A stretch of 64,000 nt of DNA from a virus, in the IMG/VR virus record IMGVR_UViG_3300025869_000011, positions 13,873 to 77,872 of that record; one strand, 5' to 3'. Shown piece after piece: positions 1-64,000 of the stretch. Position numbers and translations under genes: made by a program. Every line of letters begins with the position of its first letter. Within the stretch, counting starts at the first letter, position 1. Under the pieces are notes generated by a model. It searched no databases. It was given only the letters and a program-made list of their open reading frames with translations, and was not told the origin of the DNA.

Positions 1-303
1 TTTTATTCATTTCAGAACGAAAGAAACACAGATAGATCAAACATGTGGTTAACTTGTGCTTTATTAAAAGGAGAAGACAGACCAGAAGATCTTATATCAC
101 ATTTAGAAAAAGATAATATTGAAGCAAGAAGATTATGGAAGCCAATGCATGAACAGCCAGTTCTAAAAGGATATAGAAAATATATAAATGGAAATAGCTC
201 TTTATTATTTTTACAAGGTATATGTTTACCATCCGGTTCTAGTATGACTGACTCGGATTTAAAAAGAGTAATAAAGTCAGTAAAAACATTTTTTAATAAA
301 TGA
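1..303 (+). CDS. DegT/DnrJ/EryC1 family sugar aminotransferase, C-terminal part (5' truncated by window)
   Basis: NIEARRLWKPMHEQP and GICLPSGS are typical C-terminal motifs of this family; the frame is open from the window edge. Confidence 0.8.
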   Translation, partial: FYSFQNERNTDRSNMWLTCALLKGEDRPEDLISHLEKDNIEARRLWKPMHEQPVLKGYRKYINGNSSLLFLQGICLPSGSSMTDSDLKRVIKSVKTFFNK

Positions 304-1196
304 TAAATTTTGAAGAGTATAGATTATTAGAATCTTATATAGGTTCTAAAAATTTTGAAATTTTGTTGGAGAAAAATCTTTCTAATAAAATTGATAACAA
401 AATAAAATTCGGTATAGTAATGCCTACTCATAAAATATCTGATGGTGGTGCTCAGACAACTAGACAAAATCACATGACTACACCTAGTATATTAAAAGAT
501 TCTTTAACATCAATAAAAAATCAAAAGTATGATAATTATACGGTTTACTTAGTAGGTGATAAATATGATGGTGATGAAGAGATAAAGGAAGTAATGAATA
601 GTATTATCCCAAAGGGTAAATTAAAATATCATAACCTGTCATCACCTGGTGAAAGAGATAAAGGTTTTACAAAGCAACAATTTAGATATACTGCAGGTTG
701 CGGTGCAATGAATAAAGGTTTGCAAATGGCTAAGTCAGATGGGTGTGATTATATTGTTAGAATTGACCATGATGATAAGTGGACTCCTAATCACTTAGAG
801 CTTTTAGCAAAAGCATACACACAATATCCTGAATTGGCATATGTATTCACAAGAAGCCGTAAAAAGATAGACGCAACAAATAGCTCTAAGAAATATATGT
901 ACCAACCTAGGGACGAAAGGCATACTAATCTAATAGAACCAAATAATCTTGGTTATACTCATGGTGATGTTAGTCACTCTGCAGTTTCATGGAGACCTTC
1001 TATGTGTGGTGATTTAAGATATCGTGATGCCGACGCGCAATGTAATACCGAACCTAAAATATCTAAAGAAAAAACTAACCCAGCTGATGTTGACATGTTT
1101 AACAGAATGATGAAGGTTATAAAAGATAAAGGTCATAAGTATATGTACGTACCAAAACTAACAAGTTTCTATAGAAACAGAAAAGGTAAATTCTAA
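300..1196 (+). CDS. GT2-like (GT-A) glycosyltransferase with a possible head-targeting leader
   Basis: IVMPT, SLTSIKNQKY, MNKGL, RIDHDDKW (DxD) motifs; N-terminus MINFEEYRLLES. Confidence 0.75.
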   Translation: MINFEEYRLLESYIGSKNFEILLEKNLSNKIDNKIKFGIVMPTHKISDGGAQTTRQNHMTTPSILKDSLTSIKNQKYDNYTVYLVGDKYDGDEEIKEVMNSIIPKGKLKYHNLSSPGERDKGFTKQQFRYTAGCGAMNKGLQMAKSDGCDYIVRIDHDDKWTPNHLELLAKAYTQYPELAYVFTRSRKKIDATNSSKKYMYQPRDERHTNLIEPNNLGYTHGDVSHSAVSWRPSMCGDLRYRDADAQCNTEPKISKEKTNPADVDMFNRMMKVIKDKGHKYMYVPKLTSFYRNRKGKF

Positions 1197-1197
1197 T

Positions 1198-1210
1198 GAA
1201 TATATATAAA
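1198..1210 (+). promoter_or_regulatory. Putative late promoter (AATATATA class)
   Basis: GAATATATATAAA, a variant of the motif seen before structural genes. Confidence 0.5.
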
Positions 1211-1230
1211 AACAATAAAAAATAACTATT

Positions 1231-1407
1231 ATGGAAAAATTTGAAGAAATCAAGGCTCTTATCGAGTCAGTAAGTGAAGATGTAGATAAATTCTATGTAA
1301 AGGGAAATAAGGCAGCCGCCGTAAGAATTAGAAAATCAATGCAAGAAGTTAAAAATCTAGCACAAGAACTAAGATTACACGTCCAAGAGACTAAGAACAA
1401 TATGTAA
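1231..1407 (+). CDS. Histone H1-like protein, Hc1 family (58 aa, absent from the ORF track)
   Basis: Manual translation MEKFEEIKALIESVSEDVDKFYVKGNKAAAVRIRKSMQEVKNLAQELRLHVQETKNNM; KFY.KGNKAA..R.RK matches Bacteroidota/Chlamydia Hc1-like proteins. Confidence 0.8.
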   Translation: MEKFEEIKALIESVSEDVDKFYVKGNKAAAVRIRKSMQEVKNLAQELRLHVQETKNNM

Positions 1408-1425
1408 TCATACATAATCTTTTTT

Positions 1426-1459
1426 AAAAAAGACTATCTTTAATTAGATGGTCTTTTTT
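1426..1459 (+). terminator. Rho-independent terminator
   Basis: AAAAAAGACTATCT-loop-AGATGGTCTTTTTT hairpin with T tract. Confidence 0.75.
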
Positions 1460-1485
1460 GTTTGTATAATGCCCGGTTATACTTG

Positions 1486-1518
1486 AAACTTTTTTAAAAA
1501 CTTCTATATAATAATAAA
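1486..1518 (+). promoter_or_regulatory. Putative middle promoter AAAC-N17-TATAATAATAAA
   Basis: One of 12 copies with the same spacing upstream of DNA-metabolism genes. Confidence 0.65.
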
Positions 1519-1531
1519 TCAGTTAAATTAT

Positions 1532-2083
1532 ATGGAACGTTGCTTAATATTAGATTTTGATGATACTTTAGTTTCAACTATAGATACTCATGCAAATTCA
1601 TGGAAACTTGCTATAGAAAGAGTATTGAATAGGGATATACCTATTGAAACAATAATGTCTGATATTAATTACGGAATGGATGTTCTTTTAAAGAAATATC
1701 AATTAACTGAAGCTGAGTCCCAATTAGCACAAGATTACAAAAGAGAAATATTTTCAAAGAATCTTCATAAGACTAAAATAAATCAATTACTTTTGTGGAT
1801 AATTAAAAATTCTCAATTTGAAAAAGTTATTATAGCATCAAATTCATCTAGAGAAAATGTAGATAGAATTATGGCTTATCATAATATAAGTAATGAATTA
1901 TTTGATATGATTGTAACGAGGGATGATGTTTTAAATAAAAAGCCACACTCAGATATGGCAGATTTAATTTTTAAAACATTTCCTAAATATAATCCAGCTG
2001 ATTTTTTAATGGTTGGTGATTCAGAAGTAGATTCAACATTCGCACTTAAAAACAAAATGAAATGCATACTGGTAAAGTTTTAG
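1532..2083 (+). CDS. HAD-superfamily phosphatase
   Basis: LDFDDTLV motif I, SNS, KKP, MVGDSEVD. Confidence 0.85.
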   Translation: MERCLILDFDDTLVSTIDTHANSWKLAIERVLNRDIPIETIMSDINYGMDVLLKKYQLTEAESQLAQDYKREIFSKNLHKTKINQLLLWIIKNSQFEKVIIASNSSRENVDRIMAYHNISNELFDMIVTRDDVLNKKPHSDMADLIFKTFPKYNPADFLMVGDSEVDSTFALKNKMKCILVKF

Positions 2084-2808
2084 TAGGAAATAGTGGAGAT
2101 AGGGTATATCTTCAAGATAACAAAGTTATTAAAGAAGCTGGGGTTTATCCTATAAAGTTTAAGCAGCAAATGGATTGGTTAAAAAATTGTACCCATCCGA
2201 ATTTTATAAAGATTAATCCTATATCAGATACTTCATTTGAAATGAAAAAATACCCAACATGGTATGATAAAATCTGTGAACAGCCTTTAATTAAATCAAT
2301 TGACCAATTAGATGATCTTATTCATATTGTAAATGATTTTGATGGTTACGGTACTGATGTAGATACAAGATCTTATTTAGATAAATTAGAAGGTAGAACA
2401 GGTTATACTTATGAAGGTGAATTAGATGCATCGTCAGGCTGGGGGTTTGTTCATGGTGATTTAACAGTAAGTAATATCTTATATGATAAGGATTTTATTT
2501 TTATTGATCCACGAGGTACTGAAGAGCAGAATTATTATGACTATGGAAAACTGATGCAATCTTTTGTAATGAAATATGAGGCCCATATATACAATGAAAG
2601 GAATTCTAAATATCTTAAGTTCTGTAGGGAAGCAGAAAACATAATGTATGAATGGTATGACGAATACCAATTAAAATTCTTTTTAGCAGTTCACTTATTA
2701 GGAGCTGTTCCATTTTTTGAATTAAATGAAAGATATGAATTGGCAGGTATGTTCCTTAAGAAAGGGCATGAATTATTCGATGAATTAGAAATTAAATATA
2801 GCAAATGA
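2062..2808 (+). CDS. APH/choline-kinase-like phosphotransferase (putative sugar kinase)
   Basis: HGDLTVSNIL, FIDPRG, YYDYGKL motifs. Confidence 0.75.
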   Translation: MHTGKVLVGNSGDRVYLQDNKVIKEAGVYPIKFKQQMDWLKNCTHPNFIKINPISDTSFEMKKYPTWYDKICEQPLIKSIDQLDDLIHIVNDFDGYGTDVDTRSYLDKLEGRTGYTYEGELDASSGWGFVHGDLTVSNILYDKDFIFIDPRGTEEQNYYDYGKLMQSFVMKYEAHIYNERNSKYLKFCREAENIMYEWYDEYQLKFFLAVHLLGAVPFFELNERYELAGMFLKKGHELFDELEIKYSK

Positions 2809-3512
2809 GTAGAGTAAGAAAAGCAATTATCTTAGCAGCCGGGAGGTCTACTAGGTATGGATCAAATAAACTTATAGATCCAATTTTAGGAAAATCAACA
2901 ATTCAGTACTGTATTGAATTTTGTATTGAGAATGGAATAGAGGATGCATATGTTACTATAAGTAAATCTGACTTCTTTTTTAAAAATAGAAATACAAAAT
3001 TATCTCATCCTATTATTGAAAGTTTATCAAAGTATAAAGAAAAGATAAACATTTGTTATGAATTTCAGAAGGATGATGAATATGGACCAGGCGCTGCAAT
3101 TAAGGCATGGGAAGGTAAATTTTATGAACCTTTCTTATGTCTCTTTGGTGACAATTATTATCAAGGTAATATTGGTTTAGAATACCATGATCCTAATAAC
3201 ACTGTTGTTACTTATAAGGATTATGAAACTAGAGCAAGAAATTTACAACTTGCTACTATCCTAGAAGATGTGGTTATTGAAAAACCGCATGGTGTAGTAA
3301 GCGGTAGATATTTTTGCGGATATATGATATTTGGTAAAGAGGCATTTGATAACTTAAGTAGTATTAAATTATCAAACAGAAATGAATATGAAATTACTCA
3401 TCTTATAAACTCGATGGATAATTTAAAATTTGAAGAATTAAATATATGTTGGTATGATTTAACATACGAACAAGATAAACAAGTAATAGAAGATATTATT
3501 CAAAATTGTTAA
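2805..3512 (+). CDS. Sugar-1-phosphate nucleotidyltransferase (RmlA-like)
   Basis: ILAAGRSTRYG..NKL, LFGDN, IEKP, RNEYEIT. Confidence 0.85.
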   Translation: MSRVRKAIILAAGRSTRYGSNKLIDPILGKSTIQYCIEFCIENGIEDAYVTISKSDFFFKNRNTKLSHPIIESLSKYKEKINICYEFQKDDEYGPGAAIKAWEGKFYEPFLCLFGDNYYQGNIGLEYHDPNNTVVTYKDYETRARNLQLATILEDVVIEKPHGVVSGRYFCGYMIFGKEAFDNLSSIKLSNRNEYEITHLINSMDNLKFEELNICWYDLTYEQDKQVIEDIIQNC

Positions 3513-3513
3513 T

Positions 3514-4779
3514 ATGAAAGAGAATGTAAAAAAGATTGGTTTTTTTAAATTAGGTAAAGCCATAAAGTTTAATGAAAACAGTTGGAGCGCAATCGGTGGT
3601 GATTGTGAACCTAAGCAATTAATTTGTTCAATTGCAAACAGAAATCCTAATATCGAATATTGGCTATTAAGCCCAAATGATTTAGGTAAGTTTAGAGCAA
3701 AACAAAAACCTAAAGTAAATTCTTTATTCGGCCCACCGCAAACAGATGAACCTATAGTTCCTAATAATATTAAAGAATTTCATTCTACTATGAAAGAGAG
3801 AAAGTCTACTGATGAAACTGTTGAAATTATTCAAGGTTTAGATTTAGATTTTATTTTCTTTTATACTGGTCCAACAAGTACTGTTAATATTCCAGAGTAT
3901 ATCAACAAGAAGGATGGTACTGGTCAAGTTAAATCGTTGGATTTCTTTAAGTATTATGCAGCTCCAATTATTAAAGCGATGAATGAATTGGAAAAGAAAG
4001 TTCCTATTGTAGGTTTACTTGTTGATAACCGATATGTTCTTGCGTGTAAGGATTGGAGTATAAATAATAGACCAACCTATTACTTAGCACAAAATACATT
4101 TACTAAAGAAGAACAATATTTCTGTAATCCACCACTGAGAGATGTTAAAACAATTACATCTACATATGAATATTCAGGTATTGAAACAGTATTTCTTTTA
4201 GATAAGAAAAGATATGATACTGATGAATTATTTAAAATGAAAAAGACCAATTCATTTATGATGCTACAGAATCAAGGTAAAGGTTCAGGTGGAATGGATC
4301 GTTGGGATCCAGTAAAAGAATACATTGTTGATCAAGAAATAGAAACTGATATCTATGGTAAATGGGATGATGAGATTAAAGAAAAGTATCCTAAATGGTT
4401 TAAAGGAGAAACTAGAATCGAAACAATGACCGATGAATTACTCGGTACTAAATATACATTCTGTGTACCTATTAAAGAAGGTATGGTAACCTCTAAGTAT
4501 GCTGAAATGCTACACTATGGTATTATACCTTTCTTACACCCATCTTACGATACTGACTTTAATGTATTCCCTGAAGGTCATTTTATTAGATGTAAATCAG
4601 CAGAAGATTTAAAAAAGAAAATTGAATTCTTAAATGCAAACCCGGAGCATTATAAGAAATTATTTTATAACCTACAAGAAAAGTATCTTAAGGATTCTTA
4701 TTATACTGGAGAGCATGTAGATAACAAGATCTGGGAATCTTATGAAAGAGTAACTAAAACTGAAACCGTAAATGTATAA
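3514..4779 (+). CDS. GT-B glycosyltransferase resembling T4 DNA beta-glucosyltransferase
   Basis: C-terminal half (DIYGKW...VTSKYAEML...PFLHPSYD...FIRCKSAEDLKKKIEFL) parallels the BGT nucleotide-sugar domain; sits in a sugar/DNA-methylase cluster. Confidence 0.55.
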   Translation: MKENVKKIGFFKLGKAIKFNENSWSAIGGDCEPKQLICSIANRNPNIEYWLLSPNDLGKFRAKQKPKVNSLFGPPQTDEPIVPNNIKEFHSTMKERKSTDETVEIIQGLDLDFIFFYTGPTSTVNIPEYINKKDGTGQVKSLDFFKYYAAPIIKAMNELEKKVPIVGLLVDNRYVLACKDWSINNRPTYYLAQNTFTKEEQYFCNPPLRDVKTITSTYEYSGIETVFLLDKKRYDTDELFKMKKTNSFMMLQNQGKGSGGMDRWDPVKEYIVDQEIETDIYGKWDDEIKEKYPKWFKGETRIETMTDELLGTKYTFCVPIKEGMVTSKYAEMLHYGIIPFLHPSYDTDFNVFPEGHFIRCKSAEDLKKKIEFLNANPEHYKKLFYNLQEKYLKDSYYTGEHVDNKIWESYERVTKTETVNV

Positions 4780-5794
4780 TTCTGAAACAAAAATCCTAGT
4801 CACCGGTGGTGCTGGGTTCGTTGGTACAAATTTTATCAATGATTTATTAAATAGAGGACATAATCCTAAATGTATTGCAGTGATCGATAATATGGAACAC
4901 GGTACTTATATACCTAAAGTCCATGATCAAATTGAAAATTTTCATAAAGTAGATATTAGAAATCAATATGTAGAAAACATTATTCAGGATTTTGCACCTG
5001 ATTATGTTTATCACTTCGCTGGCTTGGTTTCTATTTATGACTGTCATGAAGATCCATACGAAGCTGTAGATAATAATATCTTAGGAAGTATTAATGTAAT
5101 GAATGGTTGTGTAAAGGCAGATGTAAAAAGAATTATCTTTAGTGAAACTTCTGCTGTATATGAAAATTGTGAAATGCCTAAAGAAGGGTTTAACGAGAAT
5201 CAATCTGATCCTACTACAATTTATTCTACAACTAAAGCATGCCTTGCCTTATTAGCAGAATCATACCAGAGAACTAAAGGTTTAAATTATACTGCATTGA
5301 GATACTTTAATGTTGCTGGGCCACTTCAAGACTATAATAGAACCATACCTCCTGTATTCGCTGGATTTATTTTAAGAATTAAAGGTAATCATAATCCTAT
5401 AGTGTTTGGTGATTATATGAAGGCAAGAGATTATATTGATGTATCTGATGTTAATGCATTCCACATTCTTTGTATGGAAAATGAAGATACCGCAAACCAA
5501 ACCTTTAATTTAGGAACCGGTAAAATGACAAATCTAATGGATCTTAAAAATATGATTGGTGATATTATGGGAGTTGGTGAACCTGTGTTTGATCATTACG
5601 ATCCGATTGCAGGTGAGGCTTTAAATATCAGAGGGGATATCTCCAAAGCTAAATCGATGGGATGGGAACCTAAAAAAGATATAAGAGATACTATAAAAGA
5701 AACTATTGTTTATCTTGAAGAAGAAATTAATCAAGGTACAATTGACCCTTTAACTTTTATGGAAGATTTAGAAATTGAAAAAGTAAAAATATAA
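4772..5794 (+). CDS. NAD-dependent nucleotide-sugar epimerase/dehydratase (GalE-like SDR)
   Basis: TGGAGFVG, YSTTK (YxxxK), LRYFNVAG, RDYIDVSD. Confidence 0.9.
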   Translation: MYNSETKILVTGGAGFVGTNFINDLLNRGHNPKCIAVIDNMEHGTYIPKVHDQIENFHKVDIRNQYVENIIQDFAPDYVYHFAGLVSIYDCHEDPYEAVDNNILGSINVMNGCVKADVKRIIFSETSAVYENCEMPKEGFNENQSDPTTIYSTTKACLALLAESYQRTKGLNYTALRYFNVAGPLQDYNRTIPPVFAGFILRIKGNHNPIVFGDYMKARDYIDVSDVNAFHILCMENEDTANQTFNLGTGKMTNLMDLKNMIGDIMGVGEPVFDHYDPIAGEALNIRGDISKAKSMGWEPKKDIRDTIKETIVYLEEEINQGTIDPLTFMEDLEIEKVKI

Positions 5795-5795
5795 T

Positions 5796-7058
5796 ATGGA
5801 AAAAGAATTAAAATGGGGTACTATAATTCCACTGATTGGTGGTAGTGCTATAGGATGTAAAAAATCTGCAGGTAACGAACCTGCATTTCATTTAAGTTAT
5901 GATGCGTTTGCTGCTAATGAAAGTCATATTGAAAAATATTGGCCTGATGTACCTATGTATAGGTTAGATCATGAAGATTTAGAAATTCCTAAACAAACCT
6001 TTAACGAAGTAGATTATGTAAATTCAGTTTGTCCTTGTGCAGGGTTATCACAATTAAATTCTGCAAGAGGAACGTCTGCTTCTCGTGGATCTGGTGCTAC
6101 TCAAAATCAATGGATGTATAATTCATCAGAATATATTTTAGAAAACGTAAAACCTAAAGTACTTTGGGGTGAGAATGCACCTGGTCTTTTTACTAAGATG
6201 GGAGAAGGTGTTGTTGACAGGTTAAGAGAAATAGGCGAAAAATATGGCTATAGTTTTTCTTTAATTAAAACAAACACCGAGCTTCATGGAATTCCACAAA
6301 GAAGAATGAGAACTTTTTATTTCTTTTGGAATACACCAACTGTACCTATGTTAAGTTGGAAATTCAGAGAAAAGAAATTACTAATTGATTATCTTAATGA
6401 AATTCCTAAGGATGCTACACACCAAGATATGTTTATGGTTGAAGGTAAAGTCACAGATCATTTTACACCTTATGAATATGTTTTAGAAAAGGAAGGTTTA
6501 ACTCATGCTGAATTTGCTGCAAAATTTAAAAAAGGAACTATTGCACAGTACTTAGAAAAAAATGAACTTATTGATGACTGTATTAAATGGTTAGAAAAAC
6601 ATTATCCTAAAAGAGGGTTTTCAAATAAAAAATCTACAAAGACTTTTATTGATATGTTAGAGCACCAACAATATAAAACAAGTCAAGGATTAGGTTATTG
6701 GGATGCATCCCCGCATTTCTTTCACGATTCTTTTTCTGCTCTTATTGGTAGAAATATGTTTAATGGTGTACACCCAGTAGAAAACAGATATCTTAATGTT
6801 AGAGAAATGCTTCACTTAATGGGACTTCCTTTAGACTTCGGTATTGAAAGCTCAAGACAAGTAAATCATATTGCTCAAAATGTACCTGTTACAACTGCTA
6901 TGGATATGGCTGATGAGGTAAAGAAATTTTGTAAAGGCGAGGCTAAGATGACTAATTTTACATTTCTGAAACAAGATAACACAAGTCATAAAATTATTGA
7001 TTCTGTTGAAATTGGATCAGAACCTAAAAAGAAATATAAAGTAAAAAGTATAATTTAA
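5796..7058 (+). CDS. DNA cytosine-C5 methyltransferase-fold protein with atypical SAM-binding motif
   Basis: PC motif (VCPCAGLS), ENA (motif VI), PQRRMR (VIII), RYLNVREMLHLMGLP (IX); motif I reads IPLIGG instead of FxGxGG. Confidence 0.75.
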   Translation: MEKELKWGTIIPLIGGSAIGCKKSAGNEPAFHLSYDAFAANESHIEKYWPDVPMYRLDHEDLEIPKQTFNEVDYVNSVCPCAGLSQLNSARGTSASRGSGATQNQWMYNSSEYILENVKPKVLWGENAPGLFTKMGEGVVDRLREIGEKYGYSFSLIKTNTELHGIPQRRMRTFYFFWNTPTVPMLSWKFREKKLLIDYLNEIPKDATHQDMFMVEGKVTDHFTPYEYVLEKEGLTHAEFAAKFKKGTIAQYLEKNELIDDCIKWLEKHYPKRGFSNKKSTKTFIDMLEHQQYKTSQGLGYWDASPHFFHDSFSALIGRNMFNGVHPVENRYLNVREMLHLMGLPLDFGIESSRQVNHIAQNVPVTTAMDMADEVKKFCKGEAKMTNFTFLKQDNTSHKIIDSVEIGSEPKKKYKVKSII

Positions 7059-7060
7059 TT

Positions 7061-8065
7061 ATGAAAGATAACGCATTAGCAATAGGAATATCTAGTTTAG
7101 AGTTTACCAATATCTTATGTAGTTATTATCCTAAAGGGATCAAAGAAAATTTTGATATTTACTTATTTGTTGATAATAATAAAATAGACATAGATAAACT
7201 TCAGTGCATTTTTAAAGAGCATGATTTAGATATTTTTATTAATGCTAAAATTATTATCTTAAAGGATGTATATGATCATTATATAGAAAAGCATCAATAT
7301 AAAGGTAATGCAAAAAAGTTTCTATTAAATCATGGTTGTTTATTTAAAATTCTAATGCCTATTTATCTAAGAGAAATGTTTGGTGTTAAAAGAACATATG
7401 TTTCCGATGATGATGTATTTATCCTAAATGATCTCAGTTATATGTGGACTAAATATAAAGAGTTCGGTATTAAGAAGGAAAACTTATTTTACATTAGAAA
7501 TAAAAATAAGTATGATGTAATGAATGCCTTCAATGAAATATTTGAATCTGATTTTACTTTGGATCAAATGAATGGTCTAGCAATAAATGCAGGTAATATT
7601 ATTTATGACGAAGACCCTAAGTTAGAATATTACTTTGAGCGGTTTATGAAGCACCCATTTATTCATCATATGTTTTTTGATTTTACAGGTTATACGAGCT
7701 GGACAGTAGAACAGAGGTTTCATCATTTTAATATTCATAGATATTTAGCAGAAGGAAAGGAAGTTAAATTTTTAGAAAGTAAAGACTTAAGACTAATGCA
7801 AAATCTTGATAAAGATATGAAGGCTGGTGAGCCACCTGAAAAATATTTAAAAGAAGTCGTACCATCCTTAATCCATTATGCAATAGGCACAAAAAAACCT
7901 TTATGGTTAAATGATTTTTTACCAGGTCTTAAATGGAGATATGGTTTTGACTATAAGGCCAAATATGAATTAAAGGATATTCTATATAATAAAGATTGGC
8001 GACCACCATCCTTTAAAAGTGTACAGAAAAAACAAACAGCATTAAAAATTAAGTCTGTATTTTAA
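7061..8065 (+). CDS. GT8-like (GT-A) glycosyltransferase
   Basis: YVSDDDVFIL (DxD), INAG, EQ, LIHYAIGTKKP motifs in GT8 order. Confidence 0.6.
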   Translation: MKDNALAIGISSLEFTNILCSYYPKGIKENFDIYLFVDNNKIDIDKLQCIFKEHDLDIFINAKIIILKDVYDHYIEKHQYKGNAKKFLLNHGCLFKILMPIYLREMFGVKRTYVSDDDVFILNDLSYMWTKYKEFGIKKENLFYIRNKNKYDVMNAFNEIFESDFTLDQMNGLAINAGNIIYDEDPKLEYYFERFMKHPFIHHMFFDFTGYTSWTVEQRFHHFNIHRYLAEGKEVKFLESKDLRLMQNLDKDMKAGEPPEKYLKEVVPSLIHYAIGTKKPLWLNDFLPGLKWRYGFDYKAKYELKDILYNKDWRPPSFKSVQKKQTALKIKSVF

Positions 8066-8068
8066 CTT

Positions 8069-8101
8069 AAACTAAGTAACAATAATCAATATAATAATAA
8101 A
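8069..8101 (+). promoter_or_regulatory. Putative middle promoter AAAC-N17-TATAATAATAAA
   Basis: Conserved bipartite motif before the sliding clamp gene. Confidence 0.65.
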
Positions 8102-8116
8102 CAAATAATATTTTAA

Positions 8117-8866
8117 ATGGAAACAAAAATTAACAAAATTGACGGTTATGAATTAAGTTCATTCGTTCGCAAACTACTTCCAATTGACAAATTCATCTTT
8201 ATGAAAATCGCAAAAGAAGGTACTGTATCTTCTGTATATTTTCCTGAGAGAGATGCCGTAAAATTGGTTAACACTCCAACTGCTGATATCTTTGATGCTG
8301 ATATCTCTGAACCTGTAAAGGTAAGCTTTTATAATGGTACTAAAGTTATTGATGCATTAAGTCATTTTAATGGTGATGTCCAAGGTCGTATTAAGTATAC
8401 TGAATATGATGGAGAATTAATGGCAAGTGATTTTATTTTAGAAAATGAAGATCTTCAAATTAATTTGGCATGTACAGATCCTTCATTATCTTTTATGGAA
8501 ATGAGCAAGGAAGAAACTGATAGAGCATTCGGTACAGATTCTAAAATGTTTAGTTTTGATTTACTTACTACTCATGTAGATAAAATGAAATCATTATTTA
8601 ACTTAGATAAAGATGAAGATATCTTTACTCTTTATATAGGAGAAAAAGGTATTAATATTAAAGGTACTTCTTATGATGCTACTTTATGCCACTCTTATGA
8701 TTCAGATGTAGAAAAAGGTGCAAAAGTTGTAATTTATAAAAAGTATATTAATCTTTTAGATAAGGAAAATTACAAAGTAAGCGTTTGTGAAAATAAGGTT
8801 GTATTTAAATCTTTAGATACTAATACACATCTTACTGTTGCTGTTGCTATTACTGACGAGGATTAA
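8117..8866 (+). CDS. gp45: Sliding clamp (gp45/PCNA-like)
   Basis: Size of 249 aa, acidic two-domain pattern, C-terminal YKVSV...VVF...TVAVA like gp45; adjacent to the polymerase. Confidence 0.6.
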   Translation: METKINKIDGYELSSFVRKLLPIDKFIFMKIAKEGTVSSVYFPERDAVKLVNTPTADIFDADISEPVKVSFYNGTKVIDALSHFNGDVQGRIKYTEYDGELMASDFILENEDLQINLACTDPSLSFMEMSKEETDRAFGTDSKMFSFDLLTTHVDKMKSLFNLDKDEDIFTLYIGEKGINIKGTSYDATLCHSYDSDVEKGAKVVIYKKYINLLDKENYKVSVCENKVVFKSLDTNTHLTVAVAITDED

Positions 8867-8881
8867 TACTGCATCTAATTA

Positions 8882-8913
8882 TTTAAAGGGCATCATAATC
8901 GGTGCCCTTTAAA
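8882..8913 (+). terminator. Stem-loop/terminator overlapping the next promoter
   Basis: TTTAAAGGGCATC-ATAATC-GGTGCCCTTTAAA inverted repeat. Confidence 0.6.
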
Positions 8914-8943
8914 CTTTCTTTAATCTTACCGTATAAAAATAAA
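8911..8943 (+). promoter_or_regulatory. Putative middle promoter AAAC-N17-TATAAAAATAAA
   Basis: Conserved motif directly before the polymerase-half gene. Confidence 0.65.
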
Positions 8944-8944
8944 A

Positions 8945-10063
8945 ATGACAGAGGAATTACAAAAAATTAACGAAGAGGCATCTAAGTTTTATAATTATGA
9001 ACAGGCAGTTAAGTTAATGCTTAACTCTATTTACGGCGCATTTGGTAATCCTTATTTTTATTTCTTTAATGTTGATATTGCTGAAACTATTACACTCCAA
9101 GGTAAAGATGCAATTTTATATACCGAACAATTAGTTAATAAGTATTTTAAAGAGTTTTGGCATAAAGATCTACCAGCTCACGCTGCTATGGGTATTACTG
9201 TAACAGGTAAAATTGAAAAACCAGTAGGTATTTATATTGATACAGATTCAGTGTATGTTAAATTTGATGAAGTAATTCAAAAGTCGGAAGGCTGGAACGG
9301 TGATGAAAAAGAATTTATACTTAAGCTTTATAAGGTTAGGTTAAATGGTTATATAGAAAAGATTCTACAAAAATATGCAGACGATAATAATGCAGAAAAC
9401 TTTTTATCTTTTGAATTAGAAAGTATTGCTAAAAATGCAATATGGTTGGCAAAGAAAAAGTATATGCAGAATATAGTTTGGAAGGATCCGGATATTCACT
9501 ATGATGATCTTTCTAAAATTAGTTCAAAAGGATTTGAAATCATTCAGTCATCTACTCCTATTTTTGCAAGAGAAAAATTAAAAGAACTATTAACTTACAT
9601 ATTTTCTGTAAGTGAATTAGATATGGGAGCATTTGCATCTTTGCTTAAGGATGTTAAAAGACAATTTAGATTAGCAAATGTTGATCAAATCAGTTTTTCA
9701 AGAAAGGTTAATAATTATCAAAAGTATATTGTAAATGATTATGAACAATTTGAGATCGCATCAAAATGCCCAATCGGCGTAAGATCTGCAGGTTATCATA
9801 ATTACTTATTAAACAATTCAGGCAAAAAAGGTAAATACCAACCATTAGGAAACGGGGAAAAATGTAAAATGTATTTTTCTGAAGATAATTCCTGTGATGT
9901 ATTTGCATATGCACCTGGAGATTATCCTTATGAATTCGCGCCTAAGATTGATTACGATCGACAATTCGAAAAAACAATATTAGATCCTATAAACAGAGTT
10001 GTTACTGCTATGGGATTTAAGGGATTCAATAGAAACTTGATTTATACTACAAGTTTATTTTAA
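8945..10063 (+). CDS. gp43: Family B DNA polymerase, C-terminal subunit only (split gp43)
   Basis: KLMLNSIYGAFGN (motif B), YIDTDSVY (motif C), KKKY; no exonuclease domain or DxxSLYPS motif A. Confidence 0.9.
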   Translation: MTEELQKINEEASKFYNYEQAVKLMLNSIYGAFGNPYFYFFNVDIAETITLQGKDAILYTEQLVNKYFKEFWHKDLPAHAAMGITVTGKIEKPVGIYIDTDSVYVKFDEVIQKSEGWNGDEKEFILKLYKVRLNGYIEKILQKYADDNNAENFLSFELESIAKNAIWLAKKKYMQNIVWKDPDIHYDDLSKISSKGFEIIQSSTPIFAREKLKELLTYIFSVSELDMGAFASLLKDVKRQFRLANVDQISFSRKVNNYQKYIVNDYEQFEIASKCPIGVRSAGYHNYLLNNSGKKGKYQPLGNGEKCKMYFSEDNSCDVFAYAPGDYPYEFAPKIDYDRQFEKTILDPINRVVTAMGFKGFNRNLIYTTSLF

Positions 10064-10076
10064 AAAAAATTATGTT

Positions 10077-11696
10077 ATGAAAAACCCAGATAAATTAAAC
10101 AGAAAAGATATAAGCAATTTATGTAAATTAGCGCTAGATAAAGGTGGTGATTTAGTTCCATTAAAAATTCCTTCGTCAGAATCATTAGGTGAAGGATTGA
10201 CTAATGGTTCGATTCTTTTTCATAAAGATAAATGGCTTCTTAATTTAAGGAGAGTTGGATATCTATTTTATCAATCTGAAAATAAACAAAAATTCCCATG
10301 CCCTTGGGGTCCTTTAGTTTATTTAAATCCAGAAAATGATGTAGTATTAAGAACTACAAATTATATCTGTGATTTAAATAGTGATACTCTTGAGGTTGAT
10401 AAATGGAGAAAAACAGATACTACATTATTAGATAGACCACCATTATGGGAATTTATTGGATTAGAGGATGCCCGTTTACAATTTTGGGATAACAAATTAT
10501 ATCAAACGGGCGTGCGACGTGACACTACAGTCAATGGGCAAGGTAGAATGGAATTATCTACAATTAAGAATGACGAGTCTTGTATGGAGATTGATAGAGT
10601 AAGAATAGAGCCTCCTAATGATCCTACTTCTTATTGTGAAAAAAATTGGATGGCTATAAATGATATGCCATACCATTATATTAAATGGTCAAGCCCAACA
10701 GAATTAGTAAAGGTAGATCCTAATAAAGGTACTTCAGAATTAGTAAAAATTGTAGACCAATCTCATATTAAAACAAAAAGAGATATGAGAGGTTCTTCTA
10801 ATATAATTAAATATAAAGATTACTGGGTAGGAATAATTCATGAAGTAGATCTTTGGTTTAATTCGGAATCTCAAAAAGACTCAATTTATTATCACAGATT
10901 TGTTGTTTGGGATAAAGATTGGAAAATTAAATATATTAGTGATGAATTTGATTTTATGACTGGGCGAGTTGAATTCACTTGTGGTATTGCATTTGACGAA
11001 AAGACTAATAACTTTTTAATACCATTTGGATTTCAAGATCATACTTCATTTATGTTAAGTTTACCTGAATCTGTATTTAGGGAAGTTACTAATATGGAGC
11101 CTATAAAAACCAAAGAAAGCGTAAAGAAAACCACTAAACATAAAACACTTCATAATTTCATTCATAATCCATTTAATGCTAAGGCTGCGTTTAAACTTGG
11201 GGAGGGGTATTTTAAAGAAGGTCATTGGGGATCTGCTTTAGGTTTCTTTTTAAGAGCAGCGGAATATACTGATGATTTAGATCTTCAATACGAGTCATTT
11301 TTCATGGTGTGTAGATGTCTTGCAAATAAAGGTGGTCGTGATGAATGTGAACAAAAAATGTGGTTGCAATTAATTTCATTAGATCCTACTCGACCTGAAG
11401 GTTATGGTGCAATGTCTTCATATTATTCATGGAGAGGTAATTATCATAATGCTTATTTTTATAGTAACCTAGGTTATACTTTAGGTAAAGAATGCAAGCC
11501 TATGATAAAATCTACTGGTGCTATAATTAGTAAATCACCTCTATTAAAGCAAACTAAATTATTTGGATCATCTTATGGTTTAATGAAAGATAAATTAGAA
11601 ATACTTAAAGATTTTATATCTAACCCTAAAAATCATAATCCGGCATTACATGCATTTATGTCACAAGAAGCAGTAAAGTATAAACTTGTACAATAA
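10077..11696 (+). CDS. Beta-propeller glycosidase-like domain plus TPR-like C-terminus
   Basis: GLEDARL, EKNWM, RGSS, YYHRFV, VEFTCG motifs of GH43/GH130-like propellers; helical repeats after about aa 360. Confidence 0.55.
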   Translation: MKNPDKLNRKDISNLCKLALDKGGDLVPLKIPSSESLGEGLTNGSILFHKDKWLLNLRRVGYLFYQSENKQKFPCPWGPLVYLNPENDVVLRTTNYICDLNSDTLEVDKWRKTDTTLLDRPPLWEFIGLEDARLQFWDNKLYQTGVRRDTTVNGQGRMELSTIKNDESCMEIDRVRIEPPNDPTSYCEKNWMAINDMPYHYIKWSSPTELVKVDPNKGTSELVKIVDQSHIKTKRDMRGSSNIIKYKDYWVGIIHEVDLWFNSESQKDSIYYHRFVVWDKDWKIKYISDEFDFMTGRVEFTCGIAFDEKTNNFLIPFGFQDHTSFMLSLPESVFREVTNMEPIKTKESVKKTTKHKTLHNFIHNPFNAKAAFKLGEGYFKEGHWGSALGFFLRAAEYTDDLDLQYESFFMVCRCLANKGGRDECEQKMWLQLISLDPTRPEGYGAMSSYYSWRGNYHNAYFYSNLGYTLGKECKPMIKSTGAIISKSPLLKQTKLFGSSYGLMKDKLEILKDFISNPKNHNPALHAFMSQEAVKYKLVQ

Positions 11697-11728
11697 AACA
11701 ACTCTTATATTTTCTATATAATAATAAA
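11696..11728 (+). promoter_or_regulatory. Putative middle promoter
   Basis: AAAC-N17-TATAATAATAAA. Confidence 0.65.
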
Positions 11729-11739
11729 ATAAAACAAAT

Positions 11740-12936
11740 ATGGCAAAAGAATTTTCATTCGCAGATTTAAACAAAGAAATGTCAAAACACTCCACATACG
11801 GAGAGACTTTAGACAAATCAACTATTTCAGAAATAGATCATTATATACCAACTGGAAATTGGCATCTTAATGCTTGCTTAACAGGCTCGCTGTTTGGTGG
11901 TTATCCTAATAACAGGGCAGTTGCATTAGCAGGACCCTCCGGTACTGGTAAAACTTATCTTATCTTAAATGCAATTAAACAAGCACAGGCACAAGGTTAT
12001 AGTATTGTATTTTATGATTCTGAAAATGCTGTAGATAAAACTTTAGTAGAAAAGTTTGGTATTGATCCAACAAAATTTCGTTATGAGCCATGTAATACGG
12101 TTCAAGAATTTAGAACTTCGGTAACGGCAATTACCGATGTATTAATCGAACAAAAAGCAAAAGGTATCGCTCTACCTAAAATTATGGTCGTGCTGGATTC
12201 TGCAGGTAACTTAGCAACCCAAAAAGAAATTGATGATGCTAAAACTGGAAGTAGTAAAGCTGATATGACAAGAGCTAAATTATTAAAATCTACATTCCGA
12301 ATCATTATGACGCAATTCGGTATATGTAAAATACCTTTCTTATTTACTAATCATACTTACCAAACACAAGATCTTTTCTCTAGGCAAGTAGGTGGCGGTG
12401 GAACTGGTCCTGAATATGCTGCCTCTATTATTTTATTTTTAGGTAAAGCAAAACTTAAAGAAGGTATAGAACAAACCGGTATTATTGTTACTGCCAAACC
12501 AAATAAAAATAGATTTGCAAAACCTACTAATATTAAATTCCATATTTCTTTTAATAAAGGTATGAATCCTTATATTGGATTAGAGGAGTATATAAGTTGG
12601 GATACATGTGGAGTTGAACGAGGAAGATTTATAAATGAGAATGCATTTAAGAAATTAACTGATATAGGTAAAGCTGAATGTAGAGAACATTCTTTTGATA
12701 AGGATGGTAAAAAGGTTACTATTTATTTTCAACCAGCCGCAACTGCAAGAAAGATATGCGTAAAGCATCTTAATGATACTGTAGATCTTAATCAATTATT
12801 TACACCAGAAGTAATGACCGAGGGTGTACTGAAGGCATTGGAGCCAATCGTTGCTGCTAAGTTTAAGTATGGTGAAGAACTTGATGTTGAAAATTTAACC
12901 GAAATGCTAGAAGCCGATGTTACCGAAAAATCTTAA
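11740..12936 (+). CDS. uvsX: RecA-like recombinase UvsX
   Basis: AGPSGTGKT Walker A, FYDSE, VLDSAGNL, DMTRAK, TNHTY, GGG. Confidence 0.92.
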   Translation: MAKEFSFADLNKEMSKHSTYGETLDKSTISEIDHYIPTGNWHLNACLTGSLFGGYPNNRAVALAGPSGTGKTYLILNAIKQAQAQGYSIVFYDSENAVDKTLVEKFGIDPTKFRYEPCNTVQEFRTSVTAITDVLIEQKAKGIALPKIMVVLDSAGNLATQKEIDDAKTGSSKADMTRAKLLKSTFRIIMTQFGICKIPFLFTNHTYQTQDLFSRQVGGGGTGPEYAASIILFLGKAKLKEGIEQTGIIVTAKPNKNRFAKPTNIKFHISFNKGMNPYIGLEEYISWDTCGVERGRFINENAFKKLTDIGKAECREHSFDKDGKKVTIYFQPAATARKICVKHLNDTVDLNQLFTPEVMTEGVLKALEPIVAAKFKYGEELDVENLTEMLEADVTEKS

Positions 12937-13216
12937 TACTGCAAAACTTAAAGTAAAGCATGTATTAGGAAATCATACAACATTACCAACTTACCCAGAC
13001 GCTGAAGATATTACGTATGAACTGATACGAGATTATTGTGGTAAAGTAGCAAAGGAAATTAAATTTACTAATGTATCTTTACAGAAAAAGTACAGCCTTA
13101 CTGATGAAAAGGTTAATGAAATTTTAATGACTCTTAAAAAGAAAAAGATTATTAAAGTATCATTATCTAATTCTGCATATACTACATACGAAATTATTAC
13201 AAATCCATATGAATAA
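12917..13216 (+). CDS. Hypothetical protein (possible winged helix)
   Basis: ORF overlapping both neighbours, normal codon usage. Confidence 0.5.
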   Translation: MLPKNLNTAKLKVKHVLGNHTTLPTYPDAEDITYELIRDYCGKVAKEIKFTNVSLQKKYSLTDEKVNEILMTLKKKKIIKVSLSNSAYTTYEIITNPYE

Positions 13217-13976
13217 GCATGACTTAAGATTTAAAGAAACTCGCGGTGTTAAATTCATATGTGATGTTCATGATATGATGGGCCAACAGATATTAGGTGA
13301 TCAAGGATGGGAGCTTCATTTAGAAGATGTCTATAAAAAAATAATACTTAATGACTTTACTATTATTGATGTAGGTGCTAATATTGGTTGGCATACAGTT
13401 CAGTTTGGATTGCTAGGTAAAGAAGTGCATGCATTTGAACCAGTAAAATCTAATTTCTATAATCTCTGTGGTAATGTTGTTGTTAACAATTTAAGTGATA
13501 AGATTACTTTATATGAAGAAGCATTAAGTAATAAACCAGAGTTACTAGGTATTATTAATCAAGAAGATTTTTATGAAAATCCATTATGGTCACATAATAC
13601 AAAGGAATTGGTATTTAATAATTGTGGCGGTATTGCATTAGGAAATACTGATAATAGTAATATGACTGCTAATACATTGGATAGTTTTTCATTCGCACCA
13701 ACTTTAATTAAAATAGATGTTGAAGGATTTGAGCTTAAGGTTTTACAAGGTTCTATGAAAACTTTAAATAATCATAAGCCAATTGTTTTAATTGAACTTC
13801 ACCCCAAAAATACTGATAATGAATCCATAAAGACAATTCTCTTATCATTAGGTTATAAGATGTATTTAATACCTAACTCATATAATACATATCAGCATTA
13901 TGATTATTTAGCTTACCATGATGATACTAAACATGGTAAATTTGTTCAAAGGCTTATAGATTTAAACAAAATATAG
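13209..13976 (+). CDS. FkbM family SAM-dependent methyltransferase
   Basis: IDVGANIGWH, AFEP, LIKIDVEGFELKVLQG. Confidence 0.9.
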   Translation: MNKHDLRFKETRGVKFICDVHDMMGQQILGDQGWELHLEDVYKKIILNDFTIIDVGANIGWHTVQFGLLGKEVHAFEPVKSNFYNLCGNVVVNNLSDKITLYEEALSNKPELLGIINQEDFYENPLWSHNTKELVFNNCGGIALGNTDNSNMTANTLDSFSFAPTLIKIDVEGFELKVLQGSMKTLNNHKPIVLIELHPKNTDNESIKTILLSLGYKMYLIPNSYNTYQHYDYLAYHDDTKHGKFVQRLIDLNKI

Positions 13977-13997
13977 ATTTTACTATATAAAAATAAA
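13964..13997 (+). promoter_or_regulatory. Putative middle promoter
   Basis: AAAC-N18-TATAAAAATAAA before the helicase gene. Confidence 0.6.
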
Positions 13998-14002
13998 CAA
14001 AA

Positions 14003-15286
14003 ATGAACTCCAGTACAGACCACGAAAAAATATTTTTTAATTACTTTCTTAAAAAGCCACATTATCTAAAAAGTACTGGCCCAGGCTTCTTTTCTAATAA
14101 TGATTTAGATCAAATAGCTAAACTATCTAAAAAGTTTTATACTGATTTTGGTGAAAGCCCTTCAAGAGAACAGATGAAGGCTCTTATTAAAGATGATCCA
14201 AATGAAATACCTTCTGATATAGTTTCTTCTATTTATGATATTAATATTAATGAATATGATCAGGATTGGTTAAAAAGAACTGGTGAGGCATGGGTTAAAT
14301 GGAAACATTTTGATAAACAATTAGTAAGAACAATTGAATATGTAAAAACTCAAGATGTATCACCAGAAAATGTTGAGGATGTTGTAACTCGTGCTATTGG
14401 CATGATCTCAACAGAAGGATCATTAAACTTTGATACTGATATTGGATTAGACTTTTTTAAACCAGAAGATCATGTACAAAGAACATCAAAGAAAATTGAA
14501 ACAGGTTGGACTTTCGTAGATAATGTATCAGGTGGTGGGTATGATACAAAATCTTTAATAGTTTATGCAGGAGAACAAAATATTGGTAAATCTATATGGT
14601 TGGCTAATGATGCTGCTAACTTTGTTAGAATGGGTCATAACGTAGTTTTTATTACTGCTGAAATGTCAGCTCAAAAGGTTTTAAAAAGAATAGGTTCTAA
14701 TCTGTTACAAATTCCAATGCCACAGTACGATGAAAAAACTGGTAATAGAGATTATATGAAAAGACGTTTAGAAAAAATATCTCGAGGTTTATTACCACCA
14801 GGTAAACTTTTTGTAAAAGAAATGCCAACATCACAAGGTACTGTTTTAGATATAGAAGCATACTTAAAAGATTTAGAAGAAGCACAAGATCATAAAGTAA
14901 ATGTATTAGTTGTAGATTATATTAATATTCTTGCAAATTATAGAAATCCTAATACTGAAAATACTTATATGAAGATTAAACAAATTGCCGAAGATCTTCG
15001 AGCATTGGCAGTTAAAAGAGATATGTTAGTAATTTCAGCCACACAAATTAACCGTGGTGCATGGGATGCTACTGAGGTAAGAATGGAAAACATTGCTGAA
15101 TCTGCTGGTCTTGCGCATACTGCAGATGTTATGTATGCTTTAATACAAGATTCAATGATGCATGCAGAACGAGAATACTGGTTAAAGGTATTAAAAATTA
15201 GAGATGGTCAAGGTAAAGGTACTCGATGTAGATTTAATATTGATTATGATCACATGAGATTAACCGAAACTGACGATATAAATTAA
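14003..15286 (+). CDS. gp41: Replicative DnaB-like helicase
   Basis: AGEQNIGKS, ITAEMS, VVDYINI, AEDLRALA, SATQINR, AESAGL. Confidence 0.92.
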   Translation: MNSSTDHEKIFFNYFLKKPHYLKSTGPGFFSNNDLDQIAKLSKKFYTDFGESPSREQMKALIKDDPNEIPSDIVSSIYDININEYDQDWLKRTGEAWVKWKHFDKQLVRTIEYVKTQDVSPENVEDVVTRAIGMISTEGSLNFDTDIGLDFFKPEDHVQRTSKKIETGWTFVDNVSGGGYDTKSLIVYAGEQNIGKSIWLANDAANFVRMGHNVVFITAEMSAQKVLKRIGSNLLQIPMPQYDEKTGNRDYMKRRLEKISRGLLPPGKLFVKEMPTSQGTVLDIEAYLKDLEEAQDHKVNVLVVDYINILANYRNPNTENTYMKIKQIAEDLRALAVKRDMLVISATQINRGAWDATEVRMENIAESAGLAHTADVMYALIQDSMMHAEREYWLKVLKIRDGQGKGTRCRFNIDYDHMRLTETDDIN

Positions 15287-15297
15287 ACTTAAAAGAT

Positions 15298-15795
15298 ATG
15301 TGGGGAAAAAAGAAAAAACCTAAATTAGATGAAAACGGAAAACCTATTCCACCTAAATTAGCAGACAAAGATAAAATTTTTAATAATTCATACGGTGATC
15401 AGGATATTACTGAAAACCGAGTTAACTTTACTGTTGCTGCAACTTATGGTGATAGTATGGATCCTGATGATAGGATGCACTATGAATTACTAATTAAGAA
15501 GATTGATAAAATTATAAAGGGTAGTGAATATGAGCATTTAAATGAAGCTACGCCAGAAGGAGTAATTAAGAAATTAAATAAAGTACAAATCAATAGAGTA
15601 TATTCTCATATCATAGAAAAGATTGGGGATGGGTATACAAGAGTTGATTTGTTTAGTGTTATATCAGATTACTTTGATGTATTCCCTAATAAATTTTATA
15701 ATTCTCTTTCTAATAAATTTAAAGATGAACTTATTAAAGAATTGGACGATAAGTATAATATCTTAGAAAAAAGAAAAATCAGAAAATTATTTTAA
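15298..15795 (+). CDS. Hypothetical protein, C-terminus weakly gp33-like (late transcription co-activator)
   Basis: Helical C-terminal pattern ...SLSNKFKDELIKEL...NIL and terminal RKLF; weak recognition only. Confidence 0.35.
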   Translation: MWGKKKKPKLDENGKPIPPKLADKDKIFNNSYGDQDITENRVNFTVAATYGDSMDPDDRMHYELLIKKIDKIIKGSEYEHLNEATPEGVIKKLNKVQINRVYSHIIEKIGDGYTRVDLFSVISDYFDVFPNKFYNSLSNKFKDELIKELDDKYNILEKRKIRKLF

Positions 15796-15796
15796 T

Positions 15797-16882
15797 ATGG
15801 CAAGAGTTTGGATGGTTAGCGATTCACATTTAGGCTGTAGATCAAATTCTGTATTATGGCTTAATATTATTGAAGATTACTTTTTTGGGTTTTTTATACC
15901 TTTAGTTAAAAAAGAATATAAAGAAGGTGATGTTCTTTATCATTTAGGTGATGTATTCGATAATCGCCAAAGTGTTAATTTAGCTGCGCAAGATTTAGCA
16001 ATTAGAGTGTTTGAAGAATTAGGTAAGATATTTCCTGATATTCATATTATAGTTGGTAATCATGATATTATGAGAAAGAATTCTAATGATATTGCATCTG
16101 TTGATTGTTTAAAGTATTTACCTAATGTTACTGTTCATAAGGAACCAAGAATTTTAAAGTATAATAATACTAAATGTTTACTTATGCCTTGGAGAAGAGA
16201 CCATGAACATGAAAAGGAAACTTTAGATTCTATAAAGGAAAATATTGATTATATGTTTTGTCATACTGAAACTCGTGGTGTACAAACTTCTCCTAGTACA
16301 AAACATTTACATGAAGGGGGTAATGATGTAGGAATATTTAAAAGATTTAAAAGAGTTTATTCTGGTCATATTCATTATAGACAAGATAAGCAAAATTTTG
16401 TTCTTGTAGGTAATCCTTATCAAATGACAAGATCTGATAGAGGAAATCAAAAAGGTATTTATGTATTAGATTTAGATACAGGAAAGCATGAATTCTTTAT
16501 GAATAAAAGAAGTCCTGAATTTATAAGGTATTATATTAATGATATCTTAGAGATGCGTATGGATGACATAAAGAAGGAAATAAAGGATAATTTTGTAGAT
16601 GTTTTTATACCATCAAATGTTCTAGGTAAATATAACATTAATATGTTTATGGATTATTTGGATGGAGTTGCTAGAAAATTAGAACCAAGAATCTATGATG
16701 AAGAAAATCCTTATGATAGAGAAGATGGAGAAATGTCTGATTTTAATGGAGAACTTAATTTAATGAACATTGCAGCTGAATACATTAATTCATTAGAATA
16801 TGAAGAAGATCTAAAAGAAAGATTAAAGGTATCAGTACAAGATTTATATAAAAGAACATTATCACCGAATCATGAAGATTAA
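15797..16882 (+). CDS. gp47: Recombination nuclease, Mre11/SbcD-like
   Basis: SDSHLG, LGDVFDNR, VGNHD, SGHIH. Confidence 0.9.
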   Translation: MARVWMVSDSHLGCRSNSVLWLNIIEDYFFGFFIPLVKKEYKEGDVLYHLGDVFDNRQSVNLAAQDLAIRVFEELGKIFPDIHIIVGNHDIMRKNSNDIASVDCLKYLPNVTVHKEPRILKYNNTKCLLMPWRRDHEHEKETLDSIKENIDYMFCHTETRGVQTSPSTKHLHEGGNDVGIFKRFKRVYSGHIHYRQDKQNFVLVGNPYQMTRSDRGNQKGIYVLDLDTGKHEFFMNKRSPEFIRYYINDILEMRMDDIKKEIKDNFVDVFIPSNVLGKYNINMFMDYLDGVARKLEPRIYDEENPYDREDGEMSDFNGELNLMNIAAEYINSLEYEEDLKERLKVSVQDLYKRTLSPNHED

Positions 16883-18542
16883 AAAAGTAGAATTTAAAAA
16901 CTTTGCAAGTTACGGAAACCGAATGCAGGTAATAGAATTTGATAAAGATAAAAGTGATCTTTATTTAGTTCTTGGTGGAAATGGTGCAGGTAAAAGTACT
17001 CTTGCAAAAGTTATAACCTATTTATGTTACGGTAAAGTCGAAGGGTCAACCTTAAAAGATTTACCTAATAGAGTAAATGGTGCTCTTTGGGGTAAGATAC
17101 ATTTAGAATCTAAAAACAACACCGTTGAAATAGAACGAGGAATTAATCCTGGTATTTTTAATGTAAAAATAAATGGATCTGAATATGATGTTGCAGGTAA
17201 AGTAAATTTACAAGATTTTTTAGAAACTGAAATTTATGAAATACCTTACCATGTATTTAAGAATGTAATTATTTTGTCTGTAAATGATTTTAAGTCTTTT
17301 ATTACAATGTCTCCTTATGATAAGAAAAGAATCATTGATAAAATATTTGGATTTTCTATTATCAATGAAATGGCTGAAGCCGTTAAAGAAAAGAGGAGAA
17401 CTATTATTGAGGAGATCCGAACATATGATGATGAAATAAGAACCCTTAATGAATCAATAGAATCTGTAATCGATAAGATAAAGCATTTTGAAAAGGTTAG
17501 TAAAAACAAAGATGCTGAAAAGATTAAAATTCTTAAAGAAAAATTATTACAGTTAAATGAAAACAGGAAAAAGTTAAAAGAACTTACATCTGCTACAAAA
17601 GTTAACTTAGAAAAATTAGATGAAAATTCAAGAAAGCAGAACAATAAAAAATCAACATTAAATTCTAAGATTAATACTGTTAAGAAAGAACTTAAGCTAT
17701 ATGAAAATAATTCATGCCCTACCTGCACAGCCCCTCTTAATTCTGATTTTCATTTAGATATTAAAAAAGAAAAAGAAGATTCTTTAGATTTATTATTTAC
17801 TGAATGGAATCAAATAAAGGAAGACGCTGAAAGAGCAGAAACTGAATTAATTGATCTTAGACAAAAAGGTAGAAAAATACATGTTAAGGTTGGTCAATTA
17901 GAAACTCAAATGGAAGCCATTAAAGATAAGTTAATCGAAATGGCTGATAAGGATGAGTCTGAATCAGGATCACATCTCAAACAACTAGTAAAAGATTTTA
18001 AAAATCGAAAAGATGATAAATCTACAGGTAAGTTAAAAAGTGAAGGGGAAGATTATTATTTAACTATCTTAGAAAATATTATGGGTGAAAATGGAATTAA
18101 GAACTTAGCAGTAAGATCTATACTTCCTTCATTTAATAACCACATTCAATTAATGGGGAGAGAAATGGGAATACCGTTTGGTATTAGATTTAACGAAAAG
18201 TTTTACTGTTCTCTTCATCATCTAGGAACAGAGATTAGCCCTAAGACGCTAAGCACAGGTGAAAAGAAAAAGGTTGATTTTGTAATTATTATGGCATTAA
18301 TAAAAATGATTAAGGTTAGGTTTCCTTCATTAAACATTCTTTTTCTGGATGAAATCTTCTCTTCTATTGACTCTGATGGCGTACACCATATAATTAACAT
18401 ACTTCATAATACAATACAAGATATAGGCCTCAATACCTTTGTTATCAACCATACAGTTTTACCAAGCGAATATTTCGATAAAAAGATTGAAATAACTAAA
18501 GATGGTGGCTTTAGTGAATTTAACATTGAATCTATTGGATAA
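16872..18542 (+). CDS. gp46: Recombination ATPase, Rad50/SbcC-like
   Basis: GGNGAGKST, CPTC zinc hook, LSTGEKK, FLDEIF. Confidence 0.92.
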   Translation: MKIKKVEFKNFASYGNRMQVIEFDKDKSDLYLVLGGNGAGKSTLAKVITYLCYGKVEGSTLKDLPNRVNGALWGKIHLESKNNTVEIERGINPGIFNVKINGSEYDVAGKVNLQDFLETEIYEIPYHVFKNVIILSVNDFKSFITMSPYDKKRIIDKIFGFSIINEMAEAVKEKRRTIIEEIRTYDDEIRTLNESIESVIDKIKHFEKVSKNKDAEKIKILKEKLLQLNENRKKLKELTSATKVNLEKLDENSRKQNNKKSTLNSKINTVKKELKLYENNSCPTCTAPLNSDFHLDIKKEKEDSLDLLFTEWNQIKEDAERAETELIDLRQKGRKIHVKVGQLETQMEAIKDKLIEMADKDESESGSHLKQLVKDFKNRKDDKSTGKLKSEGEDYYLTILENIMGENGIKNLAVRSILPSFNNHIQLMGREMGIPFGIRFNEKFYCSLHHLGTEISPKTLSTGEKKKVDFVIIMALIKMIKVRFPSLNILFLDEIFSSIDSDGVHHIINILHNTIQDIGLNTFVINHTVLPSEYFDKKIEITKDGGFSEFNIESIG

Positions 18543-18567
18543 ATAGAATATAAACAAAGTCTAATAG

Positions 18568-19524
18568 ATGTCAGCATATAATCAGGAATTTAATAAAGAT
18601 AATACTATACTTAGGTACTTAGTAGTAGGTATGTTAGCCGAATTAAGCAAAAAAGTATATTATTATAATCAAGTAGATGAAGATACTTTAAAAAAGATTG
18701 AGGTACCTTTCTTTTATTCTATATCTGGTAATGAAAGATTTCTTTTAGATAACTTTATGTTTGATGCCGAAAAGGCAGGTAAAGCAATTGGAGATTATGA
18801 AGTAGTTCCTAGAGGTATACTTCAAATGAATTCTATGGCTATTGACTCTAGTGCACAAACCAATAAATTTACAAGAGCGGAATTTGTAAGAGAATGGAAT
18901 GGTGTATTAAAGACATTTTCTCTAATGACTAATTTCTTACCTGTTACTATGGGCTTCAGTGTAACTTTAATATGTTCTAATAATTTGGAAATGTTAAAGG
19001 TTACAGAGTCTATTATGAACAAATTATATAGGGCCACTACATTTCAGGTAGATTTAGGAATGTTTAGAGTTAATGCAAGTATGGGAGTCCCTGATGACTA
19101 TTCACAGGAGAGATCATTTGAATGGGGATTAAATGATAAAAAGGAATTCCAAGTTACTTTTGATATGGAGTTAAAATCATTTATGCCAGTATTTGAAAGT
19201 GGAATACTATTATCAGAAATAGACTTTATTACTAGACAAGCCTTAATTACAAATCCTGATGCTATTGGAGTTGGTCAGTTAAGATGCGATAGTAATGGTA
19301 ATGCTGGTATTTATTTCGGTGGTGTGTTTCAAAAGTTTGAATTTAGCGATGATAATATTTTAGTAGCACCTTTTGAAAACCTATTAAGTAATCAGGGTTA
19401 TAATAATACCACAAGCAAACAAGTAGGTGGGCCTTATGATAGAAGAGAAATAGATTCATCTAAAAAACCAACCGAATCATCAGAGAGTAGGCAATATCGA
19501 AATGCAGATGATGATGAAGGATAA
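18568..19524 (+). CDS. Tail sheath stabiliser/terminator (gp15-like)
   Basis: IEVPFFY...ERFL and VPRGILQMNSMAID resemble gp15 motifs. Confidence 0.55.
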   Translation: MSAYNQEFNKDNTILRYLVVGMLAELSKKVYYYNQVDEDTLKKIEVPFFYSISGNERFLLDNFMFDAEKAGKAIGDYEVVPRGILQMNSMAIDSSAQTNKFTRAEFVREWNGVLKTFSLMTNFLPVTMGFSVTLICSNNLEMLKVTESIMNKLYRATTFQVDLGMFRVNASMGVPDDYSQERSFEWGLNDKKEFQVTFDMELKSFMPVFESGILLSEIDFITRQALITNPDAIGVGQLRCDSNGNAGIYFGGVFQKFEFSDDNILVAPFENLLSNQGYNNTTSKQVGGPYDRREIDSSKKPTESSESRQYRNADDDEG

Positions 19525-19541
19525 TTAACTCTAAGATCCTA

Positions 19542-19553
19542 GAATATATAAAA
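19542..19553 (+). promoter_or_regulatory. Putative late promoter
   Basis: GAATATATAAA. Confidence 0.55.
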
Positions 19554-19571
19554 CAAATCAAATTCTATAAT

Positions 19572-21536
19572 ATGGAAAAAGTTATTAAAGAAGGCCAAAC
19601 TCAGGTTTACATGGATGGTGGAATTGACCGCCAATATGGAGTTAATACTGACGCACCTTACCTTAACGCCCCTAATCAACAATTATTAGATATAGTTGGT
19701 GTATTATTTGCACAGAGCGGTAAAACAAAATTAGACGGTAAAAACGGAAAGGTGGTTAATGAAGGACCTATGACAGACTCACAGGTACTTTCTATTTTAG
19801 TCGGAATGGGAATTCCCCAACAATTAGGTATGAGTGCTATAAATGCCTTTAAAGGAAACAACATAACAGAAAATAATAAACAAAAAAATCATAACGAAAT
19901 GAAATTTACAATTGCTGAACTGCACGAAAATGTTATGAAGAGCATTGATGCACTAAAAGAAATGAATTCGGATAATTCCAGAACTTCTTATACTGCTAAG
20001 AATGCCCTTGACATTTTAGAAGAATCTCTAAAGGCATTCCCGATGAGATTTAAGAACGAAGAAACCAAAGTAATTAGCGAAGAAATAGAAAACAGTGTTA
20101 ATCCTATGCTTAAGTTTAACATTGCTAAAAATCTTCATAGAAACTTAGCTTCTTCTGATTGGTTAAATCCAATTAACGAATTAAGATCTTATATCACAGG
20201 AGCTTATAACGATGCTAAATGGTCTTTCAGAATATCTGAAGCTGTTTCTAGAACACAATCACAAAAAGGTAAAATGTATGAAAGTTTAGTAACTGACTTA
20301 GAAGGTTTACTAACAGAATCATCTGATACTATTAAATCTAAGTTTTCTGCAATTGCTGCAAAGAACCCATGGTCAATGGATTGTAAAGCTATTCTAAATG
20401 AAATGAAGGCAGATGATAACAAAGCTACTGCAAATGGAGGTGGAACAATTTCTACTATCCTTTCACCGGTTTTAGAATCTGAAAATGGATTAACATTCCA
20501 CTTACATGGAAAAAACTATAACTTTAATGGAAAGACAATTACTGAAACTGAAGTTAAAGATTCAAGATTCTTTGATGTATTGGAAGGTCTAGGAATGTTT
20601 AAAAACATGAACGGTACTTTGGTTACTTTCGGAGAAGGTAATAATAAAACGTTAGAATACAATTTATCTGAAGGTACATTAAAATTAGGAAATACTGATT
20701 TATCAAATGTAAGCATCATTGAATTAAAAGAATCTTTAATGGCTCTTAATTTCTTTGGTTACAGAAATCAATGGAAAATTGATAATGTATGTAAGTTTTT
20801 TGAATCTATTGATCTTCTTGCCGAAATGGATAATTTTACAAACATTACCTCAACTGAGTTTACTAATCTATTTTTAACTATGATAGGGGTTCAGGAAGGT
20901 ATCTATGTAAATAAAGTTAATTCAGGAATGCATGTTAATGAAATGGTATTTGTACCTTCTGCAACTGAGGCTGTAAAATTAGTAAAAGAATTTATTAATT
21001 ATGATGCTACTCCAATTCTTTCAGAAAGATTAATTGCTGAAAATGATGAAGCTGCTAAAATTGAAAAATCACGATCTGACATTTCAGATAAAATATCATT
21101 CTTAGAAGAAAAGAAAGCAAAAGTAAAAGATGCTATTGATAAGCTTGGTGAAACTGAAGAACTCACAGAAGCAATGAATTTACTAGAAGAAGAAATTTCT
21201 AAATTTGAAAAATCATTACAAGAAACTTATGACAGAGTTGTATTAGGTGGAAATAAAGGTGATAAATCTAAAACTCATGACGGTGAAGATTTTGAAGATG
21301 ATGATGAAAAGGATGAATCAGTAACAGAAAAAAAAAGTCGTAACGATTATTTAAACGACGGTTTTGTAGAAGCTGAAATTAACAAGAACGGTAATGGTCT
21401 TAAAAAAGGTATGGAAGTTATGGTAAGTGCTGAAGATTATACTTCATTAGGCGATAAAGATCAATTAGAATGTATTGATCCTAAAACTGGAAAAACTACT
21501 ATCTGTCCAAAAAGCCAACTCAACGTTAAGATTTAA
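19572..21536 (+). CDS. Large hypothetical protein, probably virion/prohead associated
   Basis: Late promoter, coiled-coil C-terminus, several hydrophobic-X-E sites. Confidence 0.5.
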   Translation: MEKVIKEGQTQVYMDGGIDRQYGVNTDAPYLNAPNQQLLDIVGVLFAQSGKTKLDGKNGKVVNEGPMTDSQVLSILVGMGIPQQLGMSAINAFKGNNITENNKQKNHNEMKFTIAELHENVMKSIDALKEMNSDNSRTSYTAKNALDILEESLKAFPMRFKNEETKVISEEIENSVNPMLKFNIAKNLHRNLASSDWLNPINELRSYITGAYNDAKWSFRISEAVSRTQSQKGKMYESLVTDLEGLLTESSDTIKSKFSAIAAKNPWSMDCKAILNEMKADDNKATANGGGTISTILSPVLESENGLTFHLHGKNYNFNGKTITETEVKDSRFFDVLEGLGMFKNMNGTLVTFGEGNNKTLEYNLSEGTLKLGNTDLSNVSIIELKESLMALNFFGYRNQWKIDNVCKFFESIDLLAEMDNFTNITSTEFTNLFLTMIGVQEGIYVNKVNSGMHVNEMVFVPSATEAVKLVKEFINYDATPILSERLIAENDEAAKIEKSRSDISDKISFLEEKKAKVKDAIDKLGETEELTEAMNLLEEEISKFEKSLQETYDRVVLGGNKGDKSKTHDGEDFEDDDEKDESVTEKKSRNDYLNDGFVEAEINKNGNGLKKGMEVMVSAEDYTSLGDKDQLECIDPKTGKTTICPKSQLNVKI

Positions 21537-21552
21537 TAACACCCACTATATA

Positions 21553-21590
21553 GAAAAGCCGGTAGTAATAATAAACTATCGGCTTTTTTT
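21553..21590 (+). terminator. Rho-independent terminator overlapping the gp55 promoter
   Basis: AAAAGCCGGTAGT-loop-ACTATCGGCTTTTTTT. Confidence 0.75.
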
Positions 21591-21605
21591 GTATATAATA
21601 ATAAA
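21573..21605 (+). promoter_or_regulatory. Putative middle promoter driving gp55
   Basis: AAAC-N17-TATAATAATAAA. Confidence 0.65.
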
Positions 21606-21619
21606 TAAAACATTTATAA

Positions 21620-21985
21620 ATGGCAAGAAAAAGAAATTATCTAAATAATAGAGATCTTTTAGAACAAATAATATTATCCAAAGAACAAGATGAGCTCACC
21701 CCAAAGGCATTAGAATTTTTAATGTTATTAGCAGACAAATGTTCTAGGAAATTATCATACGCAAATCCAGACGATAGACAAGACTGTATAGCATCTGCTT
21801 ATATGGACTTATTTAAATATTGGAGAAACTTTAATCCAGAAAAATCAACTAATGCCTTCGCTTATTTTACTGAAATATGTAAAAGAGGATTTGCAAAAGG
21901 TTGGAATAAATTACATCCTAGGAAATACGCTGGTACTGTATCAATTAATGGTAGCGCTGATAGCGACGGTATTTATACAATATAA
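21620..21985 (+). CDS. gp55: Late-transcription sigma factor, gp55-like (short, 121 aa)
   Basis: NYLNNRDLL and FNPEKSTNAFAYFTEIC match gp55 motifs. Confidence 0.8.
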   Translation: MARKRNYLNNRDLLEQIILSKEQDELTPKALEFLMLLADKCSRKLSYANPDDRQDCIASAYMDLFKYWRNFNPEKSTNAFAYFTEICKRGFAKGWNKLHPRKYAGTVSINGSADSDGIYTI

Positions 21986-21992
21986 ATTTTAA

Positions 21993-22472
21993 ATGAGCAT
22001 TAAAAAGGTAAAACCTACTTCTAAGTCAGGATTTAAACAAGGTTATTATAATCCTGTTAATCCACAAAAGTATATAGGAGAACATCCTATCATATACAGA
22101 AGTAGCTGGGAAAGAAAGTTTTGCCATTGGTGTGATCATAATGATGAAGTATTAAAATGGGCATCTGAACCATTCTCAGTAAAATACTTTAATATGTTAG
22201 ATAAAAAGTTTCATAATTATTACCCAGACTTTTATATGAAGATGAATAAAGGCGAAGGTATAATTGAAGAATTTGTAGTAGAGATAAAACCTAAGGCACA
22301 ATTACAAAAACCAAAGGCCCCAAAAAGAAAAACACCAAAGGCACTAAAGAATTTTAAACATGGATATGAAACTTATGTTAGGAACCTTTGTAAAACTGAA
22401 GCATTAAATAAAATGGCTAAATTAAGAAATTTTAAAGTTATGCTATTAACCGAAGACTCAAAATTGTTTTAA
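21993..22472 (+). CDS. gp4: Head completion nuclease (TnsA-like)
   Basis: YRSSWERKFCHWCD, WASEP, YYPDF, VEIKP. Confidence 0.88.
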   Translation: MSIKKVKPTSKSGFKQGYYNPVNPQKYIGEHPIIYRSSWERKFCHWCDHNDEVLKWASEPFSVKYFNMLDKKFHNYYPDFYMKMNKGEGIIEEFVVEIKPKAQLQKPKAPKRKTPKALKNFKHGYETYVRNLCKTEALNKMAKLRNFKVMLLTEDSKLF

Positions 22473-23047
22473 TGGCTATAGTAGGATCATTTCAAATAGA
22501 TTTAGATATTTATCTTAAAGAAAATAAAGGTAGATCAGGGGCATCTAAGCAATCGGATTCTTCATTATCTACGATTGGTGATAAAGCTAGAGGTGATCTT
22601 GAAAATGGTAAGATGTATTCTTTTGAATATTTTACACCTGAAGAAACTTTTTATGATACCTATCCTATAGTATTAGGTTTAGGTAAAAGTATAGATAATC
22701 ATCAGCTAGGATTAAATCTTCACTATATTCCATATGAAGCAAGAATACCTTTTTTATCTGATGTATATAGATCATTTAAAGATACTATACTAAGAGAGAC
22801 AAACACCGCACCTGGAAATCCTAATAGACAATCTAGGTTAAATGAATTTACATATGATAATTTAAAACAATCATTAGGTAGAAAATACAATATAACATAT
22901 GCCATTAGGCAATATAGAATAGATAGAATAAGAAAACCCAGAGTGATGAGTTATGCTGATTGGTACATAGGTGCTGTAAATAACGAAAATCATTTCTTTG
23001 GTGGAAATATTAATGATGCACAAGCATTATATTATAAGAATATATAA
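22472..23047 (+). CDS. gp2: DNA end protector protein
   Basis: GKMYSFEY, YDTYP, GLNLHYIP. Confidence 0.75.
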   Translation: MAIVGSFQIDLDIYLKENKGRSGASKQSDSSLSTIGDKARGDLENGKMYSFEYFTPEETFYDTYPIVLGLGKSIDNHQLGLNLHYIPYEARIPFLSDVYRSFKDTILRETNTAPGNPNRQSRLNEFTYDNLKQSLGRKYNITYAIRQYRIDRIRKPRVMSYADWYIGAVNNENHFFGGNINDAQALYYKNI

Positions 23048-23048
23048 A
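23038..23048 (+). promoter_or_regulatory. Putative late promoter
   Basis: GAATATATAAA before the portal gene. Confidence 0.55.
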
Positions 23049-23067
23049 CAATAAAAGATAAAACAAT

Positions 23068-24717
23068 ATGGCAGGTTTTACTGATAGAAGAGGACCCTTA
23101 AGTACAGGTAATCCAGTAAGGAAGATTTTAAAGGATCTTTCTAATTTAGGCATGGCTTACGATGATATGATCATTCGTAATTCTCGTGCTGTAGGTTTTA
23201 CAGAAAACCAAATGGGTTATACGTTTAATCCAATGGGATCTGATTCCGATGATATGTATAGCGCCTTTGCTGCATTATCATTAACTGATACTACCATGAA
23301 AAAGAATATCTCTATCTTTGATAGGGATTATGAAAGAAAAAGAGATCAGCTTAGAGAATATGCAGTACAAGATGAAATAGAAGATATCTTAGATGTAATT
23401 ACTGATGAAGCGATTGTATTTGATGAATCTAATTATATGGCTTATGCAGATTTTAATGGTCATATAGCATCATCAATAGAAGATGAAATTGGAGATGTGT
23501 ATAATAACTTATATAATTATTTTGGATTTAATGATTCTATTTCTCCGTGGAATTATTTTAGAAAATGGTTAGTAGATGGGTTTTTGGCATTTGAAATAGT
23601 TTATAATGATAAGCAAACTGAAATTATTGGATTTAAAGAATTGGATCCTATTTCATTAATGCCTGGTCTTGATACAGATACAGGTAAAAAACAATGGGTG
23701 CAATATCAAGGCCAAGGTGCAAAAGAGAGAAAGCTATGGGATTCTCAAATTATTTACTTATCATATTCTTCAATTAATTCTCCTATGAGAATATCTTATG
23801 TGGAGCGATTAATAAGATCGTTTAATCTTTTAAGAATTATGGAAACAACCAGAATCATCTGGGCTGTTTCTAATGCTTCATTTAAAACTCAATTTATTAT
23901 ACCTGTAGGTGGTAAATCTAAAACCAGAGCAAAGCAGTCTCTGGCGCAATTAATGAATTCATATAGAGAAGTTGTTGATTTTAATCAAGAGAGCGGTGAA
24001 ATTGTAACCAACGGAAAATCAATGATGCCTTTCAATAAGGAATATTGGTTACCATCAAAAGACGGTGAATCCCCAGAGATTAGTACAATCGGTGGAGATG
24101 GACCAGATCTTGGTGATACAGAATCTCTTAAGTATTTTGCTGATAGACTAAAAATGGCTTCTAAGATTCCTTTTTCGCGATTTGATAAAGAAGGCGGTAA
24201 TACTTATGATATGGATGCTAGTGGAATGTTAAGAGATGAAATTAAATTTTCTAAATTTATTGACCGTCTTAGATCTATATTCCAAGAAGTACTTGTAAAA
24301 CCGATGTATCTTCAAATGTGTCTTAATCACCCTGAATTAAAAAATGATGTTTCATTTAAATCTGGTTTAGGACTTAAATTTGTTAAAGATAATGTGTTTG
24401 AGGAAATGAAAGAAATGGAGTTACAAACAAAAAGAGTAGACTTCATTGGAAATCTTAAAACACAGTTAAGTACAATGACTGCAGAAATGGAGGAAATTCC
24501 ATACTTCGATTTAGGATTCCTTGTTAAGAGGTACGGTGGCTTTACACGAGAAGATTTAAAAGCTAATCAGAGGGCTAAGGAAAGAACCGATTTAGAAAAG
24601 GAGGGGTATAAGGAAGAAGATATTGAAAAGATCCTTTTAGGTGCTGATAAGGCAGATTTTGAACCGGAAAAGAATAGTAATGGAATTGATGATGATCCAT
24701 TAGCAGACCTAGGATAA
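23068..24717 (+). CDS. gp20: Portal protein
   Basis: FRKWLVDG, FNLLRIME, EYWLP, KIPFSR, RDEIKFSKFIDRLRSIF. Confidence 0.92.
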   Translation: MAGFTDRRGPLSTGNPVRKILKDLSNLGMAYDDMIIRNSRAVGFTENQMGYTFNPMGSDSDDMYSAFAALSLTDTTMKKNISIFDRDYERKRDQLREYAVQDEIEDILDVITDEAIVFDESNYMAYADFNGHIASSIEDEIGDVYNNLYNYFGFNDSISPWNYFRKWLVDGFLAFEIVYNDKQTEIIGFKELDPISLMPGLDTDTGKKQWVQYQGQGAKERKLWDSQIIYLSYSSINSPMRISYVERLIRSFNLLRIMETTRIIWAVSNASFKTQFIIPVGGKSKTRAKQSLAQLMNSYREVVDFNQESGEIVTNGKSMMPFNKEYWLPSKDGESPEISTIGGDGPDLGDTESLKYFADRLKMASKIPFSRFDKEGGNTYDMDASGMLRDEIKFSKFIDRLRSIFQEVLVKPMYLQMCLNHPELKNDVSFKSGLGLKFVKDNVFEEMKEMELQTKRVDFIGNLKTQLSTMTAEMEEIPYFDLGFLVKRYGGFTREDLKANQRAKERTDLEKEGYKEEDIEKILLGADKADFEPEKNSNGIDDDPLADLG

Positions 24718-24735
24718 AAAGTTTGCAAACATTGT

Positions 24736-24745
24736 AATATATAAA
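24736..24745 (+). promoter_or_regulatory. Putative late promoter
   Basis: AATATATAAA. Confidence 0.5.
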
Positions 24746-24763
24746 TCAAATAACTAATAGAAA

Positions 24764-26566
24764 ATGTCAGGAAAAAAATTATTGATTCTTGAAAGACAGA
24801 AATCAAATTTAGATATAACCACCGGTGAAGACGGTTCAGTTGTATTAGAAGGTGTATTTACCGAGTTTGATGTTAAGAACAAGAACAACAGGATTTACGA
24901 GGAAAAAGAAGTAATGCCTCATATCAATGAATTACAAGAAAAGGTTAAAACCAATAAACTTCTAGGTGAATTAGATCACCCTAAAGATTTTGATGTTAGT
25001 TTGGCTAATGTCTCTCATGTTGTTGAATCATTAGATTATGATAAGACTAAAAAACAAGTTATTGGAAAAATCAGATTACTAAATACCTCTAAAGGTAAAG
25101 AAGCACAAGCTCTTATTAAAGATGGTATTCCTTTACATATTTCAAGTAGAGCTGCTGGTACAGTAGATGAAAATGGTAAAGTTAAAATTAAAAAGTTTTT
25201 TACTTATGACTTGGTTGCAGATCCTGGCTTTGAAAATGCCGAGTTATCAAGAGTAAACGAATCTTTTGGTTTAAGTAATGATGATGGTATATTAATCTAT
25301 GAAATGGAAGAAACTGAAAATAACGATAATAAAAAAGATCTAACGATGGAAAATAATAATTTTGTAACTGTTGAAGATTTTCAAAAGTATACTGAATATG
25401 TATCTGGTGTTTTAAGTAATGTTAAAGAATCTACTAATTCTAATAATGATGAGGTAATGGAAAAACTTATTAAATACACTGAGCATATTGCAGAGAAAGT
25501 AAATCAGGTTACTGATTATGCTGAATACTTATCAGAGAATCTTGATAAAAATATTTCATACTCTGACTATTTAGCAGAGAATGTAAATTCAATTAAAGAT
25601 TATGCTAGTTATTTAGCTGAAGAGCTTGATGGTAGTATTCAATATGCTGAGCATGTTGCTGAGATGGCTGACAAAGGAATTGCATATTCTAATTATGTTG
25701 CTGAAAACTTAGAGAAGAGTATTGATTATTCTGAATATGTAGCCGAGAAGGTTGATCAGAATATTGCTTATTCTGAATATCTTGGTGAAAATGTAGATAA
25801 GAGTATTAAATATACTGAATACGTTGCAGAAAATGTAAATTCTACTAACGGTGAAAGTATTAATGAAGATACTGTTAATGAATACGGTATGAAAGAAAGT
25901 TCTATGCCAACAATAGAAGAAGTTTCAAAATGTATGGATGAAGGAATGACTTATGAGCAAGTTTGTGAAAAGTATCCTGATGCAGACAAAGCGAAATTAA
26001 AAGAAATGTGTGAATCGTGTGGAAAGACTCATGAGGCTGAAGATTACAAAGAATCTATTGAGGAGAAATTAAATAAACTTATTTCTGCTGCTGAAACTAA
26101 AAATGTATCTGAAATGCATTTTATGAATTTCTTAGGAGAATCAAAAAAGAATCAGTTTAATGCTTTACCTGAAAGTAAGCAAGCTATGATTGTAGAATCA
26201 ATGAATTCACAACCTATTATGTCAACTATACAAGCTGAAAATATTTGGGAATCTAATTTCATTGAAAAGAAAAGAGAAATAAATGTAATTGATGATATGC
26301 CAGAAAGATTCCGTGGAAAATGGAATAACCTTTCTGAATCAAGACAACAACAAATTATATCTGAATCAAGATTCCACCCAGTTGGTAATCAATACGGAAT
26401 TAATAATTTCTGGGCAACAAGAGATCTAAGAGATACTCAAATTGCTACTGAATCTATTAATGAAAGTAAAACTGCTGCTGAGGCTGCTAATAAAAAAGAA
26501 CCATTAGTTAATGAATCTTTTGCTGCTGACCTTATTAGTAAAGTTAAGTTTAATTTAGGTAAATAA
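24764..26566 (+). CDS. gp21: Prohead protease fused to scaffold/core protein (gp21+gp22-like)
   Basis: LEGVF, NKNNRIY, LGELDHP, ISSRAAG, DLVADPGF in the first about 165 aa, followed by an acidic repetitive coiled coil. Confidence 0.85.
   Translation: MSGKKLLILERQKSNLDITTGEDGSVVLEGVFTEFDVKNKNNRIYEEKEVMPHINELQEKVKTNKLLGELDHPKDFDVSLANVSHVVESLDYDKTKKQVIGKIRLLNTSKGKEAQALIKDGIPLHISSRAAGTVDENGKVKIKKFFTYDLVADPGFENAELSRVNESFGLSNDDGILIYEMEETENNDNKKDLTMENNNFVTVEDFQKYTEYVSGVLSNVKESTNSNNDEVMEKLIKYTEHIAEKVNQVTDYAEYLSENLDKNISYSDYLAENVNSIKDYASYLAEELDGSIQYAEHVAEMADKGIAYSNYVAENLEKSIDYSEYVAEKVDQNIAYSEYLGENVDKSIKYTEYVAENVNSTNGESINEDTVNEYGMKESSMPTIEEVSKCMDEGMTYEQVCEKYPDADKAKLKEMCESCGKTHEAEDYKESIEEKLNKLISAAETKNVSEMHFMNFLGESKKNQFNALPESKQAMIVESMNSQPIMSTIQAENIWESNFIEKKREINVIDDMPERFRGKWNNLSESRQQQIISESRFHPVGNQYGINNFWATRDLRDTQIATESINESKTAAEAANKKEPLVNESFAADLISKVKFNLGK
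25473..25840 (+). repeat. About nine degenerate 14-aa (42-nt) repeats in the scaffold region
   Basis: YTEHIAEKVNQVTD/YAEYLSENLDKNIS/YSDYLAENVNSIKD/YASYLAEELDGSIQ/YAEHVAEMADKGIA/YSNYVAENLEKSID/YSEYVAEKVDQNIA/YSEYLGENVDKSIK/YTEYVAENV. Confidence 0.85.
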
Positions 26567-26585
26567 ATAAAGAAACAAATAATAT

Positions 26586-26645
26586 TAATCGAATGGTCAA
26601 GAAGAAAAGGACCGAGGCGATTAAAAACCGGAATTTTATAATTCC
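26586..26645 (+). promoter_or_regulatory. Structured 5' leader of the major capsid gene (two hairpins)
   Basis: TAATCG/CGATTA enclosing GGTC/GACC, then GGAATT-TTAT-AATTCC. Confidence 0.45.
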
Positions 26646-26673
26646 AAAAAATGCGAAAAATAATTTTTAAAAA

Positions 26674-28410
26674 ATGTACGCAAATCAATTAATCAACGAG
26701 TCCGAGGTTCAAAAGACCTGGGGACCTATCATTGAGGAAGCTACTGGTATCACTGAAAAGTCTAAGTTATCTTGGATGTCTAAGTACTGCCATTATCACA
26801 ACCTTAATGAAAGTGTATATAATACTGTACACTTAAATCCAAATATGAATGTACCAGGTATGGATGCGGTAACTTTACCAGGCAACCCTACTACAATGAA
26901 TGCATTCTCTGGACAAACTGCTGGATCTGGTGACAGACCTTTTTCTTTGCTTCCACTTGCAATGCAAGTTGCTGCTCAGACTGTAGGTTTAGACTTAGTA
27001 CCTGTAGTACCAATGCAAGGCCCAATGGGAATTCTTACTTACCTAGACTTTGTCTATGGTGGTGGTTTAACTAACCAAGCAGGTGGTGTAGATGGAAATT
27101 CTGCTCCATTATTAATTAAAGTACCTGTAACATTAGGTTCTGGTATTGCTGCTTTAGCAGTAAACGATGTAAACTATGTTGGTACTGGTACTAATGGTTC
27201 TTATGAACTTACTTTCGTAGGTGCATCAAGAATTGACGGATATCCAATCTTCCGTGTAAGAGGTAAATCTACTGACGCAGTAGAAGGTACTGATCCTTAC
27301 AGACAAGGTGAAGAAGGTTACGAACCAATTTATACTGCTATCGTAGGTGGTGGTGCTCCAACAGATTTATATTCTAATGATACATTAGCTGCATCTATTG
27401 GTACTTTTGGTGGAAGCCCTGAATATGTAAAAGCTTTAGAAGACCATATTACTGGTTTCTCAGGTAACGCATTTGAGGCTAACAACCCTGCTACCGGTGC
27501 ACCTGCATTTGGTTCAGAAGATATCAATGGTGTAGATCCATACCAAAGAGGTGTTGGAGAATCAACTCCAGATAACCTTTTAGGTCTTTCATTGTTCAAT
27601 AAATCAGTTGCTGCTAAAACTTATCAAGTTGCTGCCGCTGTAACAAGAGAACAAGTTCAGGATTTAAAACAATTCGGAATCGACGCAGTTGCTCAAGTAG
27701 AAGCTGTATTGGTAAATGAGTTAACTCAATCTATCAACAAATACATCTTGGATAGAATCTTCAGAAATGGAGCTACTAACGCAAATAATGTATTTAGTGT
27801 GGACGCATTAAACTTATCTGCTTCGTTTGTTACTGCTGCTCCTGGTGTTACTGCAATCTCTTTAGGTGCTGGTAATTCTAGTAACGCAAACATCTCGTTA
27901 AACACTGCTGATACTGTAGTTGGTTCAGGTGGTGAAACACAAGGATCATTACAACGTAGGTTGTATACTAAAGTTCTTGCTGCTTCTAACTTGATCGCAA
28001 CGAGAGGAAGAAGAGGACCTGCAACGTTTGCAGTATGTTCTGGGGAAATTGCTACGGCACTACAGGATATCGCAGGTTTCGTACCTTACCCACTATCAAA
28101 TACAATCAACCAAGCTGGTGGATCTTTATATCCAATCGGTTCTTTGGCTGGTGTAACTATTTATGTTGATCCAAACATGGCTTGGACTGACTATAGAGTT
28201 GCTGTAGGTAGAAAAGGTGATGGTAATTCTCCTGGTTTAGTATTCATGCCTTACTTAATGGCTGAATCTGTTGAAACAATCGCAGAAGGAACTATGGCTC
28301 CTAAAATCGCGGTTAAATCTAGATTCGCTTTAGTAGATGCTGGATTCCACCCAGAAACTATGTACTACACATTAGGATTTAACTTTGGTACTGGTGTATC
28401 AATTATCTAA
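26674..28410 (+). CDS. gp23: Major capsid protein
   Basis: VVPMQGPMG, EQVQDLK, VNELTQSINK, IATRGRRG, FMPY, PKIAVKSRFAL. Confidence 0.93.
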   Translation: MYANQLINESEVQKTWGPIIEEATGITEKSKLSWMSKYCHYHNLNESVYNTVHLNPNMNVPGMDAVTLPGNPTTMNAFSGQTAGSGDRPFSLLPLAMQVAAQTVGLDLVPVVPMQGPMGILTYLDFVYGGGLTNQAGGVDGNSAPLLIKVPVTLGSGIAALAVNDVNYVGTGTNGSYELTFVGASRIDGYPIFRVRGKSTDAVEGTDPYRQGEEGYEPIYTAIVGGGAPTDLYSNDTLAASIGTFGGSPEYVKALEDHITGFSGNAFEANNPATGAPAFGSEDINGVDPYQRGVGESTPDNLLGLSLFNKSVAAKTYQVAAAVTREQVQDLKQFGIDAVAQVEAVLVNELTQSINKYILDRIFRNGATNANNVFSVDALNLSASFVTAAPGVTAISLGAGNSSNANISLNTADTVVGSGGETQGSLQRRLYTKVLAASNLIATRGRRGPATFAVCSGEIATALQDIAGFVPYPLSNTINQAGGSLYPIGSLAGVTIYVDPNMAWTDYRVAVGRKGDGNSPGLVFMPYLMAESVETIAEGTMAPKIAVKSRFALVDAGFHPETMYYTLGFNFGTGVSII

Positions 28411-28432
28411 TCCTATTTAGGTATATGACTTT

Positions 28433-28468
28433 AAGAAAGGTTCGTCGAAAGGCGGACCTTTTTTGTTT
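28433..28468 (+). terminator. Rho-independent terminator
   Basis: AAAGGTTCGTC-GAAA-GGCGGACCTTT hairpin with GNRA loop and T tract. Confidence 0.85.
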
Positions 28469-28504
28469 TGTATAAGTCTAATATATAAAAAAATAAAACT
28501 AATT

Positions 28505-29479
28505 ATGAAAAGAGTATTATCATATAATGAATTCGTTAATGAATCTAAAAATATTAAGGAAGGTATTACAGATATCAAAGGGATTATGAGTAATCCTATT
28601 AAATATAAAAAGATTAAGAATAATGCTAAAGTTTATCAAAAGACTAAAGTACAACAAGCATTAAATAACTTAGATTACGAAAAGAAGAAAGCTGCTAGTA
28701 AAGGTGACGGTAATTCAAACGTTCTTAAAGTTGCTAACGCTACAAAAAATGCTGCACTTAAAAATCAGTCAACTGCAATAGCGGCAAGAATGAACGATCT
28801 TGCTACAACAGATCCTCTTAAGAAGGTAGTTACTCTTGCAACAAGTAAAGCTAATTTAGCAGCAGCAGAAACGGCACTTAAAGCTGCTGATGCTGAAGAA
28901 TCAAAAGCACTTAAGATTAGAATTAAAAGATTAGCAGGACAAGCGGCCGATGCACAAAAAGCACTTAAAGATTATGAATCTGATTCAAAAAAGGATACTG
29001 CAGATAATGAAACACCGTCTGCTGAAGATAATCAAAAGGCTGCCACTGCAGAGAAAGCTAAATTAGATAAAGAAAAGGCTGAAAGGGAAAAGGAAGCAGC
29101 TAAAGCAAACAAAAAAGCAGATACAAAAGATGAACCAAAAGTAGATGATAAAGCCGAAGCTAAGATTGCTCAACTAGAAAATAGTATTAAGTCACAAGAT
29201 AAAATACAAGCTGATGCAACTAAGAATATAGAAAAATTAAAGGGTGAATTAAAAATAGCACAAGATAATAAAAATACAGGTAAATCATCACAAGCTGAAG
29301 TGGATGCTATCTCAGCTAAAATACAACAAGAAACTGAAGATAAGAAGGCTGCTAAAGCTGAAGAAGATAAACTTAAAAAACAATTAAAACCAATAGCAGA
29401 TAAACAATATGGAGAATCTCATACTCCTTTAGAAGAATCTGTTGCTGATAAGTTTAGAAGATTATCAGGAAAACTGTAA
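28505..29479 (+). CDS. Lys/Ala-rich coiled-coil protein, probable internal head protein
   Basis: Start re-assigned to ATG 28505 after late motif at 28480; N-terminus MKRVLSYNEFVNES resembles the T4 capsid-targeting sequence. Confidence 0.6.
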   Translation: MKRVLSYNEFVNESKNIKEGITDIKGIMSNPIKYKKIKNNAKVYQKTKVQQALNNLDYEKKKAASKGDGNSNVLKVANATKNAALKNQSTAIAARMNDLATTDPLKKVVTLATSKANLAAAETALKAADAEESKALKIRIKRLAGQAADAQKALKDYESDSKKDTADNETPSAEDNQKAATAEKAKLDKEKAEREKEAAKANKKADTKDEPKVDDKAEAKIAQLENSIKSQDKIQADATKNIEKLKGELKIAQDNKNTGKSSQAEVDAISAKIQQETEDKKAAKAEEDKLKKQLKPIADKQYGESHTPLEESVADKFRRLSGKL

Positions 29480-29492
29480 AAAACTATTAACT

Positions 29493-29558
29493 ATGAAATG
29501 TAATTGTAAAACCTGTGGTTGCGGTAAATCATGTGATTGTACCTGTTGTAACTGCTAA
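29493..29558 (+). CDS. Metallothionein-like 21-aa Cys-rich peptide (absent from the ORF track)
   Basis: MKCNCKTCGCGKSCDCTCCNC; 9 Cys in CxC/CC arrangement; fills the gap between two genes and has an A-rich leader. Confidence 0.65.
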   Translation: MKCNCKTCGCGKSCDCTCCNC

Positions 29559-29569
29559 AATAAATCATT

Positions 29570-30061
29570 ATGTATAAAGTTCGTAAAATAAACTTTGGTT
29601 GGTATAAAAGGAGGCATGGTATTCTATTAGAAAATCTGCCTCCTTTAAAGCAAAAACTTTTATTGGAACATAATCATATGAAATGGTTAGATTCTGATAT
29701 ACAAGCCTTTGAGATTATATTTAAAGTTGAGGATATGAATGAGCATGAAAAGAATCCTAATCGTATACTTTGGAATCCTTTTAGAGAAACGTTTACAAAC
29801 ATTAAAGAATTAGAAAAAGACTCGGATCTCGTTGACTGGAATTGTGGAATATGTAAAGCTGGAATTAAATCAAGAATGGATTCTAGGAAGGTTGAAAATT
29901 TTGTTTGTAGTAAATGCGTGGAGTCTCATAACTCACGGAACAGCAGAGTTGACCAAAGAATAATAGATTCCTCTGTTAAATTTATGAAGCACTGTAAATC
30001 CTTACTAAAAGGTGAACAGAGGGAGTTTATGACTTACATAAGAAGATCATCAAAAGCGTAA
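29570..30061 (+). CDS. Hypothetical protein with CxxC...CxxC zinc finger
   Basis: CGIC and CSKC. Confidence 0.55.
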   Translation: MYKVRKINFGWYKRRHGILLENLPPLKQKLLLEHNHMKWLDSDIQAFEIIFKVEDMNEHEKNPNRILWNPFRETFTNIKELEKDSDLVDWNCGICKAGIKSRMDSRKVENFVCSKCVESHNSRNSRVDQRIIDSSVKFMKHCKSLLKGEQREFMTYIRRSSKA

Positions 30062-30838
30062 AGCTTCTTCTATAGTTATTTTTTTAAATGCATTTAAATT
30101 ACTAGATGGGCATGCATTTAAAATTTCTATTCCACTTCCATTAAGATCACGTTTAAGCAAATCAAACGCAGGTATAAATTGATCTTTATAAATATTAACA
30201 CCTGTAGTATTTACTGGATAGCCATCGTGGAAGTGACTTTCCTTTCCTACATTACCCATATCATATCCTAATAAGATAATTCTTTTAGCACCTAAATGAA
30301 TTGCTAAATTAATTGCAGCATAACCACTATTTCCACCGTGTGCTATTTCATCTTTTTGTTTTGACAATCCATTCTTACTTCCTCTTTTTAAAAGTTTAAT
30401 ACTTTCGTTATGATCTTTATTAGGTGTAATAGTATACTTCAAACCACTATAAGACATTATTTCTTTTCTAAGCCATCTGAATACTCTAGAATCTGTCCAA
30501 TATAAAGCTGTTGGGTTATTATAATATTTTATAGCTTTATTAATAGCTATAGTTTTTTTATTAGATAATAAATTCCACTTAAATCCTTTTAGTGAAGGGC
30601 CTCCACCAATAATGTAAACAGTTTCCCCAGCCCACAACGGTGTAATAGTATGATATTTTAAATCTTTCTTTAGTGGTGTCTTTAGTCTAACTGGATTAGG
30701 ATTTACTTTAGTAGGTACTTTATGGTGAGAATTAGTGTTTATAATTTTACCTCTCTTTACATTAGTCTTAATGTTCTTAGAAGATTCAGCTGGTACGGAT
30801 ATATTTACCACCTTTCTAATTCGTCGGCCCTTTCTCAT
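30050..30838 (-). CDS. DUF115/Maf/CstII-like glycosyltransferase-fold protein
   Basis: IIGGGPSL, IAINKA, NSGYAAINLAIHLGAKRIILLGYDM; basic N-terminal extension. Confidence 0.65.
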   Translation of the reverse strand: MRKGRRIRKVVNISVPAESSKNIKTNVKRGKIINTNSHHKVPTKVNPNPVRLKTPLKKDLKYHTITPLWAGETVYIIGGGPSLKGFKWNLLSNKKTIAINKAIKYYNNPTALYWTDSRVFRWLRKEIMSYSGLKYTITPNKDHNESIKLLKRGSKNGLSKQKDEIAHGGNSGYAAINLAIHLGAKRIILLGYDMGNVGKESHFHDGYPVNTTGVNIYKDQFIPAFDLLKRDLNGSGIEILNACPSSNLNAFKKITIEEALRF

Positions 30839-30867
30839 TGGTAGATTTTTTTTATTTATTTACATTA

Positions 30868-30900
30868 AAACAAATGTCTTTTTATCCATATAAAAATAAA
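30868..30900 (+). promoter_or_regulatory. Putative middle promoter
   Basis: AAAC-N17-TATAAAAATAAA. Confidence 0.65.
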
Positions 30901-30913
30901 TCTAACTCATTAT

Positions 30914-31876
30914 ATGAAGAATATCCAAAACATACTATTAACAGAGAAGTACAGGCCACAATCCTTAGATGATTTGATTACACCACAGAGAGTTGGTGAG
31001 AAATTAAGTAAAGGAGTTTATCAACATTTACTATTACATGGCAGTCCAGGTACCGGTAAAACTTCTGCTGCTAAGGCTTTAGTGAAACATTTTAAGCATC
31101 CTTATTTATACATTAATGCATCAACCGATACATCAGTAGATGTTGTAAGAAATAGAATTACTGACTTTTGTGCTAATCGTTCTATAATGGATGAACCAGG
31201 AAAAATGAAGGTAATTATACTTGATGAGATTGATGGTGTATCTGATCAATTCTTTAAAGCGTTAAGGGCTACAATGGATCAGTTTGCTGTTAATGCAAGA
31301 TTCGTTGCAACATGTAATTATATCAATAAAGTACCAGATCCAATTCAATCTAGGTTTGAAATGATTGATTTTGATTTTTCTAAAGAAGAAGAAACTGAAA
31401 TAATGAAAAGTTACATTATGAGGATTTTTCAAATCTGTAAAGAAGAAGGTATTGGTATCGATAAACATGCAGCTGTTGAATTAGTAAAAAGAAAATTTCC
31501 TGATTTAAGAAACATGTTAAATCAATTACAAGGATTTAAATCACAAGGCGTAGAAACTATAACTGTTGAAAACATTAAACAATTTAGTTCTGTGTATAGA
31601 GATATTTACGACCTCGTAATCGATGGAGAAGATCCTGTAAAAAATTATCAATACATGTTATCTAATTATGCAAATAGAACTGATGATGTTTTATCTTCAT
31701 TAGGTGCGGAGTTTATAGATTTTATAAAACAAGATAGGCAATCATACACTCAATTTATTCCACAGATAATTGTAACAGTTGCAAAATATCAAGCACAAAG
31801 ACAACAAGTAATAGATCCTGCAGTATCAATGCTTGCTTGTATTTATGAACTGCAAACAATAGTTAATGGGGCATGA
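30914..31876 (+). CDS. gp44: Clamp loader ATPase subunit
   Basis: EKYRPQSLDD, GSPGTGKTS, ILDEID, PIQSRF. Confidence 0.92.
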   Translation: MKNIQNILLTEKYRPQSLDDLITPQRVGEKLSKGVYQHLLLHGSPGTGKTSAAKALVKHFKHPYLYINASTDTSVDVVRNRITDFCANRSIMDEPGKMKVIILDEIDGVSDQFFKALRATMDQFAVNARFVATCNYINKVPDPIQSRFEMIDFDFSKEEETEIMKSYIMRIFQICKEEGIGIDKHAAVELVKRKFPDLRNMLNQLQGFKSQGVETITVENIKQFSSVYRDIYDLVIDGEDPVKNYQYMLSNYANRTDDVLSSLGAEFIDFIKQDRQSYTQFIPQIIVTVAKYQAQRQQVIDPAVSMLACIYELQTIVNGA

Positions 31877-32028
31877 GATCACAATTCTTAGAAAAATTAA
31901 TAAAGAAGTTTCCTAATCACATGGAGTTAGGTGGAGCAGTAGCAAGATATTACGACTTAAGACAATCAAAGTTAAGCAAGGAAGAGTGCGAAGAAATTGT
32001 ATTGAATTCTTCTTTCAGATTTAATTGA
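31873..32028 (+). CDS. Small hypothetical protein (51 aa, absent from the ORF track)
   Basis: ATGA overlap with gp44 stop; MRSQFLEKLIKKFPNHMELGGAVARYY... Confidence 0.55.
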   Translation: MRSQFLEKLIKKFPNHMELGGAVARYYDLRQSKLSKEECEEIVLNSSFRFN

Positions 32029-32043
32029 TACTTGTTATATTTA
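32014..32043 (+). promoter_or_regulatory. Weaker copy of the putative early promoter
   Basis: TTCAG-N16-TTATATTTA, same spacing as the copies at 49761 and 59258. Confidence 0.4.
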
Positions 32044-32061
32044 AAATAAATAATACACAAT

Positions 32062-33285
32062 ATGAAAAAAACAGGCAGACATACATTTGTTATAGATGGT
32101 AATTATTTTCTGTTTAGAACATTATATGTAATTCCTAGCAGATCAAAAAAGGCAGGTCTATTAGGAACAGAAGAAGACGTACAAGCTTTTGTCAAAAAAT
32201 TGGCAACTGACTTTGCATATCAAATCAGATTATTCGAAGGTCTTATCGACAAGGTTGTTTGGACGGTAGATTCAAGATCATGGAGAAAAGACTTTTACCC
32301 AGATGCAGAATATAAAGGTAATCGTAAACAGAATGATGCCCTCAACTGGGAAAACTTTTCAAAGGCAACAGCTGACTTTATTTCTATCTTATCTAAGCAA
32401 GGTGTTATTATTTCTAAAATAGACGGTGCTGAAGGTGATGATTTAATGTATGCATGGAATACTGAATGTCTTGCAAATGACAAATCAGTTATTATGTTTA
32501 CTGGTGACAGGGACTTAGTTCAATTAGTAGATAAGAGTACAAATAACAATACACATACTATTCTATTCTCACCTGCTCATAAAAAATTATATACTTATCA
32601 AGGTTTTTCTGAATGGATGGATTCACAAACAGAAGAAGAACAATCTGATGATATATTTGATGTACTAAAAACTTCTGTATCACCAGAGAATCAGGCTAAA
32701 AAATTACTTAAAGCTTTGGTTGCAAAGAAAAAGGTTTCTATTATAGAAGTTGACCCTGAAGACTTCCGTTTTCGTAAAGTACTTACTGGAGATTCAGGAG
32801 ACAATGTACCACCTGCATATTACTATCAAAAAGGCAACAGACGATATGGCATCAGCGAGAAAAAGGCAACTGCTATTATTGCAGAGTTCAAAGAAAAGCA
32901 TGGCCACTTATCTCATATGTATCTTTACAACGATGAGTATATTACTGATCTTGCAAATATGACCGTAAGAGTTATGAATGCAAAACATATGAGCAGAGAA
33001 CAGATTATTTCTAATCTAAAATCCAATGTTAATCTTATGGTACTTGCTGCTGAATCTATACCAGAAGGTATCCTAGACGAAATGTTTAAATCTGTCGAAT
33101 CTAAAATGAATGTAAAAGGTTTACAATTAAAGACAATTTCTACAATGAAATCTATTTTGGAAAATACTGAATATGCAAAAGAAACTGATAGTTCATTTAA
33201 ATCTTCTTTCTTTAAAGATGATGATACTGATTCAAGTGACATGTCTTTTATAAAAGGTAGCAAATCACAGGATAAGATTTTTTAA
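32062..33285 (+). CDS. rnh: RNase H / 5'-3' flap exonuclease
   Basis: IDGNY, SWRKDFYPDAEYKGNR, AEGDD, TGDRDLVQL, LTGDSGDNVP. Confidence 0.88.
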   Translation: MKKTGRHTFVIDGNYFLFRTLYVIPSRSKKAGLLGTEEDVQAFVKKLATDFAYQIRLFEGLIDKVVWTVDSRSWRKDFYPDAEYKGNRKQNDALNWENFSKATADFISILSKQGVIISKIDGAEGDDLMYAWNTECLANDKSVIMFTGDRDLVQLVDKSTNNNTHTILFSPAHKKLYTYQGFSEWMDSQTEEEQSDDIFDVLKTSVSPENQAKKLLKALVAKKKVSIIEVDPEDFRFRKVLTGDSGDNVPPAYYYQKGNRRYGISEKKATAIIAEFKEKHGHLSHMYLYNDEYITDLANMTVRVMNAKHMSREQIISNLKSNVNLMVLAAESIPEGILDEMFKSVESKMNVKGLQLKTISTMKSILENTEYAKETDSSFKSSFFKDDDTDSSDMSFIKGSKSQDKIF

Positions 33286-33316
33286 ACTTTTTTCTTTTTC
33301 TTCATATAAATATAAA
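33284..33316 (+). promoter_or_regulatory. Putative middle promoter
   Basis: AAAC-N17-TATAAATATAAA. Confidence 0.55.
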
Positions 33317-33324
33317 ATATCTCA

Positions 33325-33741
33325 ATGAAATTATTTGATTATATAAAAGTTCTTTTTGGTAAGGATGCACACTGGGAAAATGTAAGTGGTTATGATAAGT
33401 CTAAAAATTCTTTTATGACTAATCGATTCATGAGTATTAAATTTCCAATACAGGCAAATCTCTTTAATACTCTTAAAATTGATCCAATTGGTCAAGCAGA
33501 GGCATGGAGATTAGTTTCGTCTAAATTTAATAGAGTACCTGGTTTTATTTACACAAAGGTAAAAAAATCAGCAAAGCAAAAAGCAAAAGAATGGTCGCCT
33601 AACCCTAAGGCTTTAGAATTGTATATGAAATTTAACGAAATAGGAGAAAGAGAATATAAAGAAGCATTAAAAATTAACCCATCACAAGTACAGTCCTCGA
33701 TAGATATATTAGAAAAACAGATGGGAAATGATGTTAATTGA
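33325..33741 (+). CDS. Clamp loader small subunit (gp62-like)
   Basis: LFDYIK start, FMTNRFMS motif, size of 138 aa. Confidence 0.55.
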   Translation: MKLFDYIKVLFGKDAHWENVSGYDKSKNSFMTNRFMSIKFPIQANLFNTLKIDPIGQAEAWRLVSSKFNRVPGFIYTKVKKSAKQKAKEWSPNPKALELYMKFNEIGEREYKEALKINPSQVQSSIDILEKQMGNDVN

Positions 33742-34396
33742 TAATACCTTTGAATTAGGAATACCTACACATATACAGTTTACTTTATTTAAATATGATT
33801 ACTTTGATAGTATCATAATTACTAGAGTAAAAAAAGAGTGCAAAAACATATCTAAAGTTAACGGCGAATTTACTGTTACTAAGTCATCTTTCTTAAATGC
33901 TATAAAAACTAGTAAAAGAATTAAAGCTGAGATTGAAAAGGCAGAAGATTTTGGATACATACCAATCCCTTCAATAAAACCTAACTCTGTTTACTTTTTA
34001 ACTTCTATTTTTAGCAGATTACCTAATCTTAACACATTAACATTTAAGATTAATAATGATAAGAAATATACTCGTTTAATTAAAAATACAGCAGGTCATG
34101 ATATAATAAGTTTTCATTTTAATATCATTGAAGGTATATTTGATTTAACTAAGGTAATGGATAGAAAAGAATTAGATATTTTTAATAAAACTCTTATAGA
34201 ATTTAAAATATTAGAAAATAAGTATTTAAGTAGGAAACCATACTTTTATATGAAAGCTACTGCTATTATAGATATTTTAACTGTCATGGAAGCTGAAGGT
34301 AAATTAAGTACATTTAATATCTTGGATCACATAGATGATAAGTTAGAAGAAGATGATCCTATACTAATTGTAAAGACTGATTATACCCCTTTTTAA
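33728..34396 (+). CDS. Hypothetical protein
   Basis: Long ORF in operon context. Confidence 0.6.
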   Translation: MMLIDNTFELGIPTHIQFTLFKYDYFDSIIITRVKKECKNISKVNGEFTVTKSSFLNAIKTSKRIKAEIEKAEDFGYIPIPSIKPNSVYFLTSIFSRLPNLNTLTFKINNDKKYTRLIKNTAGHDIISFHFNIIEGIFDLTKVMDRKELDIFNKTLIEFKILENKYLSRKPYFYMKATAIIDILTVMEAEGKLSTFNILDHIDDKLEEDDPILIVKTDYTPF

Positions 34397-34397
34397 T

Positions 34398-34913
34398 ATG
34401 ATAAGAAGAGAAATGTATCAATTCAAAGGTAATGATCTATTGCCTTGTAAAAGTTGGGAAATATATTTCTTGATGTCAGAAGAAGGTCAATATTATGAAA
34501 TACTTTGGAACAGTTCAAATAATGAATTGTTAATGTCAGATACTGAATATGAAAAGAAAGGTCACAAGCCTTTAACTGATGCATTAGCAAAATATAAAAA
34601 CCCTGCTGTATTATCTATAGGTTATGGAATCGGTCTTATTAACAATTTAATTAAACTGTGCGATGGTTCTTTAACCGTCATAGAGATTAATCCTGATATT
34701 ATAAAATTAGAAACTCGTGACATTAAAGATTTAGATATTATCATTGATGATGCATTTATTTGCAATTATGATAATCTTTTTGCTGATAAAAAGTTTGATA
34801 TAATTTGGTGGGATCCTTCTGGTGGAAATAATAAAAATAAAACATTTCCAAAAGAAAGACTTAAAAATCTTTTAACAGAAAATGGCCAATTAATAAACTG
34901 GCACCATCTTTAA
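34398..34913 (+). CDS. Class I SAM-dependent methyltransferase (spermidine-synthase-like)
   Basis: VLSIGYGIG, TVIEINPDII, IIDDAF, FDIIWWD. Confidence 0.7.
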   Translation: MIRREMYQFKGNDLLPCKSWEIYFLMSEEGQYYEILWNSSNNELLMSDTEYEKKGHKPLTDALAKYKNPAVLSIGYGIGLINNLIKLCDGSLTVIEINPDIIKLETRDIKDLDIIIDDAFICNYDNLFADKKFDIIWWDPSGGNNKNKTFPKERLKNLLTENGQLINWHHL

Positions 34914-34921
34914 TCGCTTAG

Positions 34922-34933
34922 GAATATATAAAC
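34922..34933 (+). promoter_or_regulatory. Putative late promoter
   Basis: GAATATATAAAC. Confidence 0.55.
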
Positions 34934-34948
34934 AAATAATGTTTGTAT

Positions 34949-35374
34949 ATGAAATCCTTACTTAAGCGCTGTTGTGAATCGAAGCGTGAGTGTATTACTT
35001 ACTTAGTAGTCTTTTTATGGGTAGCTGTTGGTATTACTGCTACATATTTTGATACTAACTTTACTCAATTGGCTGGTTATTTTATCTCGTTAACAGGTTT
35101 TGTTGCATCATATGTGTTCGGTGAAAGCATGAGACCTAGCAATAATAGTTCTATTTTTATGAAAGGTAAAAACAGCAAGAGAGAAAATCTTATGTATATT
35201 ACAATTGCACTTTGGACTATTATAGGAGTTTGGGTAATTGTTAAAAATGCTGATCTTATGGGTGCAGCTGCTTACTTTGCTGCATTAACACCATTTGTAG
35301 GCTCTTATATAATTGGAGAAACTTTTAAAAAGGAGGGTGATTCAAAAGATTCATACGAACAAATAAATTCTTAA
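34949..35374 (+). CDS. Four-TM membrane protein with internal duplication (holin candidate)
   Basis: Two similar SKRE...LW...YF..LT.FV.SY..GE halves; late promoter. Confidence 0.5.
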   Translation: MKSLLKRCCESKRECITYLVVFLWVAVGITATYFDTNFTQLAGYFISLTGFVASYVFGESMRPSNNSSIFMKGKNSKRENLMYITIALWTIIGVWVIVKNADLMGAAAYFAALTPFVGSYIIGETFKKEGDSKDSYEQINS

Positions 35375-35377
35375 TCA

Positions 35378-37339
35378 ATGGCAGTTAATGGAAGAACAAC
35401 AGATGCTAATGGTGATGCTATATTAATTAGCCTTCAAGAACCATATTTAAACGTAGTTGAAGTACTAGGATACACTGATGTAACCAAAGGTGAGTCAACA
35501 GGTCTTTATTATAATAAACAATTTAGATGGGGAACTGACGGTGTAACATATTCTGATTATATTAATCTTACCAATGCAAATTTAGAAGCTTTATTATTAA
35601 ATCCAGATAAACCTTTTTGGATACAGTATCGTTATGAGCAAGTAGGAGATGGTACATTGGAGTTTGAATCAATTGCGTTAGAATTAGTGACTGACGGTGG
35701 TGTAATTTGTAGAATTCCACAGATAGAATGTGGAGCTGAAGGCTGTGTTGGGTTTCCTAATTTAGTTGTAGACTGTTGTGGAGATACGTGGAATCCTTAT
35801 GATTTATCTAGAGCATCATCTATGTATAATCAATTATCGGCAATAACATCAAATATGTTTGGGTTCTGTGTAGATTATTTTAAAACAAAAGCAGATCAGC
35901 GAAGCAGGGATGTAATCCTTAAAGAATATTCTTTATTTGATGTAATGCAAGAAGCTGAGGTAAAAATATTAATTCCAGATAATGAACTTCCTACTAGGGA
36001 AATTCAATTTAATCCAATGATGATGGATTTTCCAGTACAGTTTGAAATTCATATTGTAAAATCTGCATTTGAGGCAGTATTCGGAATAGGTGCAAAACCT
36101 GAAATGAGAGATTACCTGTACTTTAAAGATTATATGAATCGTATGTATGAAGTGGATGCAATTGCAGAGGCGGATGATTTTCTTTATACTGGTTCTTACT
36201 GGAGGGTTAGTCTTGTTCCTTATCAACAAAGAACTGCTGTAGGATATGAAAACACAACAGCAGGTATAAAAGCTGAAACGGATACAAAGGCTTTAGTATC
36301 AAATGTAGAAGATAAATTCAGAGTAGAGAGAGAAAATGAATTCAGAGATGTTAGAAAAGATAATCAATATAACACAATAGGTACTCAATGTAATGATTAT
36401 GTTAGAAGATCCTTAGATAAGAGATTAATTATCAGTGAAGAAAATGTTTATAATCAATGGACTATTATTTCTAAATATCATTATAAATTAGGTACTATTA
36501 AAAATGGTAATGAATCAATAAAATATCAATATGAAGGTGGCTGGGGTAGTGAAGAAGATCGTGCATTTACATTTTGGGCAAGGCCTCAGTTTTTAAAACC
36601 TATAGGAAATAATGTACTCATATTATCTATTGTAGATAAGAATGGTAAGGTGCAATTAAATACTGGAAAACTACCTGATTTTGGTAATTCTTTAAATGTT
36701 GGAGACTGGGTTAATATAAAAGGTACCCAATCATACAATGGTATTGCAAAAATTATTGAGATAGTTGGCGATTCTATTGTTATTGATGAATCATATATAG
36801 ATGATGTACTTGCTACAGGATCTCCTACATTTAATAAAGAAGAAAGTAATAATTTTATGATTTATGAAAATGATTTATTACCTCCTACGCAATATGTATC
36901 ATTGACTTATACTATTAATTGGTTTATTATGAAAATAAATAACACCTACTTTAAGTGGAAGATAAATAAACCTTTTGTAAAAAATAAATGGTATGCATTT
37001 GTTATTAATTTAAATTCAACTGCTCGCCAACTAGGATTATTTTTATATGATACAATAGAAAACTCAACCGCAATTAATCCAGCAATAACATCAGATCTTA
37101 ATTTGCTATTTAATGAAACTAAAGCATATGATCCTGTAGATGTAATAGAAGGCAAAGATTGGAAATTGTTAGGATGTAATACAGATTTAACTAATATAAG
37201 AATTTGGAAGAAGCCTATAGAGGAAGAGTTACAATCATTGATTCTTAGTCAATATGTTGTAAAAGATACTCATTTAACATTATTATTGGATAACGCATCA
37301 CCACAGTTAATGTTGCAAGATGTAACGGATGCCAGATAA
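35378..37339 (+). CDS. Virion structural protein (neck gp14-like middle region, LamG-like C-terminus)
   Basis: Position among head/packaging genes; FCVDYF...KEYSL...F.IHI.K..F pattern; KWYAFVIN...TNIRIW. Confidence 0.45.
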   Translation: MAVNGRTTDANGDAILISLQEPYLNVVEVLGYTDVTKGESTGLYYNKQFRWGTDGVTYSDYINLTNANLEALLLNPDKPFWIQYRYEQVGDGTLEFESIALELVTDGGVICRIPQIECGAEGCVGFPNLVVDCCGDTWNPYDLSRASSMYNQLSAITSNMFGFCVDYFKTKADQRSRDVILKEYSLFDVMQEAEVKILIPDNELPTREIQFNPMMMDFPVQFEIHIVKSAFEAVFGIGAKPEMRDYLYFKDYMNRMYEVDAIAEADDFLYTGSYWRVSLVPYQQRTAVGYENTTAGIKAETDTKALVSNVEDKFRVERENEFRDVRKDNQYNTIGTQCNDYVRRSLDKRLIISEENVYNQWTIISKYHYKLGTIKNGNESIKYQYEGGWGSEEDRAFTFWARPQFLKPIGNNVLILSIVDKNGKVQLNTGKLPDFGNSLNVGDWVNIKGTQSYNGIAKIIEIVGDSIVIDESYIDDVLATGSPTFNKEESNNFMIYENDLLPPTQYVSLTYTINWFIMKINNTYFKWKINKPFVKNKWYAFVINLNSTARQLGLFLYDTIENSTAINPAITSDLNLLFNETKAYDPVDVIEGKDWKLLGCNTDLTNIRIWKKPIEEELQSLILSQYVVKDTHLTLLLDNASPQLMLQDVTDAR

Positions 37340-37369
37340 CCTGGAATATATATTACAAATAACTTATTA

Positions 37370-37978
37370 ATGGAAGATAACTCAAAAGATAAATTTAGAG
37401 ATAGTATCGGAGACTTACTTAGTGAATTACCTGATGAGGTTCCTGGATTAGATAATACTCCAGAATTACCTAAAGTAAGATTAGAAAGTACACAAGCAGT
37501 TGCTCTAACGAAGGCAAAAGGTAAAGCTAAAAAAGTAATGTCTAGTTTGCTTAAGTTTTACTTAAGTGAAGAAATCATCGCAGAGCATGAATATATTCAA
37601 GCAAAATCTAATTTAGATGAATATGCATTAGGTATGCTCATTCGCCAAATGGAAAACAGTGAGGTTGCTATTTCACAATTAATGGATATTATAAATGAAG
37701 GTGATGTATCCCCAAGAATGTTTGAAGTACTTAGCGATTTACAAAGAACTCTATTAGATATTATTAAAAGCCAAACAATGTATATGGTTGCTATTGAAGA
37801 AAATGCAAAAAAGACTTCTAGGGATATTGATGTTTATCATGGCAATTCAGAGAGCAGCGGTAACAAAAAACAGAGCGGTGTTAAGTCAAGAGGTACTAAA
37901 GATTTAATGAGAGCATTACAAGAAACAATTAACGAAGAAGATATACAAGATGTCGATAGCGATGAAAATGAAGAATGA
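37370..37978 (+). CDS. Terminase small subunit (gp16-like)
   Basis: SPRMFEVLSDL and GTKDLMRAL motifs; upstream of the large terminase. Confidence 0.6.
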   Translation: MEDNSKDKFRDSIGDLLSELPDEVPGLDNTPELPKVRLESTQAVALTKAKGKAKKVMSSLLKFYLSEEIIAEHEYIQAKSNLDEYALGMLIRQMENSEVAISQLMDIINEGDVSPRMFEVLSDLQRTLLDIIKSQTMYMVAIEENAKKTSRDIDVYHGNSESSGNKKQSGVKSRGTKDLMRALQETINEEDIQDVDSDENEE

Positions 37979-38237
37979 TTACATTCTTACACAGGAAATA
38001 AAACAAACAGAAAGAAAAACTGAAGGTGGTTTAATTATTCCTGGTGAAAAGTATAATAGGCAAGCTTTAGTAGTTGAAGTAGCAAATGACCTTGAAATAA
38101 AGAAAGGTGATAAAATTATAAAAACAATAGGCAAGGGTACTGAATATACTTTTGAAGGTAATAAGTTTGAAATCCTTCACATAAATCATATTCTTGCTGT
38201 TATAGAAGAAAATGGCACAGAAACCACAAGCACCTAG
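37962..38237 (+). CDS. GroES/Cpn10-like co-chaperonin
   Basis: NDYIL...KTEGGLIIPG...IKKGDKI...GTEY...ILAVIE; exact start uncertain. Confidence 0.75.
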   Translation: MKMKNDYILTQEIKQTERKTEGGLIIPGEKYNRQALVVEVANDLEIKKGDKIIKTIGKGTEYTFEGNKFEILHINHILAVIEENGTETTST

Positions 38238-40029
38238 CGCAGGATTTGATTTTAATGTTGGCAAAGCCAAGCAAGCATTTTCTTGGTCAAGTGAAAGTGT
38301 AGAACAGTTAATGTTTGCAATAGAAGAAGGTTATAAACCTGCGTCTACGCCATTCTATGAAGGTAATCCTAATTTACGAAAAGGTAATATTGTTTTTAAT
38401 TATACTTCAAATGAAATAAAAGAAATTAAAAAGTGTGCAAAAGACATTGTATACTTTGCAAATACATATTGCACTGTAATGACCGATCATGGTTTACAGA
38501 CAATTAATTTAAGACCTTACCAAGAAGAGATGTTAAGGCAATTCCAAGCTGAAAGGTTTAATGTATGTTTAGCAAGTAGGCAAGTAGGTAAAACTATTTG
38601 TTCATCTATTTTTATTGCTTGGTATTCATTATTTAATTTTGATAAGAATTCTTTAATACTTTCAAATAAAGGGGCAACCACAAGAGAAATCATTGATAAA
38701 GGTAAAACTATATTAGAGCATCTACCTTTCTTTTTAAAACCCGGCACTCTTAAATGGGATGTATTTAATTCTAAGTTTGATAACGGTTGTAGAATAATTG
38801 GTCAAACTACTACCAAGAAAGCAGCAATTGGTTTTACTATTCATTTATTATTTATGGATGAGTTTGCGCATATACCTGCAAACTTTGTTGATACTTTTTA
38901 TGAAAACGTATATCCTACAGTATCTGCATCAACTAACTCAAAGGTAATAATAACCAGCACCCCAAATGGCTTTAATAAATTCTATGACATATATACTGCT
39001 GCCGATAAAGGATTAAGTGAATATACACCCTTTAGAGTTGATTGGTGGGACGTACCAGGAAGAGATGATGCATGGATGAAACAGGAAGTTGCAAACTTAG
39101 GAAGTGATGAAGCTTTTAATAGACAATATGGAAATCAATTTATAGCAGGATCATCATTACTACTAGGCCCTGATAGTCTTAAGAAATTAAAATCAAATGA
39201 AACAGAATTTGTTCATCGTGAAATGGTTGAGTTTGAAGACGAGCAAGTAGAATATTCTGGTTTACTGTGGGACCCTGAATTTAATTTGGATGATACAGAA
39301 GAGGATGAAAATTACTGGTGTTTTTCTGTGGATATAGCTGAAGGTACTGGTGGAGATTATTCTATCATAAATATCTTTAAGATAGAACTTATGGATGAAG
39401 CAGATTGGAAAAAGGTTACATCCCCAGGTAGCTTTATCGATTTTTATAGAATTAGACAAGTAGGAAGATTTAGAAGCAATGATCACACTATTGAAGAATT
39501 TGCAAAAGCTCTTTATATTTTAGCTTATGATGTTTTTTACTCTGAAAACGTAAAACTAATTATTGAGTGGAATTTATTTGGGGGTGAATTAATAAAAAGA
39601 ATGGAAACTGTATTTCCACAAAGAAATGATTTTGATGAAGAATCTGTTGTAAAGTTTAAACATCGAATAGATGCCAGAACTAAACAGTTTGGATTAAAAG
39701 TCAAAAAAGATAATAAACCTATATTTTGTCAAAATTTTAAAAAATACATTACTCAGAATAAAATATTAATAAAAGATAAGCATACTGTCCATGAAGCTGC
39801 AACCTTCGGTAAACTACCAAATGGTTCGTATGCTGGGCAATTAGGTCATGATGATTTAATAATGACATGTATTAATAGTTCTGAATTCTTTTTTACATTA
39901 GACTTTTCAGATTTTGCTGAAGAGATCCATGATGGGGCTGAAAAGCATGTTCAAGATAAAATTGATGCTATCTTAGAGCAAGATGCTAAAGGGGGACAAC
40001 TTAACTTCGACATATACGACTTGGTATAA
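38212..40029 (+). CDS. gp17: Terminase large subunit
   Basis: LRPYQ, ASRQVGKT, FMDEFAH, TSTPNG, VDIAEG.GGDYS, HDDLIM. Confidence 0.95.
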   Translation: MAQKPQAPSAGFDFNVGKAKQAFSWSSESVEQLMFAIEEGYKPASTPFYEGNPNLRKGNIVFNYTSNEIKEIKKCAKDIVYFANTYCTVMTDHGLQTINLRPYQEEMLRQFQAERFNVCLASRQVGKTICSSIFIAWYSLFNFDKNSLILSNKGATTREIIDKGKTILEHLPFFLKPGTLKWDVFNSKFDNGCRIIGQTTTKKAAIGFTIHLLFMDEFAHIPANFVDTFYENVYPTVSASTNSKVIITSTPNGFNKFYDIYTAADKGLSEYTPFRVDWWDVPGRDDAWMKQEVANLGSDEAFNRQYGNQFIAGSSLLLGPDSLKKLKSNETEFVHREMVEFEDEQVEYSGLLWDPEFNLDDTEEDENYWCFSVDIAEGTGGDYSIINIFKIELMDEADWKKVTSPGSFIDFYRIRQVGRFRSNDHTIEEFAKALYILAYDVFYSENVKLIIEWNLFGGELIKRMETVFPQRNDFDEESVVKFKHRIDARTKQFGLKVKKDNKPIFCQNFKKYITQNKILIKDKHTVHEAATFGKLPNGSYAGQLGHDDLIMTCINSSEFFFTLDFSDFAEEIHDGAEKHVQDKIDAILEQDAKGGQLNFDIYDLV

Positions 40030-40083
40030 AAAGTTATAGGTTGTTGGATATATAAAAAAAGCAAATAAAAAAAATAATATAAG

Positions 40084-43000
40084 ATGGCACTAGATCCGAA
40101 AATCGCTTCGATTAAAGCAGCAGGGACATACCGATTTGAGTTTGACAAATCTCAAGTAGTTAGTATTCCTGCTAATCAGACAAGGTTAATTGTCGGTTTC
40201 TCTAAAACAGGACCTTTTAATACTCCGGTATTCATTCCTGACACCGCATTCTTCAAACAAGTATATGGTGATATTGACAGAAACTTAGAAAGAAAGGATT
40301 CATTTTTCCATAGAAGCTGTTTAGCAGCATTGGAAAGAGGACCGATTCTTGCACTTAACTTATTAAACTTAACTGCTACCGATAAGGTAGAGTATATTAA
40401 ATTTGGTGCGGCCTCCACACCAGAAGGTGGTACATACCAAGATAATGCAGGTGCATTAGGTGAATACCAAAAATTCTATAACAGAGATAAATTCTTTTAT
40501 CCTGACTCAGATTCATTCTTAAGTAATGTAAATGCTGACACGCAGAATTTTAATTCAGGTACTACCAATGATTTATTAGATATGGTAAACTTAGGACAAA
40601 ATCCGTTATCAGTCATAGTAAGAAAAGCATCAGCTGCTAATTCTACTGGATTCAATGTAACTGTTGAAGAATGGTATGGAGCTGCAAATGTACCAGGATT
40701 CTTAAATAAAGATAGTTTAGTATCTGACTTCTTGGTAGATGTATTTGTAATCAATGGAAACTTTGGTGGAGACTTTGGTTCTGCAACGCCTTATGAAAGA
40801 TTTGCGGCAGATCCAATATTCCAAACATATTTTGATAAAACACAAGGTTTAAAAAGAAGAGTATTTGATGCTGATTCAACAGATACAAAAATCGCTGAAT
40901 TTTTTAATGAATCAGAAGTTCAGGTAATTGCAACTTATACTGCTTCACTTATTCCTAACTTTACTGACTTATTAGGTAATAACCTTTTCGTAGAAAAAGT
41001 TATAAATGCTGATACTGCATCTACTGGATTATTTGTCGCTGTGAATGAAGATCTTTTTGATGGTGATACATTAATTGATGGTGTTGCAGGTGGTATTGAT
41101 ATGATAGGTCATAACCTTGAATATACTCAATCTACATCATTACAAGATGATGTTAATTTCTTATCATACAGTAGTTCTATTGTATCTGATTTAAATTATG
41201 CAGGTAATGGCATTACACCAACATCAGTTGATAAAAGTACAAGTGATCTTCTTTCTGTTACGGATTTAACTTCTGGTGATGTTCAAATACAGATACAAGG
41301 TTCTGTAGGATCTGCATTATTTGATGGATTCTCAAGTATGACCGCAAACACTGCTACTGTTGTAGGTAGTTATATTGAAGCTATTGATCTTAATGGCGAT
41401 ACAGTATATGTACCTGTAATATCTCACCAAGTAGTTGGTAATACAGTAACTGTTGTTTTATCTGGCTCTAATGCTACTATTGATTCAACTTGTTTCGGTA
41501 CAAGCTTTGATTACATAAATGAAACTGACTTTGGTTTTGTAACCGATGAGGCCCCATTAACTAATCCGAATAATTCTAATATTATAGGTTCTTATGGTTC
41601 ATCATTATATAGTCAATTCTCAAATGGAACTTTAACTGATGGTGATGAAGCAGTATTTTTAGATGGTGGAACTCAATATCAATCGTTCTTAGTATTCAAT
41701 GCTGTTGATTATGGATTTATTCATACTGCATCACCAACTACTACTGCAACAACAATTGCAATTTCAGATTTAGATTATGCTCTACCATCTGTTCAAGTAA
41801 CTCCTTATCAGGAAGATGCATTTAATAATATTACACCACATGCTGAATTTACTTTAGGTAGTGCAACTGGTACATTTTTAAATTCTGACGCTGTTGCATA
41901 TCCTATAGGTACATTAGGTATCCAAACATTAAAAGGTGCAAATAATGTTTCTATAGATATTATATCAGATTCTGTTACTGAACCTGGATTAAAGCCTAAC
42001 CAAGTATTAATCGCATCTGATAATCCTGATGCTGCCGATGTTATCGTTGGTAATTATTTAGTACATTTTGAAGGTGATGCAACAACTCCACATTCAAGGT
42101 TAACGAGAATGAATGTTGTACAAGGTGGATTAACCAATGCTGAGTTTAGTACTATTCCTGCAGGAAAAACTGCATTATTAGTAACATGCCAAAGCGAAAT
42201 TGCAACATCAACCGCAGCAGGTGTAGTTAAAGTAGAATTATATTATCCTATTGATGCATGGGTAGATTACTTAAATGTATTTACATTGGATGGATTTAAA
42301 TTAACTGCTAGTCATGTACCTAACGGAACAAACGATAGACAAAATGAAATCTTAAACGGTACTTTAAATGGAACTAATTTATTTAAGGCATTAACTGACA
42401 GAGATGTAATTAACTTTAGATATATTGTAGATACATTCGGAAACGGTATTGAAAGTGGATCTAAATCAATCTATACAGTATTAGCTTCTACAAGGAAAAA
42501 CGCGTTTGCAATATTAAATGCACCATCTGCTAAGGACTTCAAAAATAATTCCGATCCTTCGTTTAAAGATCTAACTGGAAGCTTATCATCTAGATTTATT
42601 TCTACTGGTGGTGATCTTTCAAAGAATCCTACGGTAAGATACTCATTACCATCTCAAACACAAGGTGCAAGTTGGGGAGCATTCTATTATCCGTTTATTA
42701 CTGTTAGGGATTTAGGTAGAAATATAAATGTTGTACCAGCTGCATATGTTTCAAACAACTTTATTGCAAAATATGAAAACGCTTTACCGTGGTCATTAGT
42801 TGCAGGAGTTCGTAGAGGTGTTGTCGGTGGAACTGGCGTTGTAGGATTAGAAATCAATCTTGGAAAAGAGGACAGAGAATACTTAGAACCATTTGGATTA
42901 AATCCAATTGTATTCCAAAGTGGAACTGGGCCAACAATCTTTGCAAATAAAACTGCACAGCAGACTACAAAATCTGCATTAAGTTCTATTAACAGTAGAG

Positions 43001-43308
43001 AGGTTGTAATTTATATCCAAGATGGAATTGAAGCAATACTTAAAAACTATTTGTTTGAATTTAATACAGCTCAAACTAGATTGGAAATTAAAACACTTGC
43101 TGATAACTTCTTATCAACGGTTCAAAATGATGATGGTGTTTACGATTATAAAAACGTAATGGACGAAACTAATAATACACCAGAAGTTATTGATCAAAAT
43201 GTTGGTATCTTAGATACATACATTGAACCAGTAAGAGGAATGGAAATTCTCGTACAGAGAACAACAATTCTTAAGACAGGAGCTATTAGTTCAGGAAACT
43301 TCCAATAA
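40084..43308 (+). CDS. gp18: Contractile tail sheath protein with large insertion
   Basis: GFSKTGPFNTP N-terminus, AGVRRG, LNPIV, ALSSIN.RE, YLFEFN, MDETNNTPEVID. Confidence 0.9.
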   Translation: MALDPKIASIKAAGTYRFEFDKSQVVSIPANQTRLIVGFSKTGPFNTPVFIPDTAFFKQVYGDIDRNLERKDSFFHRSCLAALERGPILALNLLNLTATDKVEYIKFGAASTPEGGTYQDNAGALGEYQKFYNRDKFFYPDSDSFLSNVNADTQNFNSGTTNDLLDMVNLGQNPLSVIVRKASAANSTGFNVTVEEWYGAANVPGFLNKDSLVSDFLVDVFVINGNFGGDFGSATPYERFAADPIFQTYFDKTQGLKRRVFDADSTDTKIAEFFNESEVQVIATYTASLIPNFTDLLGNNLFVEKVINADTASTGLFVAVNEDLFDGDTLIDGVAGGIDMIGHNLEYTQSTSLQDDVNFLSYSSSIVSDLNYAGNGITPTSVDKSTSDLLSVTDLTSGDVQIQIQGSVGSALFDGFSSMTANTATVVGSYIEAIDLNGDTVYVPVISHQVVGNTVTVVLSGSNATIDSTCFGTSFDYINETDFGFVTDEAPLTNPNNSNIIGSYGSSLYSQFSNGTLTDGDEAVFLDGGTQYQSFLVFNAVDYGFIHTASPTTTATTIAISDLDYALPSVQVTPYQEDAFNNITPHAEFTLGSATGTFLNSDAVAYPIGTLGIQTLKGANNVSIDIISDSVTEPGLKPNQVLIASDNPDAADVIVGNYLVHFEGDATTPHSRLTRMNVVQGGLTNAEFSTIPAGKTALLVTCQSEIATSTAAGVVKVELYYPIDAWVDYLNVFTLDGFKLTASHVPNGTNDRQNEILNGTLNGTNLFKALTDRDVINFRYIVDTFGNGIESGSKSIYTVLASTRKNAFAILNAPSAKDFKNNSDPSFKDLTGSLSSRFISTGGDLSKNPTVRYSLPSQTQGASWGAFYYPFITVRDLGRNINVVPAAYVSNNFIAKYENALPWSLVAGVRRGVVGGTGVVGLEINLGKEDREYLEPFGLNPIVFQSGTGPTIFANKTAQQTTKSALSSINSREVVIYIQDGIEAILKNYLFEFNTAQTRLEIKTLADNFLSTVQNDDGVYDYKNVMDETNNTPEVIDQNVGILDTYIEPVRGMEILVQRTTILKTGAISSGNFQ

Positions 43309-43348
43309 GAAGAAACTAAATAAGAATATATAAAAAAAATAAATTAAT

Positions 43349-43903
43349 ATGCCACTACCACATTATACCCAGTCAAGGGCCAGTAGCCAAAGGTACGAAC
43401 CTATTCAGCCTAACCTATTTGAGGTGACTGTATTTTCACCACTAGGGGATGATACGGGTTTAATCTTAGAGCAAGTTAAAACTATCGGAGGTTTAAATAA
43501 CTTAAACCCATCTGTAGATGCAGTAGGTCAAAAATATAAATTTGCTGACCGTTCATTTGCAAGTATGCCAGGTCAGACCTTTTTAGATCTGACTATTAAC
43601 TTTAGTCTTAACTTAAACGAAGCTAACGAAAATTACATTTACAATACATTCCGTAATTGGTATAAATTAATCTATGATCCATTAACTGGTGAAATGGGAT
43701 TAAAGAAAGACTATGTTGGAAGTATGATCATTGTACAATATAACAGAGCAGGAGATATCTTTAGAAAGATTACCTGTAAAGATGTATTCCCTACAGGTCA
43801 ACCTGATTTTGTAGATGAATTGAATTATGAAACTCCAGATCCTGCTGAGTTAACAATGACTTATCGTTGTGATCACTGGGTTGAGGAAAATGTAGGTGCA
43901 TAA
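43349..43903 (+). CDS. gp19: Tail tube protein
   Basis: Follows the sheath; NLFEV, FRNW, KKDY...YNRAG, VFPT. Confidence 0.8.
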   Translation: MPLPHYTQSRASSQRYEPIQPNLFEVTVFSPLGDDTGLILEQVKTIGGLNNLNPSVDAVGQKYKFADRSFASMPGQTFLDLTINFSLNLNEANENYIYNTFRNWYKLIYDPLTGEMGLKKDYVGSMIIVQYNRAGDIFRKITCKDVFPTGQPDFVDELNYETPDPAELTMTYRCDHWVEENVGA

Positions 43904-43924
43904 TTTAAAATAAAATTAATTTTA

Positions 43925-43954
43925 GAAAAACTGGCTCTAGGGCCAGTTTTTTTG
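43925..43954 (+). terminator. Rho-independent terminator
   Basis: AAAAACTGGCTC-TA-GGGCCAGTTTTTTT. Confidence 0.8.
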
Positions 43955-43995
43955 TCTTTACTCTAATATATATTATAAATTATATAATCTAAATT

Positions 43996-44466
43996 ATGAC
44001 CATATTTAAAGTATTAAACAAAATTGATGGTAAGGTTTATGTAGGTTATTCGGTTAATGATAATCCTAATAACTTAGGATCAGGTAAATATATTAAAAGA
44101 GCAGTTAAAGATTTTGGTACAAGATCCTTTGAGAAGCATATTTTAGAAAAATTTTCAACTGATGAATCATTAAGTCATATAATGGAAAGGTTAGAGTTTT
44201 GGATAAAAAAACATAAAGCCGATAATCCTAAGTATGGATATAACGAAAGCGTACAAGAATTAATACCGCAAAAAAAGAGGCTTACGAAAAAACTACAGGT
44301 ACTCTTAACACCAGAAGATGTTGATAATCTAAATACTATTATCATACAAAAATCAATGGAGAATAAAACAAAACCGATGCCAGTATCTAGATATGTTAGA
44401 CAATTAATAGTAGAACATATCGTTACAGAAACAGCACCTGAAAAACAATTAATAAAAATTAAATAA
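43996..44466 (+). CDS. Degenerate GIY-YIG domain fused to a ribbon-helix-helix-like tail
   Basis: TIFKVLNKIDGKVYVG, LGSG, GYN; C-terminal KKLQVLLTPED...VSRYVRQLI. Confidence 0.55.
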   Translation: MTIFKVLNKIDGKVYVGYSVNDNPNNLGSGKYIKRAVKDFGTRSFEKHILEKFSTDESLSHIMERLEFWIKKHKADNPKYGYNESVQELIPQKKRLTKKLQVLLTPEDVDNLNTIIIQKSMENKTKPMPVSRYVRQLIVEHIVTETAPEKQLIKIK

Positions 44467-44468
44467 TT

Positions 44469-45473
44469 ATGAGTAGTCACGAAGACAATATTAAAAAAGA
44501 ATTTGAAGAGGCTGAAGGTATAGTTGATACTACAGCTGAGGTAAAATCTAATGAAGATGGTAAAATTACTGAGTTAGGTAAAGTAGATACTAGTAGAGGA
44601 TCTGGTGTAACATCTATAGATGATCCAGAAATACAAAGAATACAATCTTTAACCGGATATATTAAACTTGATTTATCTGGGTTTCCATCAGGTGGTCAAT
44701 TTTATAGAGATGATTTTGAAATTCATATCAGAGCCGCAAGGGTTGGTGAAATTAGAGAATTCTCAACATTAGATGAAGAAAATATATTAGATGTTGATGA
44801 AAAGCTAAACTCACTTCTAGTGAACTGTACAAAAATTATGTATGGTAACCAACGAGGTTCATATAGAGATATTCTAGAAGAAGATAGAATATATTTAATC
44901 TTATCTATCAGGGAGCTTACTTTTAAAGATGGTGAGAATAAATTAATGATGCCAGTTGGTAAAAAGAAATGTACGTCAGGTACGTGTAAATCACAAGAAT
45001 CAGTTGAACTTAAAACTCCTAACCTTCAATTTAATGAAACCGATGAATTGTTAGAAAAGTATTATGATCACGAAAACAAATGTTTTACTATACCTACAAA
45101 AAATCATGGTGAATTAACATTAGCACCACCAACGATTGGTGTTATGAGATCTATTACAGATTGGATAAGAAAACGAGAACAAGAAAATTTACCTTGGGAT
45201 AAATCATCTTTAGCCATATTACCTTATATTCAAAGAGAATGGCGAGGATTTAATGATAAAGAAATATTTTCTGCTATTACTAGCTTTCAAGGCTGGGATG
45301 CTAGTAAATTTTCGATCATATATAGATTAGTTGAGAAAGCGAAAATTGGAGTTAAACCTGAGTTTATCTATCCATGCGAAGGGTGCGGTGCGGAGGTCGC
45401 CGTTCCGCTCACGTTTCCCGGCGGGATCAAAGCTATGTTTATTGTTCAAGATATCTCTTCTGAACTTTTATAA
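44469..45473 (+). CDS. Baseplate hub / tail assembly chaperone (gp26-like)
   Basis: FPSGG, EDRIYLILSIR, Cys pairs, PPTIG, terminal CxxC; lies between tube and tape measure genes. Confidence 0.6.
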   Translation: MSSHEDNIKKEFEEAEGIVDTTAEVKSNEDGKITELGKVDTSRGSGVTSIDDPEIQRIQSLTGYIKLDLSGFPSGGQFYRDDFEIHIRAARVGEIREFSTLDEENILDVDEKLNSLLVNCTKIMYGNQRGSYRDILEEDRIYLILSIRELTFKDGENKLMMPVGKKKCTSGTCKSQESVELKTPNLQFNETDELLEKYYDHENKCFTIPTKNHGELTLAPPTIGVMRSITDWIRKREQENLPWDKSSLAILPYIQREWRGFNDKEIFSAITSFQGWDASKFSIIYRLVEKAKIGVKPEFIYPCEGCGAEVAVPLTFPGGIKAMFIVQDISSELL

Positions 45474-45723
45474 AGTCAGAGTTTTATTATTGGAAAAGTT
45501 GCATCTCCAACCTTCTGAGTTGGATTTGCTTCCTTTCTATGAATATGAATACACTTTAGAAATGTTTAATGACATTCTTAAAGAGCGTAACGACGAAGAC
45601 AGCAAGAATAGTCAGGCACAGTCGGATAAATATAATACTAGTAGCATGCAAAAATCTATGAGCAAAAGCGTGAGTTCTTTTAAAACTCCATCTATGCCAA
45701 ATATAAGTATGCCAAAGTTTTAA
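45442..45723 (+). CDS. gp51-like hub assembly protein / frameshift extension of the upstream gene
   Basis: SLLNFYKV..LL....LQPSELDLLPFYE pattern; no ATG before the conserved part (TTG at 45442 or +1 frameshift). Confidence 0.55.
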   Translation: MFKISLLNFYKVRVLLLEKLHLQPSELDLLPFYEYEYTLEMFNDILKERNDEDSKNSQAQSDKYNTSSMQKSMSKSVSSFKTPSMPNISMPKF

Positions 45724-45736
45724 ATAAATAGATTGA

Positions 45737-48700
45737 ATGGCTATAGTAACTCTTAAAGATTTAATGGATCCTTTGTCAAAGATAGAGGCAGCTGCACAAC
45801 AAACTAATGAAAAGTTAGATGCTATTGTAGCAGTCTCTGTTGGTGCTTCTCAAAACGGAGTAGCTATTATTGATGAGTTACAAAAACAGACGATGTTACT
45901 ATCTGAGTTAGTTAGAACCAATCAAGAAATTGACGCTCAGACTGGTGCCAGTATTACTAAGAGTAGTATACAATTACTTTCTCTTAGAAAGATTCTTAAA
46001 GCAATTCAGAAAGGTAATAAAGATGATGAGACAAGTTCTAAAGGTAGTTCTATTGGAGGGCCTGGTAATAAAGTAGAAAAGGCTGGTGAGCTGTTGCAGA
46101 TGTTAGGTGTAGGTTCTTTAAAAACTGCAAAAGGAATGATGCTATGGGCTTTAGTACCAGCAAAGGGTGTTACTAAGTTTACTGAGTTTATAAAATCTAC
46201 ATTTGAAAAATTAGCCGAAACTGACACTAAGAAAGCTAAAGAAGGTATTGAAGCATTAGATTTAATGGGAGGTGCAATTTTAAAATTCTCAAAGGCATTA
46301 GCCATATCAGCACTATTAATAATTCCTGGTATGATAGCTATACCGTTTTTGGCTGTATCTATATTAGCGATGGGTGGTATAATGTCTCTATTAGGATCAC
46401 CTAAATTTAATAAGCGTATTAAAGCAGGTGGTGAATCTGTTGATATTATGGGTGATGCTATAAAAAAGTTTGCTATAGGATTAGCATTATTTTCGCTAGT
46501 TGCACCGCTTGCAGTAATTACCGCACCACTCATGGCTGTTTCTATGTTATTAATAGGTGGAGTTGTTTCTTTATTAGGATCACCTAAATTTAGTAAAAGA
46601 ATACGTGCCGGCTCTACTTCATTATCTAGAATGGGTAATGCTTTAATAAAATTTACCGTAGGTTTAGTTGTCTTGGCATTAGCAACGGCGGTTATTGCGT
46701 CCAATCCTATATTAATAGCTTTAATGGCAGGTTCTATAGCATTAATAGGTGGGGCAGTTGCTCTCCTGGGTGGTAAAAAAATGTCTAAACGAGTTAGAGC
46801 AGGTACTAAGAATCTTGCATTGTTAGGTTTAGGTATTGCTTTATTTGGTTTAGGTTATGGTGTATTTGCAAAGGCATTTCCAGAAAAAGCTACATTTAAA
46901 CAAGTATTGGTTCAGGCTGCTGCTATTGGTGGTATTGGTTCTGCTGTTGGTTTAATAGGGAAGTTTAAAGTTAAAACTATGGCTTCAGGTGCAGCAGCAT
47001 TAGGCTTAATAGGATTAGCGTTACCAATATTTACAAAAGGATATAAACCCTTTGCAGCGGCTACGAAAGGTATGGATGTTGAAGATGTAGGGATACAGGT
47101 TGCTGCGTTATTCGGTATTGGTTTAGCAACAGTTCTTATAGGTAAATTTGGTCTTAAAAATATTGCACAAGGTGCATTATCATTTGCATTGACGGGTATT
47201 GCTTTAACTATATTTAATTATGGTTATATACCTTTTGCTTTAGCAACAGAAGGAATGAGTCTTGAAGATGTTGGTATGCAATTAGCTGTTTTAGGTGGTA
47301 TTGGAACTGTTATGTCTGTCGCTGGTATAGCAGTAGCTGCTTCTGGTGGATCTGCTATGTTAGGGCCTGCATTATTTGCTGCCGCAGGTGGTTCCTTATT
47401 AGCTTTAGCACCAGGTCTACAAGGAATGAGAGATTTAAATTATACCAAGGAAGATGGTATAGCATTAGCTACTACTTTAGGTGCAGTTGCAATGGCATTT
47501 GCTGGTACTGCACCAGGTGAAGGTGAAGAAGGTGGTCTTTGGAGTGGAATTAAAGGAGCCTTTAGTAGAGTAGGTGAATCAGGCGCTGGTCTTGCTGCCG
47601 CTGCTATGTATGCTGCTGCTGGTTTAGCATTACAGGAATTGGCAGAAGGTTTATCTGCATTTTCAAAAATAAACTTTACTACAAAAGAATCTGAAAAGCT
47701 CGGATTAGCATTAGGAACAATAACTGCCGCGTTTGCTCAAGCAGGTGGAGAAGCAGCAGATCCTGGTGGTGCACTTGGGGCAGTCTTTGGAAATACATTT
47801 AGCTCAAATGCTGTTGAGAAAGGTATAGATTCTGTAATGGATGCAGGTGAGGCGTTAACAAATATAGCCACTGGATTAAATGCATTCACTGGTATTAAAG
47901 ATCCTGAAGGTTTAGCTACAAAAATTAAAGGTGTGGTAGGGTTAGTTGGTGAAGCCTTTGCTGCAGTAGGTGGTGCAGAAGATAAGGATGGTGGTAGTTT
48001 CTTAGGATTTACTTGGGATGAAAATATTATAGAAAAAGGAATTGATGCAGTTGATGGTGCAGGTGATGCACTAGCACAAATAGCAAAAGGTCTTAATAGT
48101 TTTGCTGGTGTTAAAGATCCTAAATTAGTAGCTAAAAAGGTATCTGATACATTAACTTTAATTGGTGGAGCCTTTATGAGTATAGGTGGTAAAAAGGAAG
48201 AAGACTCGGCATTGTTTGGTTTAATCAGTTGGGATGAAAATGCAGTAAACGAAGGTATTGAAGCCGTTGATGGTGCAGGTGAGGCATTGCTTGATATTGC
48301 AGAAAGCCTAGTTAAATTTGAAGGTTTAAAAAACCCTGAGAAAGTAGCAGAAGGTATTAAAAAAATATTTACATCAATAGGTGATACTTTTATACATTTC
48401 TATTCACAAGATAATTTTTCTCGTGATGTAGATCATATGAAAGGATTTATATCTCAATTAGCCGAAGCTGCTGGTTCAGGTGAATTGGCCACAGCAGCAA
48501 CAGACTTAGATAATATTGCAGCTGCAATAAATTCTGTGGATATTTACAAAGCAGAAGCATTAGGTAATTTGTTTAAAGGCGCTAGTGATTTAGGTAATAA
48601 TAGATCTGCGTATGAAGACTTACAAGGTGCAGTTGAAGAAATCCGAGATTTATTAAGTGAATCTACTGGCGGCACAACAACTGGCGGCACAACAACTGGC

Positions 48701-48838
48701 GGCACAGGAGAAACTGGAAATACTAATATGAACAGTGCATTCCGAAAACTAACAGGAACTCTGTCTAGGATGGAAAGTACACTAAGCTCCTTACCTAATG
48801 AAATTAGAGCTATTAAATTAGAGCTACCTGAAGGATAA
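45737..48838 (+). CDS. Tape measure protein
   Basis: 1033 aa, Ala/Gly-rich amphipathic and hydrophobic repeats, after the tail chaperone genes. Confidence 0.75.
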   Translation: MAIVTLKDLMDPLSKIEAAAQQTNEKLDAIVAVSVGASQNGVAIIDELQKQTMLLSELVRTNQEIDAQTGASITKSSIQLLSLRKILKAIQKGNKDDETSSKGSSIGGPGNKVEKAGELLQMLGVGSLKTAKGMMLWALVPAKGVTKFTEFIKSTFEKLAETDTKKAKEGIEALDLMGGAILKFSKALAISALLIIPGMIAIPFLAVSILAMGGIMSLLGSPKFNKRIKAGGESVDIMGDAIKKFAIGLALFSLVAPLAVITAPLMAVSMLLIGGVVSLLGSPKFSKRIRAGSTSLSRMGNALIKFTVGLVVLALATAVIASNPILIALMAGSIALIGGAVALLGGKKMSKRVRAGTKNLALLGLGIALFGLGYGVFAKAFPEKATFKQVLVQAAAIGGIGSAVGLIGKFKVKTMASGAAALGLIGLALPIFTKGYKPFAAATKGMDVEDVGIQVAALFGIGLATVLIGKFGLKNIAQGALSFALTGIALTIFNYGYIPFALATEGMSLEDVGMQLAVLGGIGTVMSVAGIAVAASGGSAMLGPALFAAAGGSLLALAPGLQGMRDLNYTKEDGIALATTLGAVAMAFAGTAPGEGEEGGLWSGIKGAFSRVGESGAGLAAAAMYAAAGLALQELAEGLSAFSKINFTTKESEKLGLALGTITAAFAQAGGEAADPGGALGAVFGNTFSSNAVEKGIDSVMDAGEALTNIATGLNAFTGIKDPEGLATKIKGVVGLVGEAFAAVGGAEDKDGGSFLGFTWDENIIEKGIDAVDGAGDALAQIAKGLNSFAGVKDPKLVAKKVSDTLTLIGGAFMSIGGKKEEDSALFGLISWDENAVNEGIEAVDGAGEALLDIAESLVKFEGLKNPEKVAEGIKKIFTSIGDTFIHFYSQDNFSRDVDHMKGFISQLAEAAGSGELATAATDLDNIAAAINSVDIYKAEALGNLFKGASDLGNNRSAYEDLQGAVEEIRDLLSESTGGTTTGGTTTGGTGETGNTNMNSAFRKLTGTLSRMESTLSSLPNEIRAIKLELPEG
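48665..48706 (+). repeat. 15-nt tandem repeat (ACTGGCGGCACAACA x2.8) encoding TGGTT linker
   Basis: Read directly from the sequence. Confidence 0.9.
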
Positions 48839-48852
48839 TTAAAAATTTCTTA

Positions 48853-48886
48853 AAACCTTTTCCTACTTTAGCTATATAAAATTAAC
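48853..48886 (+). promoter_or_regulatory. Putative middle promoter
   Basis: AAAC-N18-TATAAAATTAA. Confidence 0.5.
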
Positions 48887-48924
48887 AGAGAGTTTCTGGA
48901 AATAGTATAGTTTAAAAGTATAAT

Positions 48925-49722
48925 ATGGAAAATGTAAAAAACATAGTTTGGTTTGACTTAGAAACCACAGGAGTAAATACAAGTAGCGATAGAATTATCG
49001 AGATTGCAATGATAAAAACCGATTCTGAAGGAAATGAAATAGATTCTTTTCAGTCATTAGTTAATCCCGGCCCTGATGCTGTTATGAGAGAGGAAGCTCA
49101 AGACAAGCATGGAATATCACCAGATCAATTAAAAGATGCACCACAATTTGATTTAATAGCAAAAGAAGTTTTAGACTTTATTGATGATAGTGACTTAGGT
49201 GGATATAATGCACTTTATTTTGATGTACCAATGCTCGTAGAGGAATTTATGAGAAGTGGTATTGCATTCTCACATCGACAAAGAGCTGTAGTAGATCCCT
49301 TTTTAATTTATTCAAAATATGAACGTAGAGATTTGAGTACTGCATATAAAAAATATACAGGAAAGGATTTGGAAGGCGCTCATAGAGCCGATGTTGATAT
49401 TCGTGCAACAATGGAAATATTCCAAAAGCAAAAAGAACTTTATGATATGCCTACAACAGCAAAAGAAATTGATGATGTTGTAAATGAATCACGAAAAGAT
49501 CAAGTTGACTTAAGTGGTAAATATAAATTTGCTGAAATAAATGGTAAACGAGAAATCGTATTTAACTTTGGTAAAAACAAAGGTAAGCCGTTTAAAGAAG
49601 TTTATGAAACAGATGCAAGATACATTCAATGGATTATTGATAAGGGAGAATTTTCAAAAGAAGTAAAAATCATATCTCGTAAACTCTTAGAGAAAATGCG
49701 AGCAGAAAATCCTGTTTTGTAA
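48925..49722 (+). CDS. DEDDh 3'-5' exonuclease (DnaQ/epsilon-like)
   Basis: FDLETTG, GYNALYFD, AHRADVD, C-terminal FNFGKNKG. Confidence 0.88.
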   Translation: MENVKNIVWFDLETTGVNTSSDRIIEIAMIKTDSEGNEIDSFQSLVNPGPDAVMREEAQDKHGISPDQLKDAPQFDLIAKEVLDFIDDSDLGGYNALYFDVPMLVEEFMRSGIAFSHRQRAVVDPFLIYSKYERRDLSTAYKKYTGKDLEGAHRADVDIRATMEIFQKQKELYDMPTTAKEIDDVVNESRKDQVDLSGKYKFAEINGKREIVFNFGKNKGKPFKEVYETDARYIQWIIDKGEFSKEVKIISRKLLEKMRAENPVL

Positions 49723-49757
49723 ATTGTTAATAACTTTTAGAAAAAAGATCTCATTTT

Positions 49758-49798
49758 ATTTTCAATTCCCAATTAAATTGATTATATTTATAATATAA
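49758..49798 (+). promoter_or_regulatory. Putative early promoter
   Basis: ATTTTCAATTCCCAATTA-N6-TTATATTTATAATATAA, nearly identical to 59255-59295. Confidence 0.6.
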
Positions 49799-49814
49799 TT
49801 AAATAACACGGAAT

Positions 49815-50111
49815 ATGTCTAAATATCAAGAACTACTACAAAATCCTCCAAGGCTAACAGTAAAGAAAGATGCAAGAGAGGTAATCATTAAGACGGTAAG
49901 TTGTATGTGTGACAATGTACATTACCTTAAACTTAAGAAAAATTCAGAAGGTGATTTTAAAATGTCAGGTGGCGGATTTGCTTTATCTAATTGGCAAATG
50001 AAACATACATCACATGATATTGAATGGATTGCAGATGAAGGTAAGTGGAATCAGGTATTTAGAATGATTAATACTGGAACAGAAAAAATTGAATCTTTAA
50101 AAAGTAGATAA
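49815..50111 (+). CDS. Hypothetical early protein
   Basis: First of a run of small, tightly packed ORFs. Confidence 0.6.
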   Translation: MSKYQELLQNPPRLTVKKDAREVIIKTVSCMCDNVHYLKLKKNSEGDFKMSGGGFALSNWQMKHTSHDIEWIADEGKWNQVFRMINTGTEKIESLKSR

Positions 50112-50344
50112 TGGCAATAACAACTAAACCAATGCCTGGATCTGAAGTGATCCATATAGACTTAAGCGGACCAGACGGTAATGCATTTGCATTAATTGGA
50201 TTGGCTCAAAAATTAGCAAAACAACTTCACTATCAACAAGAGGAAAGAAGTGAACTTACTACCGAGATGATGAGTGGAGATTACGATAACCTGTTAGAAA
50301 TATTCGATAAACACTTCGGAGAATTTGTAACATTACATAAATAA
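50111..50344 (+). CDS. Hypothetical protein (GPDGNAF...GDYDNLL type)
   Basis: Motif common in small phage proteins. Confidence 0.65.
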   Translation: MAITTKPMPGSEVIHIDLSGPDGNAFALIGLAQKLAKQLHYQQEERSELTTEMMSGDYDNLLEIFDKHFGEFVTLHK

Positions 50345-50345
50345 T

Positions 50346-50531
50346 ATGAAAGAACCGACACCATACCGGATGATAACCGAAGAAGAACACATTGAAGAAA
50401 TCCTAACAGAGGCATCTGCCTATGGCTTAAGAGCCGAAGTGAAGCAGTATGCAGAAAACTTATTAGATGAATCCCCAGAGATGGATCCAATTGATGCTTA
50501 TACTCATGGGTTTGAAGAGTGGATTAAATAA
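50346..50531 (+). CDS. Hypothetical protein
   Basis: Compact ORF in operon. Confidence 0.55.
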   Translation: MKEPTPYRMITEEEHIEEILTEASAYGLRAEVKQYAENLLDESPEMDPIDAYTHGFEEWIK

Positions 50532-50534
50532 ATT

Positions 50535-50681
50535 ATGGAAAAGGATAACGAAGGCAAAAAACTAAAAGAAGTTAAGTTAACTCAACAAGAATGGTTTGAT
50601 GCTCTTCGCGTACCTACACCTGTAAGAAATAAGAAAAAATATAGGAGAAAGAAAAAACATAAAGGTAAAGATGATCAATAA
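50535..50681 (+). CDS. Small basic protein, ArfA/BrfA-like tail (48 aa, absent from the ORF track)
   Basis: MEKDNEGKKLKEVKLTQQEWFDALRVPTPVRNKKKYRRKKKHKGKDDQ. Confidence 0.5.
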   Translation: MEKDNEGKKLKEVKLTQQEWFDALRVPTPVRNKKKYRRKKKHKGKDDQ

Positions 50682-50916
50682 AGGTAAAGAATGGAATTGG
50701 ATGGATAACATGGATATTATATCTTCTATTAGAGAAGACATGAAATGGGTAGAAAAAGTTTTGTCTCACAAAGATAATACTAATTTACATTACCCTGCTC
50801 TTAAGCGCCTCATTAATAATTTCTATAACAAATGGGTAAACTCAAATAATATTACAGTTATGAATACTTATCGTCTTTATCTTAAGTCAATTTTAAGAAG
50901 TGAATTTGGTAGGTAA
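50671..50916 (+). CDS. Hypothetical protein
   Basis: Compact ORF in operon. Confidence 0.5.
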   Translation: MINKGKEWNWMDNMDIISSIREDMKWVEKVLSHKDNTNLHYPALKRLINNFYNKWVNSNNITVMNTYRLYLKSILRSEFGR

Positions 50917-50918
50917 TT

Positions 50919-50951
50919 AAACCTTTAAACTTTTATCAATATAAAAATAAA
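50919..50951 (+). promoter_or_regulatory. Putative middle promoter
   Basis: AAAC-N17-TATAAAAATAAA. Confidence 0.65.
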
Positions 50952-50959
50952 ATTAAAGC

Positions 50960-52837
50960 ATGGCAGTAAGCATTGAAAAGAAATATCAGAAACTTACAGA
51001 CACAGAGCATGTATTACTTAGACCAGGTATGTACATTGGTTCTGTGAAGCCGCATACAGAAGAAGTTTATCTTTTGGATAGAAGAAGTTGGAAATTAGTA
51101 CCTAAAGAAATTACATATAACCCAGGCTTCTTAAAACTCTTTGATGAGATTGTATCTAACTCAGTTGATGAACATAAAAGAAATCATAAGCTTAATCAAA
51201 TAAAGATCACTATTGATATTAATACTAATAAAATATCAATTTGGGATAATGGTGGTATACCAGTAGAGATTCACAAAAAGTATAATGAATGGGTACCTGA
51301 AATGATTTTCTCAAATTTAAAGACTGGGAGTAATTTTGATGATAGTGAACAAAGAACTGTTGTAGGTACAAATGGCGTAGGTAGTACATTAACAAATATA
51401 TTCAGTAAAGAATTTACAATTGATACCTGTGATAAGAAGAAAAGATTTACACAAACCTTTTCAAATAATATGGCAAAGAAAACCAAACCTGCCATAAAAC
51501 CACAAAAGAAAGGGTTTACTGAAATTTCATACATTGCAGATTTTAAAAGATTTGGTATGAGTAAGATTGATAAGGCTTCAATTCAAATGATTGAAAAAAG
51601 ACTTTATGATATTGCTGCATGTAATCCTAAATTAAAAATTTGGTTAAACGGAGATCCTATTACTTTTAAATCTTTTAAAGAATACTCTGAATTATATACC
51701 ACACCAGTATTTTATGAGCAATCAGAAAATTGGCAAATAGGAATAGGTCATTCTACTTCAGGGTTTAAAGCTATCTCATTTGTAAATTCCGTTGAAACAA
51801 AAGATGGTGGAAAACACGTAGATAACATTACTTGGCAAATTACACAATTTCTTAGAGATAAGATTAAACGAAAGCATAGAGTTGATGTAAAGCCATCAGA
51901 ATTAAAAAATCATTTGTACCTTTTTATTAACAGTACAATTATTAATCCTGCATTCTCTTCTCAGACAAAAGAAAAGCTTATTACTGAACCTAAAGACTTT
52001 GGTAGCATTCATGTACTTTCCGATAAGACACTAAGACAAGTTTTAAACTCAGAAATAATTCAATCTGTATTAGATTGGATTAAACAAAAGAAGGCAGCCG
52101 AAGAAAGGTCTAAGCTTAGAAAATTAAATAAAGGTCTTGATAAGAAAAAGGTTATAAAATTAATTGATGCAAAAAAGAGAGGCGATAGAAGCAACTGTAC
52201 TCTTGCAATCTTTGAAGGTGATTCTGCATCATCTGCATTTAGACAATATAGAAATCCGAATATGCAAGGTGCATTTCCACTCAGAGGTAAGTTTGTAAAT
52301 GTAAGAGAATCTATCCCTTCTAAGGTTGTACAAAATAAAGAAGTACAATCTCTTATGGCTGCATTAGGTTTAAAGATAGGTCATGAACCTAAAGATTTAA
52401 GATACGGTAAAATATTATTGTATACTGATGCTGATGTGGATGGTAATTCTATTTCTGCTTTGTTAATTAATTTCTTAGGTAAATATTGGCCAGAATTATT
52501 TGAACAAGGTAGAGTCTTAAAGGTAGAAACTCCTCTTATGGTTGCTAAGAAAGGTAAAGAGACATTGAGTTTTTATTCTGATGATAATTATAAAGAATGG
52601 GAATCTAAACAAAGATCATTATCATCTTGGTCAATTGAATATAAGAAAGGTCTTGCTGCCTTGGAGAATGAAGAGTACCAGGAAATCATTAGTAATCCTA
52701 AAACCTTTACTTTAACTAAAGGCAAAGATTTTGATAATACATTAGATACATGGTTCTCCAAAGATTCTGAACCAAGAAAGAAAAAGATTCTAGGAGAAGA
52801 ATTAATTTATAAGACAAGCGATAAATCATTATTTTAA
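50960..52837 (+). CDS. gp39: Type II topoisomerase ATPase/TOPRIM subunit (gp39+gp60 fused)
   Basis: EHVLLRPGMYIGS, EIVSNSVDE, GTNGVG, EGDSA, PLRGK, TDADVDG, YKKGL. Confidence 0.93.
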   Translation: MAVSIEKKYQKLTDTEHVLLRPGMYIGSVKPHTEEVYLLDRRSWKLVPKEITYNPGFLKLFDEIVSNSVDEHKRNHKLNQIKITIDINTNKISIWDNGGIPVEIHKKYNEWVPEMIFSNLKTGSNFDDSEQRTVVGTNGVGSTLTNIFSKEFTIDTCDKKKRFTQTFSNNMAKKTKPAIKPQKKGFTEISYIADFKRFGMSKIDKASIQMIEKRLYDIAACNPKLKIWLNGDPITFKSFKEYSELYTTPVFYEQSENWQIGIGHSTSGFKAISFVNSVETKDGGKHVDNITWQITQFLRDKIKRKHRVDVKPSELKNHLYLFINSTIINPAFSSQTKEKLITEPKDFGSIHVLSDKTLRQVLNSEIIQSVLDWIKQKKAAEERSKLRKLNKGLDKKKVIKLIDAKKRGDRSNCTLAIFEGDSASSAFRQYRNPNMQGAFPLRGKFVNVRESIPSKVVQNKEVQSLMAALGLKIGHEPKDLRYGKILLYTDADVDGNSISALLINFLGKYWPELFEQGRVLKVETPLMVAKKGKETLSFYSDDNYKEWESKQRSLSSWSIEYKKGLAALENEEYQEIISNPKTFTLTKGKDFDNTLDTWFSKDSEPRKKKILGEELIYKTSDKSLF

Positions 52838-52839
52838 AT

Positions 52840-54183
52840 ATGAGTAAGAGAACAGTAACAGATTTTTTTGATAAGGAGTATCTTGAATATGCTAAGTATG
52901 TTGTAGAGAATAGAGCTATACCTAGTTGCATTGATGGATTAAAGCCTACACAAAGAAAGGTAGTTTATATTGCAAACAAAATTTGGAAAAGCGGTAATGA
53001 AAAACCTATGAAACTTTTTCAACTTGCAGGTAGAGTAGCGGCTGAGGCATATTACCACCATGGTAATACATCTTTGGAATCTTCTATGGTAGGTATGGCA
53101 CAAGGTTTTAAAAACTCATTACCTCTTTTAGATGGGATAGGTCAATTCGGTTCTTTAAGATCTCCATCCGCAGGTGCACCTCGTTATATTAGTGGAAAGT
53201 TACACCCTAACTTTAGATTACTTTATAAGGATTTTGAATTATTAGAAAATAAAATAGAAGAAGGTGAAAAAATTGAACCTGAGTATTTCTTACCTATTAT
53301 ACCAACTGTAATTTTAAACGGTTCATCCGGTATTGCTGTAGGTTTTGCTACAAATATTTTAAATAGAAATCCTAACGATGTTGTTAATGCATGCATCGCT
53401 GTTCTTAAAGGTAAAAAGATGCCAGTCTTAGCACCTTGGTTAAAAGAGTTTAGCGGCACTTTTACCAGAGATACGGTTAATCCAAAAACATGGAAGATAA
53501 GTGGTTTATATGAGGTGCTAAACACAACAACCGTCAAAGTAACTGAAATTCCTCCAGGTTTTACATACGAAAGATATGAAGAGCATTTAAATAACTTAAC
53601 TGAAAAAAGAATCATATCAGGATACGATGATAATTCATCAGGACAAGTAGAATATGTACTTAAGTTCCAAAGGGCTATTCTTAAGGATTATGTAAGTAGA
53701 AATAAATTAGAAGCATTATTAAAAATTAATACACAAGAAACTGAAAATCTTACAACAATAGATGAAAACGGTAAACTTAAAATTTTTAATAAAGTAGAAG
53801 AAATAGTTAACCACTTCGTAGAAGTAAGATTAAAATGGTATGATGCAAGAAAGGCTTATCTGATTGCAAAGTTAGAGAGAGAATTACTTATCATTTCAAA
53901 TAAAGCAAGATTCATAAAAGATATTATTGATGGTAAACTTAAAGTAAACAACATCCCTAAGAAAACTATTATTCTTTACTTGCAAACTGCAGATTATGAT
54001 GAAGTAGATGGTTCTTATAATTACCTTCTTAATATGCCTATCTATTCATTAACTAAAGAAAGATTTGAAGATTTATTAAGACAAGAAGCAGAAAAGAAAG
54101 CAGAGAAGAAAATCATTGAAGGTACTAATCCTAAAGACATGTATCTTTCTGATTTAGAAACTTTAAAGAAAGCAATAAAATAA
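52840..54183 (+). CDS. gp52: Type II topoisomerase breakage-reunion subunit
   Basis: RAIP..DGLKPTQRK, YHHG, APRY, GIAVGFAT. Confidence 0.93.
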   Translation: MSKRTVTDFFDKEYLEYAKYVVENRAIPSCIDGLKPTQRKVVYIANKIWKSGNEKPMKLFQLAGRVAAEAYYHHGNTSLESSMVGMAQGFKNSLPLLDGIGQFGSLRSPSAGAPRYISGKLHPNFRLLYKDFELLENKIEEGEKIEPEYFLPIIPTVILNGSSGIAVGFATNILNRNPNDVVNACIAVLKGKKMPVLAPWLKEFSGTFTRDTVNPKTWKISGLYEVLNTTTVKVTEIPPGFTYERYEEHLNNLTEKRIISGYDDNSSGQVEYVLKFQRAILKDYVSRNKLEALLKINTQETENLTTIDENGKLKIFNKVEEIVNHFVEVRLKWYDARKAYLIAKLERELLIISNKARFIKDIIDGKLKVNNIPKKTIILYLQTADYDEVDGSYNYLLNMPIYSLTKERFEDLLRQEAEKKAEKKIIEGTNPKDMYLSDLETLKKAIK

Positions 54184-54186
54184 ATT

Positions 54187-54219
54187 AAACCTTTTAAGAA
54201 ATAACAATATAAAAATAAA
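54187..54219 (+). promoter_or_regulatory. Putative middle promoter
   Basis: AAAC-N17-TATAAAAATAAA. Confidence 0.65.
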
Positions 54220-54226
54220 CAATATT

Positions 54227-54382
54227 ATGACTAAATTTAAGTTCACAACAAAGGGCGGTGCTCAAGTAATAGCATGTGAAACCGATAGTGAAAATAAAGC
54301 ATGGGAATGGATATCGCAAACTAAGCAGTTAACAGTAAAGCAAGCTAAAGATCTTTATAATATTATAAAAATAAAAAAATGA
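54227..54382 (+). CDS. Small hypothetical protein (51 aa, absent from the ORF track)
   Basis: ATG right after the promoter, ATGA overlap with the next gene. Confidence 0.55.
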   Translation: MTKFKFTTKGGAQVIACETDSENKAWEWISQTKQLTVKQAKDLYNIIKIKK

Positions 54383-54606
54383 TGATAGAACAAAACTCCT
54401 CAGTAGACTCTTCAATGATAAACAGAGTCATTTACAATTTTCCTAACAAGTCTTTAAAGATTGAATTTAATTCTGGTGCACTTTATGAATATAATAACGT
54501 AGAACCGGATGTTTATGACAATTTATGTAAAGCCGAATCTCAAGGTAAATTCTTTAACGAGCAAATAAAAAATAATTACGATCACACTCAACTTTTAATA
54601 AATTAA
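54379..54606 (+). CDS. KTSC domain protein
   Basis: VDSSMI..V.Y...LKIEFNSGALYEY.NV....Y..L..AESQGKFFN..IK. Confidence 0.85.
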   Translation: MMIEQNSSVDSSMINRVIYNFPNKSLKIEFNSGALYEYNNVEPDVYDNLCKAESQGKFFNEQIKNNYDHTQLLIN

Positions 54607-54608
54607 AT

Positions 54609-54839
54609 ATGGAAACACCAAACATTATGTATGATGCCCTTAAGGCACAGTTCGTAGCACAGAAACAAAAAGCAATTGCTACAATCACAGTATATTTAAC
54701 CAGCCCAGTAGGAATTGGGGAACACCCACAGCTTATCGATGAAATGGTTGAACAAACTAAACTCTTAGCAGAAGCTAATGATTGTATTGAAACTTTACAA
54801 AAAACCTTTGAAGTAAAAGATAAAGAAAAGGTGGATTAA
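54609..54839 (+). CDS. Hypothetical protein (PVGIGEHP motif)
   Basis: Compact ORF with a motif frequent in phage proteins. Confidence 0.6.
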   Translation: METPNIMYDALKAQFVAQKQKAIATITVYLTSPVGIGEHPQLIDEMVEQTKLLAEANDCIETLQKTFEVKDKEKVD

Positions 54840-54841
54840 CT

Positions 54842-54955
54842 ATGATGGAATTTTTAGAGTTCACATTTAGTTCTATTTGGCATTTTCTTGGTATCCTAAT
54901 TTTAATAGGAGTAGTCGGTAGCATAATTCCTAATATTAACATTAATAAAAAATGA
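54842..54955 (+). CDS. Small single-TM membrane peptide (37 aa, absent from the ORF track)
   Basis: MMEFLEFTFSSIWHFLGILILIGVVGSII...; ATGA overlap with the next gene. Confidence 0.5.
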   Translation: MMEFLEFTFSSIWHFLGILILIGVVGSIIPNININKK

Positions 54956-55431
54956 ATAAAATAATTTTAGTAGGTAAAGGTGCTGCTGGTAAAGATCATA
55001 TGAGAAAAATTCTTAGTGGTAGAGGTTTTCAGTATGGTATTTCATACACGACTCGACCTCCTAGGGATGGTGAAATTGATGGTAAGGATTATTTCTTTTT
55101 AACAGAAGAAGATTTTAAAAGAAAAATCAATCAAGGGTATTGGTATGAATGGATAGAATTTAATGGATGGTATTATGGTACAAGCCAAAGACAGTTTACT
55201 ATAAGCTGTAACCTTTTTATTATGACACCTAAAGGTATAAGTCATATTGACCCTGTAGATAGAAAAGAATGTACAATAATCTATCTTAATGTAGATGAAA
55301 AGATTAGGCGTAATCGATTAATTAAAAGAGAAATGCCTGGTGATTCAATAGACAGGAGAATGATTGCAGATGCAAAAGACTTTAAAGATTTTACAGATTT
55401 TGATATTGAAATAAACAATTCTACTTTTTAA
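54952..55431 (+). CDS. Guanylate kinase-like NMP kinase
   Basis: GKGAAGKD, SYTTRPPRDGEIDGKDYFF, WYYGT. Confidence 0.88.
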   Translation: MNKIILVGKGAAGKDHMRKILSGRGFQYGISYTTRPPRDGEIDGKDYFFLTEEDFKRKINQGYWYEWIEFNGWYYGTSQRQFTISCNLFIMTPKGISHIDPVDRKECTIIYLNVDEKIRRNRLIKREMPGDSIDRRMIADAKDFKDFTDFDIEINNSTF

Positions 55432-55446
55432 CTATATAAAAATAAA
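55413..55446 (+). promoter_or_regulatory. Putative middle promoter
   Basis: AAAC-N18-TATAAAAATAAA. Confidence 0.6.
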
Positions 55447-55449
55447 CAC

Positions 55450-56049
55450 ATGAGCAAATTTATTATCATTGAAGGTACAGATAATACAGGTAAAGATACC
55501 CAGCAAAATCTAATTATTGAAAAATTACATAACCTAGTCTTTCATAAGCTTCACTATTCTTCATTACCTTTTAAAGATGATGTAGAAAAACATGTTAATT
55601 ATTCTACTAAAATGTATAATGATATGTTTAAAATGATGGTAAATAATAAAGATGCTGATATTAATATGATTTTTAATAGATCTCATTTAGGTGAATCTGT
55701 TTACTCTCCTCTTTATAGAAATTATTCAGGTGATTATATTTTTAATATTGAAAAAGAGTATGTTAATCAACTAAGAAAAGAATTATATTTAATTACCTTA
55801 ACTAATGATCCTCATACAATTTTAAAACGAGATGATGGCAAATCATTCTATGGTAATGAAGAAGAAGTTAAAGCCGAAGTTGATGGATTTAACAGAGCTC
55901 ATAGATTAAGTAAGATTAAAAATAAACTAAATATTAATATAGGTACAATGAGCGCAGATGAAGTATCTCATATCATAATTGATTTTCTAAAACATGAAAA
56001 TTCTATTAGTGGTGTTGCTGAACAACTAAATATGTTTACTGATGTGTAA
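55450..56049 (+). CDS. Thymidylate-kinase-like dNMP kinase
   Basis: IIIEGTDNTGKDT P-loop, FNRSHLGE.VY. Confidence 0.75.
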   Translation: MSKFIIIEGTDNTGKDTQQNLIIEKLHNLVFHKLHYSSLPFKDDVEKHVNYSTKMYNDMFKMMVNNKDADINMIFNRSHLGESVYSPLYRNYSGDYIFNIEKEYVNQLRKELYLITLTNDPHTILKRDDGKSFYGNEEEVKAEVDGFNRAHRLSKIKNKLNINIGTMSADEVSHIIIDFLKHENSISGVAEQLNMFTDV

Positions 56050-56227
56050 AGCAGAAGATTTATTATACGAGGCTCACCATGAAGGTATTAGAGATGAGGT
56101 TCTTGCTGAGAGCCGTCGATTATATCAGGATAAAAAGAAGTATGAACACATGGAGTTTGGTGATAGAATAGAAATAGCACTAAGAAATGTTAGAGAGAAT
56201 AAATTACAAAGTAAATTAAAAAAATGA
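56042..56227 (+). CDS. Hypothetical protein
   Basis: Overlapping ORF in operon. Confidence 0.5.
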   Translation: MCKAEDLLYEAHHEGIRDEVLAESRRLYQDKKKYEHMEFGDRIEIALRNVRENKLQSKLKK

Positions 56228-57135
56228 GAGTATTTAAAGGAGAGACTTTTGCAGAAGCATACAACTATGCTCTAAGTAGTATTATACATAATCCTACATA
56301 CATATCATCCCCTAGAGGTATGAAGATATTTGAAATGACTGATGCAGCGATCGTTGTAGAAGATCCTACATATTGTCTTTATGAAAATGATCGTAGGAGT
56401 AGTCAATTTAAATATATTGCAGCAGAATTGGTTTGGTATTTTACTGGCCGTAATGATGCTGACTTTATTACACCGTATGCAAAGTTCTGGGATCAAATTA
56501 AAAATAAAGACGGTACTGTTAACTCTGCTTATGGTAATCTTATCTTTACCGAAGAATTAGAAGATGGTCGTAATCAATATCGATGGGCATTAGATTCCTT
56601 AATTCAAGATAAAGATTCAAGGCAAGCAATTATACATTTTAATAAGCCCTCTCATCAATGGAATGGAAATAGAGATTTTGTTTGTACTCTTAATGGCATA
56701 TTTCAAATAAGAGATAATAAATTAAACTTTACTATTGATATGAGATCTAACGATCTTATATTAGGTACTCCTACTGATGTTGCATTCTTTTGTCTTTTAC
56801 AAATTCAAATGTTAGAGCATCTTCGTAATCATTACCCTGAATTAGAATTAGGTACATATACTCATATTGCACATTCGCTTCATTTATATGAAAGGCACTT
56901 CGATCTTGCAAGCGAGATGTTAATGAAATCGTTTAATCCTCAATCATTTCCAAATATGACAGAGTTTTTAATTGATCCTAACGGTAAATCATTAGATGGT
57001 TTAAAACAATTAGAAGATGAAATGATTCAGAGTAATGATGTTGTATTTAAAGGAAAATCTAATTTTGAACCACAACCTCATGATGATCTTTTACATCAGT
57101 GGATATCCGACGCAATTTTTAATAAAGCCCTTTAA
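56224..57135 (+). CDS. Thymidylate synthase-family enzyme of the dCMP hydroxymethylase (gp42) type
   Basis: VNSAYG, DSRQA, DFVCT, MRSNDLILGTPTDV (Asp at the nucleotide-specificity position), SLHLYERHF. Confidence 0.75.
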   Translation: MRVFKGETFAEAYNYALSSIIHNPTYISSPRGMKIFEMTDAAIVVEDPTYCLYENDRRSSQFKYIAAELVWYFTGRNDADFITPYAKFWDQIKNKDGTVNSAYGNLIFTEELEDGRNQYRWALDSLIQDKDSRQAIIHFNKPSHQWNGNRDFVCTLNGIFQIRDNKLNFTIDMRSNDLILGTPTDVAFFCLLQIQMLEHLRNHYPELELGTYTHIAHSLHLYERHFDLASEMLMKSFNPQSFPNMTEFLIDPNGKSLDGLKQLEDEMIQSNDVVFKGKSNFEPQPHDDLLHQWISDAIFNKAL

Positions 57136-57138
57136 AAG

Positions 57139-58011
57139 ATGGTAATAGATACCTTTTTATATTATAATGAAATAGAATTACTTGAATTAAGACTCAAGGT
57201 TCTCTATGACTACGTTGATCGCTTTGTAATAGTAGAAGGTGATCATACACACAAGGGGGATCCTATCCCCTTTAGGGCTAAAAATGATCTTAAGAAACTA
57301 GGATATGAAAATGATAGAAAGATACATGTCATCGAAGTAAACCTTAAATCTTTTGATGAAGAACCGGATCCTTGGAAAAGATCGGATCGTGCTAGGAATG
57401 CACAAGCTAGCATATATTCTGACGATGATGATATAGTTATTATTGCAGATATAGATGAATTATGGCATCCTCATTATTTACAACAGCATGTAAGATATTT
57501 AAACGAAAACCCAACTCATGTTTTAATTAATAGATGTTGGGATTTACAAGGCCAAGTTGATTTAGGACTATATGCCAAACATAATAATGAATGTAATTCT
57601 AATGCACCTTTATTTGCCAAAGGTTCTTTTTGGAAAAAACATTCACCAGCTTCTGCTAGGTGGATATGCGGTTGGGGTGGTAATAAAAAAGATTTTCCTT
57701 TTGAAGTTAATTGGTTTACTGATGTTAAGAAGGGGTGGCATCTTTCTTATATGGGAAATGTTGAAAGAAAGTTATCTAAAATTAATACATCATGTCATTG
57801 GGATGATGAATGGGTTCCAGGTATTTCTTTCGAATCAGATTATACAAAGAACCGCTTTAAGAATTTTAATGGTAAACCTTTAACAGATGGTAGAGATTTA
57901 TTAGGTAGAGAAAATTTTTATATTAAGCCATTTGATTACACTGATCTTTTTGATACGATTGGTGACGGCTCAGATCATTTAAAAGATTGGTTATTAGGTA
58001 GAAATATATAA
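57139..58011 (+). CDS. GT17-like glycosyltransferase
   Basis: NEIELLELRL, VDRFVIVE...THKG, IADIDE, GWHLSY. Confidence 0.75.
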   Translation: MVIDTFLYYNEIELLELRLKVLYDYVDRFVIVEGDHTHKGDPIPFRAKNDLKKLGYENDRKIHVIEVNLKSFDEEPDPWKRSDRARNAQASIYSDDDDIVIIADIDELWHPHYLQQHVRYLNENPTHVLINRCWDLQGQVDLGLYAKHNNECNSNAPLFAKGSFWKKHSPASARWICGWGGNKKDFPFEVNWFTDVKKGWHLSYMGNVERKLSKINTSCHWDDEWVPGISFESDYTKNRFKNFNGKPLTDGRDLLGRENFYIKPFDYTDLFDTIGDGSDHLKDWLLGRNI

Positions 58012-58028
58012 ACAAAATAAAACTTGTT

Positions 58029-59237
58029 TTGAAGTATCTAAAATTATTTGAACAATTCCTAAATGAAAAGAAACCTAAAGGAGCACCAGACTTCCATCAT
58101 TCTGATGCACCTGATGCTGAAGGTAGATTTAAAGATCTTTCTATAAAAGATTTAGCCGCATGGTTAATTAAAACTAGAAAGAAAGATGTTAAAAAAATTA
58201 GTGGTTCTTTAACTCAGCAAATAGTTTTTAACAGAAAGAGTGACCCTAAGTATGCTGAAAAGATGGAGAAAACTAGAAAAGAAGTATATAAACAATTAGG
58301 TAGAGAAGATTTATTAAAAGAATCTGCTGATACTGAAAATGGTCTAGGCAAAGTTTATTTAGCATTAAGAGAAGATAGTGGACAAAGATGGTGGACTTAT
58401 AAAGGTTTTGCTGGAAATAAATTTTTTGTACAAGTTCATGAAAACAATATGAATGACATTGATATTAATCCAGACTATCCAGTTTTAACCTATCATTCAG
58501 ATACAGTTAATAAACTAATAAAGGCTGGTAAGATTAAAAAAGAAAATGTTTATAATCACCCAGACCACATATCAAAATCTGGATCTAAGGAAGAATTCCA
58601 TAAACTGGTTGGAGAAGATGAAAATATACCTAAGACAGTATATTCTAAGAATGATGCATTAGAGCAATTAGAATTTCCTATTATTGCAAAACCTGCAGAA
58701 GGTCATAGTGGAGAAGGTATTCAAATAATAGAAAAGCCAGATTTAATGGAAGAGGTGGACGAAAAGATTTTTGATACCTTTTCAGAATACATTGACAAGG
58801 CAGAAGAACATAGGTTTATAAACTTTAAAGGAAAGCCGATTTTTTGGATGGAGAGAACTCCTATAAATGAAAAGGCTAAGTCCGGTAAAGGTAGTGCTAA
58901 AGAAGCTATGGAGTTTGGATATGCTAAAAGAAATATTAAAGATTTACCTAAAGATTATAAAAAAGTATTAGAGAAGTTTTGTAAGATTTATGAAGATTTG
59001 CCTTATATGTGTTTTGATGTTATGAAAGGTAAAAATGGAAAGGTCTATATTATTGAATCCAATGCTCAGCCTGGAGTACCTTTTGATTCTACTATTGAAG
59101 CTTATAAACATATCTATGAAGATTTTTATAAGAAATCTCTTGACGAAGAAAGTTTAACTAAATTAAATGAATATGCTAAAACTATGATTGAAAAGACTCT
59201 TAAAAAAGATGGGGGCAAAAGATTTTCAATTAAATAG
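58029..59237 (+). CDS. ATP-grasp (RimK-like) ligase with capsid-targeting-like leader
   Basis: IPKT, FPIIAKP..GHSGEGI, EYID...EHR, FDVM, IIESNAQPG; TTG start after late motif at 58003; N-terminus MKYLKLFEQFLNE. Confidence 0.7.
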   Translation: MKYLKLFEQFLNEKKPKGAPDFHHSDAPDAEGRFKDLSIKDLAAWLIKTRKKDVKKISGSLTQQIVFNRKSDPKYAEKMEKTRKEVYKQLGREDLLKESADTENGLGKVYLALREDSGQRWWTYKGFAGNKFFVQVHENNMNDIDINPDYPVLTYHSDTVNKLIKAGKIKKENVYNHPDHISKSGSKEEFHKLVGEDENIPKTVYSKNDALEQLEFPIIAKPAEGHSGEGIQIIEKPDLMEEVDEKIFDTFSEYIDKAEEHRFINFKGKPIFWMERTPINEKAKSGKGSAKEAMEFGYAKRNIKDLPKDYKKVLEKFCKIYEDLPYMCFDVMKGKNGKVYIIESNAQPGVPFDSTIEAYKHIYEDFYKKSLDEESLTKLNEYAKTMIEKTLKKDGGKRFSIK

Positions 59238-59254
59238 AAAAAAGTTATTCAATA

Positions 59255-59295
59255 ATTTTCAGTTCCCAATTATTTGTATTATATTTATACTATAA
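59255..59295 (+). promoter_or_regulatory. Putative early promoter
   Basis: ATTTTCAGTTCCCAATTA-N6-TTATATTTATACTATAA. Confidence 0.6.
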
Positions 59296-59319
59296 CAGTT
59301 AATCTGTAAATAAAAACAT

Positions 59320-59853
59320 ATGCTTAACGATTTAGATATTCCTAAAGATTTTTATATAACTTCTGATACGTGGTTCGGTAGGCCGCAAATACTCCAAATA
59401 GCAAATAGGAGATTTAATGATATAGAAGAAATGAATGCTACTCTCATTAAAAATTGGAATAAAACGATAGGAAAGAATGATATTGTATTTCATCTAGGTA
59501 ATTTTGCATGGGATCCACAAACTGCTAGGCAAGTTTTAAAGAAGCTTAATGGTCAAATCTATTTTATGATAGGAAATTCTGATGATGCATTTTTAGATGT
59601 TCATCATGAATTTGATAATGTATCTGTTTTAGATGATCAAATTCTAGAAATGCCACAATTTGATTCTGTTATTTGCCATTATCCATTAGATGTATGGAAT
59701 GGTAAGGATTCCGGTACTATTCATTTTCACGGTCACACTGTATTTTCTCACAAGACAGATTTATCTAAAATGAATAGAGTAAATGTATGTACAGATTTTT
59801 GGAATTATACACCAGTAAATTATTTAACTATTAAAGATTTTATAAATGAGTAA
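59320..59853 (+). CDS. Calcineurin-like metallophosphoesterase homologue with substituted metal ligands
   Basis: TSDTWFG, MNATLIKNWN, HLGNF, GNSD, CHYP, HGHT. Confidence 0.75.
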   Translation: MLNDLDIPKDFYITSDTWFGRPQILQIANRRFNDIEEMNATLIKNWNKTIGKNDIVFHLGNFAWDPQTARQVLKKLNGQIYFMIGNSDDAFLDVHHEFDNVSVLDDQILEMPQFDSVICHYPLDVWNGKDSGTIHFHGHTVFSHKTDLSKMNRVNVCTDFWNYTPVNYLTIKDFINE

Positions 59854-60487
59854 AACAAAAAAGAAAACCTACAAAGAATTAGCGATTGAATTTAAAAAGA
59901 CTAGAAAAGAAAGTACTTACAATGAACTTTATCATAAGATGAGACCAGGACTATGGTCTTATGTAAATAATATTGTAAAAGATCCAACGATTGCTGATGA
60001 TATTGTATCTACAACTCTTACTACAGTATATTTAAAAATTGATCAATATAATGAAGACTATCAAATAACAACATGGGCGTATCGCATTGCTTATAATGAA
60101 AGTATAGGATGGATTAGGTTTAGAAATAAAAAAGTAAGTATGAATGTATTTACTGATGCTGGAATAGAACCACCAATGGAATCTTCGATGCCTTCTATGA
60201 AAGATGGTTTACATTTACCTAAAACTGAATCTGATTGGGAAGAAGAACAATCAACACTTGATGAACAGGTTAGAATGACTCATGAGGCAATAAATGCATT
60301 ACCTCCAATGTATAAAAGATTTATGGTAGAAAGATTCTTAAATCATAAATCATATTCTGATATATTGGATATAATGAAAGAGTTTGAAAAAGGAATAAAC
60401 TTACAGACAGTAAAGAATCGAATATTTAGAGGAAGGAAAATAGTTAAAAAACAGCTTCAAGGAATGAAACTGTTTGCCGAAGCCTAA
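59846..60487 (+). CDS. ECF-type sigma-70 factor (regions 2 and 4)
   Basis: ADDIVS..L..VY.KIDQY, ITTWAYRIAYN, AINALPP, SYSDI, TVKNRIFRGR. Confidence 0.85.
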   Translation: MSKTKKKTYKELAIEFKKTRKESTYNELYHKMRPGLWSYVNNIVKDPTIADDIVSTTLTTVYLKIDQYNEDYQITTWAYRIAYNESIGWIRFRNKKVSMNVFTDAGIEPPMESSMPSMKDGLHLPKTESDWEEEQSTLDEQVRMTHEAINALPPMYKRFMVERFLNHKSYSDILDIMKEFEKGINLQTVKNRIFRGRKIVKKQLQGMKLFAEA

Positions 60488-60511
60488 ATAGATAATAAAC
60501 AAAATAAAATT

Positions 60512-60964
60512 ATGTACATAAGTAAACTATATAACGAAATTAACATCTGGAAAAAAATAAGAAAGATAGTTAAATCGGAAGAAAAAGCATTAAACGAAAA
60601 AGGCTTTAGGATAGATTGGGTTGGCAGAGTTTATACTGTCATTAATTTACCTGAAGAGGTTGCAACTGCTCCAATTTCACAAGAAGGATATGTTTTAATG
60701 AAGTTAAGAGAACATGATCAATTTTTATTACAATTAGGTATTGCTGATTATGTATCACCTGAGTTTGAAAAAATCGAAGGTACTGATTCATTTCTTTTGG
60801 TACTATCCCCTGATCGTGATTATATGAAGCTTTGGCCTTTTTTAGTATCTGCATTTAAAACTACTGGTTTAATATTAATTCTACGATTACTTTATGTAAT
60901 CTTAGAACATAACCATGAAAAAAGTATGGAATTATGGAACAAGTTAACGACCCTAATATTCTAA
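60512..60964 (+). CDS. Hypothetical protein with C-terminal TM segment
   Basis: Hydrophobic stretch near the C-terminus. Confidence 0.55.
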   Translation: MYISKLYNEINIWKKIRKIVKSEEKALNEKGFRIDWVGRVYTVINLPEEVATAPISQEGYVLMKLREHDQFLLQLGIADYVSPEFEKIEGTDSFLLVLSPDRDYMKLWPFLVSAFKTTGLILILRLLYVILEHNHEKSMELWNKLTTLIF

Positions 60965-61170
60965 GAAAGCAAGTTGATAAAATTGACAAAGAACTTGATC
61001 AATTAGAAAAAGAAAAAGAAATAATTCAAAATGATTGCAAACACAAGGGAGAAACTTTTGTGCAATTTGATAAATCAAACTCTATGAAAAAGTATTGTTC
61101 TGATTGTAAAAGGGAATTAGGTTATCCTACAAAAGAAGAGCAAGAAACATTTCTAGGTAAAAAACAATAA
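60934..61170 (+). CDS. Small coiled-coil protein with CxH/CxxC motif
   Basis: CKH...CSDC. Confidence 0.55.
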   Translation: MEQVNDPNILRKQVDKIDKELDQLEKEKEIIQNDCKHKGETFVQFDKSNSMKKYCSDCKRELGYPTKEEQETFLGKKQ

Positions 61171-61171
61171 T

Positions 61172-61921
61172 ATGGCAACAGCTGAATCTTTAGCAACAAC
61201 AGAAACTATAAATGGTAAAAGATACTATAATATAGGAGAAGGTAAAAAATACCCATCAGTAACAACTATCTTAGGGGCAATGACAGATAAATCTGGAATT
61301 GACAAATGGCGAAAGCGAGTAGGTGATGAAGAGGCAGATAGAATTTCTAAGTTCTCCGCAAACAGAGGAACTGTAATGCATCAGTTTTGCGAATATTTTT
61401 TAGGCTCAGAAAAAGAAACTGTTAGAGAAAGATTAATGGAAGCACAAACTCTTATAGGGCCTTTCGTAGAAGAAAATGGTTTTACTGAAGCTGAAACTAA
61501 TGTAGGTAGAAAACTCTTTTTTAATTTTTATAATAATGAATGCTTTGATCGCATAGCCAAAGTAGTGTCTATAGAAGATACATTACATTCACCTCAGATG
61601 GGTGGTTATGCAGGTAGAGTTGATATAATTTATGAGAATAAGAAAGCCCATCTAGTCGTCTTAGATTTTAAATCTTCTAAGAAACCTAAAAGAGAAGATT
61701 GGATTGAAAATTATAAAATGCAAATTGCTGCATATTCCTTAGCATACTGGGAAATGAATGGCGTAAAACCTGAAGGTGGAGAAATTTGGATAAGCAACGA
61801 AGCAGATGCGTTTCCACAGATCTTTGAAATGTCATTTAAAGATATAACACTATACGGTAAGAAGTTTCTAGAATTAGTAAAGGGCTTTCATGAAAAGTAT
61901 CCATTAACCGAGAATATATAA
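61172..61921 (+). CDS. PD-(D/E)XK exonuclease
   Basis: YPSVTTIL, RGTVMH, AGRVD, LDFKSS, QIAAY. Confidence 0.85.
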   Translation: MATAESLATTETINGKRYYNIGEGKKYPSVTTILGAMTDKSGIDKWRKRVGDEEADRISKFSANRGTVMHQFCEYFLGSEKETVRERLMEAQTLIGPFVEENGFTEAETNVGRKLFFNFYNNECFDRIAKVVSIEDTLHSPQMGGYAGRVDIIYENKKAHLVVLDFKSSKKPKREDWIENYKMQIAAYSLAYWEMNGVKPEGGEIWISNEADAFPQIFEMSFKDITLYGKKFLELVKGFHEKYPLTENI

Positions 61922-61938
61922 AAAAACAAAAAATTCTC

Positions 61939-62226
61939 ATGTCAATCAAATCATTTAAAGATTTTATAAATGAAGACTTAGAACAAGTAAGGGACAAGAA
62001 AGTAAAACATCTTGAAGATACTGATCATAAAGACGGATCTAATAAAGAATTAGAAAAAGAGACTGAAGAGTACCTAGATAAAATCGCAGAAGATTGCCCT
62101 AGGTGTGGTGAAAATATAGAAGATTGTTTATGCGAAGAAGACGATGCTTGGTCAACTCAAAATTATCACAGAGTACCAAAAGGAACAGAACATAAAGCAA
62201 AACCTAAACAAGAATTTAAAAAATAA
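61939..62226 (+). CDS. Small acidic protein with capsid-targeting-like leader and Cys cluster
   Basis: MSIKSFKDFINE; CPRCGE...CLC; late motif at 61912. Confidence 0.55.
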   Translation: MSIKSFKDFINEDLEQVRDKKVKHLEDTDHKDGSNKELEKETEEYLDKIAEDCPRCGENIEDCLCEEDDAWSTQNYHRVPKGTEHKAKPKQEFKK

Positions 62227-62231
62227 AAACT

Positions 62232-62519
62232 ATGAATACATTTAATAAATTTTTCCATAATCATGGAATGAAGGTTCTTATAGCTGTAATGATTTTATCC
62301 TATTTTAAATCATGTAGCATTGATTCAGAATTAGAAAGAATTAAAAAGGACCAAAGAACATTAACTACAGAGATTGATACATTATCATCTCAAATTATAA
62401 ACGAGGAGGAAATGACTAAACTTATTAAAGAAGTCCCTGCTTGGAAAACTCTAAGAATTGAAGAAATTTCTGATAAAGAAAGAATTTCTATTAATGCATT
62501 AGAAGAAAAAGAAGACTAA
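62232..62519 (+). CDS. Membrane-anchored or lipoprotein-like coiled-coil protein
   Basis: Hydrophobic N-terminus ending KSC, then coiled coil. Confidence 0.5.
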   Translation: MNTFNKFFHNHGMKVLIAVMILSYFKSCSIDSELERIKKDQRTLTTEIDTLSSQIINEEEMTKLIKEVPAWKTLRIEEISDKERISINALEEKED

Positions 62520-62522
62520 TGA

Positions 62523-64000
62523 GTGGCTGGTAGAGTACCTATAATCCCAGGAGTTCCTACTCCGAGCGATCCGCAATGTGCATTAACTTATTGTGGTAGA
62601 ATTATCGCACAAGTAGATTGTATTAAATGGATAGTACAAGGTACTTCTGCATGCATTGATATTCAATTATTTGGTGCTAATGATAGACCACTTGATCTAG
62701 ATACTATATGTGATATACATATTCAATTAACAAATGAATTAGATTGTGTCGTTGCAAATTTCTGGTATCCTAATGTGCCATCAGGTTCAAAAGGATTCTT
62801 TATGGATGTTTTGCAATTTACTGATACATCAGGAGTAATTCATAATGAAGGATTAATTAGAATTTGTTTACCTGCAGATTGTACATATTCTTCACCAGGT
62901 AACATTTCAGCTGAAATTTTATTGACTGAATGTGCAAGTGGAAACACTGGAGATCCTACTGGAGTAGGCCCAACTGGTGAATTACCTACAGGATCTGCTG
63001 AAGTATTCGGTATAGCATGTTTATGGGTTGCTACTATAGTAGAATCTAAAATTGCTAAAAACGGTGGTGATAGTGGATGTTATCCTGGTTATGTTCCTGG
63101 TGGAGGTGGTTCAGGTGGCGGTGGTACTTCTGGTACACAAGGTGCACAAGGTGCACAAGGTACACAAGGGCCTGCTGGTTCTGGTGGTGGCGGTATTGGT
63201 ACACAAGGGGCCCAAGGCTTACAAGGTTCTACAGGAGCAGGTTCTCAAGGAGCTACCGGTTCCCAAGGAACCCAAGGCTTACAAGGTATAACTGGCGCAG
63301 GTACACAAGGTATTCAAGGTATCACTGGTTTACAAGGAACTACCGGTTCGCAAGGAGCTCAAGGTATAACTGGAGCTGGCTCTCAAGGCGTTCAAGGTAT
63401 AACTGGCCCACAAGGTATTCAAGGTATAACTGGTTCAGGTACACAAGGTATTCAAGGTATCACTGGTTTACAAGGTACACAAGGTATTCAAGGTATTCAA
63501 GGTATAACTGGAGCAGGGGCACAAGGTATCACTGGTTTACAAGGAACACAAGGTATTCAAGGTATAACTGGTTTACAAGGAACTCAAGGTATTCAAGGTA
63601 TAACTGGAACAGGAACCCAAGGTATAACTGGTTTACAAGGAACTCAAGGTATTCAAGGTATAACTGGTTCAGGTACACAAGGTATTCAAGGTATAACTGG
63701 AACAGGAACCCAAGGTATAACTGGTTTACAAGGAACTCAAGGTATTCAAGGTATAACTGGTTCAGGTACACAAGGTATTCAAGGTATAACTGGTTTACAA
63801 GGAGCTCAAGGTATTCAAGGTATAACTGGTTCAGGTACACAAGGTATTCAAGGTATAACTGGTTTACAAGGAACTCAAGGTATTCAAGGTATAACTGGTT
63901 CAGGTACACAAGGTATTCAAGGTATAACTGGTTTACAAGGAACTCAAGGTATTCAAGGTATAACTGGTTCAGGTACACAAGGTATTCAAGGTATAACTGG
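62523..64000 (+). CDS. Collagen-like fibre protein (3' truncated; absent from the ORF track)
   Basis: GTG start, open frame to the window end; Cys-rich N-terminal domain followed by G-X-Q/G-X-T triplets. Confidence 0.8.
   Translation, partial: MAGRVPIIPGVPTPSDPQCALTYCGRIIAQVDCIKWIVQGTSACIDIQLFGANDRPLDLDTICDIHIQLTNELDCVVANFWYPNVPSGSKGFFMDVLQFTDTSGVIHNEGLIRICLPADCTYSSPGNISAEILLTECASGNTGDPTGVGPTGELPTGSAEVFGIACLWVATIVESKIAKNGGDSGCYPGYVPGGGGSGGGGTSGTQGAQGAQGTQGPAGSGGGGIGTQGAQGLQGSTGAGSQGATGSQGTQGLQGITGAGTQGIQGITGLQGTTGSQGAQGITGAGSQGVQGITGPQGIQGITGSGTQGIQGITGLQGTQGIQGIQGITGAGAQGITGLQGTQGIQGITGLQGTQGIQGITGTGTQGITGLQGTQGIQGITGSGTQGIQGITGTGTQGITGLQGTQGIQGITGSGTQGIQGITGLQGAQGIQGITGSGTQGIQGITGLQGTQGIQGITGSGTQGIQGITGLQGTQGIQGITGSGTQGIQGIT
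63132..64000 (+). repeat. Collagen-like Gly-X-Y repeat with near-perfect 33/36-nt units
   Basis: GGTATTCAAGGTATAACTGGT followed by TCAGGTACACAA or TTACAAGGAACTCAA, alternating. Confidence 0.92.

Follow-up and report, generated by a model that had tools for sequence, protein, structure and literature searches.

A seven-gene operon in a 64,000-nucleotide stretch of viral DNA (the window; IMG/VR virus record IMGVR_UViG_3300025869_000011) is probably best explained as part of a pre-replicative hydroxymethylcytosine pathway coupled to post-replicative glycosylation. The cassette represents a variation on the T4 glucosyl-hmC pathway, on the Afh pathways of RB69, DLP3 and HY126 and on the metavirome clusters of Pyle et al. 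Protein folds, homologies, linkage across deep divergence, active-site signatures and common C-terminal tails form the basis of this explanation. A preliminary description had proposed cytosine modification with a private nucleotide-sugar supply and transferases, acting with the thymidylate synthase (TS) homolog at 56224, in a pathway that could not be matched to a known one. The modification part is supported, with a gp42-type signature in the TS homolog; the claim of novelty is not, since the kinase and nucleotidyltransferase can be read as a split AfhE, the GT-B transferase is BGT-like and such clusters are described by Pyle et al.

All seven ORFs lie on the + strand (1532-8065), and neighbours are either 1-2 nt apart or overlap by 4-22 nt (Table 1). 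The tight coupling claimed earlier is real and conserved across relatives: in the synteny survey that the preliminary description had proposed, gene order was kept in 38 related IMG/VR contigs. Every family that it had named was recovered (HAD phosphatase, APH-like kinase, nucleotidyltransferase, GT-B, epimerase, C5-MTase-family and GT8-like enzymes), and the polymerase next to the operon turned out to be a split PolB, with the C-terminal half here and the N-terminal half at contig C1:6169-7575. The promoter-like site ahead of the operon is the best-scoring one within 1-10200. As the terminator at 8882-8913 follows ORF 8117-8866, the transcription unit probably comprises eight genes, with this ORF last. 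Sequence and profile searches matched the ORF to nothing in Pfam or PDB, and it had no sequence match to gp45; a weak lead came from an ESM-atlas cluster with gp45-slide_C in 10% of members. The source phage is T4-like, marine, uncultured and abundant. Just upstream of the operon lies a variable glycan-type block (KdsA, PglF-like dehydratase, aminotransferase, GT2, FkbM), and given these neighbours the phage may also make non-DNA glycans.

Table 1. Features of the operon, its surroundings and the TS-homolog locus
Feature	Position	Strand	Evidence or remark
Terminator-like hairpin	1425..1460	+	15-bp stem then T run; closes upstream glycan gene block
Sigma70-like promoter of operon, TTGAAA-18-TATAAT	1483..1512	+	11/12 matches; consensus match only
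HAD-superfamily sugar-phosphate phosphatase, putative	1532..2083	+	PF13419 2.4e-21; intact DxDxT, GDxxxD
APH/protein-kinase-like sugar kinase, putative	2062..2808	+	HGDLTVSN (HGDxxxxN) and IDP motifs
Sugar-1-phosphate nucleotidyltransferase	2805..3512	+	NCBIfam Arch_glmU 1.9e-16, rmlA_long 1.4e-13
GT-B glycosyltransferase, candidate DNA 5hmC glycosyltransferase	3514..4779	+	Predicted model, cassette context
NAD-dependent NDP-sugar 4-epimerase-like SDR, GalE type	4772..5794	+	PF01370 2.4e-46
C5-cytosine DNA methyltransferase-family enzyme	5796..7058	+	PF00145 5.8e-19, well over cut-off
GT8-like GT-A glycosyltransferase, accessory	7061..8065	+	Predicted model pLDDT 86; DDD motif
Conserved 249-aa protein, candidate sliding clamp	8117..8866	+	Present in all relatives (38 contigs)
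Strong terminator-like hairpin, end of unit	8882..8913	+	13-bp stem, 5 GC pairs
Family-B DNA polymerase, split, C-terminal half	8945..10063	+	PF00136 2.4e-19, phrog_1918 1.3e-66; ends YTTSLF
Guanylate-kinase-like nucleotide kinase	54952..55431	+	PF00625 2.9e-20; phrog_1815; conserved beside TS homolog
Thymidylate-kinase-like dNMP kinase, candidate 5hm-dCMP kinase	55450..56049	+	phrog_761 1.8e-16
TS homolog, gp42-type dCMP hydroxymethylase signature	56224..57135	+	PDB matches, active-site columns
GT-A glycosyltransferase, GT17/GT2-like	57139..58011	+	PF04724 3.2e-15; only in closest relative, L124
ATP-grasp ligase beside TS homolog	58029..59237	+	PF14398 7.4e-7; variable among relatives

When the predicted model of the GT-B transferase (pLDDT 92.6) was compared with known structures, a check suggested in the preliminary description, T4 BGT was the top match with both methods used. 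Its chains hold Foldseek ranks 1-6 (best E 4.8e-11), and in VIA-align they reached Z 22.0-22.7 (best: rmsd 3.6, 317 aligned) versus at most 20.2 for GT4 enzymes, a lead over GT4 folds of just about 2 Z units. The sequence itself matched neither Pfam T4-Gluco-transf (PF09198) nor any PDB chain, and the family profile had no similarity to RB69 gp46/47 (probability 0.2%). Relatives numbered 343 in IMG/VR versus 4 among the genomes of 185,579 species (one genome per species), and three of these four are phage cassettes within MAG contigs. The family is uncharacterised and almost wholly viral; the GT-B protein is most likely a relative of the T4 beta-glucosyltransferase acting on hydroxymethylcytosine.

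The kinase and the nucleotidyltransferase align to both halves of AfhE-like fusion proteins and to RB69 gp52/gp53. The nucleotidyltransferase covers AfhE-like residues 6-248 (hhalign 98.7%) and shares 38% identity with S-CBWM1 gp12, while the kinase, which found no match in the Pfam search, aligns to residues 264-494 (hhalign 97%, E 1e-10) and to RB69 gp52 (hhalign 93.9%) and has homologs in phage G gp311 and S-CBWM1 gp13. By these alignments the pair is a split AfhE, with the nucleotidyltransferase as N-terminal and the kinase as C-terminal half. The HAD protein shares homology with gp310 of Bacillus phage G (BLASTP 1.4e-9); its profile did not match the small HADs of RB69, XG4 and 9183, and by analogy it would play the AfhF role from a different HAD subfamily. 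The epimerase matches NCBIfam galE (5.2e-39, under the equivalog cut-off), has 4zrm (2.3e-40) and 6dnt (4.3e-39) as closest PDB matches, and is also found immediately 5' of the GT-B gene in a distant clade. For the GT8-like model, the top Foldseek PDB matches were GT8 enzymes (XXYLT1 2.5e-8, glycogenin, LgtC) and the BFVD matches likewise GT8 proteins; D116-D118 are conserved. This gene is accessory to the cassette, present in 23 of the 38 close relatives and missing from the other 15.

In the window's lineage, about 50 kb separate the operon from the TS homolog. The latter matches MilA (9.6e-23) and T4 dCMP hydroxymethylase (3.9e-22) in PDB, followed by E. coli ThyA (about 4e-11), and has the catalytic Cys within DFVCTL. 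It retains Asp at the D169 column (in MRSND) and has Asp at the N177 column too (in TPTD), and all cassette TS homologs, the window's included, carry Asp at both columns like T4 gp42. RB69 reads MRSQN at the D169 column, and its 5hoC synthase has Asn at 169, the 5hoC signature in the work from which the D169 signature was taken (PMC13326640). The Tmk-like kinase beside it matched RB69 gp45 (BLASTP 2.4e-4) and Tmk-like proteins of phages G and 9183, and a homolog adjoins the TS homolog in distant cassettes.

Linkage was surveyed in 40 distant viral loci, in which the GT-B protein has 31-36% identity. An MTase homolog follows GT-B in all 40, and 5' of GT-B there is either a small HAD with an AfhE-like fusion or a SIS/HAD fusion with an epimerase; where the upstream flank is long enough, a gp42-type TS homolog is found 2-4 kb upstream. 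These cassettes often have PolB and UvsX as neighbours and usually lie between polB and uvsX; the RB69 Afh cluster sits at the matching place between gp43 and uvsX, and the position also agrees with the T4 map order 43-42-beta-gt-uvsX. The same gene set occurs in different orders in loci L168, L169 and L171 and in the cultured Pseudoalteromonas phage XG4, and part of it in Enterococcus phage 9183 and Bacillus phage G. Among cultured phages, XG4 alone carries the full cassette; its record is unannotated. Altogether the C5-MTase gene is a near-constant partner of GT-B: in 78/78 viral loci examined it lies at most 3 kb downstream, either adjoining GT-B or with only an epimerase or a second GT-B between, apart from two rearranged MAG cassettes with HAD and AfhE-like genes in between.

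In distant lineages, GT-B and MTase often share the C-terminal peptide of their own DNA polymerase, and no sugar-pathway enzyme does. With the tail defined as TLE[ED]FF, or LDDW where Pol ends ALDDW, a pattern set after the data had been seen, it was present in PolB (6/7), GT-B (18/27) and MTase (19/30) of the distant loci and absent from HAD (0/24), AfhE (0/21), TS (0/20), epimerase (0/6) and other ORFs (0/306). The tails of the window's lineage are SLF in Pol, S[VL]F in the GT8-like protein and S[TI][FI] in the MTase, the window's own MTase ending KVKSII and its relatives KVxSTF; 24 of 26 GT8-like family members end in [VLI]F. The GT-B proteins of this lineage have no polymerase-like tail.

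For the proposed pathway we infer every chemical step, the sugar identity and that virions contain 5hmC. The TS homolog would produce 5-hydroxymethyl-dCMP, which the Tmk-like kinase and host enzymes would convert to the triphosphate; an upstream MazG-like pyrophosphohydrolase (candidate dCTPase) may remove dCTP, and the split PolB would put 5hmC into phage DNA. On the model of AfhE/AfhF, the APH-like kinase would phosphorylate C1 of a sugar-phosphate, the HAD phosphatase would strip the distal phosphate and the nucleotidyltransferase would form an NDP-sugar, to be epimerised by the GalE-like enzyme. The BGT-like GT-B would move the sugar onto 5hmC in DNA, the accessory GT8-like enzyme may add a second sugar or glycosylate other hmC residues, and the C5-MTase-family enzyme would likewise work on nascent DNA. 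Since the TS homolog should supply the 5hmC, making the handle does not call for the MTase; a C5-MTase makes poor sense if 5hmC wholly replaces C, which counts against this explanation, as do the distant TS homolog, the tailless GT-B of this lineage, the lack of a sequence-level match for GT-B and the neighbouring glycan genes.

The operon might instead build a glycan for a target other than DNA (virion protein, the host envelope, teichoic acid/LPS) and would then be a further auxiliary cluster of the same kind as the KdsA/PglF/aminotransferase/GT2 block that adjoins it. GT8 and GT-B/GT4 folds are typical for cell-surface glycan synthesis, the window's GT-B has no polymerase-like tail, and about 65% of phage GT contigs are without a base-modification neighbour (Pyle et al., 10.1101/2023.12.21.572611). 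We nevertheless regard such a role as improbable: T4 BGT ranks first among the structural matches, and the GT-B family is nearly missing from cellular genomes, is steadily linked to dCMP-type TS, Tmk-like kinase and C5-MTase in rearranged cassettes, and bears polymerase-type tails in other lineages, as does the MTase; a terminator and the operon's own promoter also separate it from the upstream block. True membership in the Afh pathway, with the arabinosylated 5-hydroxycytosine of RB69, DLP3 and HY126, seems somewhat less probable still. Despite the AfhE-equivalent kinase and nucleotidyltransferase, the HAD phosphatase and the same replication-module position as in RB69, the TS homolog has Asp at the D169 column versus the published 5hoC Asn (PMC13326640), the GT-B family is without profile similarity to RB69 gp46/47, the HAD belongs to another subfamily and the epimerase is absent from the Afh pathway. 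Arabinose-5-P could come from the Gram-negative host, and the phage KdsA uses the same substrate; however, no SIS isomerase was found in the 78-kb contig (about 28% complete).

For the MTase gene only, we give nearly an even chance to an ordinary SAM-dependent C5 methyltransferase that is tethered at the fork and provides a second anti-restriction layer, acting on cytosines missed by 5hmC replacement or within a specific motif. Besides the Pfam DNA_methylase match, the family profile reaches 1e-15 against bona fide MTases (in PDB 3g7u 8.2e-16, HaeIII 4.8e-15), catalytic motifs IV, VI, VIII, IX and X are intact with the motif X Asn retained, and in S-TIM5 a homolog occurs without any GT. Against this, motif I is divergent throughout the family (PLIGG, not FxGxGG), inspection of the motifs gave no clear motif II Glu, and the candidate dCTPase would leave little C. 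Nearly every locus, rearranged ones included, links the gene to a BGT-like GT and to a TS homolog of dCMP type, which is not expected of a backup methylase.

The proposed hydroxymethylcytosine pathway with subsequent glycosylation resembles the T-even system (gp42, gp1, gp56, alpha-/beta-glucosyltransferases) in the TS signature, the BGT-like GT-B and the pol-uvsX position. T4 alpha-GT binds the gp45 clamp (PMC13216743), a precedent for a clamp-tethered GT. Unlike in T-even phages, the GT-B falls outside PF09198 at sequence level, own sugar-activation genes and an epimerase stand in place of host UDP-glucose, and the window phage adds a GT8-like enzyme and a C5-MTase-like partner, with the TS homolog 50 kb off. 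The Afh system (PMC13326640) likewise combines kinase and nucleotidyltransferase, a HAD step, a Tmk-like kinase and GT-B transferases beside the polymerase. Here, however, AfhE is split and the gene order reversed, the TS is without D169N, the contig yielded no arabinose-5-P isomerase, the HAD subfamily differs, the GT family is unrelated by profile, and epimerase and MTase are added. Shewanella phage Thanatos, with pentose-cytosine (PMC12838424), is also T4-like and aquatic and has a TS homolog, an AfhE-like 561-aa protein and an NDP-pentose pyrophosphorylase, but its TS homolog, which has D169N, produced 5hoC (PMC13326640), and a C5-MTase partner was not reported there.

Pyle et al. described GT-B clusters with ThyS, epimerase, APH, methyltransferase and clamp genes and demonstrated experimentally that GT and epimerase pairs glycosylate 5hmC (10.1101/2023.12.21.572611). 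The cassette shares the linkage of GT-B to ThyS, epimerase, APH and methyltransferase and the epimerase-dependent sugar supply; their tested clusters, in contrast, combine MT and TET for post-replicative 5hmC, and no TET was found in the window's contig. CmoX of Synechococcus phage S-B43 (PMC12783734; 8yf3) is another phage C5-MTase fold in a hypermodification cluster, and the profile of the window's MTase family matches 8yf3 at 4e-12. CmoX has SPPC, Arg for HhaI N304 and the motif I Phe, whereas the window's MTase family has (C/P)PC, QNVP with Asn kept and PLIGG in motif I; the cassettes showed no CmoA partner. Relative to these published pathways the cassette is a variant, one that nearly always includes a C5-MTase-like gene.

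The interval 1532-8065 was filled by seven plus-strand ORFs that overlap by 4-22 nt or are separated by gaps of 1-2 nt, so that the tight coupling of seven genes proposed in the preliminary description was borne out. The same holds for its HAD, nucleotidyltransferase, epimerase and C5-methyltransferase (MTase) assignments. The HAD protein matched PF13419 (2.4e-21) with intact DxDxT and GDxxxD motifs, the nucleotidyltransferase an NCBIfam model (1.9e-16), the SDR epimerase its family (2.4e-46) and the MTase PF00145 (5.8e-19; 69.1 bits, cut-off 22). The 248-aa kinase-like protein had no match in Pfam; the kinase motifs HGDxxxxN and IDP are present. Compared by blastn with 50,697 phage records, the operon gave no match. 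A 58-aa ORF directly upstream of it was found in all relatives with 79-100% identity, and a search for its family returned no match.

Coordinates of the discussed features, in window positions unless marked as positions of the whole 77.9-kb record
Feature	Position	Strand	Remark
MazG-like NTP pyrophosphohydrolase	5652-6146 (record)		directly upstream of PolB N-terminal half
PolB, N-terminal half	6169-7575 (record)		
KdsA to GT2 block	10724-14175 (record) and 300-1196		upstream of operon, terminator between
58-aa ORF	1231-1407		
Terminator-like hairpin	1425-1460		upstream of operon
Sigma70-like site	1483-1512		best of region, upstream of operon
HAD	1532-2083	+	
Kinase	2062-2808	+	
Nucleotidyltransferase	2805-3512	+	
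GT-B transferase	3514-4779	+	
Epimerase	4772-5794	+	
C5-MTase	5796-7058	+	
GT8-like protein	7061-8065	+	
Candidate sliding clamp	8117-8866		eighth gene
Strong terminator	8882-8913		next one downstream, after eighth gene
PolB, C-terminal half	8945-10063		
FkbM-type methyltransferase	13209-13976		between UvsX-like and DnaB-like genes
165-aa unknown protein	15298-15795		
TnsA-like endonuclease	21993-22472		
Topoisomerase II large subunit	50960-52837		
Tmk-like kinase	55450-56049	+	
Thymidylate synthase (TS) homolog	56224-57135	+	
ATP-grasp ligase	58029-59237		adjoins TS homolog

The model of the 421-aa GT-B protein, built from 63 diverse homologs (pLDDT 92.6), retrieved T4 beta-glucosyltransferase (BGT) at ranks 1-6 in Foldseek (E 4.8e-11), in line with the BGT-like label that the gene had received earlier. 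In VIA-align, T4 BGT occupied ranks 1-4 (Z 22.0-22.7, rmsd 3.6, 317/344 residues), followed by GT4 enzymes with Z <=20.2, T4 alpha-GT with 18.6 and, at rank 35, the HY126 glycosyltransferase (9iqz) with 16.5. No PDB entry matched the protein by sequence, and PF09198 (T4-Gluco-transf) had no match in the 77.9-kb contig. The modelled likeness to BGT is one of fold only and does not extend to membership of the PF09198 family. Comparison of the family with RB69 gp47 and gp46 by hhalign gave probabilities of 0.2% and 0.1%, respectively.

A full HMMER scan with the GT-B family yielded 381 cluster representatives. Pattern scanning was based on a 12-sequence alignment (A3), the 63-sequence alignment (A2) being too divergent for this type of scan, and detected 343 relatives in IMG/VR versus 4 among 185,579 prokaryote species represented by one genome each; three of these four were phage cassettes on MAG contigs. 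Scans of viral contigs with the distant GT-B representatives P0186, P0187 and P0190, each used as a single protein, found none.

The last gene of the operon encodes a 334-aa protein for which sequence searches gave no Pfam match, no tblastn match to phages and nothing useful in the PDB. Its model (pLDDT 86) resembled XXYLT1 (2.5e-8), glycogenin and LgtC in the Foldseek PDB search with TM values of 0.41-0.55, and the DDD motif (D116-D118) is conserved. The best match in BFVD was a GT8 family protein; only generic GT8 proteins were found there, and neither TAGT nor any other known DNA glycosyltransferase was among the BFVD matches. As modelled, the protein belongs to GT8 (GT-A fold, DxD) at the level of the fold only.

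For the sugar supply, a parallel was found in AfhE, an enzyme of the arabinosyl-5-hydroxycytosine (Afh) pathway of phages RB69, DLP3 and HY126. In profile-profile comparisons (hhalign) with the HAD as negative control, the nucleotidyltransferase aligned to residues 6-248 of AfhE-like fusion proteins (98.7%) and the kinase to residues 264-494 (97%); against RB69 gp53 and gp52 the two reached 77.5% and 93.9%, respectively. The function of AfhE, sugar kinase plus NDP-sugar pyrophosphorylase, is accordingly predicted to be present here as two genes. The HAD profile gave probabilities of only 1-7% with the small HADs of RB69, XG4 and 9183 and matched phage G gp310 instead. In the Afh pathway, AfhE phosphorylates arabinose-5-phosphate at C1, AfhF takes off the 5-phosphate and AfhE then yields UDP-arabinose (PMC13326640). 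Sugar activation by the operon would follow the same logic, with a HAD from another subfamily and, in addition, a GalE-like 4-epimerase, whose nearest relatives of known structure have UDP-hexoses and UDP-HexNAc as substrates. An SIS isomerase was not matched in the 77.9-kb contig, which covers only about 28% of the genome; the arabinose-5-phosphate isomerase step could also come from the host.

The TS homolog matched the CMP hydroxymethylase MilA and T4 dCMP hydroxymethylase at about 1e-22, and thymidylate synthases at about 1e-11. It contains the motifs DFVCTL with the catalytic Cys, MRSND and TPTD. Every TS homolog of the cassettes has the catalytic Cys and Asp at the columns of ThyA residues 169 and 177, like T4 gp42, and carries the signature of a T4-type dCMP hydroxymethylase. 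In RB69, the TS homolog was shown to make 5-hydroxy-dCMP (PMC13326640); that enzyme reads MRSQN at the same column, with Asn at 169. Synthesis of 5-hydroxycytosine by the homolog studied here was rejected because it has Asp rather than Asn at this position. In the T4 system a dCTPase and a dNMP kinase enforce the exchange of C; the contig encodes a MazG-like NTP pyrophosphohydrolase (phrog_173, 6.8e-18), a candidate dCTPase, and, far from it, the Tmk-like kinase.

The C5-MTase-like enzyme almost always accompanied the BGT-like transferase. Its catalytic motifs IV, VI, VIII, IX and X are intact (VCPCAGLS, ENAPGL, PQRRMRTF, RYLNVRE and AQNVP), and it is a true PF00145 member. Throughout the family, motif I reads PLIGG and not FxGxGG, with SYD or ND.H where the Glu of motif II is expected. 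The ESM atlas returned viral DNA_methylase clusters only. A CmoX-type carboxymethyltransferase, for which SPPC and Arg in the position of HhaI N304 are diagnostic (PMC12783734), was rejected, because the enzyme has VCPC instead of SPPC, keeps the Asn in QNVP and lacks the Arg. TET/JBP (PF12851) had no match in the incomplete 77.9-kb contig, so that the MTase would not be needed to create a hydroxymethyl handle; screening of the 78 related loci covered only a predefined panel of query proteins, with TET/JBP not among them. MTase homologs also co-occur with dCMP-type TS homologs in phages S-TIM5 and G. A C5-MTase-like enzyme is tied to a pathway that is expected to leave no substrate for it, in genomes in which 5hmC should take the place of C. 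The enzyme might do something other than simple cytosine methylation on nascent DNA, using Cys-C6 activation for chemistry on 5hmC or glycosyl-hmC, or another cofactor; we consider this rather unlikely. If true, the widespread ocean phages of this group would possess a hitherto undescribed cytosine modification.

Gene order was compared in related contigs. In 38 close relatives it invariably runs HAD, kinase, nucleotidyltransferase, GT-B, epimerase, MTase; 15 of these contigs miss the GT8-like gene. At more distant loci (31-36% GT-B identity) an MTase homolog followed the GT-B gene in 40/40 cases, directly or past a second GT-B, and on the 5' side were either a small HAD and a nucleotidyltransferase-kinase fusion of ~500 aa or an SIS/HAD fusion and an epimerase. 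Where the upstream flank was long enough, a TS homolog was located 2-4 kb upstream, often together with a Tmk-like kinase; PolB was often found on the upstream and UvsX on the downstream side. Three loci (L168, L169 and L171) contain the same gene set in other orders, which argues for functional linkage beyond inherited gene order alone.

Comparable sets occur in other named phages. In the cultured Pseudoalteromonas phage XG4 (vB_Psh_XG4, PP712099), TS and a small HAD are followed by the fusion, two successive GT-B genes and the MTase; Enterococcus phage 9183, for which no literature on DNA modification was found, has the order Tmk, TS, dUTPase, HAD, fusion, GT-B. A 16-kb stretch of Bacillus phage G encodes the MTase, two T4 alpha-GT-like proteins, kinase, HAD, nucleotidyltransferase, Tmk and TS, and in Synechococcus phage S-CBWM1 a nucleotidyltransferase and a kinase of this type are coupled to an SIS protein and a TAGT-family DNA glycosyltransferase. 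In one distant clade (L088, L090, L093, L096, L108, L115 and L119) the AfhE-like fusion is replaced by an SIS/HAD-type fusion of ~350 aa and an epimerase, which suggests that the shared GT-B/MTase core is combined there with another sugar.

The C-termini of T4-like phage polymerases (T4, RB69) bind the sliding clamp. At distant loci the PolB C-terminus reads SLEDFF, TLEEFF or TLEDFF, and at the same or sister loci GT-B and MTase end in TLEDFFA, GLESFF, TLEEFFA or LDEFF. In the lineage with an ALDDW polymerase, GT-B ends in GLDDW or ELDDW and the MTase in W. Counted on non-redundant ORFs of the distant loci, the tail pattern was present in 6/7 PolB, 18/27 GT-B and 19/30 MTase proteins versus 0/306 other ORFs, with no case among HAD, AfhE-like, TS, UvsX or epimerase proteins. 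Because it was drawn up with the data already in view, the pattern carries no formal P value. Both this contrast and the co-variation between lineages are clear, and the MTase has the tail type of the polymerase in many lineages. In the lineage of the window, the polymerase ends in YTTSLF, the MTase in KVxS[TI][FI] and the GT8-like protein in KS[VL]F ([VLI]F in 24/26 family members), and GT-B has no polymerase-like tail. T4 alpha-GT binds gp45 (PMC13216743). The occurrence of the polymerase tail on modification enzymes and not on sugar-pathway enzymes, co-varying by lineage, suggests that modification may be tethered to the replisome. The candidate clamp itself had no PDB match by sequence or family profile, and a Pfam domain was detected in none of 120 homologs. 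Ends similar to the SLF of the polymerase were also seen on the topoisomerase II large subunit (KSLF), the TnsA-like endonuclease (SKLF) and the 165-aa unknown protein (RKLF).

The operon is embedded in a linear virus record with an estimated completeness of about 28% (CheckV), of which the window spans positions 13873-77872; the G+C content of the window is about 30%. Its replication proteins share only 31-35% identity with those of T4-like cyanophages and a pelagiphage, and 59% with those of an uncultured 462-kb phage. Marine data sets (Tara and others) are rich in close homologs of the operon proteins, the contigs that carry them reaching about 219 kb. Two separate genes, some 16 kb from each other, encode the halves of the family-B DNA polymerase, an arrangement kept in relatives; between the halves are both ribonucleotide reductase subunits, KdsA, a PglF/PseB-like dehydratase, an acetyltransferase, a DegT aminotransferase, GT2 and the operon, and the C-terminal half is followed by a UvsX-like recombinase and a DnaB-like helicase. 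The glycan block from KdsA to GT2 is variable in close relatives, four of which (L007, L008, L011 and L016) are without its three middle genes and have a 56% variant of GT2. FkbM-family enzymes frequently methylate sugars, and an FkbM-type methyltransferase (PF05050, 4e-20) is encoded behind the recombinase gene. About 47 kb downstream, a second cluster comprises a guanylate-kinase-like protein, the Tmk-like kinase, the TS homolog, a GT-A and an ATP-grasp enzyme. Relatives keep both kinases and the TS homolog, several contigs contain both clusters, and the GT-A was seen in the closest relative only among those compared. The N-terminal part of the ATP-grasp ligase varies in relatives, and this enzyme might add a decoration to the modified base or have no connection with the modification.

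Structure, taxonomic range, linkage, the TS homolog and the C-terminal tails together point to DNA as the probable target of transfer. The cassette is abundant, with hundreds of IMG/VR contigs. On hypermodification of its DNA depends how far a phage genome is legible to restriction enzymes, CRISPR nucleases and sequencing chemistries. The dCMP hydroxymethylase signature is common to T4 and this locus; glucosylation of hmC in T4 uses host UDP-glucose, whereas the operon encodes its own HAD, kinase, nucleotidyltransferase and epimerase and its transferase falls outside PF09198. Equivalents of AfhE are shared with the Afh pathway, but the TS homolog lacks the D169N signature and the GT-B family does not match RB69 gp46:47. 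Post-replicative clusters of methyltransferase, TET (5mYOX) and glycosyltransferase have TET/JBP beside MTase and GT; PF12851 gave no match in this incomplete contig. Judged by these signatures, the locus would belong neither to the BGT family nor to the Afh pathway. The metavirome survey of Pyle et al. reported that GT-B genes keep company with those for ThyS, epimerase, APH, methyltransferase and clamp, and showed that GT and epimerase pairs glycosylate 5hmC (10.1101/2023.12.21.572611). The earlier statement that no known pathway matches could therefore not be maintained, as the kind of system is already known from T4 glucosyl-hmC, the Afh pathway and this survey. Within that kind, the cassette probably represents a BGT-like family of DNA glycosyltransferases that has yet to be characterised, with a sugar that is self-supplied and probably not glucose.

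Follow-up and report, generated by a model that had tools for sequence, protein, structure and literature searches.

DNA cytosine C5-methyltransferases are textbook SAM enzymes. In vitro they also add aldehydes to cytosine and, without SAM, act on 5-hydroxymethylcytosine (hmC) by formaldehyde removal and thiol coupling; Liutkeviciute and colleagues, in 2009 and 2011, are said to have seen such enzymes react with hmC in the test tube when SAM was left out. To our knowledge, these SAM-free reactions on hmC are known solely as laboratory curiosities and as tools of epigenome chemistry. The fold is also put to work on tRNA by Dnmt2, and RNA m5C methyltransferases tolerate Ala-Pro for Gly-x in motif I. 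The hmC pathway of phage T4 includes gp42, gp1, gp56 and the alpha- and beta-glucosyltransferases, and T4 glucosylates hmC without any enzyme of the C5-methyltransferase type.

Other described systems are also close to the enzyme discussed here. CmoX is a phage DNA cytosine C5-carboxymethyltransferase (PDB 8YF3; PMC12783734). Its donor specificity is changed at the position of the motif X Asn, and its product is a handle for further hypermodification; the adenosyl-binding residues Phe25, Glu47, Phe48 and Asp69 are kept, SPPC and Arg350 are present, and the gene is accompanied by CmoA and an amide ligase (PMC12783734). In phage clusters of a methyltransferase, a 5mYOX (TET) enzyme and a glycosyltransferase (GT), in some cases with an epimerase, a normal SAM-dependent methyltransferase makes 5mC, TET oxidises it after replication, and the outcome is glycosylated 5-substituted cytosine (PMC8256090; bioRxiv 10.1101/2023.12.21.572611). 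Finally, aGPT-Pplase2/PUGT enzymes (M6 gp51, PaMx11 gp46) are amino-acid:DNA transferases of thymidine hypermodification (PMC8989533, PMC11472151).

We focus on a C5-methyltransferase-like (MT-like) protein encoded in 64,000 nucleotides of virus DNA (the window; positions 13,873 to 77,872 of IMG/VR record IMGVR_UViG_3300025869_000011). The best explanation of what we found is that a large, essentially phage-borne MT-like subfamily has been recruited into hmC DNA hypermodification. The fold and catalytic residues are intact, the cofactor pocket is rebuilt, and relatives lie beside genes that make and decorate hmC; taken together, this probably marks an undescribed step of DNA hypermodification. 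A literature search, which did not cover the survey of Iyer et al. (2013), found no published characterisation of this subfamily.

Fold and catalytic residues

The MT-like gene is an ORF of 420 aa (5796..7058, + strand) which starts 2 nt past the upstream SDR gene's stop; the next gene begins 3 nt past its own stop. A preliminary description of the sequence had proposed a C5-methyltransferase fold. The AF2 model, at a pLDDT of 94.7, agrees: it has the two-domain C5-methyltransferase fold and matches M.HaeIII (1dct) with Z 25.6 and an rmsd of 2.9 over 273 residues, and M.HhaI with Z 24.7, model residues 3-382 lying on HhaI 10-325 (both VIA). Across M.HhaI, M.HaeIII and Dcm (PF00145) the two-domain fold (Z 24-26), motifs IV, VI, VIII and IX and the large target-recognition domain between motifs VIII and IX are shared. 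CmoX matches with Z 24.2, and S. pombe Dnmt2 and EhMeth are also among the structural matches (Z 20-21). In profile searches the protein scores 69.1 bits against PF00145, where the cut-off is 22, and 46.7 bits against NCBIfam dcm TIGR00675, below its cut-off of 100.65. The PF00145 alignment begins at profile position 47, so that motifs I and II are unmatched, and Pfam and PDB HMM alignments mostly leave out the first 40-60 residues.

The residues that handle the cytosine are all in place. Motif IV and the catalytic loop read CPCAGLS (residues 79-85; 6030..6050, +), with Cys81 as the nucleophile; it is invariant in the family and aligns with the PC of HaeIII, HhaI and Dcm. Motif VI reads GENAP (residues 125-129; 6168..6182, +) and aligns to ENV, Glu126 being the counterpart of the Glu that contacts cytosine N3/N4; E126 and A128 are invariant in the family alignment, N127 and P129 nearly so. 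Motif VIII reads HGIPQRRMRTF (residues 164-174; 6285..6317, +), and its Arg170 and Arg172 are invariant and align to the PQxRxR of the same three enzymes. The residues for covalent catalysis (Cys81, Glu126, Arg170 and Arg172) are intact, and so is the machinery that flips out and binds the cytosine; the PC, EN(A) and QxRxR motifs had already been read as intact in the single sequence. Past the canonical fold, where the HhaI match stops at model residue 382, a family-specific extension (residues 383-420; 6942..7058, +) forms a beta-hairpin (strands 388-394 and 399-405 in the model) in which Gln393 and Asn395 are near-invariant; a basic tail with KVKSII at its end follows.

The cofactor pocket

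It is in the SAM site that the MT-like protein departs from M.HhaI, M.HaeIII and Dcm. Motif I reads IIPLIGGS (residues 10-17; 5823..5846, +). In a profile-profile alignment to E. coli Dcm (hhalign), the motif I Phe is matched by I11, Ala by P12, the first Gly by L13 and GG by G15-G16, so the SAM loop FxGxG(G) is replaced by IPLIGG: the Phe that stacks on SAM has become Ile11, and the first Gly has become Leu13. The next element is strand beta-2 and helix alpha-B (residues 31-44, of which FHLSYDAF is 31-38; 5886..5927, +), for which DSSP of the model gives a strand at 31-34 and a helix at 36-48. The strand ends in Ser/Thr34, and Ser34-Tyr35 stands where canonical motif II has Glu-Trp, a mapping to HhaI E40/W41 made by eye. 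Position 35 is aromatic. Position 36, the Asp of SYD, varies, so there is no conserved acid at the end of beta-2; the sole conserved acid nearby is Asp/Glu42, inside helix alpha-B, which follows Asn41 in a pair invariant across the family. Motif X reads IAQNVPV (residues 359-365; 6870..6890, +), and in the HMM alignment to M.HaeIII its A-Q-N-V-P falls on G-N-A-V-P without a gap, so that GN(A/S)V has become AQNV. Q361 and V363 are invariant, N362 and P364 nearly so. Gln361 corresponds to Asn304 of HhaI and to Arg350 of CmoX.

An altered motif I, an inconspicuous motif II acid and an AQNV motif X had each been pointed out beforehand, together with the wish to see homologues with IPLIGG aligned and their neighbourhoods inspected. 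In the alignment the altered pocket proved invariant, and hmC genes turned out to lie nearby (see below). The family alignment has 128 rows; besides the query it holds 127 sequences, each representing a 50% cluster and 34-60% identical to the query; column invariance was checked a second time in a 68-sequence alignment (A1). Invariant or nearly so are P12, L13, G15, G16, S/T34, N41, D/E42, C81, E126-N-A-P, R170, R172 and Q361-N-V-P. Since the altered residues are invariant in at least 124 of the 50%-identity clusters, down to 34% identity, the pocket is conserved in a new form. Judged by these columns, the changes are not chance degeneration: the residues that hold SAM in canonical enzymes have given way to another set, just as invariant but more polar, namely Pro12-Leu13, Ser34, Asn41-Asp/Glu42, Asn104 and Gln361-Asn362. 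Asn41, Asp/Glu42 and Asn104, as well as the C-terminal hairpin, are additions relative to M.HhaI, M.HaeIII and Dcm.

Judged by the sequence, SAM binding may have been lost. Some of the old site persists, with an aromatic residue (Tyr/Trp/Phe35) where HhaI has its adenine-stacking Trp41 and with Asp/Asn/Glu58 near the motif III Asp, and Ser34 and Asn41-Asp/Glu42 could still hold a ribose. For these reasons an adenosyl cofactor is still conceivable. CmoX is likewise a phage enzyme of this fold with another residue in place of the motif X Asn. However, the MT-like protein has CPC (VCPC) and Gln361, does not have the adenosyl contacts of CmoX, and travels with a gp42-type thymidylate synthase (TS) homologue and glycosyltransferases. 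Identity with CmoX or use of Cx-SAM was considered and rejected, as SPPC is missing and Gln replaces Arg at the position of HhaI Asn304. CmoA (TIGR00740) had no match in the 78-kb contig, a fragment that covers no more than some 28% of the genome.

Gene neighbourhood and probable hmC genes in the window

The MT-like gene sits in a tightly packed string of genes on the + strand. The string holds sugar-activation genes (1532..3512): a HAD hydrolase (1532-2083; phrog_8468), a kinase-like protein (2062-2808; weak Bud32, phrog_21938) and a sugar-1-phosphate nucleotidyltransferase (2805-3512; NCBIfam nucleotidyltransferase matches). Then come a GT-B-like glycosyltransferase (3514..4779; weak PF13524) and, directly upstream of the MT-like gene, an NAD-dependent NDP-sugar epimerase/dehydratase of the SDR type (4772..5794; PF01370 2e-46, phrog_540). 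Directly downstream lies a probable GT-A (GT8-like) glycosyltransferase (7061..8065), whose ESM Atlas features reach 0.96 to a PF01501 cluster, which is a lead only. The GT-B-like product found no match in a PDB sequence search and the GT-A product none in Pfam or in PDB sequences; homologues of the former adjoin MT-like genes in many other phages (tblastn synteny). The MT-like operon also adjoins clamp and polymerase genes. A near-identity DNA search of phage records with positions 4000-12000 of the window gave no match.

About 50 kb downstream of the MT-like gene is a gp42-type dCMP hydroxymethylase homologue (56224..57135, +; PF00303 82.8 bits). Its product is far under the ThyA equivalog cut-offs of NCBIfam, and its best named phage matches are dCMP hydroxymethylases. 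At the TS positions that are diagnostic of the gp42 type (PMC13326640) it has D143/C146/T147/D169/D177 in E. coli ThyA numbering, identical to RB3 gp42. A TS homologue that makes 5-hydroxycytosine was rejected on account of Asp, not Asn, at ThyA position 169. A dNMP (thymidylate-kinase-like) kinase (55450..56049, +; phrog_761 2e-16) adjoins the hydroxymethylase gene. The hydroxymethylase homologue is the likely source of hmC in the genome, and the earlier premise that the genome incorporates C5-substituted cytosine gains support from both genes. Complete replacement of C by hmC is assumed here; a search of the 78-kb fragment turned up no dCTPase.

In common with T4 are a dCMP hydroxymethylase, a dNMP kinase and DNA glycosyltransferases next to replication genes (UvsX, gp41, clamp and polymerase). 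The marine phage modules differ from T4, which has no gene for a C5-methyltransferase fold, in that they include the MT-like enzyme as well as NDP-sugar synthesis genes of their own. With the MT/5mYOX(TET)/GT clusters they share a C5-methyltransferase-family gene among DNA glycosyltransferases and a sugar epimerase. In contrast to those clusters, hmC would here be supplied before replication by the gp42-type enzyme, and the SAM motifs of the MT-like protein are altered. Tet_JBP (PF12851) had no match in the contig, which is a fragment, nor in two near-complete genomes that bear the family; control genomes gave no match either, so the sensitivity of that search is not demonstrated.

Distribution of the family and synteny with hmC genes

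The association with hmC genes is found well outside this one contig. A TS homologue lies within 8-10 kb of the MT-like gene in 31 of 55 divergent loci from IMG/VR and phages, and in 23 of the 36 clusters left after dereplication at 80% identity. All of these homologues have Asp169 and Asp at the ThyA-N177 position, and the full gp42 signature with D143/T147 is present in 30 of the 31 loci; the exception, S-TIM5, has C143/H147 and keeps D169/D177. Two near-complete jumbo genomes with no TS homologue nearby carry a gp42-type one elsewhere. When AGT/GT-B glycosyltransferases and HMUDK_hel proteins are counted along with TS homologues, 30/36 clusters have at least one nearby. Further recurrent neighbours are an alpha-glucosyltransferase (phrog_2888), dCMP deaminase, dUTPase/dCTP-deaminase-like proteins, SDRs, nucleotidyltransferase and kinase genes, and ThyX. 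P0322 is a fusion of HMUDK_hel (6e-11), a winged helix and an MT-like domain with the full signature. The HMUDK_hel-like neighbour protein gave no significant fold match in Foldseek; its VIA matches to DUF2419 (Z 9.0) and PaMx11 gp46 (Z 8.5) are in the chance range for helical proteins, and the weak resemblance of these neighbours and fusion partners to gp46 is a lead only, to be set beside the Pfam hit.

Outside viruses the family is scarce. A profile search with alignment A3 through the genomes of 185,579 prokaryotic species returned 15 matching loci only, 12 of them MAG contigs with the same module (TS in 11; also a deaminase, a GT or HMUDK-like protein, and UvsX or gp41), while the other three were an MT-like match alone or marginal. 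Among prokaryotic sequences the family is essentially viral. In contrast to genes for M.HhaI, M.HaeIII and Dcm, MT-like genes have no paired restriction or Vsr genes, are almost confined to phages and are linked to dCMP hydroxymethylase. A narrow Dcm-type control of 42 viral loci (566 kb), mostly enterobacterial prophages of 64-100% identity, contained no TS or GT homologue. The MT-like family is tied to hmC modules by synteny, a connection newly recognised here.

Proposed mechanism and alternative readings

Our leading reading, to which we give a little less than an even chance, is that the MT-like protein is no ordinary methylase and acts after replication on hmC-derived bases by covalent catalysis through Cys and C6. 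More tentative is the broader proposal of a SAM-independent family that derivatises hmC, or a glycosyl or phospho ester of it, in DNA, as an undescribed hypermodification spread across marine phages and passed to some eukaryotes. Replication with hm-dCTP would come first. The enzyme would then flip out 5-hydroxymethylcytosine or a glycosylated or otherwise esterified form, Cys81 would add to C6 and Glu126 would protonate N3. The enamine would eject the C5-CH2-O-X group to leave an exocyclic methylene intermediate, which a nucleophile or co-substrate in the rebuilt former SAM pocket would trap; beta-elimination would finally release the enzyme. We liken this chemistry to the SAM-free reactions of C5-methyltransferases on hmC in vitro and to that of aGPT-Pplase2 on 5-phosphomethyl-dU. 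Group transfer at a 5-methylene through Cys and C6 has a precedent (PMC8989533), as does the choice of cosubstrate by the motif X Asn position (PMC12783734). What aGPT-Pplase2/PUGT would share with the MT-like protein is the attack of an active-site thiolate on C6 of a DNA pyrimidine with a 5-(leaving-group)methyl substituent, which lets a nucleophile take the place of the leaving group. However, their fold is unrelated (helix-hairpin-helix glycosylase-like), their substrate is 5-PmdU rather than a cytosine derivative, and they need a P-loop 5-hmdU DNA kinase, an enzyme not evident here. The suggestion that the enzyme had been repurposed is strongly supported, as far as its tie to hmC goes, by the family-wide synteny with gp42, GT and HMUDK_hel genes and by the one fusion; an NDP-sugar as cosubstrate found no support of its own. 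Against the hmC reading, T4 manages glucosylation of hmC with no MT-like enzyme, which leaves the need for such a step unexplained.

The information could also be read as that of a working methylase. An unusual SAM site might serve a DNA C5-methyltransferase that methylates host cytosines or those that escaped hmC, as a complement to hmC glycosylation. PF00145 scores above threshold, the fold matches SAM-dependent enzymes at Z ~25, the GG of motif I, the aromatic 35 and Asp/Asn/Glu58 are retained, the Ala-Pro tolerated in motif I of RNA m5C methyltransferases offers a parallel, and eukaryote-like homologues with CXXC or a weak Tet_JBP domain would fit a 5mC writer. In addition, with no dCTPase found in the 78-kb contig, substitution of C may be partial. 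We nevertheless hold such a methylase to be unlikely, if the strongest of the alternatives. Across the family, motif I has lost its Phe and its first Gly (now a bulky Leu), motif II its Glu and motif X its Asn, HMM alignments mostly miss the first 40-60 residues with TIGR00675 under its cut-off, cellular genomes and restriction-modification contexts have almost no members, and the tie to a gp42-type hydroxymethylase takes away the substrate of a plain C5-methyltransferase. Should the protein bind SAM after all, the fold would have a new SAM-site design and hmC phages would still need 5mC.

Two other readings are harder to defend. An enzyme might act on unmodified C and transfer a non-methyl group from a donor that is not SAM or is derived from it (for example, one carbon to give hmC), patching residual C for the glycosyltransferases. 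Intact cytosine-activating residues with a changed donor pocket would suit it, it would give the eukaryote-like homologues a substrate, and the addition of aldehydes to C by C5-methyltransferases is known from the test tube. In CmoX, as in engineered M.MpeI, the donor is switched at the motif X Asn position (PMC12783734). The contig, however, showed no gene for donor synthesis such as CmoA, the SPPC and Arg of CmoX are absent, no motif for binding folate or another cofactor was recognised, and there would be little C to patch if dCTP is eliminated as in T4; we regard it as improbable. Least probable is that no DNA base is modified and that the protein, co-regulated with the modification genes, is an accessory that binds hmC-DNA and flips bases, or an RNA enzyme like Dnmt2. 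The precedent of Dnmt2, the structural matches to S. pombe Dnmt2 and EhMeth (Z 20-21) and the position of the operon next to clamp and polymerase genes speak for it. Yet hundreds of sequences keep the nucleophile Cys, the Glu and both Arg without exception, an argument for covalent catalysis on cytosine, and the fusion to HMUDK_hel and a winged helix and the synteny with DNA glycosyltransferases point to DNA.

If the hmC reading is true, this would be the first biological use of SAM-free C5-methyltransferase chemistry on hmC. It would point to a cytosine hypermodification as yet undescribed in abundant marine phages, a cytosine counterpart of the thymidine kinase/aGPT-Pplase route, and would offer new enzymes for 5hmC labelling or sequencing. 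It would also raise the question of what the copies borne by eukaryotes do.

Eukaryote-like homologues

The rebuilt pocket is also seen beyond hmC genomes. Its signature recurs in long eukaryote-like transcripts, one of them with a CXXC finger, and a eukaryote-like homologue with a weak Tet_JBP domain was also seen. These homologues presumably act in genomes without wholesale hmC, and the shared pocket argues for caution with the hmC reading. A metagenome scan with the long form P0312 returned a single transcript-like contig of 3 kb.

The gene and its altered donor pocket

The window comes from an IMG/VR viral contig of 77.9 kb (GC content near 30%) that makes up about 28% of a genome, and the methyltransferase (MT)-like gene is an ORF of 420 residues at 5796-7058 on the plus strand. 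The preliminary description saw a C5-methyltransferase fold with intact catalytic PC, EN(A) and QxRxR motifs, IPLIGG at motif I, no obvious acidic residue at motif II and AQNV at motif X, and the sequence together with HMM and profile alignments bears out all of these motif statements. The Pfam match to PF00145 reaches 69 bits and begins only at profile position 47, the NCBIfam dcm score falls below the family cut-off, and HMM alignments with M.HaeIII and M.HhaI span motifs IV-VIII and IX-X, leaving the N-terminus uncovered. In a profile-profile alignment with Dcm, Ile11 corresponds to the motif I Phe, Pro12 to Ala, Leu13 to the first Gly and Gly15-Gly16 to GG. At motif X, IAQNVPV aligns ungapped to IGNAVPV of HaeIII in the HMM alignment, and Gln361 therefore occupies the position of HhaI Asn304. 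The AF2 model (pLDDT 94.7, from 68 homologues) matches the whole C5-methyltransferase fold, with Z scores of 25.6 for HaeIII, 24.7 for HhaI and 24.2 for the phage DNA cytosine C5-carboxymethyltransferase CmoX. Residues 3-382 superpose on HhaI 10-325, and mapping by eye places Ser34-Tyr35, at the end of strand beta-2 (31-34), opposite HhaI Glu40-Trp41.

Relatives number more than 2000 in the 90% cluster database and form 324 clusters at 50% identity (E below 1e-30). The alignment of IPLIGG homologues proposed earlier, judged over 127 representatives of 34-60% identity, reveals the altered residues (Pro12, Leu13, Gly15, Gly16, Ser/Thr34, aromatic 35, Asn41, Asp/Glu42, Asn104 and Gln361-Asn-Val-Pro) to be as invariant as the catalytic ones (Cys81, Glu126-Asn-Ala-Pro, Arg170 and Arg172). 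A C-terminal hairpin bearing Gln393 and Asn395 is conserved too. By this measure of sequence conservation, the donor pocket appears rebuilt and under selection rather than decayed.

Genomic company of the family

The genomic company of the family is the main new result. The search for related loci yielded 80 viral loci, among them 27 close ones (79-95% identity) with the same operon as the window. A divergent set of 55 loci below 60% identity includes cyanophage S-TIM5 and Pseudoalteromonas phage XG4. The preliminary description had called for the neighbourhoods of the homologues, and a thymidylate synthase (TS) homologue proved to be the commonest neighbour across the divergent loci, lying within 8-10 kb in 31 of the 55 (23 of 36 clusters once the loci are dereplicated at 80% identity). 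All TS homologues near divergent MT-like genes carry Asp at the position of ThyA Asn177, the determinant of dCMP specificity, together with Asp169 (diagnostic positions from PMC13326640). Because Asp169 is present, 5-hydroxy-dCMP synthases were ruled out. Asp143 and Thr147 are also found in every case except S-TIM5 (C143/H147), completing the signature of the RB3/T4 gp42 dCMP hydroxymethylases. Two near-complete jumbo genomes have no TS near the MT-like gene, and both encode a gp42-type TS elsewhere. Recurrent neighbours further include DNA alpha-glucosyltransferase (PF11440, phrog_2888), GT-B transferases, SDRs, dCMP deaminase, dUTPase/dCTP-deaminase-like proteins, nucleotidyltransferase/kinase fusions, ThyX, UvsX and gp41. 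In 30 of the 36 clusters, the neighbourhood contains at least one of three: TS, DNA glycosyltransferase and HMUDK_hel protein. A narrow control with 42 Dcm-type viral loci turned up no homologue of TS or GT. Among prokaryotic genomes (185,579 species searched) only 15 loci matched. Twelve are MAG contigs with the same phage module, and the others are a lone copy in a Victivallis isolate (30% identical), a 1.2-kb fragment without context and one marginal match.

The S-TIM5 'ThyA' (L003:5763-6599), 2.4 kb from the MT-like gene and with Asp at the Asn177 position, Cys143 and His147, is probably, from these residues, a dCMP-specific enzyme (methylase or hydroxymethylase) and not a thymidylate synthase.

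In the window, the MT-like gene starts 2 nt past the stop of an NDP-sugar epimerase/dehydratase (SDR) gene and belongs to a tight string, in which genes for a HAD hydrolase, a kinase-like protein, a sugar-1-phosphate nucleotidyltransferase and a GT-B-like transferase precede the SDR gene. The next gene follows 3 nt past the MT-like stop (7061-8065, 334 residues) and encodes a GT8-like protein with a DDD motif and HYAIGTKKPLW. Sequence searches of Pfam, PHROG, NCBIfam and PDB gave no match for it; of the named ESM Atlas clusters, glycosyltransferase family 8 comes closest (score 0.96). The gene is missing from about one third of the operon's close relatives. A probable clamp, a PolB half, UvsX and a gp41-type helicase come next. 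The C-terminal half of PolB (8945-10063) is a separate ORF followed by one of 539 residues, an apparent split-polymerase arrangement covering 8945-11696.

A second modification module (54952-59853) surrounds the gp42-type TS homologue of the window (56224-57135), which adjoins a dNMP kinase gene; its other members are a guanylate-kinase-like gene, a glycosyltransferase-like ORF (57139-58011), an ATP-grasp ligase (58029-59237) and a phosphoesterase. At one related locus, L049, an ATP-grasp homologue of 60% identity is encoded 2 kb away from the MT-like gene, which hints at a decoration forming an amide or ester. Further genes occur in hmC (hydroxymethylcytosine) modules of other phages with the MT-like gene (L061:2951-4234, L073:3647-4120, L051:1682-3169 and L004:1329-3008), namely myo-inositol-1-phosphate-synthase-like, cytidylyltransferase-like and FkbM-type methyltransferase genes and a nucleotidyltransferase-APH kinase fusion. 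These suggest decorations beyond simple hexoses.

At about 11 loci, the gene directly upstream of the MT-like one encodes a helical protein (phrog_17781) with a weak match to HMUDK_hel (PF18723), the domain that forms the helical part of 5-hmdU DNA kinases. P0322 (889 residues) is a fusion that joins HMUDK_hel (6e-11, above cut-off) and a winged helix to an MT-like domain showing the full signature. This family, upstream of or fused to MT-like genes (L033:8553-9998, L052:8176-10002, P0322) and with PF18723 matches from weak to clear, has invariant TEL-TS, GxYYGYH, GxG and ExxxCQ motifs and no P-loop. The helical protein, when modelled, has a winged-helix match (Z about 10), and its helical body resembles the DUF2419 queuine salvage enzyme (Z 9.0) and PaMx11 gp46, the 5-PmdU glycinyltransferase (Z 8.5), values too low to stand alone for a helical query. 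These modelled likenesses agree with the Pfam link to enzymes of hydroxymethyl-pyrimidine hypermodification.

Possible substrate and donor

In a genome built from hm-dCTP, a plain C5-methyltransferase would find no C5-H left to replace, complete replacement of C by hmC being assumed. Yet the family co-occurs with hm-dCMP synthesis in T4-like, Pol III-bearing and jumbo phages and in all parts of its tree, and the simplest reading is that the enzyme works on an hmC-derived base. This hmC-directed reading is tentative, a little short of an even chance. Cys, Glu and Arg, all kept, are the residues that addition to C6 of a flipped cytosine requires. The former SAM site now has a lining of Ser, Asn, Asp/Glu, Asn, Gln and Asn and would accommodate either the C5 substituent or a polar co-substrate. 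C5-methyltransferases release or exchange the 5-CH2-OH group in vitro. The chemistry proposed for an hmC-derived base can be likened to that of the aGPT-Pplase2 enzymes, which carry out an analogous substitution on 5-PmdU through C6 thiolate addition (PMC8989533). CmoX shares the fold and also has an altered motif X position, where its Arg350, at the place of Gln361, selects Cx-SAM (PMC12783734); the motif X position thus tunes the transferred group. Identity with CmoX was rejected, there being no SPPC, no Arg at Gln361 and no retention of the adenosyl contacts.

A SAM-dependent methylase is unlikely, if still worth serious thought. Gly15-Gly16, the aromatic residue at 35 and Asp/Asn/Glu58 are kept, and Asn41-Asp/Glu42 might hold a ribose. 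We regard a non-methyl donor acting on C as improbable, and other roles for the protein as very improbable. In the literature on phage MT/TET/GT clusters, CmoX, 5-hydroxycytosine and thymidine hypermodification, we found no description of this subfamily or of its gp42-type link, and there is a fair chance that the family has a new activity.

Eukaryote-like homologues

Eukaryote-like transcripts encode long forms (600-1460 residues) that bear the family signature (L151:180-2240; P0040, P0071, P0121 and P0312). In these, the MT-like domain shares 52-60% identity with the phage protein and keeps IPLIGG/ENAP/QNVP, and one carries a CXXC zinc finger. Sources include the transcriptome of the copepod Neocalanus flemingeri and a 3-kb contig (43% GC) with a single ORF of 946 codons. 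In a quick tree, these forms cluster beside the clade of the window, inside phage diversity. The shared domain appears to have passed between phage-type genomes and those of eukaryotes. Any function of the MT-like protein must make sense in eukaryote-like hosts too. In a further eukaryote-like protein, P0240 (838 residues), the MT-like domain is divergent (PNAGGG at motif I, QGVP at motif X) and is accompanied by a C2H2 zinc finger and a weak match to Tet_JBP.
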